Source of the DNA: Haliotis rufescens
Lineage: Eukaryota
Direction of reading: 5' to 3'
Length of the DNA stretch: 64,000 nt
Assembly (NCBI RefSeq): GCF_023055435.1
Contig: NW_025964383.1
Location: 46,066,001-46,130,000, forward strand
In this document: one piece after another, positions 1 to 64,000 of the stretch
Layout: each line of letters starts with the position of its first letter
How positions within the stretch are numbered: the stretch's first letter is position 1
Program-made: the position numbers and the translations under genes
The notes under the pieces: generated by a model
What the model was told of the DNA's origin: nothing
What the model saw: the letters and a program-made list of their open reading frames with translations, nothing else
Database searches by the model: none

Positions 1-13785: not shown

Positions 13786-13859
13786 TATATTTTATCCAGG
13801 TTACCTCATAGAGACGTCAGAGCTTGACAGTAATGTAAGGCTGTTATCTCCATGACGTC

Positions 13860-14248
13860 CGTCGTGAGACCGTCAGCCCAGAGAGCGGAAGGTCGATGGT
13901 TCGCTCCCCGGTCGCCTCACGCAAAAAGATGTTATGAGATGTGTGTTTCCCTGCCCGGCGCTCTGCATTAGGGGAGAAAACAAGGACTGGTCGGCCCGTA
14001 GTCAGTACACCGTGTCTGAGTTAGGTGTTCGTGTTAAAACTGAGACGTGTTGTCAAAGCAGGCGGACTAGTTTGTTTTTCTTGTTGTTTTTTTGTCAAAT
14101 ACCGCACTCAGCATTATTCCAGCTTAATGACGGCGGTATGTAAATAATCGAGTCTGGACCACACATCCACTGTCAACCTGTCAACCCGACCCAGTTAGTT
14201 GCCCAGGACTCCATGATCTCCGAACTAGTACAACCATAAACACGCGGA

Positions 14249-14336
<88 letters not shown>

Positions 14337-14390
14337 ATATAGTGCAATAATCATGAACGCGACGTTAAACCCTAATTTCACCTCACCTCG
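13860..14390 (+). mobile_element. tRNA-headed Meta/MESC-like SINE with (CA)n (14252-14333) and a nested SINE fragment
   Basis: B-box-like ggttcgctccc, core cctgcccggcgctctgcattagggg..gactggtcggc, tail atcatgaacgcgacgttaaaccc. Confidence 0.65.
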
Positions 14391-14475
14391 CGGTTCAACC
14401 TTCAATGTTGTAGATGAATTGCGTTAAACACTGCGCCAAAACACAACCTTCTCTTCGACCATTGTTTTAGGATAT

Positions 14476-14485
14476 GGAAATCCCC
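14476..14485 (-). promoter_or_regulatory. NF-kB-type site GGGGATTTCC
   Basis: plus strand ggaaatcccc matches GGGRNWYYCC on the minus strand; function inferred only. Confidence 0.3.
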
Positions 14486-15054
14486 ACGAAACAAATCAGT
14501 TCTGCTGACTCTCTGATATACCGATGAACAGCCAAAGGGGATGGGGTAGGTTATATAACATACACGTAGTGTACCATGTGTCTCCCGCTACTCACACAGC
14601 CTCAGTCCTGGAGTGTGACACACTGACACCCGCGCCACAGTCGGGTTGCATTTCGCCGGATATCACCATGATTCGGATTCTGTGAAGAATGTGTACCATG
14701 TGAGAACAGACCTCGGTTTATCCGGTGAACAGGGTTGCGCTGTACGCCTGACTCCGCAACTGAGCTGCTAGGGTGCTACTATCACTGACAGCTGGATACG
14801 CCCCTAGCTGAACGATTCCTGGACGCACCCAGTCAATCTGCAGCCGTTACGTGTCAATATTACCGGGATCAGCAGATGTCCGGGGACATCCTGCCATCTC
14901 CAAACTGGATGTTCGAGGTGGATTACCAACGTGGTACCACATAGACAGGTAACATTACAAACTTTTATGAAACACATGTGTCCTAACACTTGCATTCAAA
15001 TTGTTTACAAAAGTAATCGGTTTAGTCATTTGAACAAAATTGTGTACTTTATGC

Positions 15055-15320
15055 TTTGTTTGTTTGTTGTTTACCGCCGCACTCAGCATTATTCCAGCTA
15101 TACGGCGGCGGTCTGTAAATAATCGAGTCTGGACCAGACAGTCCAGTGATTGACATCATGAGCATCGATCCACGTAATTGGGATACGATGACATGCATCA
15201 ACCAAGTCAGCTAACCTGACCACCCCATCCCATTAGTCGCCTTTTACGACAAGCATAATCACCTTTTACGGCAAGCATGGGTTGCTGAAGACCTATTCTA
15301 CCCCGGAACTTAACGGGTCG
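15055..15320 (-). mobile_element. SINE-like interspersed repeat with (AAAC)n tail
   Basis: reverse complement of the 38070-38315 / 42420-42652 family. Confidence 0.8.
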
Positions 15321-16164
15321 TAAGTTATGTATTTGCATAGATACATACATGTACCATCAATTGCATACGCGTTTCATATAATATAATATTTAAGGTCTAG
15401 ATCCTGACATGTAAATGCTAATCATTTATCATATGTCAACTGCGTCGTTTAAATGTGGTTGTTTAACGCAACACTAAGTAATATGCCAGCTATATCCATC
15501 GGTGTGTTAATAGTCGAGCTTTTATACTCCAGTGATGTTACGAGCCACGTCACACGCCGATGGGGTACGATGAAGCTCAAGCAACCATATTGCCTGCTGT
15601 CTGATCTACTGGACAACATGGGTGTAGAAAGGGAGTCAATCAGTCTTATGAATCAAATGAAACACATATACCAACTCAGTCGGCGAATACTGACCTACTG
15701 TGTGTAGATATAGGTAGAATAGATGAGCAGTTGTGACACGATTTATCTATGCATTAAGTCGACTGTACGATTCCGATTATGTCATGATCATGTGTTTATG
15801 AATCACTATCAAAAAGTGATGACACCAGCTGTATAACTCAACTTTAGCTAAAACTAAGCTATAGCTAAACGCTGTAACGGTCGTTTCATTTGTTTTACAG
15901 GTATCTCCAAAGGATCGTGTTATTGTCTCACAGTTCAGTGATGTAAGTTTTCTGATGATAAATGTTGTCTGATAGTATGAAAGCAAACTGATTAAAACCA
16001 ACCGTCATTGATCTCTGATTTGGACCATTCTATCATCATTTCCGATATTAGCAAAGAGTTTACGTATATTTTGTTATTTTGTCATGGTAGAATGACAATG
16101 AACCAACCGACATTGTTATCGAATCTATGCTGGAAACATCTAAATTCAAAGCAGGTTTATTTTG

Positions 16165-16467
16165 TAACAAATGTTATATTTGGGATAACACTTTCTGAGT
16201 AACATACAGATTCTCGCACTTCTTTGGGTGGAGTCCCGTCCGGGATTCGAACCCACACTGCCAGAGTGAAGCACCTAATCGGCAGTGGAAGCCTCGGTGG
16301 CTGGGTGGGTTAGATCACTGACTTTGTGTGTTGGCGATTAGATGCCTCAATCCCCGAGGGGACTAAACCCCCAAAAGTACGAGAATCTGTACTTTACTCA
16401 GAAAGTGTTATCCCAAATATAACATTTGTTACATTTGACCACTTTCTAAATGGCATTGTGTCTTCAT
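16165..16467. mobile_element. ~300-bp insertion with ~55-bp inverted repeats and a tRNA-like interior, flanked by a 12-bp target-site duplication
   Basis: aggtttattttg at 16153-16164 and 16468-16479; empty site in copy 3 (~25218); taacaaatgttatatttgggataacactttctgagt and its reverse complement; related copy near 54050-54255. Confidence 0.8.
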
Positions 16468-16594
16468 AGGTTTATTTTGACAATATATTTCAGTTGATCT
16501 TCACACTCAGACTGTTCACTGCCGCAATCGTCTATTTTCTCCTAGATACGCCCTCAAGCATCAAGTGACGTTAAACATTTAATCTTACAGCACC

Positions 16595-17774
16595 ATGGAC
16601 AGAGGCTCCGTCCAGAAGCTAGTTGCTGATATACTGCGATGCATTCAGGACGAGGAACGGAAGAAGCAGGAGGTGATGGACGCTCTGAAGCACCTAGCAG
16701 ATGAACTGGATGTCAAGCAGCGAGACATGAACATCGCCAAGACTGCCTTCGCATCAGGTGGGATCGCAGCTACAGGCTTAACTGTCGCAGGAATAGCAGC
16801 AGCCCCCTTCACCTTTGGAGCATCCCTAGGGATGACCGCAGCGGGCGTTGCTCTTGGTGTGTCCAGTGGTCTTGGTGGACTGGCGACAACCATTGCTGAC
16901 AAGATCATCAACAGCAAAACGATGACAGAAGCTCAAGCCAAGATTGATGACTATCAGAAAACTGTTACAGACTTGGCCAGCCTCCTTGAGAGTGTGAATT
17001 CCAATAACAGCCATGAACTTCGCAATAGGATCACTGAAGTAATCTTTTAAATATTTGGTTGTTTTTCTGTTAGTTTGTAATCTTTCGTTTTAGTTATCGA
17101 CTTAGTATTTTAACCTCCCTTCAGCGACTTAATCGCGTGTCTGTTAGAGCAGCAAAGTTATAATTTCAGAATTGAGATGACAACGTAGAACATACAGGGA
17201 TCAAACTGTGAAGATTTATGAAGGAGTTTAATGTAACCTCTTGGATAAATGGGAATGTATATATATCATACATAACTTGATCAGAAGTCGGTAAAAAGAG
17301 CAACATACTTTCAACTACAGGAAATCGACAGCCTGGGGGAAAGTGAGAGTCAGGTGACCCTGGAACTGATCCTCAGTGGGCTGAAGACAGCAGCAGAGGC
17401 GGGCGGATCTGCTGCCAGGACAACAGCTGTTGCAGGGGCAGTCGCAGCTCGGGCCACGTTGGCAGTGGGGAAGACGATGATGGACGTGATGGAGACGGGG
17501 GCCAAAGCCATGAAGGTCGGGGGAGTTGTGCTGTCGGTGTTGACTGTGCCACTGGATCTGCACACTATGATCTCCAACAGCATAAAGATCCACAAGAACA
17601 CGCCATCTGAAACTGCAGTGGAGATCCGAAATATGGCAATACATTTGGGGAAAATGAATGGTTTGTGCTTTCTCATTGTCACTGCCTGCTGTTATTTTAA
17701 ATGTCTGCTTTACGTCAAAACAAAGATGCAAGTTCACTTGCATAGAATCAGTGATAACCTGCAAGATAAATTGA
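16595..17774 (+). CDS. cassette gene A copy 2: apolipoprotein L-like; exons 16595-17038, 17321-17660, 17746-17774
   Basis: APOL signature; acceptor cttacag just before caccATG; donors gaa|gtaatc and aatg|gtttgt; acceptors ctacag|gaa and gcatag|aa. Confidence 0.9.
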
Positions 17775-18461
17775 ATTTAGAATAGAGCCTAGTAATTGAC
17801 TAGTGGAGTTAATGTCACAGTTATTGTCCTTCCCCTATCCAGCTGTATAGCATTGGTCACTTCAAGTACATGTAGTAACTGTAAGTGTGTTGAAATACTT
17901 TCAAATTGGTTTATTGTTGTCTGTTAGGACTTATGACTTGACTATTGAATTTGACTTACTTGACTTTTGAAAAGGGGCCCTCTTGAAGTGGTTTAGTGAA
18001 AACGATTTCTGTATGCACGTGAGTTGCGAGTTTATTGGGAAATTATCTAGATATACTAGGACACAAACTATCTTGTTTTGACAAAACAAAATGCATCTTC
18101 TTACAAACAGAAGGACACAGACGTTAATCGTAATATTGATTTGAGTTGTGTGATGTGAATCAGCACTATTGTTTAGATTATTAATTCCACCATCTTCTTT
18201 TATACGGATCGTACATCGTATGTTAGCCAATCCGAAACGAACACTCATAGGACAAAACACATTGCCCTCGATTCATCTAACAGCAAGTTAGCATGTGGTG
18301 ACTTTACTGGCCGTAAAGTCGTGATGTATGGGCAGGTTAACCGACACCATGTCATGTTGATATTGAGCCTAAACCGTATATTGGTAACTTTTCAAGGTAA
18401 TTTCTTGTTGGTAATGGTATTTTCAAATGGTAAATAATTAGTTGTTTATTTCTTTCCTCAG

Positions 18462-19270
18462 CTGAAATTCGACGAGAACGCCTGATACAGATAGTAGACA
18501 AAGTACCCACTGATGTAACTGAACTCGCCAAGAAGTATGATACATGCAACTACCTTCCTACATTGCTCAAGCTGTTCTGTATCTGTGTGCAAGTCTCCGC
18601 CATTGTGTTCGTTATACTTGTTCGACTGATGTGTGTTTTTATGGATGTTTGGTTTTCAACTTCTGCCTTCTTGAAGTCATGTGCAACAACTGTAGTTGTG
18701 TGTGGACTAGTTAATCTTGTGTTAGAAATGTACTTGATTATTTCAAATAATTCCATTTGGGATGATGTGGAGTCGAAACTTGACAAATTTGTAAATGCAA
18801 TCACGTTTGTCACCCGCATGGATGACGATGATGATTTCCGAGTTGAAGTGCGTTCATTACATTGTACAATTCAACGCAAGATCCATGCTGGGGAGTATAT
18901 GAAATGTATCAACGGTGAGTTTATATTGATTGCAGTAACATTGATCCTCGATGTCTGCCTTTTTCTGCATTGCAGACAAGGAGAGGCTACGGAAACCCCA
19001 GTCTTGAATTTCAAGACATCCGAAGACGCTGCCAAATCTCTGGCAGTCTACACCAATAACCATCATATGGTTGGACTCGGTGGACTGATGTTTGCCGTTC
19101 TCTCTTTACCAATATCACTGTTTCTCCTGCAATCCTTGAGTTCAACAGTTCGTGGCCTTAAGAAATCAAAAGTAGCTGAGGCTATGGAGGATCTTGGGGA
19201 GGATTTCAGACATCGCTTTCACAAACTTCTCGTTCAAGCTGATTATAATTCGACTCCAGCTGAAACATAG
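18462..19270 (+). CDS. cassette gene B copy 2: diverged APOL-like membrane protein (terminal exon)
   Basis: acceptor tttcctcag|ctgaa, open to TAG at 19270; paralogous to 9350-10152 and 27202-28160. Confidence 0.75.
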
Positions 19271-19839
19271 ATACCGAGGCTATATTAAAAACGGAAATAC
19301 TGACCAGCGTGAAATGCATTGTCAATGCATTAAAACAGCATATGTTTTATACCAATTAGCTAGTCGGAGAGGGGGGATCGGAATGGCCGAAATCGTCCCA
19401 TATGCACCATGCTTGCCTAAAGACATCAAATCGAGTGTCACTAATTATATGGCTAGATCACATTGTCAGACTCTACACAGTGAGACGCTGTTTGTCCAGA
19501 CAAACTTTCAGGTGAAAACGACTGAATTAACAAATGACCGGATAAACAAATCATGAGTACATTGTAACTGTATTAGGACGTCCCCACCAGGAATCAGGCT
19601 GATTACGATGTGTCCAGACTGTTTCACTGTGTAGTGTAATCCACAGCCCTGAATGTTCATCCTACTTCAATCATGTTCTCCTTATTTGTTCATGTTTATC
19701 CTACAATTGGCAATTGACTCTGCTATTTGTAGATATTTCTTATTATTATTAAATGGGTTAAATCGCATTTATTTAGAAATATTAAACTGTAATAACCTCA
19801 TGTCTTATTACTTTCAGTATCCATATACATACTATATCG

Positions 19840-20262
19840 ACCGCCTCTGTAGTCTGGTAATGGAGCGTGCGGCCAGAGGGCGGAAGGTTCGGGGTTCGAT
19901 TACTCAAAGACGTTAAAAGTTGGTACTTGTTGCATTGTTACCCTGCTTGGCGCTTGGCATTGAGGGGCTAAAAGAAGTACTGGTTGGCTCGGAGTTAATG
20001 GGCTGTTCATGTTAAACTGCGGTATGGTGTCTCGTTGGGCAAGAACTAAAGAATTTGTATACGTNNNNNNNNNNNNNNNNNNNNNNNNNNNNNNNNNNNN
20101 NNNNNNNNNNNNNNNNNNNNNNNNNNNNNNNNNNNNNNNNNNNNNNNNNNNNNNNNNNNNNNNNNNNNNNNNNNNNNNNNNNNNNNNNNNNNNNNNNNNN
20201 NNNNNNNNNNNNNNGAGTGCACTAATCATGAACGTAACGTTAAACCCAATTTCCACCCCCCT
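19840..20262 (+). mobile_element. Meta/MESC-like SINE interrupted by an assembly gap
   Basis: paralogue of 8425-8815. Confidence 0.75.
20065..20214. other. assembly gap (N run), probably a (CA)n microsatellite
   Basis: the paralogous position in the left arm is (GT)n 8491-8569. Confidence 0.9.
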
Positions 20263-20925
20263 CACCAACATACTATGTCACGGAGACTGTGTCGATACTA
20301 AGGAAGATGGGGTCAAGAGTATGTATTGTCCATCGGTGTTATCGCCGTGCTTCAACATTATAGCAGTTCCCAGTGTGTCGGCTTGTGGCTGAGAGTCGCA
20401 CAGGCCAAACTGCTGTGACGACTCGATGCTCACTCATACGGTGTTGACACACCAAAGATCATATTCTGAGATTCGACCTAACGACCACCATATCCTGGCA
20501 CAGCTAACGGACGAAACGCAGTGAGACGCCATATCAATCGGGCCACCTCCGCGGTAACTGCTTCTGTTAACTTTGCATTTAAATTCTGCCAGAGGTTAAA
20601 TGTTACATTTTCGATATCTCTAAACTGCATTTCAGAAATAGTCAGGTGAGCTACAGGACATTGTGGCCCACGTTTCCTGACTTACACTGTGCTTAGCATG
20701 ACTAACACATCAAACACAACTGACAAACACAGGAAATGGGCATTTAGATCATGTTGACATACACAGGGTAATAGAAACTAGAACAGATGTTCGTGGTGAA
20801 ATAATAATGGGTTATGATGAACACTGAAAAATAGCATACAGCAGTCGGATATCTCATAAAATTTACCTTTTTATAAAATCTTTGTCCAAAAATATTACAG
20901 CCTCTTATCTTTGGAGCATACTGAA

Positions 20926-21078
20926 GCGGTGGGGCAGCCTAGTGCTTAAAGCGTTCGCTTGTCATGCCGAAGACCTGGGTTCGATTCTCTACATGGGTAC
21001 AATTTATTGTATCCCCTCAATGATATTCCGGGAATATTGCTAAAAGCAGCCAAAATCCATACTCACTCACTGACTCAC
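20926..21078 (+). mobile_element. tRNA-derived SINE with (CTCA)n tail
   Basis: A box tagtgcttaaagc, B box ggttcgattc; same family as 36494-36661. Confidence 0.85.
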
Positions 21079-21145
21079 TTGTAGCTTACGTTACATACGT
21101 GTAGGTTTTAAAGACAATCGCACATGTATATACAAAACGTATATG

Positions 21146-21596
21146 CGTTGTGTAAAATTATTTTCCCCCTGACAGGGGCACATGAGTCCATCTATATTGA
21201 AGTAATTAATATCAACTAGTGTTTTAATTCCTTGACTGTGTTTTGATTATTAATATTGGTTAATATTTCGTACAAACACTCGTGACCAAAGTGATGGCAT
21301 AAATCCTGGTGGGAATCATGCAGGAAGCAAAAGCACTGTACGTCCCCATGATCCCCAGTTTGGTTGTCTAGCTTTGGTTATTAGTTGTCTATAGCCATGT
21401 TTTAATTGATAAGACTTAATCTATGTATACCTATATGGTTTTTAAAAATTATGATCTGGTTTGTTTTATTTAAAACTATCTTACTATTTTACTGTCCTTT
21501 GTTGACAGATATTTTACAACTAATACCTTGTTCCCATCGCTATTTGGCTGAAATATTGCCGATGCGATGTACAATTTAACTCACTCATTCACTCAC
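21146..21596 (+). mobile_element. 5'-truncated LINE 3' end with (CTCA)n tail and tatatg target-site duplication
   Basis: absent from the left arm (~7670); ends ggctgaaatattgccgatgcgatgt..aactcactcattcactcac like the LINE at 62861; tatatg at 21140-21145 and 21597-21602. Confidence 0.8.
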
Positions 21597-21904
21597 TATA
21601 TGTGAGTTACAAGAGTGTAGTGCATCACATTTGGTGACACAAATTCCACAACGACGCTATGAAAGTGTAGTGTTACATAACACACAACAACCAATGCTGA
21701 GAACGTGAAAGTACTTCTTTCATTGCTGCATGTGAATGCAATCCACGTGAATGCTTTGTATAAATCCACTGTGGCCAACCCGCCATCTAGTGAAATATAA
21801 CGGAGAAATTACAAAGCGTGTATCGAGAACGGGATCTAAAGAACAAAGGACACACAGGGAGCAACTGGGGCAACAAAAAGGCGCAATCGATTGTACCTGC
21901 TACA

Positions 21905-22376
21905 TTCAATTCTTCATTGTATGAAAGGCCATAGGCCCATATACAACGGAGTTACATAACATATTTTATAAGATACAAAGTCAAGGTATCAATTCACTTC
22001 GTAACAAAAACGCATGATGTATGTACAAAGCCAGCTGATTTTGTGTTAGAAGATCCTTGCAGGACAGTAATGAAGACAATGTTATAGCATTAAAATGAGT
22101 TAATGACCACTGCGGTAAGTACTTGTTTCTTAGATTTTCTTAAAAAGGGCAAATAAACATAAAATGGAATTCATCTTCGACAACACTGTCACAGAATGGG
22201 CATAACCTTAGGGATTTCTCAATAGACGAAAATCTCCCTGTGTTAATTTTTTGATCATTCAGGCCAAGTCTAAAACGAATAATGATGCTACGAAAATGCC
22301 TGTACCATAAGTGTGATAAGTAAGATTCTGGTTTAAGCAATGACTTGAACTGGCGATAAGTACCACATCTTGAAAT
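21905..22376 (-). mobile_element. 3' part of the CR1/RTE-X-like LINE (duplicated copy of 6841-7330)
   Basis: FRLGLND..INTGRF..LCPFCDSVVEDEFHFMFICP. Confidence 0.9.
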
Positions 22377-22380
22377 TTGG

Positions 22381-22742
22381 TTGGTCGGTAGAAGGTTTGT
22401 TTACACAGTTTGATTGCCTGTGCTCAACTCATTAGGCGAGCTAGTTTAGCGATAAATAAAAAGTTCAATTATGTAGGGTTCTGGAAATGCTCATAAAAAC
22501 GAAAGTTCATGTTTTATATAAAAGTCTGTGATGCCCATCGGCTTTAAATGTATAACTGATGGGTCTATCTTTGGCGTGGGCTTTCCCAGATTGCACCACA
22601 GCCTGTAATGTACGACGCTGGTGAGCTATTGTTAGCGTGACGTCAGCGTTGCACATCCGTGCCTGGGGTAGAATCGGACTTTCTTTATCATCACTCAAGA
22701 TATCGATGCACAGCTGACAGAGATAAGGTGGGTTACTCAACA
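22381..22742. repeat. ~360-bp direct repeat, copy 1
   Basis: near-identical to 24520-24880 (a few substitutions). Confidence 0.9.
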
Positions 22743-24201
22743 TACACTTTGTTAAATATGTGTCGCCTGATACACATCAAGCCTCAGTTATGGAGAGGAC
22801 TCACCGACACAAGCACCACACTCTGGTTTTATTTGGTCAGATATCAGCATGATTCGGATTCACACACACACACACATGTGGCCAAGTCATGTTTTAAGTA
22901 TTTGTACATATAAGTTAAATATTTTAGATGTTTCATTTTAGCTTTAAACTTTACATACAGTACCCTAAAAACAAACCTTTAGAGTTATACAAGCCCTCAA
23001 TACAATAAGCCTATCCCTGCACCCTGCATTTAACAATAGCCACCTCACTGGGTCAGGCCAGGTTCTGACCCATGCGTATGCACACTGCACAAGTTTCTTT
23101 TGTCTGTCTGCTTTAGTGTCTCTGGTCAGCTTACTATCTATTGTGTATGTAGTTTTAAAGGTTTCTGTCTGGCATATCCTGTTGGCAGTTGTACACATTT
23201 TTTCAAGGAGGTCACTTGGATTGATATTTGATCGTTTTCCTTAATATCAGCCCCTTGCTGATTGTGGATGTGGAATATTGGGCATTTATGGAACCCGATA
23301 TTTGTGTATTGAGGATTTCATTATCCAGGTTAGTTTATGTGTAGTATTTCATATACTGTATATATGGTCTTGTACATATTGTATTTCTTAAGAGGTGTTA
23401 GATTAATGCATCAGTGTATAATTAAACTTAGCTGGTAGCTAAAGTAAAGTAGGTATTTCAACTATCATTACAGTTGGTTGTATGTAGAATTTATTTTATT
23501 GCAATCTAAAATGTATCATATTGCATCTTTACAGTATGTTATCTTCTTAAATACTGAATTACTAGTATACACTTTACTAAACTAAATTATTATTTAAACA
23601 TGTTCTAAAACCTATAACTGTCTGAACGTGGTATGAAATAAGAACGTATGTATGGGAGGTCGGTTGTTTTTATATCTTATTTTATATGGCCATTATTAGT
23701 ATTGTCAAGGTTGTATTTCAACTTGTTATAGAATGATGTGACGGTAAACAACTTTGAACGTTGCTGCGAACCACTGAGTTAAGCTCATTGCCACACAGTG
23801 GTAAGTTGGGAACATAATTATATATATGGTTCAAACTAATAACTAGTATATTGTTATCCTTCTAAATTAATGTTTTGTGTGAATGTAATGTATTCACAAA
23901 GTATTTACAAATGGCAATTTTATATAGTTATTCAGAAATAGTTTAGATCCTGCTATTTATATTTAAGAATTTATTCATGCTAGTGCTAATGTGCTAGCTG
24001 ATAAGATGAAGGCATGTAATTGTATTTAATCTCCATGAAGGCAATATTATTATGTTCTTCTACAAAAATACTTATGATGTTTGCTTTATATTTTATATTT
24101 TCAGGGTTTACTATGATTATTATTATCTGCACTCTGAATAAAGATGGTTGTCATGTGAACTGACGAGTAGCGTTGTGTTGTGTGTGTCCCACCAACATCC
24201 A

Positions 24202-24398
24202 NNNNNNNNNNNNNNNNNNNNNNNNNNNNNNNNNNNNNNNNNNNNNNNNNNNNNNNNNNNNNNNNNNNNNNNNNNNNNNNNNNNNNNNNNNNNNNNNNNN
24301 NNNNNNNNNNNNNNNNNNNNNNNNNNNNNNNNNNNNNNNNNNNNNNNNNNNNNNNNNNNNNNNNNNNNNNNNNNNNNNNNNNNNNNNNNNNNNNNNNN
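24202..24398. other. assembly gap (N run) followed by a SINE tail
   Basis: N run; followed by aataatcatgaacgcgacgttaaacccc. Confidence 0.95.
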
Positions 24399-24519
24399 GC
24401 TCTAAAGTACAATAATCATGAACGCGACGTTAAACCCCAATTTCTCCTCAGGTTCATAATCAACCTAAGTTAATAAACTCCAAGCCTGTCTTGACCACAC
24501 TATTTATACATTTTGAAGA

Positions 24520-24880
24520 TTGGTCGGTAGAAGGTTTGTTTACACAGATTGATTGCCTGTGCTCAACTCATTAGGCGAGCTAGTTTAGCTATAAATAAAA
24601 AGTTCAATTATTTAGGGTTCTGGAAATGGCCATAAAAACGAAAGTTCATGTTTTATATAAAAGTCTGTGATGCCCATCGGCTTTAAATGTATAACTGATT
24701 GGTCTATCTTTAGCGTGGGCTTTCCCAGATTGCACCACAGCCTGTAATGTACGACGCTGGTGAGCTATTGTTAGCGTGACGTCAGCGTTGCACATCCGTG
24801 CCTGGGGTAGAATCGGACTTTCTTTATCATCACTCAAGATATCGATGCACAGCTGACAGAGATAAGGTGGGTTACTCAAC
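24520..24880. repeat. ~360-bp direct repeat, copy 2
   Basis: near-identical to 22381-22742. Confidence 0.9.
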
Positions 24881-25338
24881 ACTCACTATCAAATAGTGAT
24901 TATACCTATAACTACGTTATAGCTAAACGTTGAAACGGTCGTTTCATTTGGTATCTGCAAATGCTTATGCAATTGTCTCGCAGTGCAGTGTTGTAAGTGT
25001 AAGTGTAAGCAGGTCATGATAGAAGTTGTCCGATAGTATGAAAGCAAACTTTTACCGATTATAACCAACCATGATTGATCTCTGATTTGGACAATTCCCC
25101 CATCATGTTCGATATTAGCCAAGGGGTCGCGTATATTTTGTTATTTTGTCATGGTAGAATGACAATAAACTAAACGGCATTGTTATAGAATCTACGCTGG
25201 AAACATCTAATTCAAAGCAGGTGTATCTTGACAACATATTTCACACTCAGAATATTCACTGCCGCATGGTACGAAACGTTTTCTGCTAGATATGCCCTAA
25301 AGCGTCAACTCACTTTCAACATCTAATCTTACAGCACC

Positions 25339-26524
25339 ATGGACAGAGGCTCCGTCCAGAACCTAGCTGCTGAAATACTGCGATGCATTCAGGATGAGGA
25401 ACGGAAGAAGCAGGAGGTGATGGACGCTCTGAAGCACCTAGCAGATGAACTGGATGTCAAGCAACGAGACATGAACATCGCCAAGACTGCCTTCGCATCC
25501 GGTGGGATCGCAGCTACAGGCTTAACTGTAGCAGGAATAGCAGCGGCCCCCTTCACCTTTGGAGCATCCCTAGGGATGACCATCGCGGGCGTTGCTCTTG
25601 GTGTGTCTAGTGGTCTTGGTGGACTGGCGACAACCATTGCTGACAAGATCATCAACAGCAAGACGATGACAGAAGCTCAAGCCAAGATTGACTATCAGAA
25701 AACTGTGACAGACTTGGCCAGCCTCCTTAAGAGTGTGAATTCCAATAACAGCCATGAACTTCGCAATAGGATCACTGAAGTAATCACCTTTTAAATATCT
25801 TGATGTTTTTCTGTCAGTTTATGTTTCTTTTTAGTTATAGACTCTTCATTGTAACCTCTCTTCAACCACTTAATCATGTGTCTGTTAGTGCAGCAAGATT
25901 ATAGTTTCAGAAATGAGATGACAACGTAGAACATACATGGATCAAACTGTGAAGAATTTTGAAGGAGTTTAATGTAACCTCTTGACTAAATGGGAACTAA
26001 TATATATCATACAAGATCAGAAGTCGCTAAGTAGAGCAACATGCTTTCAACTACAGGAAATCAACAGCCTGGGAGAAAGTGAGAGTCGGGTGACCCTGGA
26101 ACTGATCCTCAGTGGGCTGAAGACAGCAGCAGAGGCGGGCGGATCTGCTGCCAGGACAACAGCTGTTGCAGGGGCAGTCGCAGCTCGGACCACGTTGGCA
26201 GTGGGGAAGACAATGATGGACGTGATGGAGACGGGAGCCAAGGCTATGAAGATCGGAGGGGTTGTGCTGTCGGTGTTGACTGTGCCACTGGATCTGCACA
26301 CTATGATCTCCAACAGCATAAAGATCCATAAGAAGACGCCGTCGGAAACTGCAGAGGAGATCCGAAATATGGCAACACATTTAGAGAAACTAAATGGTTG
26401 GTGCTACGTCAGGTTCACTGCCTGCTGCTAAAGAAATGTCTTATTTATGTCCAAACAAACATGCACGTTCAATTGCATAGAATCAGTGATAACCAACAAG
26501 ATAGATGGGTTGAGTATTGAATAA
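25339..26524 (+). CDS. cassette gene A copy 3: apolipoprotein L-like; exons 25339-25779, 26057-26396, 26481-26524
   Basis: APOL signature, same splice sites as copy 2, one in-frame codon deletion (KIDYQK). Confidence 0.88.
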
Positions 26525-26587
26525 AGAATATGAACGGGTAATTTACCAGGGGAGTTAATATCACAGTTATTGTCCTTCCTCTGCCCT

Positions 26588-26761
26588 GAGTCAAATTCAA
26601 TAGTTAAGTCTAAAATCCTAACAGACAACCATAAACTATTTTGAAAATAATTTACAATTTAGAGTAACTAGATGTACTTGAAGTGACCAGTGCTGGTCAC
26701 TTCAAGTACATCTAGTTACTCTAAATTGTAGGAGTTTAGACTTAACTATTGAATTTGACTC
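26588..26761. repeat. near-perfect palindrome (38-bp arms 26653-26690 / 26693-26730, 2-nt loop, plus outer arms)
   Basis: tacaatttagagtaactagatgtacttgaagtgaccag-tg-ctggtcacttcaagtacatctagttactctaaattgta. Confidence 0.95.
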
Positions 26762-27201
26762 ACTTGAGTTTTGAAAAGAGGGCCCCTCTGAAGTATTTTA
26801 GTGAAAACGATATCTGCATGCACGTGTGCTGTGTGTTTTAGGTTATTGAAATATTATCTACATGTACAATGACGCTTTCTTTCTTGTTAGGACAGAACAA
26901 AATGTCGCTTTTTTTAAAACAGAAGCACACAGACGTTAATCGTGAATCAGCACTTAAGCCACTTTTAATTAGATTATTTATTTCACCTTCTTTTTGACAC
27001 AGATCAAGGACACAAAGCGTCGTATTTTATTGATGAAACAGCAAGTTAGCATGTGGTGACTAAACTCGGTGTAAAGTCGTAATGTCTAATCAGGTTACCC
27101 AACACCATGTCATGTTCACATTGAGCCTGAAAACACTAGAAAAGGTAATTTCTTGTTGATCATCAAATGGTAAATAATTATCTTTTTATTTCTATCCTCA
27201 G

Positions 27202-28160
27202 CTAAAATTCGCCGACAACGCGTGATACAGATAGTAGAAAAAGTACCTGCTGACGTAACTGAACTTGCCAGGAAGTATGATACGTCCAACTGCCTTCCTA
27301 CATTGCTCAAGCTGTTGTGTATCTGTGTGCAGGTCTCCGCCATTGTGTTCGTTATAATACTTCGACTGATGTGTGTTTTCGTGGATGTTTGGTTTTCAAC
27401 CTCTGCCCTCTTGAAATTATTCACAGCAACTGTAGTTTTGTGTGGACTAGTTATTCTTGTGTTAGAAATGTACTTGATTATTTCAGATAACTCCATTTGG
27501 GATGATGTGGGGTCGAAACTTGACAAATTTGTGAATTCAATCAAGTATGTCACCCGCATGGATGAAAATGAGTCTCTTCGAGCTGAAGTGCGTTCTCTTC
27601 ATTGTACAATTCAACACAAGATCCATGCTGGGGAGTATATGAAATCTAGCAACAGTGAATTTATATTGATTGCGGTAACATTGATTCTAAATGTCGCCCT
27701 GTTTCTGCATTGCTGGCATGAAGAGGCTACAGAAACTGCAGTCTTGAATGTAGAAGCATCTGCCCATTCTCTGGCAGTCTACACCAATAACCATTCTCTG
27801 GCAGTCTACACCAATAACCATCATATGGTTGGACTCGGTGGACTGATGTTTGGTGTTCTCTCTTTACCAATATCACTGTTTCTCCTGCAATCCTTGAGTT
27901 CAACAGTTCGTGGCCTTAAGAAATCAAAAGTGGCTGAGGCTTTGAAGAATCTTGGGGAGGATTCAGATATCGTTTTCACGAACTTCTCGTCGGAGAGGGA
28001 TGGTTGGATCATAGGTGAAATCCTCCCATATGTACCATGCTTGCCTAAACTAGACATCATATCGAGTGTCACCCATTTAACAGCTAGATCACATCGTCAG
28101 ACTCTACACAGTGAGACGTTCTTTGTCCAGACAGACCTTCAGGTGAAATCGTCTGGATAA
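27202..28160 (+). CDS. cassette gene B copy 3: diverged APOL-like protein with a 27-nt internal duplication and frameshifted C-terminus
   Basis: acceptor tatcctcag|ctaaa; HSLAVYTNN twice; 1-nt loss at gattcaga plus ~130-bp deletion reads into former 3' UTR. Confidence 0.65.
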
Positions 28161-28377
28161 ACAAATCATGAGTTTGTTGGGGACATCCCCACCAGGAATC
28201 AAGCTGTTTAAGATGTGTCCCACAGACTGTTTCATTGTGTAATCCCCACCCCTTAATGTTCATCCTACTTCAATCATGTTCTCCTCATTTGTTCCTGTTT
28301 TATCCTACAATGGATTCTGCTGATAGCAGATATTGGTATTATTATGGAATGGATTATGTCGCTTTTATTTAAGAAAT

Positions 28378-28520
28378 AAACGAAGAATGGGGGTTGTTCA
28401 TCGTACAATAAAACATTGCAGGGAGAATAAACCATGAGATGCGAAGTTCCGAGTGGTTTATTCTCACTGCAGTTTTTTTTTATTTAACGGTAAACAACGA
28501 CCACGAGTCCTTTATTTTTA
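28378..28520. mobile_element. hairpin head of a non-autonomous element
   Basis: tgcagggagaataaacca / tggtttattctcactgca stem with further outer pairing. Confidence 0.55.
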
Positions 28521-28851
28521 TATGAGATATTAACATTATGTACATAACTATCATAAGTTTTGTCTTTCCCGCATATTCTTACAATCCCCACGTCCATTAT
28601 CTGTACCTTTTCTCCTTATAGTGATTGTCATACTGCTGGTACTTCTTTGATGTGATCTTTTAGCCACTGCGTTTATCTGTGCTGCCCAGTCCAATTTACG
28701 ACGTCATTAGGTTGCGAGTGCATGATAATGATGATGGGTTATTCAGTGTATACAGATAACGCTGAATAATAATATACAGCAGTCGGATATTACACTTAAT
28801 TTATCTTTGTAACACACAAGTTTGTTTTGAGCTTTTTTATAGCATACTTAA

Positions 28852-30887
28852 AGGGGCACTGATCTAAAGCAATTCCCCGGGACTGGTTGTTGCCTTTGTT
28901 ATTGTTTATTCGTGAGTACCCGTGAGTACCCGGATGATATAGCAGAAATCTAGACAAGTACTCGAACTGTGCTGCGCCATTCGTAAGCGCATTTTTGTCG
29001 CCTTTATTGATAGGGTAAGAGCGTATTGTCATATTGATCAACAAACTGAAATACGGTTTAGTCTTGGAAATAATAACGACATGTTGATTTTTGCAAAGGT
29101 GATGGTGACAAAATTTTGATAAGTCACTTTCTTGGTATTGTGCGATTTTCGTTTACACTATTTTGAAAATATTTCACCTGTGCATTGCTTTTTTGTGTAT
29201 ATTTTATAGTCAAAATGTGTAACAATTTCACTTAGGCAATTTATTAAACGCCTAAATATTCAGTTATTTTACAAACTGACTGAACAATCTGTCCCGTTCT
29301 GTTATTATGATCACGAATTCCAAACATTTTTATACTTTACTTTCATCACCCAGTGACTGAAAATGATAGGATTAAAAGCAATCGAAATTCAAAGAACATT
29401 TCTATAGTTTTGGTCTTGTCCTACCATAATTAGTCTATTGATGTTTTAAGCCCATTTCAACCTCTTAATAATTGTTAAACAATCAGTTAAATAAATGGAC
29501 AGATGTTTCAGTCAATTTGGAAGTTACTGAAATATTCAGACATTTTATAGAATCACATTTTCACATTGACTGTAACAAATACAAGCCTCCAACGAAAAGG
29601 CTTGTGAAAACAGCGTCTGTCTCCCATCGAAGAACTTCCCAACGAAAACGTTGAGGAGCAAATATGATTCTATTCAATGCAATGGCAAATGATTAAAAAC
29701 ATATGCAAATATCATAATTACAACCTACCAATGTTAAATGCATAAATTTAGGCAGCTACCTTGTTTGAGGAATGTATCCGTGAATATCCACATTAAGGAA
29801 CAATATCCCATACGTCTGGAACTGTACAAATAACTTTATTCGATGTCACGTGTCTGTGTTACAATCAAATATTTTAAATATATATAGCTTTTCGGGATAT
29901 TATAACCGGTGTTCGTTTCCCAACTGATCACTTAGTTTGTTTGCAGTGTTTCATATAGATGTCAAGTCTCAAAGGCCAGCTGAGACAGCCCACGTGACAA
30001 CTATTTTCATAATGTCCATGGTTCTTAAAAAAACATAGCGTTAGATAACAATGAACAATCAATAAACGTTTTATCGGCTAATCCTTTGAATTAAGTATGT
30101 TGTTTTTGCATCGTCGCTTCACGCCCAGATATGGGGGTATTCCGTCTGCTTTCGTAAACCTAGACATGTAAACACTTACTATTAACAGATCCACTGTGCA
30201 AAATAACTGTGATTATTCAATCAACGTATTTTCTGCTGATCCTTAAATGGGAAGGAATGATCAGTTGATTTACCAAAAAAGTAAACCATCTCATAACTCC
30301 TCTTGCTGGGCTGCCACGTGCATATTACATAAGCTATATTTCACCCCACTTCAGACCGGGATACAGATTAAATAATTACCAAATGCCAAATGGGAACATT
30401 TGTCTGGTAATCCGAGTGGTGCTACCACTAATTATACCTGTAATAAATTAATTAACTAAGCTTCCAGTCAATGACAACACATATACAGGCGTAAGGTTAT
30501 ACCAGGAAACATGCGTGACAACAAGAGCGTAGCAATCGTATTACCCAGGCAATCCGGAAATGCTTCCACATCAGGGATACGTTTTATTATCATTAAACTA
30601 TAACCATCAGGGGTATTTCCAAAATAAGGACATCCGATGAGCTTTTGTATGTTTGTGTAGGCTCAAGAAATTGATTAACATGCACCCTATTTCGACATCT
30701 TCATACATCACGGGTATCCAATCAGTGTTCAAAATGCGTAAAAAAATATTGTCTCGAAGTATATTTACGCTGTCCTTACAGACCGCAGCCCAGTCTCTTG
30801 TCATGCAAAGTTGCGAGCAAATCGCAGCTAGTGAGCCCTAGCGGGCAGTGTCAGACAGCCAAGGAGAAGCCAGAGATTAAAGCCCCT
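28852..30887. mobile_element. Kolobok-like non-autonomous DNA transposon (TTAA target duplication, AGGGGC termini)
   Basis: ttaa|aggggcactgatct ... agattaaagcccct|ttaa; removing it restores sequence colinear with the paralogous empty sites at ~21080-21120 and ~7700-7740. Confidence 0.75.
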
Positions 30888-31284
30888 TTAACATAAATTT
30901 GAAGGTTTTAAAGACAATCGAACATGTATATGAGTTACAAGAGTGCAGTGCAACACCTTTGGTGACACAAATTCCACAACGGCGCAACGAACGTCCAGTG
31001 TTACAAAATACATAACAACCTATAGTACAGTTCTCCAGCTGACAGCTGATAAAGTGAAAGCACTTCGTTTCACCCGATCCCGTTAGTCGCCATGATGTAC
31101 CGTTACATTGGTATTGAAACAAAATACGTTCAAGGACCTTTCATACATCCCTGTTTGCCGGTTAAACACTTGAACGTTAATGATACATTGTATATACGTC
31201 ATCGATTTACGCTGTTGTGGACAGGTCATATGTTCCTTTCACATTTGACTCAAATTGTGTGAGATGGGATAATCACTCACCATA

Positions 31285-31797
31285 GCAGTATATGTTCTGA
31301 AAGAAAGATCCTGACAAACAATGGTAGTATATGTTCTGGACGAACGATCCCGACAAACAATAGTGGTATATGTTCTGAAAGAAAGATCCTGACAAACAAT
31401 GGTGGTATATGTTCTGGACGAAAGATCCTGACAACCAATGGTGGTATATGTTCTGGACGACAGATCCCGACAAACAATGGTGGTATATGTTCTGGACGAC
31501 AGATCCTGACAAACAATGGTGGTGTATGTTCTGGACGAAAGATCCCGACAAACAATGGTGGTATATGTTCTGAACGACAGATCCTGACAAACAATGGTGG
31601 TATATGTTCTGGATGAAAGATCCCGACAAACAATAGTGGTATATGTTCTGGACGAAAGATCCCGACAAACAATGGTGGTATATGTTCTGGACGAAAGATC
31701 CAACAAACAATGGTGGTATATGTTCTGGACGACAGATCCTGACAAACAATGGTGGTATATGTTCGAATTCTGAACGAAAGATCCCGACAAACAATGG
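31285..31797. repeat. 39-bp tandem minisatellite (~13 units)
   Basis: gttctggacgaaagatcccgacaaacaatggtggtatat repeated; 13-aa periodic ORFs. Confidence 0.95.
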
Positions 31798-32137
31798 CTT
31801 TCTTGTAAGCAAAACCATGTAATTCTTCTTAACCCATTTCTCTGACCAACCAGATGACTGCGTTCTTGCCGACACATATTCATCCCTTGTATTACATAAA
31901 TACACAGATTACTCTGATTGCGATGGATATGGAGAATACCACACGAGTGTATTCTTCGTTCTAAAACGGGTTGTGGAGAGGATCGTTGGTTAGATACGCT
32001 TTGAAATAACGAGTTTGAATAAAATAGAATTTATTGACAGGCACGATTGCAGGGATGTGTTTCTTACACACCTTAAAATTCAAGGTGCATATGAAATAGT
32101 CAACACCATGGGGTATCCAAACTCTGACGTTGGGGGA

Positions 32138-32260
32138 GTAAGTGAGTGAGTATTGTTTTACGCTACTTTTAACAATTTTACAGCGGGGGACACCAGAAAT
32201 GGGCTTCACAAATAGTACTCATGTGGGGAATCGAACTCAGGTCCGCTAGGATACCCCATC
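32138..32260 (-). mobile_element. tRNA-derived SINE with (CTCA)n tail, partial
   Basis: gggggacaccagaaatgggcttcaca..catgtggggaatcgaac is the reverse complement of the 36494 family. Confidence 0.8.
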
Positions 32261-33284
32261 GTCCCCTACGAGCTTAACATTTGGTCTCATACATATATTT
32301 GATACAAGTTATCTCAGATCGGTTTCTCGCCAACAGGGGTGTCTGTTGACGGTAGTCTTGTTAACTCCAGCATTTGCAGCATACACCTTTCCATCCCGTG
32401 ATATTATTAAGGTGGTGTGGTTCTAGGGTCGCGGGCCTGAGAGAAGCCGCCTCAAATGCAGATCTTGTGGGTTGTAGCAAATATTCAAACGGTCTGTAAC
32501 AGTGTCGAAAAAACTGATTTGTTCAATGAAATTCTGCTCGAAACAAAATTAAGGTGGTGTCAGGTAATTTAATAAAACCCAAAACGGTATTGTCCACTTT
32601 TCATGTTGGATGCCCTGAAACGCCCTGTTTTAAATGGTCGCTCTTAAGTTGAAACGACGCGTTAGTGATTAATGTGTTCCCTCGTGGCCCTGTCGACTCT
32701 TGTTCGATTCGACACCACAGTTACATGACACGCACACACACAAATACGTGCATGCACGTCACCATGTAAGTTCAATATTATTGAACGCGACGTTAAACCC
32801 CATGTCCCCTCACCTACAAAAGGATGTTTTCCTCTTTTACAGGCATTTCAGTGAAGACATAATGATATACACGACTCTTTAAATCTGTTGTCAGAATTAG
32901 CGAGTCCGCCTTCAAAGTGCGTGAATACATACGGCAGCCTGTAAACAATCGCGTCTTGATCAGACAACCCAGTGATACTAGACCAGACACTCCAGTGACA
33001 CAATAGCGTGTTTACTGATTGTGTACTAAAACTAAAAGTGATAAGTCAATTTTTTTAAACACATCTGCTGAAAGTCAGGTGAAAGGGACGCTAATAGGAG
33101 CTTGTCATATGGAAATTTGTGTACAATACAGTAGTCATGTACTAAGGGAAACATCTGTATCTTAAAACATGGGTGACTTTGTGTAAAATAGAGTAGCCAT
33201 GTACACAGATGCACATGTATACTTTACAACATGAGAAACTTTATGTGAAATACAATAGTCATGTACCTAAATGTACATACTCAG

Positions 33285-33545
33285 CTAACAATTTCACGTT
33301 GTGACAACGTTGTGGGAACGTTAAGACATAACGTCCATACAACGTTATTCTGTGGACGCCCATTCATGTTGTCACAAGGTTGTATGCTAACGTTTTGATA
33401 CGTCATATTCACGTCGTCACAATGTTGAGATAACGTCATAGGTTGTATTTTTACGTTGTGGGAACGTTGTAGTTTACGTTGTGGCAATGTTATAATATTA
33501 CGTCCCTACAACGTTATTCTGTGGCCTACCATGGACGTTGTCACA
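33285..33545. repeat. AACGTT-rich internally repetitive element (probable DNA-transposon terminus)
   Basis: repeated acaacgttgtgggaacgtt / acaacgttattctgtgg motifs. Confidence 0.5.
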
Positions 33546-34187
33546 CCGACATGAAATAATTTGTGTTTGAAGGAGATTTGTCGAAAGTTCTTTTGACAAA
33601 AATAATTATGCTTCAGACTGGTGCAGGCATAGAACAAAATGCTTTTATACATTCTTAGGATTCATTTAAAGCCACAAAACCACCATCATGTAAATGGACC
33701 ATGGAATTTAACAACTGAACTTACGTTAACATAATTCACAGCCCCGGGTTTATTTTGTGTATTCCTCAATGATCCAGCAATCCTGTTTTCCTGCTCGTGT
33801 CTCATTTTCACCCTTGCTGCAGCAAAAACGACAATGTTTCCCATTATAGCAAAGTCAAAACTAGAACTCAACTCTTTAATAAAACAACTATACATGTATA
33901 ATTTTGATGACACCGGGCCCGATCGTTTATGTATGGTAGAAATTTATATGTTATTTCTCAAGTAATCATTAAGTTTCATTAAGTATAAGAGTAAACATGC
34001 AGATTGCCCGAAACGTAATATTGTGGCGTCGCGACGGAGCAATTCGCCCAATCGCAGCTGCAATGCCATATACGTGCAGCATGCAATTTTCTGAACTGCT
34101 GTGACTATTCCTGTCTCGGCAAGGTTTAAAAGGCTAGGACAATTACTGCTGACACACATATCAGAAAATTAGAAAACGGGCCGTTAT

Positions 34188-35070
34188 GTGCCAAGTCTAT
34201 CAGAAGCTAAACGCAACAACGCCATTGGCCGACTGCAAGTGGGTGAAACACATCAGCATGTGGCGCAGGCGATGGGTGTGATCAGATTGACCATCTCTAA
34301 CTTGTGGAGACGTTACAACATCACCGGCAAGGTTCGTGACAGGCCATGGTCAGGACGACCTCGCGTTACAACGCCTAGCCAAGATCGTTTACATCCGGAA
34401 AGGCACCTGCGGAACCGTTTCATCACTGTCGAGAGCAGTCGGTATTCTAGCCGAGAGACCCGTGCAGCGTAACATCCTGACGCCGCATCACCTGCGTGAA
34501 CGTCTGCAGTGGTGTTGTCAGAGAGTCACACGCCCTCAAGCAAGATGGAAACGGGTTCTGTTCACGTCTGCTAAGACGTGCTGATGGACGTGCCCGTGTG
34601 TACCAACGTAGTAACGAACGTTTCGCTGCGAATTGCGTTTAGCAAGTGGATCGACTGGAAGTGGAAGCGTCATGGTTGTGTGAGAGTGGATGGTGCTCTG
34701 AAAATGGTCTACGCTATTGAGATCCTGCAGCGCCACGTTGTCTCCTTCATCAACGTTTAATGGCGGCATCTTTAAGCAGGACAACGCCAGACCCCACGTC
34801 GCACGTGTGTGCACAGACTTTTTTGCGTCAGAACAACGTGCCCACGCTACCCTGGCCTGTCAGTTCGCCAGACTTGTCCCCTATTGAACATCTGTGGGAC
34901 GTGGTGGATCGTCGTGTCCGTCAACGTCAACCACCGCCACAGACACTTCAGGAACTGTTTGTGGCGCTAGGGCAGGAGTTGCAGAACATCCCCCGGGCTG
35001 TTATTCAGACTTTGATCGCGCCTCTGGGCAGTCGCTGCCATGAGATGATAGCAGCTCGAGGAGGATATAA
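34188..35070 (+). mobile_element. Tc1/mariner transposase remnant (frameshifted, internally deleted)
   Basis: HTH region NAIGRLQVG..TISNLWRRY..RSGRPRVTT-like, WKRVLFT, QDNARPH, WPVSSPDLSPIEHLWD. Confidence 0.92.
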
Positions 35071-36092
35071 CTTTTCTCATACCCCGGACGTCTTTGCACC
35101 TGTTTTTTTTAAGTGTATATTGTACAGCAATAGTTTACCTATACATTCCACTATTTATAATATTTATTAAATTTTAACACGAAAAATAAAAAACAACCGA
35201 GTTGCAATCCTGATGTATTGTCTTTTGTTTGACCAGTACTGAAACTGTGGACAGTTCCCCGCTCTCTCATCACACCAGGCATCAAACGCCAGTGCGTCTT
35301 GTTCCTCGGCAGTGGCTCGTTCAGTGTACGTGTCATGCGCGTCATGTTGCAGGTTATGCATAGTGGCAGCTGTCACCTGATGCGCGAAACATGTGCTGCT
35401 CGCAGAAAGGAGTCAGCCGTACCAGAGGTTGCTATCTAAGCCTGCACAAGGGCCTGTGTCCACCCACTGCCCTGCAGCCAGTCTCCTGCAGTCTTCATGG
35501 CCGCCATTTCAATGGGAAGACCACCTTAGATTATCACAAAGTGGTCTTCCCCGTGTGTGTCTGGCCAGTTCCATTGTATTTGTATGACAATGGCTGGTCG
35601 AAAGACACATCCAGGTGTGGATTCAGGCGGATGACTGCTTCCTAGACAACATTCATGGAATGGCGGTTCATTGCCACAGAGTGAGCTTTGTCATGAAAGA
35701 GTGGGAGCAAAGCAGTTGGGGTGACTGCATCATGATCTACTGGTACACTATGACTTTTTGACATTATGATGAAGCAGTTCTATTCGTATACGACTATCAA
35801 GAAGCAAACTGTAAAAGGTTTCACCGTAGGTTCTGAAACGTAGTTACAAAACGTTGTGTGATGTCTGATGTACAACTTTTTCTTTTCGTTGTACCTTACA
35901 ACATGTGGGATTTTTTGTTAAATAGATGTACCTAGATGCACATGTTTACCTTATACCTCGATATTACTAATGCACCGAGAAATAACCATGGCTTTAATCA
36001 ATGAAAAAAAACCAATTACTCCTTTCTACCTGGTAATAGCCATCGGTGACATTTGCGGGCATGTCAAACTAATTATATATATGTAATTTCAG

Positions 36093-39000
36093 GGGAAAAA
36101 CAAGCAATAAAGGCGAAGGACAACATATCAACACTGTGGCAGATATTTGTCGCCGTTGTTACTACTGTTATTGTGGAGATTATCATCATTATTCTAATAG
36201 GTGTAATGTACACAAGGTAAGCACACACCGACCAACATATCACACAATGTGTGTTTAGTGAGCAAATGTAAATCGTACCTGAAACTGTTCCAGTGCTTAC
36301 TTATCCAATAAACATAAAATACATGCCCCAAAACCATCACTAGAAAAGACATAGCATCGTAATTGAGTACACGTCCATTTAACCAATGTCAGTGAATTCT
36401 GCAGAAGAAGCTATGCAGTGGTAGAAATACGTAGAAGTACAACAGCAACGAGCAGGACAGCTAATTGTCTCTATCTTAATTCATACTTTAGACGGGGCGG
36501 TCGGGTAGCCTAGTGGTTAAAGCTTTCGCTCGTCACGCCAAAGACCCAGGTTCGATGCCCGACATGGGTACAATGTGTGAAGCCCATTTCTGGTGTCCCC
36601 CGCCGTGATATTGCTGGAATATTGCTAAAAGCGGCGTTAAACCATACTCACTCATTCACTCATACTTTAGACAATCAGCTGAAAGTCAGATGACATTTAC
36701 GGAAGTTAAAAACGTTGTGATAAGATTTCTCAAATATTCATGGGACATTACAGTTGACGTATGCATATGAGTCTGGATACAATAGATGGACTCGCAGTGA
36801 CATGTAATGATTTCTTATACATGTATTTAATAAGTTTTATGAATTGTTTTTATTTTCAGTCGACGCAAAAACAGTAAGTTTAACAAACTTTGAATACATT
36901 TTCTAAAGTGTAATGTGAGTGAAAATATATTATTTACTCAAATTGGAATGATGGGGTGATATAACTTTTAATTAATTTCAATTGTTACTTTCCAGCAATG
37001 TGATAAGCTCAAAAATAAATTATGTAATTTGATTCACAAATCTACAACCAACTACATAATCACTTTGAAAAGAGTTAAACCTTATAACATAATAAATAAG
37101 AATAGATCTTCTAACATATAAAGTTCCTGCTCGTTATGTATATTAGACTTATGAATAATGATGGGAAATTATACGCCGTACTGTACACAGTTCTGTTTTT
37201 TGTCTTCGATCACATAATTCAATGGACTATTTTAACCTTTGGCGTCATAACAAACGTAAGCAGTAATTATGTTGTATGTAATCCATTCTCTAATTATTAA
37301 CCTAAGCATGCATACGGAATGTTTGGTGACCGGGCAAGTTCGACGAGACATAAGTTTTGTAGTCCTTGTGCCTCGTTGTAGTTGGGCTATAGTGAGAGGG
37401 GGGCGAGCTTTACTCGTGCTTTTAATCACTGGTTTGCCTGGTCCAGACTATTACTCGGCAGGTCTGATTTGTGTAATGTTACGTGATCCTGTTGAAAGAA
37501 CTATTGACTACAAGTCTGTAGCATGAGCACCACGTTACACATGTTCTCCTTGTTCTCAGGAGCGGAAAATTAATCCTAATTAACGGTAAGGGTATAACTC
37601 ACTGACCAGTAGCTGTGGTTACCCACCATCCCATCTATTCATTGTGTATAATCAGTTGTTCTGGCTGTCACTGCTGGGGGCTACTAATCCACCCGTCAGA
37701 AAAGTTTCAGCTTGAAAGCGAAAGATGGGAGAATCTATTTATCATCCAAACTCATTCTTCCAACTTTCTGCTTTTCACCCGTGAGTGAGTGAGTGATTTT
37801 GGTTTAACGCCGCTTTTAACAGTATTCCAGTTATATCGCGGCGAGTCAGCTTTTTGTAGGAGGAAAGCCCGAAGTGATGCAGGTCTTGGACGTTTACCAC
37901 TTCGGTGAAACCCACGAGCACGGGTATGCTGCTGACAAACCTAGAAACATAATCGGGGCGAACCGGGATTCGAACCCACAATCAAAGATTTCTAGCGTAC
38001 CCACGGGACGCAACTCTGCACAGCGAATCGTGGCGCCTTAGACGATTGGACCACCCGTGCCCCCATTTCTCCCGTGAAGTTTACGGTCAGAAAAGATCTT
38101 CATCAACCCATGCTTGTCGTAAGAGCCGACTAACGGGATCGGGTGGTCAGGCTAGCTGACTTCGTTGATGCATGTCAACGTGTCTGAATTGTGTAGATCG
38201 ATACTCATGATGTCAATCACTAGATTGTATGGTCGAGACTCGATTATTTACAGACCGCCGTCACATAATAGGAATATTGCTGAGTGTGGCTTTAAATAAC
38301 AAGCAAATAAACAAACTTCTGCTTGTAAGCAGTAATAACCGTTGTTTTGAGTGTAAATAGCACAGCTTCAGCTTCAGTAGAAGAGATATAAGTGATGTCG
38401 TGTGGTCCTGAAGTCATTATGCTCCTACATTAGGCAGACACATCGATTTATACATAATTGAAATACTTCACCCACTTGTTTATAGTTGATCCTTCTTCAG
38501 GGCATCCATGTTCAAGCCAAAGTTGATTGGAGTCAGCCAATTTCGTTTAAACTACAACAAATGTTAGCATACCTATCGTATATGAAAGTAACCGTCTTTT
38601 GTATTTTGTCTTTAAGTGACCTAACTTTACGACAGGTATTGATGCACGAACAGCGTTATGATCACATATTTTACGTTATTGATTTATCGGCTAAACAGTA
38701 TCCCATACTAGGATGCATATATTTATCCCTATTTTCCAATACACACATCTGCAGAATAGGATGCAAAATGACGCATGTAAAAAGAAAAACACGTTCATGA
38801 CCATGAGGAATCATAATATAGTATCAACGTTGACAAATATGCAGTTCTTGCACATTTAGTGGCAGTTAATGTAAAATGTTTAGATGACAGGTCTGAGTGT
38901 CCAACTGTACAGTGTATTTAAACTGACATGATAACGCGTGGCATGCACCTTTCACACAAAATATTATTACACATTTTATAAAGCTATTAATTACCAGATT

Positions 39001-42000
39001 TCGTTCTTAACTACATATCATTTATTATTTTGTTCTCAGATGAGGCAAGCGAAGAACTTTTGGAAGGTAAGAGTAGAATTCAACTCAGATTGTTTATGGT
39101 TTTGTTATATGAAAGGGTAGATAATGTTGGCTCCAATCTTTTCACCTTGACAAAAGAACAGGCAATTAAAATAGATCACTCAGTTTTGCTGAGAATCTAT
39201 CTCAACTTAGGTATTGATTCCATTGAGACATGTGTAATGTCGCATAAAAATATGAAAATGACAAATATCACCTTTTTGTAATCAGATGACCACAATTTAG
39301 ATGGGTAATCAAACGTTGATAAGGTGAAATGAAGACGGATTATTAATGAGGCTCTAGTTTTCTTGTCTTCAGAAATTGTACAAAAAGCTGCGAAGGAATG
39401 GTTTTAACCGGTTTGTCATTTATGTCACAGTTGACACGGATCTATCATATGGTGTTATCATTTACTGCAGTTACATACACATGTGCGATGTAGTTTTAAG
39501 TTGTAATGTTTAAGCTAATGCCTCGATGCATCGCCACCGCATCATAAAAAAAACTCTTATAGTAATGGCCATATGATGATGCAGATAAGATTAATAACAG
39601 AATTCGAAGGGATATGCATGTTGTTACATGGGTGATGATTTCACATCTTTAGTCAGATTTAGCAGTATGTCATACTTTTCTCCTCAGTAAGCAGTGACGA
39701 CACATGGTATACATACCATAATCACAGAGGTGAGATGAATAACATAGTTTCACATAGTCGTGATGACTATTAAATTAATGGCTAAAAAGAATCAAATAGT
39801 TTTTATATTGAGAGTTAAAAGCATTAATGCCGTTACATAATCATGTTGAGGCATGAGTGTCTCAATCGTTCAACGTGACACAATTCACTATCCAGTTGCA
39901 TTCCTTGTCGTGACGGTATCCAGTGATCTTCGGTCGGTATCACAGATTATGATTACATTGTTGTGTTGCCAGTGGTTATACAAAAGTGGTAAACGTCTAG
40001 GATCTGCATGGGCTTTCTTCCAACATTAAGTTGACACGTTTCGATATATAACCGAAATATTGTTCGATGCAGCATTAAACAAAAACTACATAGTCACTAT
40101 AAAATCATGAATTCCTTAATGAAACGGGTTATAAACAATTCATATATACATGTAAAAAGTTAATATTATCCTTATTTCACAGAGCAACACAAAATGCCTA
40201 TTGCCAACATCCCGCTTCATGATGCCAGTGCTAAAGGTGATCTGGAACGCGTAAAACACATCGTGAGTACTGGTGCAGTAGACGTCAACATCCGAGGGTT
40301 GTACGGATTGACACCGTTGATGTTGGCAGCACAGAACGGGCACTATGATGTCTTTGAATATCTTCACAGTAACGGAGCTGATTTGACGCTAGTGGATCGT
40401 GATGGGGACCACATTCTGAGCATGGCCTGTGTGGGAAACAATATGGACATGGTGAAGTATGTTGTCTCAAAGGAACCTACCCTTATCAACAAAAGGAGAA
40501 ACGACGGACGAACAGCTTTGATGTGGGTAGCATGGCATGGGAAGGAAACCGTGTTTCGCTATCTGCTGGATAAAGGAGCTGAATGTTCATTAGTGGATAA
40601 TGATGGACACAACACTCTTCATTATGCCTGCCATGGAGGACACATTGGAATCGTGAATTATGTCATCGATAGGCCCACACTTAATATCAGCAATAGAGAC
40701 TTACGTGGAAGAACAGCATTAATGATAGCAGCTACGTACGGACATAAAGATGTGTTTGAATTACTTGTTGGGAAAGACAGTGACATATCACACACAGATA
40801 AGCACGGTAACACTATACTCCATGCGGCATGCAGTGGAGGAGATGTGGAGATGGTGCAGCATGTCCTCTCACAGGAAGATATTTACATCAACTGTAGAGG
40901 GCAGAATGGGGGCACACCACTGATGTTTGCAGCATTTGGGGGACACAGAGAGGTATTTGACCTACTTGTGACGAAGGGAGCTGATGCAACACTTGTTTGT
41001 AACAAGGGGAACACCATCCTACACGTGGCTTGCATTGGAGGACATGTGGAGATGGTGGAGCACATCATGTCACAAGGCATCGGGGACGTCAACAGTCAAA
41101 ATCAAGATGGGAGGACGCCACTATTGTTGGCAGCATTTGGTGGACACAGAGAGGTATTTGACCTACTCGTGAGAAATGGAGCTAATGCATCAGTAGTTTG
41201 TAACATGGGGAACACCATCCTACACGTGGCTTGCATTGGAGGACATGTGGAGATGGTGGAGCACATCATGTCACAAGGCATCGGGGACGTCAACAGTCAA
41301 AATCAAGATGGGAGGACGCCACTATTGTTGGCAGCATTTGGTGGACACAGAGAGGTATTTGACCTACTCGTGAGAAATGGAGCTAATGCATCAGTAGTTT
41401 GTAACATGGGGAACACCATCCTACACGTGGCTTGCATTGGAGGACATGTGGAGATGGTGGAGCACATCATGTCACAAGGCATTGGGGACGTCAACAGTCA
41501 AAATCAAGATGGGAGGACGCCACTATTGTTGGCAGCATTTGGTGGACACAGAGAGGTATTTGACCTACTCGTGAGAAATGGAGCTAATGCATCAGTAGTT
41601 TGTAACATGGGGAACACCATCCTACACGTGGCTTGCATTGGAGGACATGTGGAGATGGTGGAGCACATCATGTCACAAGGCATTGGGGACGTCAACAGTC
41701 AAAATCAAGATGGGAGGACGCCACTATTGTTGGCAGCATTTGGTGGACACAGAGAGGTATTTGACCTACTCGTGAGAAATGGAGCTAATGCATCAGTAGT
41801 TTGTAACAAGGGGAACACCATCCTACACGTGGCTTGCATTGGAGGACATGTGGAGATGGTGGAGCACATCATGTCACAAGGCATTGGGGACGTCAACAGT
41901 CAAAATCAAGATGGGAGGACGCCACTATTGTTGGCAGCATTTGGTGGACACAGAGAGGTATTTGACCTACTCGTGAGAAATGGAGCTAATGCATCAGTAG

Positions 42001-42410
42001 TTTGTAACAAGGGGAACACCATCCTACACGTGGCGTGCATTGGAGGACATGTGGAGATGGTGGAGCACATCATGTCACAAGGCATTGGGGACGTCAACAG
42101 TCAAAATCAAGATGGGAGGACGCCACTGATGTCGGCAGAGCTGCAGGGATGTGGTGAAACCCTTCTGAGTCCAGGTGTTGATCTATCACAAATGAATGAT
42201 AAAGGAAACAACGTCCTTCATCTGGCCTGTGAAATAGGAAGTATGGAGATCGTGCAACATGTTGTGTCACAGAACAGTCTTGACATTAACGCCAAAAACA
42301 GTAAAGGCGAAACAGCCACTAGGGTTGCAAAGCGTAAACATCACATGGATTTGTATGAATGGTTGGTGTCACAAGGAGGTCATGTTGTCAGCAAGTCTTA
42401 CAAACACTAA
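36093..42410 (+). CDS. single-pass membrane protein with cytoplasmic ankyrin repeats; exons 36093-36216 (TM), 36860-36873, 39040-39066, 39688-39729, 40183-42410; ectodomain exons not found
   Basis: phase-compatible GT-AG exons give LWQIFVAVVTTVIVEIIIIILIGVMYT-SRRKN-NEASEELLE-VSSDDTWYTYHNHR-EQHKMPIA followed by ~20 ankyrin repeats (GxTPLxxAA..G, GNTILHxAC..G). Confidence 0.8.
36494..36661 (+). mobile_element. full-length tRNA-derived SINE with (CTCA)n tail
   Basis: A box tagcctagtggtt, B box ggttcgatgcc; flanked by a catactttagac direct repeat (TSD). Confidence 0.9.
37780..38065 (-). mobile_element. tRNA-derived SINE with (CTCA)n tail
   Basis: minus strand ggtccaatcgtctaaggcg..gggttcgaatcccgg; tail gagtgagtgagtga on the plus strand. 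Confidence 0.8.
38070..38315 (+). mobile_element. SINE-like interspersed repeat
   Basis: aacccatgcttgtcgtaagag..cagaccgccgtca..gaatattgctgagtg; family present four or more times in the window. Confidence 0.8.
40905..42130 (+). repeat. coding tandem repeat, 201-bp unit (67 aa = two ankyrin repeats), ~6 copies
   Basis: unit offsets of 201 bp (41102, 41303, 41504, 41705, 41906 in the ORF track). Confidence 0.95.
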
Positions 42411-42419
42411 CGATCTCAA

Positions 42420-42652
42420 GAATAGGTCTTCAGCAACCCATGCTTGTCGGAAGAGATGCCAATGCTTGTCGTAAGAGGCGACTATCGAGATCGGGTGGTC
42501 AGAGTCGCTGACTTAGTTGATGAATCTCATCTTGTCCTAATTGCGTGAATCGATGCTCATGATATCAATCACTGGATTGTCTGGTTAAGACTCGAATATT
42601 TACAGACCGCCGTCATATATCTGGAATATTGCTGAGTGCGGCGTAAAACAAA
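42420..42652 (+). mobile_element. SINE-like interspersed repeat in the ankyrin gene 3' region
   Basis: same family as 38070-38315. Confidence 0.8.
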
Positions 42653-43732
42653 CAGCATGTTATGCAACAGATATACTCTTATCTTGTCTTCTCTAATGAA
42701 ACTGTTTCCACATAGAGCTCGGGAGAAATGCTTAACATTGATCTGTCAACTAAGGTGGTAGTACAAACTGAACCATACAGAAACATGCAGAAATCTGAAA
42801 GCTTGTGTCCCTTGTCCTACATGTAATAGCAGGTGATGGGTATTCAGCTGAAGCTGATAAACACCTGAATGTGGCTCGACCGCTACACATTGAATACTAA
42901 AGTGTCCTTCAATGTTGAATCCTGCATCCATAGCTTTGAAACACAAAGGAGATTTGTTAATAACAGTTGAGCTGTTGTGACAGTTGTCTGTATGGTAGGA
43001 TTTGACAAACATTGACCATTTGCCTTCTCTTCAAATATCACTCGTGCGTTAGTGATTCTACAAATATGATTTCTATTTCTCAGGATAACGAATTGGGACT
43101 TGCATTTTGTAATGTGATCAGGCTACAAAACAGTACAATAGAATTGTCACCTCAGCCTTTATATATTGTGTTTGGTTGTAATGCGTGCTGTTGTTAAGAT
43201 AGAAATAATCTTCTTTACAGGGAACCATTATACCCTTCATCCATGAAAGAGATATTCAAGTCACAAATACTCGAATATGAAATGCAGAAAGGCAGCGTGT
43301 CTTTGATGCCTAAACAAAGATCGGTTTGTTCTGGTTGTGTAATGGGTGTGCTAGCTAGAGAGTGTGTCGTACACAACACTGAGCTGTTGTGTTTATGTTG
43401 GCTTGGTTGATTTCGTGTGCAGAAACGCTGTCGGTCGTCTGTCAATTAGACTGGAGGTTCAGAGTTGATTTCCTTTTGTAATTACTGTTGCAGAACTGTC
43501 TTACAATGTTTCAAAGCGATCCCATCAGAACTCCCTGCAGCGAAAATTCAAACAGAAACTAAATATTTCCTTAAAGTGTGAAAAGTGCATTGCGTATGAA
43601 AGGCTGTCACCATAAAAAAGAACAACACACTGAATGATTGATTATTAAGTCATCATCACAACACAGGGTTGAGGGTTAATATCGCTCGTAAGTTACATAC
43701 GTCATTATCATTCTTTGTATATATCGCTTGTG

Positions 43733-45320
43733 GATCACGGTGATCACGTCACATACGTAATTGAATCACGTCACACACATCGATCGATGATGTAACACAC
43801 GCATGGATCACGTCACACACACGCATGGATCACGTAACACACATTGATGGATCGCGTAAGACTCGTATGAACACACACACACATATGTGAACCACGTCAC
43901 AATCGCATGAATCACGTCACACACACACAATGGTCACGTCACACACATGCATGGAAAACGTCAAACGCATGAAACACATCACACACATGGGTGGATCACG
44001 TCGCACACATGAATCACGTCACACACATGAATCACGTCACACACATCGATCGATGATGTAACACACGCATGGATCACGTCACACACACGCATTGATCACG
44101 TAACACACATTGATGGATTGCGTAAGACTCGCATGAATCACGTCACACGCACGCATGAATCACGTCACACACAGGTGAATCACGCCACACTCGCATGAAT
44201 CACGCCATACACACACTGGTCACGTCACACACATGGGTGAATCACGTCACACACACACATAAATTACGTCTCACACATCGATCGATCATGTAACACACGC
44301 ATGGATCACGTCACACATACGCATGCATCACGTCACACACATGAATAGATCACGTCACACACATAGATATATCACGTCACACATTGGTGGCTCACGTCAC
44401 ACAAATATGAATCATGTCTCACACGCATGGATCACGTCACACACAAGCATGGATCACGTCACACACACGCACGGATCAAGTCTCACACGCATAGATCACG
44501 TCACACACACGCATGGATCACGTCACATACATAGGTTCATCACGTTACACACTCATGACACACACATATGAATCACGTCCCACACGCATGGATCACGTCA
44601 CACACTTTGATGGATAACATCACACACGCATGAATCACGTCACACGAATGGGTCACGTCCCACATACGCATGGATCACGTGACACACAAGCATGGATCAC
44701 GTCACATAAGCATGAATCACGTGACACACGCATGGCTCACGTCACACATACGCATGGATCACGTCACTCATGCATGAATCACGGCACACACATTCCTGGA
44801 TCACGTCACACGCGCATGGATCACGTCCCATACACGCATGGATCACGTCCCAGGCACGCATGGATCACCTAACACACATGCATGGATCGCATAAGACTCG
44901 CATGAATCAAGTCTCACGCATGAATCGCGTCACACGCATGAATCACGTAAAACACATGGGTGAATCACGTCACACACACACACACACACATGAATCACGT
45001 CTCACACATCGATCAATCATGTAACACACGCATGGATCACGTCACACATACGCATGGATCGCGTAAGACTCGCATGAATCACGTCAAACGCATTAATCGC
45101 GTCACACGCATGAATAACGTCACACACACACATGAATCACGTCTCACACATCGATGAAGCATGTAACACACGCATGGATACCGTCACACATACGCATTGA
45201 TCACGTCACATGTAAGCTTTGATCACGTAACACACATGCATGGATCTCGTAAGACTCGCATGCATCACGTCATATACATGAATCGTGTCACACGCATGGA
45301 TCACGTCACACACATACACA
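43733..45320. repeat. degenerate ~20-22-bp satellite (gcatggatcacgtcacacac), block 1
   Basis: atcacgtcacac motif repeated throughout. Confidence 0.95.
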
Positions 45321-46134
45321 CATAATTTTTTCAATTTGAAGTTTACACGATATACGGCTTTTCCATTGGACGAGAGGTCGTTCACATGACCGCGGAATTG
45401 ACGTTCATAAGTGTATGAACGACACAATTTGACGTTCATACGTTTTTCACGAGATCGTGTTCTTGAAATGACGTAAACACTGACGAACTACTTCCACATT
45501 CCTGGAGAAACCCCTGGGAATTCCCTAGCACGAAAACATACATAAGCTTTCTTTCTGGTCATTAAGAACCTATATTGTTTGTTCGTACCTAGGCTGACAT
45601 TGACCGTCTCCAGCAATCTATGAATTTACCTTAGTATCTTTATTCACCTTTCAATGATCGGCCAGTTGATCAATGATGATTAACACATGTAACCGCCACA
45701 GATTCATTAACAACTTCGGAAATCTCTCCCGTCACGTTTATCAAGTCGGCCATTTTGACGTCTTGTACTTGATGTAAATGTATTACGTACGACGCGCTGT
45801 CATTGTGACTGACTTACTGAGGTAGTTCTTTACAGACCTTTTTCATCTAAGGAGGATATGATTTGAACACATGTGCTGCGTAAGATGTTTCTGAAGAGCA
45901 AGCCCATGTCACCTCTCCTTTTGACGAACTTTTTTACTCCGCGATATAGCTGGTTGTTGTATGGCTGTCGGTGTAAACATGAAGTCACACTAACTAAATA
46001 AAATTGTGTTTATCCTTTGAGGTAAGAAATTGTGTTAAAAAATTATAACAAGCTCCGACGTTCATACAGTTTGGCCCTCACTCTATGAAGGTTCATACTC
46101 CAATGAACTCACACAAAGTGAAGGTCAATTCGTA

Positions 46135-48420
46135 AATGAATCACGTCTCACACATCGATCAATCATGCAACACACGCATGGATCAATTCACACATACGCA
46201 TGGATCACGTCACACACAGATCACGTCACACACATAGAATTATCACGTCACAGACATTGGTGGATCATGTTACACACATATGAATCACGTCACACATACG
46301 CATGGATCACGTCTCACGCATGGATCACGTCACACATACGCATGGATCACGTCACACATAAGAATGGATCACGTCACACAAGCATGATTGACGTGACACA
46401 CATTGCTGTATCACATACATAGGTGGATCAAGTCAGAAACATGCATGGATCACGTAACACACATACAATTATCACGTCACACACATTGGTGGCACATGTC
46501 ACACACATATGAATCACGTCACAAACGCATGGCTCACGTCACACAAACGCATGGATCAGGTCACACATGCATGAATCACGGCACACACATTCCTGTATCA
46601 CGTCCCACACGCATGGATCACGTCACACATACGCATGGATCACGTCAAACATGCATGAATCACGGCACACACATTCCTGGATCAAGTCACACACGCATGG
46701 GTCACGTCACACACGAATGGATCACGTCACGCATGCATGGATCACGTCACACACGTATGGGTCACGTGACACGCATGGATCACGTCTCACTCGCATGGAT
46801 CACGTCACACACGCTTGGATCAATTCACACACGAATGGATCACGTCACACACATGGGTGGATCATGTCATACACGCATGGATCACGTCACACACATCGGT
46901 GGATAACGCCACACACTTGAGTGGATCACCTAACATACATGAAACACGTTGCACACATTGTTGGATCATGTCAGAAACGCATGGATCACGTCACATACGC
47001 ATGGATCAATTCACACATGCATGAATCACGTCACACACACGCATGGATCACGTCACACACACACATGGATCACATCACACACATAGGTTCATCACGTCAT
47101 ACACATCGGTGGCTCATGTCACACACATATGAAGCACGTCACACACGCAAGGATCACGGCACACACACGCCTCGATCACGGAACACACATCGGTGGTTAA
47201 CGCCACACACATCGGTGGTTCATGTCACACACATATGAAGCACGTCACACACGCATGGATCACGTCACACACATCGGTGGATAACGCAACACACAACGGT
47301 GGTTCATGTCACACACATATGAAGCACGTCACACACGCATGGATCGCGTCACACACACACATGGATCACATCACACACATAGGTTCATCACTTCATACAC
47401 ATCGGTGGCTCATGTCACACACATATGAAGCACGTCACACACGCATGGATCACGGCACACACAAGCATGGACCACGTCACACAAGCATGAATCACGACAC
47501 ACACGCATGGATTACGGCCAACACATTGGTGGATCACGTTTCAAACGTAGGTGAATAACGTCACACACGCCTGGATTACGTCACACACATGTATGGATCA
47601 CGTGACATAGATGGGGAATCACGTCACAAACGCATGGATCACGTAACACGCACATAAATAACGTCATACACGGACGGATCGTGTCACACGCGCATGAATA
47701 ACTTAACACACGCAAGAAACACGTGACACACATGCATGTTCACGTGACACACATAGATGAATCACGTCACAAACGCATGGATCACGTCACACACATAGGT
47801 TTATCACGTCACACACATAGGTTTATCACGTCACACACATGGGTGAATCACGACAAGCACTTGTGAATCACGTCTCACACATGGGTGGATCAAGTCACAC
47901 GCGCATGAATCACGTCAGACACATGCATGGATCACATGACATACATAGGGGAATCACGTCACACACGCTTGGATTACATCACACACATGCATGAATCACG
48001 TCACACACATTAGTGAATCACGTCACACACACGCATAGATCACGTCACACACATAGGTGAATCGCATCACACACGCTTGGATCACGTCACACACATTAGT
48101 TAATCACTACGCACACACATAAATCACGTCACACACTTTGATGGATCACGTCACACACGCATGGATCACGTCACACACACGCATGGATCACGTCACACAC
48201 ATTAGTGAATCACTTCACACACACATAAATCACGTCACACACCTTGATGGATCACGTTACACACGCATGGATCACGTCACACACACGCATGGATCAGGTC
48301 ACACATATTGGACGTTCACGTCACACACGCATAAATCACGTCACACACGCATGGATCACGTCACACGCTTGGTTTAGTAACGTCATACAAGCATGAATCA
48401 CCACAATACGCACATGCATG
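46135..48420. repeat. degenerate ~20-22-bp satellite, block 2
   Basis: same motif; separated from block 1 by an ~800-bp non-repetitive insert. Confidence 0.95.
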
Positions 48421-48654
48421 GAGCAACACGTTAAAAACTTGTCAACACAATACGTTAATGCCTAGACCTGAGGGTCACAGAGATACATAGACCACAACGT
48501 TAGTCATTTTGCCCCATCCAGAACTAATTACACACTGACCCTGTGTTGCTGTGATGTCACCACGCATGTGATCCTACAGCATCCATGCATTCACACTAAC
48601 ACGTAAAACCGCAGTGTGTACGTCCGTGAGTGACATACCAGAAATGTTCATGCT

Positions 48655-49878
48655 TGACATACTTTCGCAATATTCAGATAAATGGATACTTAGTGTTAAT
48701 CTTGATAAAACAAATATTGTTAGATTTCGTAGAGGTGGTCGAGTGGCCGCAAGAGAGAAATGTTGTTTTTTTAGGTAACTATATTAATGTTGTGAATTAA
48801 TACAAATACCTTGGTATATTGTTTACCTATACACTGAATCTGAATAAGTCTGTAATTAATCTCACTAACAGAGCAAAGAAAGCTCTGTTACAAGTCCACT
48901 CTTTTATGTCTAAGCTTAGACTTATTTCACCGAAAATGTATTTCAAATTATTTGATTCTCAAATACAACCTATTTTACTATATGGGTCTGAGATATGGGG
49001 TTGTAAAGAGTTCTATACAATTGACACATACAGTTTCATCTCCTCATTTGTAAAATCTTTTTGAATGTTGGTATGTCAATACCAAGTAATACAGTTGATG
49101 GAGAATGCGGGAGATTCCCATTGTACATTATAGCTTAAACTCGTTGCTTGAGTGAGTGAGTAAGTGAGTGAGTATGGTTTTACGCCGCTTTTAGCAATAT
49201 TCCAGCAATATCACGGCGGGGTACACCAGAAATGGGCTTCACCTCGATAGTCTTGGAAAGAACACATGGGCTTCTTGTATACGTACATTGCTTTTTACAT
49301 ATGGCTCTGGTTTCATTTGGCTGTCCCAGACGATTGGTAACGCAATTTTTTCATTAAGTACTTTCGCATGTGTGCCATTGATATGTTTCATCAGAAATGG
49401 CATTCAGATATTTACGAAAGTTCAACAAATGATACGTATCGTCAGTTCAAGTCATTGCTTGAACCAGAATCTTATTTATCAAATTTACGGTACAGGAATA
49501 TCCGTAACATCATTCTTCGTTTGAGACTTGGCCTGAATGATCTAACAATTAACACAGGGAGATTTTCATCTGTTGAGAAGGTCATGCCCATTTTGTTGTC
49601 GAAGATGAATATCATGTTTTGTATATTTGCCCTATATACGAAAATCTAACCTACCGCAGTGGTCTTTATCTCATTTTAATGCTATAACATTGTCTTCATT
49701 ACTGTCCTGCCAGGATCTTCTAACACAACATCAACTGGCTGTGTACATACATCATGCGCTTTTTGTTACGAGGTGAATTGATACCTTGACTTTGTATCTT
49801 ATAAAATATGTTATGTAACTCCGTTGTATATGGGCCTATGGCCTTTCACACAATAAAGAATTGAAATGATTGAATTGA
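48655..49878 (+). mobile_element. 3' part of the CR1/RTE-X-like LINE (same family as 5044-7332) with a SINE fragment at 49150-49242
   Basis: KLFDSQIQPILLYGSEIWG, LRLGLNDLTINTGRF, tail aataaagaattgaaatgattgaattga. Confidence 0.9.
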
Positions 49879-50275
49879 GTGTGTGTTTGTGTGTGATTCT
49901 TTGAGTGTGTATGTGTTTGTTTTTGTGTGTGAGGGTGTGTGTGTCTTTTTGTGTTTGTGTGTGTAAGCGGCAAAAGGGAGACTACTCCGTCAGTCTCAGG
50001 TACACTACATTGACCGCACATAATACATCGACAACACACAAGCCGGGAGCGGGCTACGCCACATAGTTTCAAGTCAACACTGTGACAGTGTGGGAGCTGT
50101 AATAGTGTTCACCGAGGACGATCCAAGGGAGACGACTCCGTCAGGCTCAGATACAATGCACTGTTCGTGAATGGTATTTTGACGGGTCACACGCCGGTGC
50201 AGGTTTCTCCAGTCAAGTCAGTCAACACTGTCACAGTGTGGGAGGTGCCGTCGTGCTCACCGTGAACGGTGAAAG

Positions 50276-50474
50276 NNNNNNNNNNNNNNNNNNNNNNNNN
50301 NNNNNNNNNNNNNNNNNNNNNNNNNNNNNNNNNNNNNNNNNNNNNNNNNNNNNNNNNNNNNNNNNNNNNNNNNNNNNNNNNNNNNNNNNNNNNNNNNNNN
50401 NNNNNNNNNNNNNNNNNNNNNNNNNNNNNNNNNNNNNNNNNNNNNNNNNNNNNNNNNNNNNNNNNNNNNNNNNN
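50276..50474. other. assembly gap, preceded by a ~150-bp tandem repeat (49976-50275)
   Basis: N run; gggaga..actccgtcag and gtcaacactgt.acagtgtgggag each occur twice about 150 bp apart. Confidence 0.9.
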
Positions 50475-52659
50475 ACTGAAACCTGTTTCTTATACAGTGG
50501 CGTAACTACATATATGCACAACAATTGCCCACACAAATTGTTTTACTTGCCTTTCGCGGCAGTCCATCGGTCTGCCCGATAAAGTAACTGCCCTTTATCA
50601 AAGAGAAGCTACTCTAACCTTAGTCTACGAAACGTCACGGCTACAGTCACGCGTTGCTGACTGTCGGCCTGACCTGTCATAACGTTAAGAAGTGCAGTCA
50701 GATGTACACACAGCGATAAAACGATACAAGGTATCACTTCGAACATATTTCTGCAAATCCAACTGTTTTAATTTGTCGAAAAGGTTCCAAGCCGCAGAGG
50801 TCTACAAGCACAGTTATGTAAAGTGATCCCGCTTGGCAAGTTCCCTCGCTAAATTGTTTCACAATGTATATCTCCAAAGTTGCCAAAACTTATAAAATGT
50901 CTTAGCCACGTCACAGTTAGACACTGATTTTCAGTATATTAGACGATTCGTTTCATAATGATAGCAATTATCCCAGATGTTTCTCCAGATTCCCGATGGT
51001 TAATTCTGAATCGATCGCCGAATGACAAGGTTAACGCCATGTTTGTTTAAAAACAGTGAAAGTAGTCCCTACTTAACCTTTGATATTTGCATCTCTATCC
51101 GCATATGACCTCAACGGATATCGTTTTTATCTGTTGGCTTTATCCTGCCGAGAAACCTACCCATTATATGATAATATATATAAACAGTATATAAAGTCAT
51201 GCTTTTGAGGGTACTACAAACATTACATCATCGTCTGCTAGCACCAATTACCACTACAAGTTTTAGTGCAACATTTATGTTTTATCATTATCTACATCAC
51301 CGTCGTTTCCTTGCTGCTATTATGGATCGGTCATGTCCAAACCCCACTGGTATCTCGTTGTGCTATTGGTCATATGACTTTCCTGTGGCAGTTTCAGTCC
51401 CCATTCACTGCAGACGGAAGTGAAGGACACTGAGTCAGATGCAGACCTGTCCAAACCCCACATTGATGTCTTTGATGTCTCAGGTTCTGTTTCCGTGCAA
51501 CTCAGGGAAGTGACTTCATGATCAGACAGCTATTCCTGGGAAAGAGAATGTCACTGAACATCACGCCAGGCTCTTTTCTGTCTCATATTACACACTTTCA
51601 ATTCAGAAATTAGTTCCAATTTCAATTACGCCTCGACAAATCTATAGGTAACATACCTATAAGCGAGAGTGAATCGCTCACTTGGCTATCAAACACGTTT
51701 CAAGAGGTGGAAGTGCTGCTACAGACATGTATTTGTTGTCTCCCTTGGGTTGTAACATATCCTTGACGCTGTGGCCCTCTGAATACTGCTTGTGCTCGCT
51801 CCTCTCACTGCAGGGGAGGAGGTGCATATGGTCGACATTATACAGCGCAATGCCAGGTGTTACTTGTGTAGACAGACAATATTGAACATGTCGACACAAG
51901 ATGTACGCACTGTTTGCTTACACAACATTAATCACAACGTTAATCCCAAGCCAACTTAAAGTTTAATTAAATTATAATTATATACTAAACTCGTCCCCGA
52001 TTAATATAACCTGAAGTGTATTTCGAAACGTTTCTAACGAAGTAAATCGAAAATCAGTTATATAGAAAACATGACATGAATGTATTGCTTATTCCTTTAA
52101 ACTTTGCAGCATATCTAAATTTTCACAGTGAAGAAACAATGTGAAATTTCATGTATTTTGCTATTGTCCAGGAATAGTCTATATATAATATATATAGTTC
52201 ACACGCCCTCTACTGCGATCACATAACATAATATGAAACCGCTTTCATTCTTATACACATCCGGCAATGTATGTGGGTTACTTTGTAATGTATCCTGTGA
52301 TGTGGTCTGTGACAAGGCTTTCAAATTATGCATACAGCTTCAAATGACACTGACGCAATGACCGTTAGACAACACTAGAGACAAGGACGCAGTGGGTGAA
52401 AAGCAATTTCCTATTATTGTGGAAATGGCTTTGTCACTTTTTTATGAGAAGAATATAACCATTCACACAACTCAGAGATAGGGTCACTGTGACCGTCTAT
52501 CCTCCATGAATTTGTGCTACATAACTTTCTATTGAGACTGAGATTTACTGGTCCACTGCCGGTGTGGTATGTGTAGGTGTGGGGCGTATGCACACAGGGG
52601 CAGCTGGTCCGAACACTGGCGATGCTAGCTTCATGTGGTATATTTTACGGAGGAGTGAA

Positions 52660-53273
52660 GCTACTATTATTATTACCACTATCACAACCGCTATTACTAC
52701 TACTACGACAACCACTACCACCACTACTGCTACAAGGACCACGACTATTACTACCACTACCGCCACTACTGCTACTACCGCCGCAACTACTACTACTGCT
52801 GCTACTACCACTACAACCTCTACTACTACTACTACGACTACTACTAACACTACTACCTCTACTACCACCACCACTACTACTACCTCCACTTAGATAGATC
52901 TACATACCATTGAAGCAAAAACTACGCCATATACGCCAAATACCACCAACACTACTACACTACACTACACGAATACTACTACCTCCATTACTACTACTAC
53001 TGCCACTACTACCTCTACTAATCCCAACACTACTACTACCACCAACACAAGTACTACCACTACTACTACCACTACTATTACCACTACTACTAGACCGCCT
53101 CCGTGGCATGGTTTCTCACTAGGCGAGCACTATAAATCGGCATCAGTCCGGACTAGTACAAGCAGCCACACACACGCACGCACACACGCCCACCATCATT
53201 TCTACCACTACCACTACCACTACCACTACCACTACTACTACTACCACCACACCACTACTACTACCACCACACC

Positions 53274-53305
<32 letters not shown>

Positions 53306-53720
53306 CACCACCACTATTACTACTGCTACTTCTACTACTGGTACTTCAACTACTACTACAACTATCTCTATTACCACCACTTCTACTTCTGCCACCGCCA
53401 CCACTACCACCACCACTACTACTACTACCACTACTACTACCACAACAAGTACTACCACCAGCACCACCACTTTTACTACTACCACTACTTCTACTACTGG
53501 TACTACAACTACTCCTACTACTACTTCTACAACTACTTATGCTATCATCACTAGTGCTACTATTACTGCTTCTACTACTACTTCCTCTTCTACTTCTGCT
53601 ACAACAACTAACACTACCACTTCCACCACCACCACTGAGATAAATCTGTATACCGTTGAAGCAAGAGTGAAGACAGCATTACTACTTCTACCGCCGACAC
53701 TACTTCTACTACTACCACCT
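52660..53720. repeat. (ACT/ACC)n low-complexity trinucleotide tract
   Basis: long imperfect actact/accact runs with frame breaks and stops. Confidence 0.9.
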
Positions 53721-55094
53721 CCACATGCTCCTGGTCGTTGAGCATGTGTAACAGTTCCAGTGATCATAACGTGCTGCTTCCTGAGTTTGACTTTCACCCG
53801 TTTGGAGCGTTCCGATCAAATAGCTCCGGCACGAGTTTCAAATTGACACAGAAATCGACTGACCGTTACAGGTGTCCCCTGCTATTGTTTATGAGGTTCG
53901 AAACAATGTGTCCATGCCACGATTTGCCCCTGCACATCTGACACTTGGTTGTGCTCACTTTGACGCTAATGTGACCAGGGACCAGTGTTACGACACACAC
54001 GTCTTACATTCAAGACACTTTGGTCAGTGACAGTTATGATTGTGATTACACTTTCTTAGTAAAGTACAGTTGTTTATCATTTATTTGGTTAAAGTCCCAT
54101 CTCGGATTTGGAAGTCCGACAACTGGTAGGCTAGATCACGTAGCTTTCGGCCATGGGATCCGTGCCAATGTATAATGTCAGAGCGGTACACAAAGTACTT
54201 GATCTACACAAGAAAGTGTTATCCCAACTATATATTTGTTACATTTGACCGCATTCTTTGGTCAGTGTCTTCCCGCTTCTGTATCGTGTGTCCATGTTCT
54301 CATGTTGTTTTTATTATCATGTGATCTTGGTTTATTTATTTTCAACTTGCATACACATGGGTGACCCTTCAGTAGTTGCCTAGGGCAACCATTATACTGA
54401 GGTTAAACCACCAGACTCACTTTCACAGAATGATCTCAGGATGGCGAACCATGAAATAAACAAGAATGCCTCGCCGTGTGAGGTGTCAGAAACTATGCTG
54501 TGGAATGGGGAACCCTATATACATGTTGTATCGTGTCATGGAAGGAGACTAGCACCACTTCATTGTGAACATATGTGTCATTTGAATATAGACAAATGGT
54601 TTGAAAACAGAACAACTAGTTATGTTGCTGCAGCAACTAGGAATCTAGTGTAGACGTTGTTGTTGTCATTGTTTGTCCACGAGACCATGCAGTTGTATTA
54701 CCAAGCACGTATCCCTTTTCAATTCCATAGTTCATTCACGGAACGTTGAATGTAACTGTTTTTTGCAAGGATCCCAACCCACAGTCCCATCTGTCAGTCT
54801 GTCAGTAGTATTTAACAAGGAAATTAAACATGAAAACGGATGTAAAATCATGTAACTGTGCGTTGTTTTAAAGCTTTGGCGGCGTTGAGGCCTTGTGAAA
54901 TGCGCGATACGTGAAAACATGTCCGTTTCATGTGGATGATTAAATATATTTTAGCGATGTGCCATCTTCCTGGTCATCGGGAAATATAATATACTGGAGC
55001 GGTGTTCTTTTTGGAAAATGTCACAATTGCATTTCAGTTTGCTTTCTCAAGTAAAAAGCATTGGTAATAATACGTCTGATAAGCCATAGGTATT

Positions 55095-55570
55095 ACATAG
55101 ATAATGCCTAGATAATACATGGGTAATACATGTATAATGCCTAGATAATACATGGGTAATACGAGTATAATGCCTATTTGATACATGGGTAATACGTGTA
55201 TAATTCCTAGATAGTACATGGGTAATACGTGTATAATGCCTAGATAGTACATGGGTAATACGTGTATAATGCCTAGATAGTACATGGGTAATACGTGTAT
55301 AATGCCTTGATAGTACATGGGTAATACGTGTATAATGCCTAGATAGTACATGGGTAATACGTGTATAATGCCTAGATAGTACATGGATAATACGCGTATA
55401 ATGCCTAGATAATACATGGATAATACGTGTATAATTCCTAGATAGTACATGGGTAATACGTGTATAATTCCTAGATAGTACATGGGTAATACGTGTATAG
55501 TGCCTAGGTAGTACATGGGTAATACGTGTATAATGCCTAGATAATACATGGATAATACGTGTATAATGCA
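55095..55570. repeat. 33-bp tandem minisatellite (~14 units)
   Basis: gtataatgcctagatagtacatgggtaatacgt repeated. Confidence 0.95.
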
Positions 55571-56032
55571 TGGAAAATGCAACATCGGAAAATAAAATAT
55601 ACTGGAGCATGAATAAACAAAAGCTAATCAAGAAAGTTAAAGAATGATTTGTGTAGTATGTTGAGTCTCTGGCATCTGCTTAGTGTTGACAACCGGCGAG
55701 TTGTAAAGTTGACCATATGACCTATTTCCTTATTACATTGAATTTTGCCATAAGCCAATATGCGTTGGATGACTAATATATAATATTTCCTACTACGCAT
55801 CTCAAATTTGAAATGACTGATCTCACAAACCATTTTCTAAGTATCGTTTGGGAAAAACTGTTTCAACTGTTTCATTTTTTGTCTATAGTAAATCACATCC
55901 GTCAAATTACACCTGATAAACCATAGATAATGTCGCAGTGAGGAACTCGCTCATCGCAGAGTATGAACTAGATAGAGGTCACATAGATGTAACAGAATGT
56001 AAATATTGTGTACCAATATTGTACGGGTTTGG

Positions 56033-56725
56033 TGTAGACAACCCACGAGTACGGGGATAATGTTGACAACCCACGAGTACGGGGATAATGTTGACAACCC
56101 ACGAGTACAGGGATAATGTTGATAACCCACGAGCACGGGGATAATGTTGACAACCCACGAGCACGGGGATAATGTTGACAACCCACGAGTACGGGGATGA
56201 TGTTGACAACCCACGAGTACGGGATAATGTTGACAACCCACGAGCACGGGGATAATGTTGACAACCCACGAGCACGGGGATAATGTTGACAACCAACGAG
56301 CACGGGGATAAGGTTGATAACCCACGAGCACGGGGATAATGTTGACAACCCACGAGCACGGGGTTAATGTTGACAACCCACGAGCACGGGGATAATGTTG
56401 ACAACCCACGAGTACGGGGATGATGTTGACAACCCACGAGTACGGATATGATGTTGACAACCCACGAGTACGGAGATGATGTTGACAACCCACGAGTACG
56501 GAGATGATGTTGACAACCAAAGAGTACGGGGATGATGTTGACAACCCACGAGTACGGAGATGATGTTGACAACCAAAGAGTACGGGGATGATGTTGACAA
56601 CCCACGAGCACGGGGATGACGTTGACAACCCACGAGTACGGGGATGATGTTGACAACCCACGAGTACGGGGATGACATGACAACCCACGAGTACGGGTAC
56701 GGTGTTGACAACCCACGAGTACGGG
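56033..56725. repeat. 28-bp tandem minisatellite (~24 units)
   Basis: gttgacaacccacgagtacggggataat repeated (56041 to 56069 offset). Confidence 0.95.
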
Positions 56726-57112
56726 TGTCTGATAACGGTTCCACAGTCTTGTAATGGTGCTTGGTGGTTCGTGGAAAAACATGTTTACAGCCGAAGATGA
56801 TTCGCTTCCATGCAGTCGGCCGATGACGTTGTTGCGTTGGGCTTCCGTCAGTCGTGGCATGTTTTCGCTGTTCACTCGCTGTAAGATTGTGATCGGAAGC
56901 AAATGAAAACCCAACTTTTTGATATCCAAACAAGTGATGTTGCACCTGCATGTCATGTTGGTGTGTTTCAGCGCCATGCTCTGACGTGTTTGTGTTTTTG
57001 CGATTTTCACAAATCAATCTCAATCCATGCAGAAATGACCAGTAAATTTTGGTATAAATTTTGTCTGGATATCGGCAACACTACATTTGCGTTTCTTTTT
57101 TTGCAGAGTATA
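56726..57112 (-). mobile_element. 5' end of a Tc1-like element (terminus + N-terminal HTH)
   Basis: MPRLTEAQRNNVIGRL..TITRLWNRYQT resembles the 34188 transposase start; terminus tactctgcaaaaaaagaaacgc next to a TA run. Confidence 0.8.
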
Positions 57113-57430
57113 TATATAGCAAATCGAAACATAAAAACACAAATGATACTTCCCCCTCTTAACGGAAGAATAAAGTCCGCCGACAGTCAGCAGTTACAGT
57201 CAACCGACAATATAACCCTGAAACCGCGGCTACATCTGTCATACACCAACATTGGAAATGCTCCGCTCTCAGTAAGTAGGTTTAATGCACACACTTATTC
57301 AGTATCATGATCGGTATGTTATGATGATTCATAAGGTATATATTCCTTTCCATTTTCTCGTCACGATTAGGCTGCAATACTGCCGAAGTGACGTTAAATC
57401 TTAACTCACTCACTCACTTTCCATTTTCAG

Positions 57431-60400
57431 ACACTTCAAGACTTCTTTGTCGATTCTGTGTTTGGCGTTCATTGTACTAACCATACGAGGTAAGTTTGTT
57501 AAATATACAGTGTTTAGTCACGATCTCCGCCACATAGGACCAGTATGTGACTAATACAATATCTCTTCTGAAGACATTTTATCCAACACAGATATATAGA
57601 ATACTAAACGAGCTCCCGTGTAATACCAATTTTATGAAACGAGTTCAAAGACAACTATTCACGAGTTTCATAAAATTGGTTTAACACGGGAGCGAGTTTA
57701 GTATTTTATTTATTACTTGCCATTTATAACGTTTTTAGAATTATACTGTTGAGTATGAATAGGCCGACACCTACACGATCCACGGCCGATTGAGTCAAAT
57801 GAGTCCAATTGAGTTTAACATAATACTACTTCAAACACTTCAACAGTTAGAACGTATGAATTTAATACCATACAACGGTCAACCTTTAGAATTCAGGCGT
57901 CCGTTCCACAAAATTATCGTAGGGCTAATCGCAACTCACATACTTTAACTTAGACTAACTTCTGTCGTTGCGCTACACTACGATCGCCTTGTGGAACGGG
58001 CCTTGCACCTTAAAGTTTACAATCACGTCACAATACCCGATGACGTAAATTGTGGAATTTTGTTGCACGATCCATTGGCGAAACAATGCCATGTGACGTT
58101 AGCCTAGCAACAAGGTTGCTGGGGTCATCGGGTGTGCATAAGCTCCTCTCAGTGATCTATCAACTCCATACGCAATGTTGTTGAATAAGCCAAGGGATGT
58201 TGAGAGCTTTCAATATTTGTTCGTGAAACGTGTTCCGAGAGTACATAAGCACGCGTTTTGGTATTACACGATGTATAATACAGCTGTATGTTTATTAAAC
58301 GGGTGATCTCTTCACGGGCAAGTAATAGAAGGGCTTATTGGACTGTGGATACTCTTTGTTCCTTGCGTCTCATGGCCTTGGACATGGGCGTCTCAGGGTC
58401 GATGTAAGAAAGCCTATTTATGATCCTTTGTGAAATTTGTCAAAATCACTGTCCGTTTCCGGCAAACTCGCACCATGGTTATAACTCTTTTAACCCTCCG
58501 GTTGTCTCGAACTTGCCTACGGATAAGCGAAATGTGAGAGACGGTTCAGGATAATGTTTATTAATATGTTGTTCTAACTATGACATTTAATTGCGCCGCT
58601 TGTCGGCGTGAGTAGAAACATGATTGAGGAAAAGGAAAGGAACGAGAGGTATGTACGTACATGCTTTCTGATATCTGACGGCTAGTCCGGACCTTAGTTG
58701 GGTCGGGTCGAATGTTTCGAACTCCCGGATAAGTCGAACTGTTTCTCTAGTCACCAGGAGTTCCCGGCAATATTCGTCTTGGTGAACTTATGGTTAAACA
58801 AAAAGCATTTGAAGTGTAGGTATATGGCAATGTGCATATCAAACAATTTTTTTACTTGACATCCCCAACTTGACCATGTCACAGTTATGTCCCCTTATTG
58901 ATTTCATATGGAATTTCATCCTGATTCTATGTTTTCAGCCACGCCATGCCGTAATGGTCAGCACTGCCGAGAATGTGACGATGACGGAGACTGCTCAACA
59001 CAGTGTGAACGTGGATACTTTGGGAAGAAATGCAGGTCAGAGTGCAGCAGCAGATGCACACATAAGTCGTGTAACCTCACAGCGGTAGGCATCGAGACTT
59101 GCACGGAGGGATGTGTTCCAGGATTCATGGGTACAAGCTGCAAGATACCATGTGGCAACCCTGGGACACAGTGTACGGAGTGTGAAGGTGGATGTGATGG
59201 CGGGTACTGCATGCTGAGTCCTACGTCGTGTGTTTCTGGATGTGTTGACTCCTACTATGGCCTTGACTGTAAGCACTGCTCTGAGAGATGTAAATCATGT
59301 AACAGGTCTACAGGAATATGTGTCCTGTGAGAAGTCATGTGAGAACTGTGCAGGATCTTGTGAGTCTGGATGTGAAGGAGGCTGTAAACCTGGCTTCTAT
59401 GGACATTGGTGTGATGAGGTGTGCAGTGAAAACTGCCGCTCTGGTCCCGACAGAGATTCAGTTTCTGTCTTGGAATGTGACAGAAATACGCCCAACAACT
59501 GTATCCGGGAGTGCGACAACAACACAGGAGATTGTATCCACGGTTGTAATGTCGGGTGGTATGGTACTAACTGCTCATCTCGCTGTAGCTCGAATTGTGC
59601 AAATCTGTCCTGCACTGAGTCAGGAGCGTGTGTTGATGGTTGTGCACCAGGGTATGCTGGGACTGACTGCTCATGCTATGAGAACTGTATTCAAGATATT
59701 TGTCACCCCAACTTCGGACACTGTGTGAAAGGATGCATCAACGGTTATTATGGTGCCTTTTGTAACAACACCTGTGAGATCTGTCTTGACGGCATATGTG
59801 ATTGGGAATTAGGAACCTGCATTCGAGGATGTAATTTTACTGACCTTTGATGCAAATCGACCTGTACACATGATTGTCCCTTAGATGTTTGCCTTACTGA
59901 TATGTCTTGTGAAGGTAGGTTCTTGAAATATGCATTTATAGATAGATCAAATAATCATATATACCATCACTTTGTGTCTTTATCCATTGTCCATGCTGAA
60001 CGTCTTTTCGGGACCCAGGATGTTGTTTGAAGATGGATGTGGGGAAAGAAATACCATTGAAGTTGTATTTATTGACCAATGTGTATTTGTCTTCACAATT
60101 CAGTTAACAATCCCATCCATCTCAAAATACGACGACGTCTCTGCAACATCCTTTAACATCATGTGACATATTTAACCATTATTGAAAAAGTCAGAGTGCA
60201 GTTCAATCGCCTCTGGAATTAACCATTGACTGTTACTTGTCATGTATTGCACGTGCATGGGGTAAATCATTGGTCGCGTTTGAACGTGTGTGCTTGGGTA
60301 GCTCCGTCCATCACCTGCATTCTTGCACTTTTCAATTTTTTAATAGTCGCTGTCGATCTCCTCCAGTTTCATAAAAGCATCCAATCAGTGGGAATGAAGC

Positions 60401-61296
60401 AAAAACAGCATGTTTTCAACTGTTAATCACATTGTCAACATACTCAGACCTATTGTCACATGTTTCCCTGACTATTGATGTGTTGTTATTCAGCAGGCAA
60501 GCAGGCGCAGATGGATATCAAGTATATCGTAATAGGACTGTCAACATTGCTTGTTCTTACTGGCATCCTCTGTGTATTTTGTTTTGGAAAACGCTGGTCG
60601 AAAAGAAGGTTAGTCTTCAATTGCGCCACTGTTTTTTCCTCGTATTTTGAGTTATTTTATGTTTCTCTGCATAAACATCAGAACACAAGCGACAATAGAC
60701 TATTTACATATCGAAAGACATTTAGTCAAAACTAAAATCTTTTAAGGAAGGAGTATTTCCCAAATGATCCAGGATGTACTTACTTAGCAGGTACGAGTCT
60801 CCCGAGATATCGTGGATCCAAATCCCAGGATAGACCAAAGTATGATCATTGTCTGTCAACATCATACACGTGCCAGTGGGCGTAAACATGCTGTATCATC
60901 TAGCTCGATGAAAAAGGTCTTCCAAGCTATTGAGTGTTCATGTCTTCTTTTTCCTTTGTATTTCACAGTAAATTTCATTAACCTTCTCAATGTATACACA
61001 GGAACGCTGAAGCACACAACTACATAGTCTAGTACGAGCCTCCATCAAACAGATATTGGGAAATAAGAGAATCAGATGTGGACCAAGAATGTGACTACCC
61101 TGAAAATGAGTCATCTGGTGTTTTGGCAAAACAGCTTCAGGAGTCACACGGTAGAGGGGCGCACGGTGACATTTCCTCCGATGATACTTCTGGAGACAAC
61201 CCGTCGTACACTCACCTAGTGAGGGACATCGGTGTCGATGATAAAACAACCGATATCAAATATATAACACCATCTGGGGAAAAGGATGTGGAGTAA
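57431..61296 (+). pseudogene. MEGF10/11 / Draper / SCARF-like multiple-EGF-repeat receptor, disrupted; exons 57431-57489 (signal peptide), 58939-59914 (EGF-like), 60494-60608 (TM), 61002-61296 (tail)
   Basis: C..GYFGKKC, C.PGFMG..C, C..GWYG.NC repeats; TM IVIGLSTLLVLTGILCVFCF; frameshift ~59325, in-frame TGA 59848-59850, in-frame TAG 61030-61032; no in-frame ATG found. Confidence 0.85.
57596..58330. mobile_element. non-autonomous hairpin-headed element (intronic)
   Basis: aatactaaac..ctcccgtgtaataccaattttatgaaac / gtttcataaaattggtttaacacgggag..gtttagtatt stem; tattacttgcc / ggcaagtaata inverted pair. Confidence 0.7.
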
Positions 61297-61935
61297 ACTA
61301 TAATTTCGAAGGCAACCCCTATCCCTCCCACTTGTGGAGGTTGAAGGGAACCTTCCCAGACGTTGCATATATCTATGTTAGATAAATCTCACAGACACTG
61401 TAAGTAGGGAAAGTGTGGTTGATCATTGGATGTGCATCAAGTGAGGACATGACGTACTATTTTGTAATATTTTGTTTGCAAAATATTAATATGGGAACAA
61501 ACACCATTATGAAGCATTTTAAAAGAAGCACTGTTACAAATGTAAGCATGAGAACGAGTAGGGTGCTTGTGCCAAATGTGACTGCACAAATTCGAACTCT
61601 CAAATTCGCCCCTGCAATTGTTTTTCTCAAACACGAACAGAAGACTGCTTGTCAGAGACACGGGACATATTTTTGAAGGTCAAGTTCAGTTGTTTTTATG
61701 CATATTTGGTTGAAAAAGTAATAAGTTTATGTTCCATAGGTTGGATTTTGGAACTGTAAGCAATAACGTACTTGACTTTGCTGTGGGACAGTTGCCGATC
61801 CTGTGATGGTTAAGTTTGCTTTGTTTTTGTGTGCTGCACGTGAAGCCTATGTATATATGGATATTATGTATATACAAGGATATATCTGTCCATTGTTTTT
61901 ATGTGGTTTTCGTCTGTTTTTCTTTATATTGAAAA

Positions 61936-62860
61936 TGAGTGAGTGAGTGAGTTAATATTTTAAGTCACATCGGCAGTATTTCAGCCATATCGTGGCTTGA
62001 ACAAGTTAGGCATTGATATTATATATTAAAAGCTGTCATCGAAGGACAGTACAACAACCAGCAATATATCACAGATTATAATTTTAAAACTAGTTTTAGA
62101 GCAATAAAATAATCAGTTACAATTCAAACGATACAATATAAAAACGGGCTGTAGATCGCCAGCAACCAAAGTTAGGCCACCATACTAGGGACCATGGGGA
62201 CTTACGGTACTTCTGCTACCTACATGGTACCTCAGCAGGATTTACACCATCCCTCTGGGCACTGGCGATTATCAGACAAATTAGCCAAAGAGTTAAAATC
62301 AACAAAAATACTACGATTAAGATCACAGAGAAAGGAAATGATACCTTGAATGATACTGGACTTACGTACCTTCCCAGGGGGACAATTATTTTACGATACT
62401 TCAACTCCCTGTGAAGATACAGCCACCAACAATCTCAGTTATAATTTCATTCCACCAAATTAAAATTCATTTACCTTATACTACACATATTATAATCAAA
62501 ATTTATCTATTATTCTATTTCTTTTAAAAAACCGATGAATAAATGAGTACTGATTTGATTAAAAAGATCCTTTATGGATGTAATTTTGAAATATTTATCC
62601 CTTGTGATGGAAAAATCAATGCAGTCAAGCAGGACATGCTTGACCGTGATTCTCTCATCACAAGGGATGCAAAATGGAGGATCCTCACCTTTCAATAAAT
62701 ATTCGTGGGTATATCTGCTGTGGCCAATACGACATCGTCGCATAATGACCTCTTCAAATCTGGACTGACAGCCCAAGTAGGTGTAACCGATAGATGGTTT
62801 AATTTCATGTAATTTATTGATACCTACTTGGGTGTCCCACTTCTTCTGCATGAGATCCCT
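61936..62860 (-). mobile_element. 5'-truncated I/Nimb-like LINE, copy A, (CTCA)n tail
   Basis: RCRIGHSRYTHEYLL..PPFCIPCDERITVKHVLLDC; gagtgagtgagtgag tail at 61937. Confidence 0.88.
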
Positions 62861-64000
62861 GAGTGAGTGAGTGAGTTAAATTTTACATCGCATCGGCAAT
62901 ATTTCAGCCATATAGCGATGTGAACTAGGTTGAACAAGTTAGGCATTTAGATTATATATTAAAAGCCGTCATCGAAGGACAGTACAACAACCAGCAACAT
63001 ATCACAGATTATAAATTTAAAACTAGTTTTAGAGCAATAAAATAATCAGATACAATACAAACGATACAATATATAAACGGGCTATAGATCGCCAGCAACC
63101 AAAGTTAGGCCACCATACTAGGGACCGTGGGGACTTACGGTACTTCTGCTACCTACATGGTACCCCAGCAGGATTTACACCATCCCTCTGGCCACTGGCG
63201 ATGATCAGACAGATTAGCCAAAGAGTTAAAATCAACAAAAATACTACAATTAAAAGCACAGAGAAAGGAAATGATACGTTGAATGATACTGGACTTACGT
63301 ACCATCCCAGGGGGACAATTGTTTTACGATACTTCAACCCCCTGTGAAGATACAGCCACCAACAATCTAAGTTATGATCTCATTTCACCAAATTAAAATT
63401 CATTTACTTTATACTATACATATTATTATCAAAATTTATCTATTAATTCTATTTCTTTTAAAAAACCGATGATTAAATGAGCACTGATTTGATTAAAAAG
63501 ATCCTTTATAGAGGACACTTTGAAATATTTATCCCTTGTGATGGAAAAATCAATACAGTCAAGCAGGACATGCTTGACAGTGATTCTTTCATCACAAGGG
63601 ATACAAAATGGAGGATCCTCACCTTTCAATAAAAATTCATTTGTATACCTGCTATGGCCAATACGACATCGTCGTATTAGGACCTCCTCAAATCTGGACT
63701 GACAACCCAAGTAGGTATAACCAATAGTGGGTTTAATTTCATGTAATTTATTGTCTACCTGGGCGTCCCACTTCTTCTGCATTAGATCTATGATGTAAGA
63801 TCCAATGACAGGTTTATAATCACTATAAGGTAAAAGAAGTGGTGTCACAGATTTGTTGAGAGCTGCTTTTGCTGCAGCATCAGCCATTGTGTTGCCTTTT
63901 ATGCCCACATGACTGGGCAACCAACAAAAGACGATGTCGTATTGGCCAGTGGAAAGATTATTATAAAGTTCTAAAATATCTAAAATAATTGGATGATTAG
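62861..64000 (-). mobile_element. I/Nimb-like LINE, copy B (RNase H end + zinc knuckle), runs off the window
   Basis: WLPSHVGIKGNTMADAAAKAAL (RNase H C-terminal motif), RIGHS, CxxC..HVLLDC; (CTCA)n tail at 62861. Confidence 0.9.

Follow-up and report, generated by a model that had tools for sequence, protein, structure and literature searches.

Two neighbouring coding regions on the forward strand of the Haliotis rufescens DNA, an ApoL unit (A) and a downstream open frame (B), raise the question of whether they encode one protein or two and whether splicing switches between a short and a long product. An earlier note had proposed that compatible splice phases allow A and B to be joined as one tandem protein. 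The window, the whole stretch of 64 kb that was analysed, was assigned to H. rufescens by protein matches. Both A and B proved to be exons of a single, already annotated gene, and the proposed fusion is the gene itself. The splicing switch was unsupported.

Gene copies in the window

The gene was present in three copies of a 3-4 kb unit, with long blocks that were 85-93% alike:

~9.1-12.3 kb, minus strand: copy 1 unit
16.2-19.8 kb, plus strand: copy 2 unit
25.2-28.4 kb, plus strand: copy 3 unit

Altogether, the cluster comprised at least six paralogs in H. rufescens. Copies 1 and 2 were oriented head-to-head. Between them lay a tandem GAAA motif of the IRF/ISRE type (13771-13785); across the window, the frequency of the IRF-type core pattern was not above chance (5 found vs 2.66 expected). 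Copies 2 and 3 shared the upstream blocks 14518-14680 / 22700-22861 (74%) and 15845-16164 / 24903-25230 (79%), which are candidates for a promoter or 5' exon. An imperfect inverted repeat just upstream of copy 2 (16163-16433), of high copy number in transcript contigs, is probably a short mobile element. Other parts of the window held an ankyrin-repeat frame of 748 codons with several near-identical 201-bp units (40164-42410, plus strand), and cysteine-rich exons that were EGF-like by eye and had no Pfam match in the two frames scanned (58813-59850, plus strand). By eye, the latter resemble a gene of the scavenger-receptor/MEGF type. Decayed Tc1-like transposase and LINE-like fragments were recognised by eye from the ORF list at 34173-35170, 5023-7221 and 49195-49649.

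Exon structure and annotated proteins

The copy 2 gene and its two relatives comprised the following features:

16591..17038, plus strand: first coding exon of copy 2, acceptor ...cttacag at 16590, ATG at 16595, phase-0 donor; encodes the AAAPFTFG hairpin within the N-terminal half of the ApoL domain
17039..17320, plus strand: first intron of copy 2, 282 nt, GT..AG
17321..17660, plus strand: second coding exon of copy 2, 340 nt, phase-1 donor; C-terminal half of the ApoL domain
17661..18461, plus strand: A-to-B intron of copy 2, 801 nt, GT..AG
18462..19270, plus strand: last coding exon of copy 2, domain B, residues 262-530
19271..19790, plus strand: 3' UTR of copy 2, ATTAAA at 19284, 19329, 19748 and 19781; contig cover to ~19787
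9350..12015, minus strand: copy 1 gene, coding exons 12015-11572, 11290-10951 and 10152-9350; 528 aa; LOC125377568
25339..28160, plus strand: copy 3 gene, exons 25339-25779, 26057-26396 and 27202-28160; 579 aa; LOC124149960

The splice sites named in the earlier note were found as described. The second coding exon of copy 2 ended in a phase-1 donor (aaaatgaatg/gtttgt at 17660/17661; the slash marks the splice site) and the B exon began behind a strong phase-1 acceptor (cctcag/ctg at 18461/18462). The same arrangement recurred in copy 1 (10951^10152, minus strand) and copy 3 (26396^27202). Phase agreement alone has a chance of one in three. Ranked by pyrimidine tract among the YAG sites scanned, the 18462 acceptor was first or tied first (26 sites in copy 2, 22 in copy 1 and 28 in copy 3), and B's acceptor was the sole one giving more than 48 further codons among 25 tested in copy 2 and 27 in copy 3. 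The A-to-B intron showed 82% identity with 28 gaps between copies 2 and 3, and the A exons 94-97%.

Joining 16595-17038, 17321-17660 and 18462-19270 gave a protein of 530 aa that was identical to the RefSeq model LOC124149961 (0 mismatches). The joined frames of copies 1 and 3 (528 and 579 aa) likewise had no internal stop and matched P0002 (LOC125377568) and P0004 (LOC124149960) with 0 mismatches each. The residues at the junction were KMN-A-EIRR, with KLN-A-KIRR in copy 3. Compared with copy 2, copy 3 lacked one T at ~27962, and in the alignment 65 other residues replaced the last 21. This single-T difference is either a real allele or an assembly error; the frame of the copy 3 tail (27962-28160) was kept in the closest paralogs, P0003 and P0010.

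An acceptor was located 4 nt 5' of the ATG in all copies, and one contig of run X5 (see below) began on the window at 16591, with 126 letters left unaligned. The preceding 5' exon is either too diverged to align or situated beyond 15400-19800; some of the annotated isoforms gain one more Met from it (MST-MDRG).

The architecture was not confined to the window. A search with the B exon against proteins of 470-2000 aa gave five matches among 2152 candidates, all from Haliotis, 528-579 aa long and carrying a Pfam ApoL domain. Three of them were letter-for-letter the joined models of copies 1, 2 and 3. Cluster look-ups added three loci or orthologs and one isoform, so that the annotated A+B set held nine proteins from eight loci in three species (six loci in H. 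rufescens and one each in H. cracherodii and H. asinina). The N-A junction was common to all nine. Besides LOC124149961, LOC125377568 and LOC124149960 (copies 2, 1 and 3), the set included LOC124149957, LOC125377436, LOC125371620, XP_071086127.1 and XP_067670075.1 as paralogs or orthologs of the same architecture. One annotated isoform pair differed solely by three N-terminal residues. The A first-exon query against proteins of 260-2000 aa gave seven matches among 7278 candidates; five were the fusions, and the other two were unnamed ApoLs with a single domain. An A-only Haliotis protein (265-266 aa, inside the searched range) was found neither among these seven nor among the cluster members examined, and none of 702 candidates between 147 and 469 aa was a B-only protein. 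Searches of this kind start from word seeds and may overlook sequences, and the RefSeq models are predictions that are not independent of reads like those considered below. The gene models are thus already public; every RefSeq Haliotis model is named 'uncharacterized' and B has no family assignment. A literature search, mostly outside subscription journals, yielded nothing on abalone ApoL or two-unit ApoLs.

Transcript contigs and proposed alternative products

Contigs of four of the 24 listed runs (X1, X2, X4 and X5), from four studies with four organism labels, were aligned to 15400-19800 at 85% likeness. The runs are probable RNA, a status guessed by the tool, and at this likeness contigs may derive from any paralog or sister species, and rare forms drop out of contigs. 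The 17660^18462 joint (801 nt, GT..AG) was present in all four runs with depths of 13.2, 17.7, 14.8 and 12.6 and 41-65 letters on the short side. The same runs carried the first-intron joint 17038^17321 (depths 11.4, 7.8, 17.2 and 7.15) and covered the second coding exon, 17321..17660. Depth was 0 in all bins from 17752 to 18339 in every run, while contigs joined across 17661-18461, and was also 0 in the first-intron bin 17164-17310, which argues that the contigs are spliced RNAs. A second joined variant, reading K-Q-N-A, occurred in X1 and X4, so more than one paralog or allele forms the A-B joint. The splicing of A and B into one protein of about 530 aa, proposed in the earlier note, is thus borne out by an identical RefSeq model and by the joint in four of four runs, and A+B is very probably the single main transcript. 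In this transcript, the N-terminus of B, which the earlier note had left open, is A.

Two further features in the A-to-B intron bear on alternative products:

18111..18127, plus strand: proposed short last exon of A, which would add EGHRR and a stop (5 residues)
18324..18396, plus strand: candidate own first exon of B, near-consensus phase-1 donor aag/gtaatt at 18397, 65 nt before the B acceptor

That A and B are separate neighbouring genes, joined by an annotation error or read-through, is hardly conceivable. Each half is domain-sized and a candidate start exon exists for B, but the A-B joint appeared in all four runs, the in-frame junction was conserved across three species, and poly(A) hexamers were absent from the A-to-B interval of copies 1 and 2. 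A regulated alternative last exon, by which one gene would yield both the 530-aa protein and an effector of 266 aa made of A alone, is very improbable. A alone would be a complete ApoL unit similar in size to single-domain relatives (270 and 289 aa), and the acceptor aaacag/aa, with a stop five codons on, was present in three of three copies. Nevertheless, the bin 18046-18192 had depth 0 in the four runs that join across it, and depth at the end of the second coding exon equalled the junction depth in X1 and X5. The acceptor was weak: it ranked 6th among 26 sites in copy 2 and 4th among 28 in copy 3, and in copy 1 it was not one of the best six of 22. AATAAA or ATTAAA did not occur for 1.1 kb after the short exon in any copy (1157 nt in copy 2), and no short annotated isoform was found, every annotated Haliotis protein found being A+B. 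Conservation of the short exon (41 of 50 columns, vs 43 of 50 in another intron block) was unremarkable because the copies are recent duplicates. Among the joints listed, the distal exon alone was used in four of four runs, a result on contigs, from which rare forms could escape. The premise that A owns a short last exon is not supported, given its zero depth, weak acceptor and lack of a nearby poly(A) hexamer. Positions 18111..18127 are most likely unused intron sequence, and the switch is unsupported, save possibly as a rare form.

Improbable, but less so than the switch, is a minor B-only transcript beside the main A+B product, starting in the intron and using the 18397 donor to give a membrane protein of ~283-293 aa; the same signals could be a relic of B's former first exon. 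The donor scored best in the intron in three of three copies (8 of 9 consensus letters, phase 1, 57-65 nt before the acceptor). In-frame ATGs lay 73 and 43 nt upstream of it in copies 1 and 2. As the earlier note had stated, the candidate exon was in frame in these two copies but not in copy 3, where a deletion of 10 nt explains the shift. Depth in the bin 18340-18486 exceeded that of the listed junction contigs in X2 (32.9 vs 17.7) and X5 (18.6 vs 12.6), an excess that can come from overlapping contigs, but was exactly accounted for in X1 (17.8 vs 17.8) and X4 (22.0 vs 22.0). Moreover, the 18396^18462 joint was absent among the joints listed, the frame was lost in copy 3 and, as noted, the protein search found no B-only product. 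The candidate first exon of B is vestigial, cryptic or rarely used.

Domain A

Judged by its profile matches, A is a true ApoL domain (PF05461). The first coding exon alone matched Pfam ApoL with E 2.1e-17 and 64 bits, and the second coding exon matched profile positions 210-289 with E 0.0015. The full-length paralog and ortholog P0003 and P0005 scored 76.3 and 80.1 bits against a gathering cut-off of 25.9 (E ~1e-21 to 1e-22). A spanned profile positions 54/65-291 of 298 and thus differed from known members in lacking the first ~50-60 positions. Its hydropathy peaks, a hairpin at 51-69 and 82-100 and a further helix at 214-232, were like those of the single-domain invertebrate-type ApoLs P0006 (270 aa) and P0007 (289 aa), which showed 53% and 46% identity to A's first exon and the same profile span. 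These two proteins end shortly past the ApoL motif and have no B, unlike the abalone protein. The helices of A were moderately hydrophobic (1.4-1.7). No stretch like a signal peptide was detected, as no 19-residue window reached a hydropathy of 1.2 before residue 51. The dN/dS of A was 0.21-0.25 (p 4e-5 and 6e-4 for the two copy pairs tested).

Domain B and its possible origin

B comprised four hydrophobic helices at ~297-315, 337-355, 414-432 and 465-483, with hydropathies of 2.1-2.6, and its C-terminal helix weakly resembled the ApoL C-terminal motif. B diverged faster than A, with 63% vs 77% identity to H. asinina. Its dN/dS was 0.54-0.60, significantly below 1 when copies 2 and 3 were compared (Fisher p 0.011) and not significantly so for copies 1 and 2 (p 0.23). 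Both halves are under purifying selection. Searched against 1.84 billion representatives, a B profile built from four sequences retrieved a single protein, the H. asinina fusion, which had gone into building the profile; B is found in abalones alone, as far as this profile search reaches.

The earlier note had called the protein a double ApoL. For A the label holds by the Pfam match. No Pfam ApoL match was obtained for three B exons or five sub-pieces, the full-length proteins showed one ApoL stretch, and B is left with a marginal in-register motif match. In hhalign, A209-253 aligned with residues 462-506 (B201-245) over 45 residues with E 0.009 and a probability below 5%. This best match, which lies at much the same place in both halves, pairs A's GGVVLSVLTVPLDL...SETAVEIR with B's GGLMFAVLSLPISL...SKVAEAM. 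The motif match in B recurred with two distant single-domain ApoLs (hhalign E 0.066, probability below 5%), and a second copy of the ApoL motif aligned near residues 329-358. The local A-B score exceeded that of every shuffle, both in the full set (150) and in the windowed set (150). End-to-end profile alignments of A and B were mostly not significant, with 49, 114, 7 and 21 of 150 shuffles reaching the score. By HMM, the five related B sequences ranked 1, 2, 3, 5 and 8 of 57 with margins below 2 bits, against a background of 52 pieces drawn from E. coli (38 genes out of 47), of which 18 pieces belonged to membrane proteins. With a second scoring, unrelated E. coli pieces reached B's scores and B was not separated. 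B also had neither A's intron nor the Gly/Ala-rich hairpin.

Structure prediction gave AlphaFold2 models too poor for use, with a mean pLDDT of 35 for the full protein (five sequences) and 47 for B (four sequences). A wide fold search returned helical bundles of a generic kind (best Z 11.2, rmsd 3.0, 148 aligned), with no ApoL among the matches listed, which carries no weight against an ApoL fold, and a PDB sequence search had no match under E 0.05. In an Atlas search, there was no usable named match, and weak arthropod 7tm_7-like leads (0.86-0.90) were of low recognition. An insect chemoreceptor origin of B was rejected as a generic likeness of hydrophobic helices. Trees of the A and B halves had support too weak for dating events.

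These observations leave two readings of B within the same gene structure. B may be a four-helix membrane domain of unrelated or de novo origin that the abalone lineage took up as a last exon, a reading to which we give a substantial minority weight. The missing Pfam ApoL and usable named Atlas matches fit it, as do the hhalign probability below 5%, a composition unlike that of A (10 Cys vs 1; G/A/S/T 23% vs 39%) and the fact that B's weak matches to helices of the insect chemoreceptor type are of the same order. Against it, the A209-253 / B201-245 match falls near the same position for five of five B sequences and for unrelated single-domain ApoLs, the local score beats all full and windowed shuffles, and the halves are equal in length with a similar helix layout. 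By a small margin of belief, we favour an ApoL ancestry of B, and with it a double ApoL. At this slightly better than even weight, B would be a second ApoL coding unit that was captured as the last exon and then diverged faster. B should not be placed in PF05461.

Proposed function and significance

The abalone protein resembles the intracellular ApoLs of PF05461, such as human APOL2 and APOL3, in the profile match of A, the hydrophobic hairpin, the C-terminal helix and the lack of a stretch like a signal peptide. Human APOL1-6 also form a duplicated gene cluster, according to the accessible part of PMC12248542. Unlike the intracellular ApoLs, the abalone protein carries an extra domain of 269 residues with four much more hydrophobic helices. 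The portions available of three ApoL reviews (PMC8557400, PMC12248542, PMC13177371) deal with single-unit proteins, and the word 'invertebrate' does not occur in them. As described in the available text of PMC12248542, known ApoLs are single units that shift between soluble and membrane states, with a debated topology of 2, 2.5 or 4 passes. Human APOL1 splice variants are a precedent for splicing that alters ApoL topology (PMC8557400, available sections). The APOL1 choice concerns the N-terminal signal peptide, whereas the abalone genes showed no alternative coding form beyond a three-residue N-terminal extension.

We propose that the ApoL unit A would stay cytosolic, because no signal peptide or early hydrophobic window is present, and would be anchored permanently in an internal membrane by the four-helix hydrophobic domain of B. 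The helices of B (2.1-2.6, compared with 1.4-1.7 in A) appear hydrophobic enough for constitutive insertion; because they are even in number, A would face the same side of the membrane as the C-terminal helix. On these hydropathy values, B is quite probably a membrane anchor. The term 'membrane-tethered' in the earlier note fits the hydropathy of B; the tethering itself would follow from it. B may also pack against A and restrain it.

The anchored A+B protein could serve inside cells as an immune effector that damages or remodels membranes. This role is borrowed from other ApoLs. Vertebrate ApoLs without a signal peptide are described as intracellular proteins that work on membranes and counter microbes within cells (PMC12248542, PMC13177371 and PMC8557400, in the parts available), and in mussel an ApoL ranks first in a list of transcripts confined to haemocytes (PMC4581086, Table 3, seen in the available part of that paper). 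By analogy, an immune membrane effector is a moderately probable function of A+B. The whole account, one gene with an ApoL domain and a membrane-anchoring B that serves as an intracellular immune effector, is held with similar, fairly good confidence. A more elaborate version is doubtful: a single-chain two-unit ApoL in which a conserved lytic unit is joined to a fast-evolving second ApoL unit turned four-pass membrane module, as a built-in heterodimer that would pre-position and perhaps gate the effector, in at least six genes and possibly with a minor B-only regulator transcript.

The finding is less striking than had been proposed, as the gene models are already public and the splicing switch is unsupported. 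What emerges is an ApoL variant restricted to the abalone lineage, in a recently expanded cluster, for which membrane tethering is likely. A natural ApoL with a hydrophobic second half could be used to test how ApoL activity is governed by tethering or by a covalent partner, and the A+B gene bears on the role of ApoL in mollusc immunity, in farmed and threatened abalones.

Follow-up and report, generated by a model that had tools for sequence, protein, structure and literature searches.

The locus studied here raises a simple question: is its long ankyrin frame a gene in its own right, or is it the tail of a membrane receptor? The window (the whole stretch analyzed, 64,000 nucleotides of Haliotis rufescens contig NW_025964383.1, from 46,066,001 to 46,130,000 on the forward strand) is numbered from its first letter; positions in Mb are those of the contig. 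The public database entry for the frame is a free-standing 738-aa protein with its start Met at 40194. A preliminary description, made from the window alone, had joined the frame in phase to a transmembrane (TM) exon through micro-exons of 14, 27, and 42 nt and had read the product as the tail of a receptor.

RESULTS

A micro-exon chain leads into the ankyrin exon

All coordinates of the chain held on reanalysis. A 124-nt exon for the stalk and TM segment (36093..36216, phase 1 to 2), aligned here to six paralog TM exons, is followed by a 14-nt exon carrying basic juxtamembrane residues (36860..36873, phase 2 to 1), by the 27-nt (39040..39066) and 42-nt (39688..39729) exons, each phase 1 to 1, and by the last, ankyrin exon (40183..42410), with its acceptor at 40183 in phase 1 and its stop at 42408-42410. 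All lie on the plus strand, the AG/GT ends are canonical throughout, and the spliced chain is in frame and stop-free, with 810 aa counted from the TM exon. The assembled codon at 36176-36178 places a Glu inside the TM helix.

The phase test is weak on its own, 27 and 42 being multiples of three, and a candidate 26-nt exon (37560..37585, plus strand), for which no paralog support was seen, also fits in place of the 14-nt exon. Phase alone therefore proves little, and homology was used as the test. The 14-nt exon is present in 8 of the 12 genes of the cluster described below, with a 20-nt version in a ninth. The 42-nt exon has homologues of the same length and with the same flanks in three other paralogs and 30-nt homologues in two, and a 14-aa stretch similar to its product is present in H. 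rubra protein P0131. In a blind scan of 464 kb, the 14-nt pattern was found six times on the plus strand, five of these directly after a family TM exon, and once on the minus strand; other exon lengths from 9 to 49 nt gave 0 to 3 matches each. Judged by these sequence comparisons, the micro-exon chain is more than chance. Two further 19-nt micro-exon candidates at the locus were set aside, since the paralogs give them no support.

A pattern count gives the ankyrin frame itself 22 motifs, and Pfam marks 17 Ank stretches in it. Within it lie six tandem 201-nt units (40925..42130, plus strand) with two ankyrin repeats each, and units 2 to 5 differ by 0 to 2 nt from one another, which shows that the array expanded very recently. 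The 2.2-kb frame and all splice sites are intact, observations that, with the new expansion, count against decay; an intact frame and a fresh expansion are not what an old pseudogene shows. In a database protein search, the closest relatives of the frame were all Haliotis proteins, and paralogs were 55 to 71% identical to the exon across its first 250 aa. A downstream paralog is 93 to 99% identical to the 3′ portion of the exon together with some 20 kb of flanking sequence, which suggests that the headless gene may also be a recent crossover chimera.

The chain belongs to a family of predicted receptors

Three RefSeq paralogs from the same tandem cluster consist of a signal peptide, an 85-aa Cys-rich domain, a TM segment, and 8 to 11 ankyrin repeats. 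These H. rufescens models are computed; each gave an exact spliced alignment to the contig as one exon chain. A Cys-rich exon ending in phase 1 comes before a TM exon of 118 to 136 nt (phase 1 to 2); the 14-nt exon is found in all three models, a 27-nt exon in two, and a further 27- or 30-nt exon in two, and each chain closes with a phase-1 ankyrin exon. A 27-nt exon is left out of one isoform. The locus shows the same series, with a TM exon of phase 1 to 2, a 14-nt exon, symmetric micro-exons, and a phase-1 ankyrin exon.

The protein search proposed in the preliminary description did recover Haliotis proteins of the Cys-rich-TM-ankyrin type. Among 39 proteins inspected (query record included), seven at 40 to 71% identity combine a Cys-rich domain, partial in one of them, with one TM segment and ankyrin repeats, and most have a signal-peptide-like start. 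Many Haliotis ankyrin models have no TM segment. In a wider search, 12 of the best 150 of 49,496 matches have Cys-rich, TM, and ankyrin parts in that order, 11 of them named Haliotis, from four species, and one with an incomplete name; most entries in this list are ankyrin-only proteins, and it is no gauge of the family's absence outside abalones. The one non-abalone Cys-rich TM match looked up is a bivalve receptor phosphatase.

The cluster, at 45.44 to 46.27 Mb, holds at least 12 family TM exons, a lower bound because coverage was continuous over 45.83 to 46.29 Mb and otherwise came from five 20-kb stretches. Breakage is common among these 12 genes: two have ankyrin fragments only, two have no ankyrin exon nearby, and one has a stop. 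Of five units sampled outside the cluster, three show the full Cys-rich-TM-ankyrin exon order; in a fourth, the Cys-rich and ankyrin exons were seen but no TM was detected, and the fifth has no ankyrin exon within 20 kb. At E<=1e-15, the Cys-rich exon matched 104 of the 150 candidates scored (of 1859 in all), a figure that includes many other receptor types and is not a gene count.

The ectodomain unit of 85 aa has 14 invariant Cys residues in all 27 aligned exons, together with a variable loop; among the TM-bearing members listed, most have one unit and the largest number is 4. It has no Pfam match and no PDB sequence match. Structure searches with its model (pLDDT 69) gave no significant match, with SCARF1 and Tie2 on top (SCARF1: Foldseek E 0.13; Z 2.3, rmsd 4.1 over 48 residues). 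Related ectodomains in abalone carry the RefSeq names SCARF1-like and MEGF10. No catalytic Pfam domain was found in the family tails, and the design remarked on in the preliminary description, TM followed by ankyrin repeats with neither kinase nor death domain, is real in the intact paralogs, of which XP_048247258 is an example.

Median dN/dS is 0.50 for the ectodomain (53 of 55 pairs) and 0.59 for the ankyrin region (27 of 28 pairs), and pairwise values for the locus copy, at 0.53 to 0.80, lie at the top of the family range. Diversifying selection on the ectodomain was considered and rejected, dN/dS exceeding 1 in only 2 of 55 close pairs with the median as given. Values of 0.5 to 0.6 show fast evolution with weak constraint rather than positive selection.

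This is, then, a large abalone family of predicted surface receptors with ankyrin tails, carried under generic ankyrin names. We found no description of the Cys-rich-TM-ankyrin architecture in the full-text literature covered, from which subscription journals are largely absent. The design thus seems undescribed, yet it is implicit in RefSeq models with misleading names; its novelty was judged from main-text passages, and the domain tables of PMC12627906 could bear on it.

The front half of the gene is missing from this assembly

In 11 of the 12 cluster family TM exons, a Cys-rich exon lies 0.8 to 7.4 kb upstream; the TM exon of the locus is the exception. No signal-peptide or Cys-rich ectodomain exon was found in the 61 kb upstream in this assembly. 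A DNA profile of the Cys-rich exon (nhmmer), run over these 61 kb on both strands, had a best E of 4.2, while the six training paralogs used as a control all scored E<1e-113. None of 39 blastn matches upstream overlaps a paralog 5′ exon, and a targeted local alignment to 31800-33400 scored no better than shuffles. Two masked stretches in the gap, of 150 and 197 nt, are below the exon size of 256 nt and more and could hide a small exon. All 12 close Cys-rich exons in the cluster are already paired with their own TM exon.

Several candidates for a hidden head were tried and rejected. Two faint tblastn matches near 32650-32770 might have marked a decayed Cys-rich exon; the nhmmer result and shuffle tests speak against it (in the best case, 3 of 100 shuffles scored as high or higher, over six tests). 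A head hidden by inversion on the minus strand was rejected, the profile giving no match on either strand of these 61 kb. The GC-rich stretch at 35229-35745 has no useful open frame as an ectodomain exon; it has dispersed copies of 78 to 86% identity on other contigs, and we take it to be a transposon fragment. As for a substitute first exon in the gap, with a Met, a signal-like sequence, and a phase-1 donor, ten candidates were seen, three of them hydrophobic, and none was family-like.

What remains upstream is a remnant of the family's ectodomain-to-TM intron (33100..33280, plus strand), the most distant trace of the gene in that direction. Apart from the inverted copy, one other match to its core was listed, in the same intron of a paralog. 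The remnant's surroundings (24941..35959, strand unassigned) form a block in which a copy of APOL and remnants of transposons lie with a portion of the gene's intron, and this block has an inverted duplicate 37 to 61 kb upstream at 90 to 98% identity. A distance of 133 nt separates the end of the 11-kb inverted duplicate from the TM acceptor. Where the inverted copy has its far end, sequence matching a paralogous unit at about 99% breaks off abruptly, 25 kb ahead of the window start and 0.6 kb short of the position of that unit's first exon; the locus lacks that unit's promoter region. The family intron traces are broken up by a Tc1/mariner-like transposase remnant in the former intron (34721..35170, plus strand; DDE_3, E 1.3e-4, below the curated cut-off) and by other repeats, with APOL genes further upstream.

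We infer a deletion that took out the promoter, the first exon, and the exons for the signal peptide and the ectodomain. With the head exons absent, the first in-frame Met of the chain is at 36206, at the TM end, and a transcript would therefore give a soluble ankyrin protein. Going by the assembled sequence, the locus copy cannot make the family's type I receptor. The receptor reading of the preliminary description thus survives in part: the frame is the 3′ exon of a TM-ankyrin gene, but the head that would make it a receptor is absent here.

Reads and alleles at the locus

Three read sources, X1, X2, and X3, were guessed to be RNA, X1 and X3 coming from one study; a large run, X10, whose kind is unrecorded, was taken as DNA. 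Mapping was swamped by SINE-like repeats, and none of the 15 joints shown, of 2043, is an exon junction of the locus, all 15 lying in repeats. Contig depth over the TM exon is 6.9 in X1 and 3.31 in X3. The mean depth of the bin with the 27-nt exon equals 24.9 nt (X1) and 24.6 nt (X3) at TM-contig depth, and in X3 the bin with the first 14 nt of the 42-nt exon has a depth equal to 16.4 nt; four neighboring intron bins, that of the 14-nt exon included, are at zero in X1, X2, and X3. If the terminal AG counts as part of the next piece, this arithmetic would fit a spliced contig in two of the three probable RNA runs. In X2, the TM and 27-nt bins are uncovered, and a contig of depth 2.7 lies in the intron at 39734-40000.

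An A>G difference at 36177 in X1, X3, and X10 changes the TM Glu to Gly. Since the reads carry Gly and not Glu, the reference allele may be atypical and more decayed than the expressed ones. An X10 contig of another organism departs from the window sequence upstream of 36004, 90 nt before the TM exon. The fit of the X1 and X3 contigs to the spliced form and this departure of the X10 contig both run counter to a headless gene. No database protein with the TM exon of the locus was found at E<=10 (three candidates; weak evidence). Other alleles may still be whole.

Neighboring genes

The preliminary description had set the locus between APOL effectors and an EGF-repeat receptor. APOL-like frames are indeed nearby (PF05461, E 3.5e-16 and 4.6e-6), and downstream (58939..61296, plus strand) lies a gene for a long Cys-rich receptor with a TM segment and a short tail rich in Tyr, but this is a separate gene and a pseudogene, with a frameshift and stops; its main exon is open in 8 other copies and broken in the window. 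Such long Cys-rich receptors alternate with the ankyrin-receptor genes in the array and have retained several Tyr motifs in their short tails. Neighboring genes on the contig have 100% matches among RefSeq H. rufescens proteins, which marks the assembly as that of red abalone.

DISCUSSION

We think it probable that the locus is the back half of a family member whose head exons are gone in the assembly, and that it likely yields a soluble ankyrin fragment or is a young pseudogene. That the ankyrin ORF is an independent single-exon gene, with micro-exons that are chance splice-like sites, we find hardly credible; the database model is the bare 738-aa ORF and the X2 coverage would suit it, but the size, phase, and flanks of the micro-exons are conserved across paralogs, and the blind scan gives a null against chance. 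An assembly error around the inverted duplication, suggested by how near the duplicate ends to the TM acceptor, is a very unlikely source of the missing head, given that the two copies differ by 2 to 10% plus indels, that native intron sequence crosses the duplicate's end, that the junction is sharp, and that no spare close-type Cys-rich exon appears elsewhere in the genome among the best candidates. It is also highly improbable that a distant head is borrowed, through splicing across the APOL block into the TM or ankyrin exon from an ankyrin-less family gene about 95 kb upstream or a long Cys-rich gene about 65 kb upstream. The former does consist of head, TM, and 14-nt exons in compatible phases with no ankyrin exon; however, both genes have TM exons of their own, several genes lie between, and the ankyrin-less type recurs at 45.80 Mb (dS 0.08), with no ankyrin exon within 20 kb.

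More serious is the possibility that the complete receptor exists in other individuals or related species and that the reference haplotype carries a structural variant in which the head was lost. This would be compatible with a headless back half in the assembly and, if correct, would make the receptor claim right at the population level. Reads of organisms A and E give the TM Gly where the assembly has Glu, the contig of organism E diverges just upstream of the TM exon, and passages of PMC12627906 describe ankyrin-rich abalone chromosomes as nonsyntenic between haplotypes. Against this, none of the three candidate database proteins carries the TM exon at E<=10, which is weak evidence, no relative exceeds 71% identity among the 120 of 290 matches listed, and organism E also has pieces of the inserted block at about 98% identity. 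The open frame, intact splice sites, newly expanded repeats, and probable transcription would suit a headless copy that selection keeps for a soluble ankyrin product with its start at Met 36206 or 40194, acting as a decoy or inhibitor of the partners of intact receptors; so would the many Haliotis models without a TM segment, but these may be mere incomplete annotations. With the locus dN/dS at the top of the family range and the promoter region of the paralogous unit missing, we regard such selection as unlikely.

The intact members invite comparison with Notch/LIN-12 proteins (as defined in passages of PMC8166818), which are likewise single-pass, with a Cys-rich ectodomain, cytoplasmic ankyrin repeats, and no enzyme domain. 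The Notch ectodomain has 29 to 36 EGF repeats, whereas that of the abalone family has about 85 aa (one 14-Cys unit); a Pfam scan of P0051, P0131, and P0133 at E<=1 found neither LNR repeats, of which Notch has three, nor a NOD or NODP domain, for all of which the ectodomain is too short; and the family differs further in having no conserved RAM motif and no PEST tail, in carrying 8 to 22 ankyrin repeats in one exon, and in its many fast-evolving tandem copies. The Notch-type layout in abalone is likely convergent. The RAM motif of Notch is xWxP, which occurs in 4 of 16 family linkers and in 1 of 13 short ones. That intact members also work as Notch does, shedding the ectodomain so that gamma-secretase frees an ankyrin tail that acts in the nucleus, is the chief rival mechanism but strikes us as rather improbable. 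The topology is the same, an Atlas feature search put Notch clusters first (0.90; 122 to 127 of 256 features, where true family matches typically share 170), and a basic cluster follows the TM segment in 15 of 16 linkers; on the other side stand, besides the linkers without xWxP, the lack of LNR, NOD, and Pfam EGF matches and the observation, made by eye, that most proteins stop right past the last repeat.

The tail of the intact members has no catalytic domain, so signaling must run through recruited partners. We somewhat favor a mechanism in which the putatively SCARF/MEGF-like ectodomain would bind a ligand or a partner receptor, and clustering would then present the catalytically empty ankyrin repeats as a scaffold for cytosolic signaling proteins; clustering of such a scaffold would be the simplest mechanism. 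The alternation of the two gene types in the array suggests paired receptors, and the long Cys-rich receptor with its Tyr motifs might be the partner, a speculative and doubtful pairing. The history of the locus would be one of birth and death through unequal crossover, with loss of the head, insertion of a transposon, and arrival of the APOL block.

Clustering, fast evolution, and analogy with SCARF-like clusters and with the enrichment of abalone ankyrin genes may point to an immune role. One can envision, tentatively, that abalones independently evolved a Notch-like design in dozens of fast-evolving tandem copies, which would form sensor-transducer pairs with the long Cys-rich receptors in innate recognition, the headless or tailless copies being decoys or presence/absence variants. 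If the family reading is correct, many abalone ankyrins would be tails of surface receptors, joined by micro-exons that are often dropped in annotation, and much of the reported abalone "ankyrin expansion" would be a receptor family. Stress and survival studies in abalone repeatedly report ankyrin genes as unnamed soluble "ankyrins" (passages of PMC5405107 and PMC12627906), and identity as receptor tails would change their possible meaning there. The family is also a testable candidate recognition family for abalone disease resistance. The locus itself carries less weight; it illustrates either gene birth and death or structural variation.

A signal peptide, Cys-rich units that in the abalone family may be Tie2/EGF-like, one TM segment, and tandem clusters with gain and loss link the family to receptors of the SCARF1/MEGF10/CED-1 type and to the LG5R "scavenger class F-like" cluster of Biomphalaria described in passages of PMC13712769, where SCARF-like clusters are linked to parasite resistance. 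Their tails are short or carry phosphatase domains, in contrast to the ankyrin array of the abalone family, and the word "ankyrin" has 0 occurrences in the main text of that paper. SCARF, MEGF10, and CED-1 also have a long EGF-like array, whereas the abalone family has mostly one unit. In passages of PMC12627906, duplicated abalone ankyrin genes are enriched on a structurally variable chromosome, and host defense is suggested; the genes are treated as ankyrins and phosphatase subunits, and neither "EGF" nor "transmembrane" appears in the main text of that paper.

ANKRD50 and the ankyrin subunits of PP6 share long ankyrin arrays with the abalone family but lack its signal peptide, Cys-rich domain, and TM segment. 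Both are soluble. The ANKRD50 and PP6 names that RefSeq gives to family proteins are automatic best matches.

The RefSeq model P0014 describes a paralog that neighbors the window's ankyrin gene and lies at 46.23 Mb of C605 (the contig that holds the window). It begins within its 42-nt micro-exon (C605:46232645-46232686, in stretch L077), and the upstream Cys-rich and TM exons are left out. This model is probably an incomplete annotation.

The family also has an ankyrin-less subfamily, with a signal region, a Cys-rich exon, and a TM segment, at C605:46006001-46016000 (L061) and C605:45799001-45819000. No ankyrin exon was found near either member; the 14-nt exon is also present in the L061 member. 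It is possible that these genes encode decoy receptors or that they are pseudogenes. Three further protein records of the abalone receptor family (P0140, P0152, and P0170) form a long-tail subtype, with several hundred residues separating the TM segment from the main ankyrin block. Within the window, a candidate 26-nt exon with strong splice sites (37560-37585) could substitute in frame for the 14-nt exon, as a mutually exclusive choice; no counterpart of it was seen in the paralogs.

Long Cys-rich TM receptor genes are interspersed alternately with the ankyrin-type genes, with one copy in the window (58939-61296) and others at 45.92, 45.97, 45.99, 46.04, 46.14, 46.20, 46.21, and 46.25 Mb of C605. 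Their short acidic tails retain several Tyr motifs, some of which we take to be ITIM-like. The window copy carries a frameshift and stops, whereas the main exon is open in the other eight.

The roughly 20 kb downstream of the ankyrin gene (42128-62000) is a segmental duplicate, at 93-99% identity, of the region after the 46.23-Mb paralog. The 8-nt word at 35984-35991, 24 nt past the inverted duplicate's near end (block 24941-35959), recurs at the far junction, roughly 25.17 kb ahead of the window; this may represent microhomology at the rearrangement.

The window holds three APOL-like gene copies (within 8571-20064 and 24941-28378), two of them mutually inverted (92%), and further ones are found outside it, 13-15 kb ahead of its start and roughly 155 kb beyond its end. 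Every window copy adjoins a hydrophobic open frame of 280-330 amino acids; the one such frame scanned had no Pfam match. Other long open frames, at 263-1548, 31239-32030, 46039-47558, 52525-53741, and 55034-57080, consist of tandem or simple repeats only.
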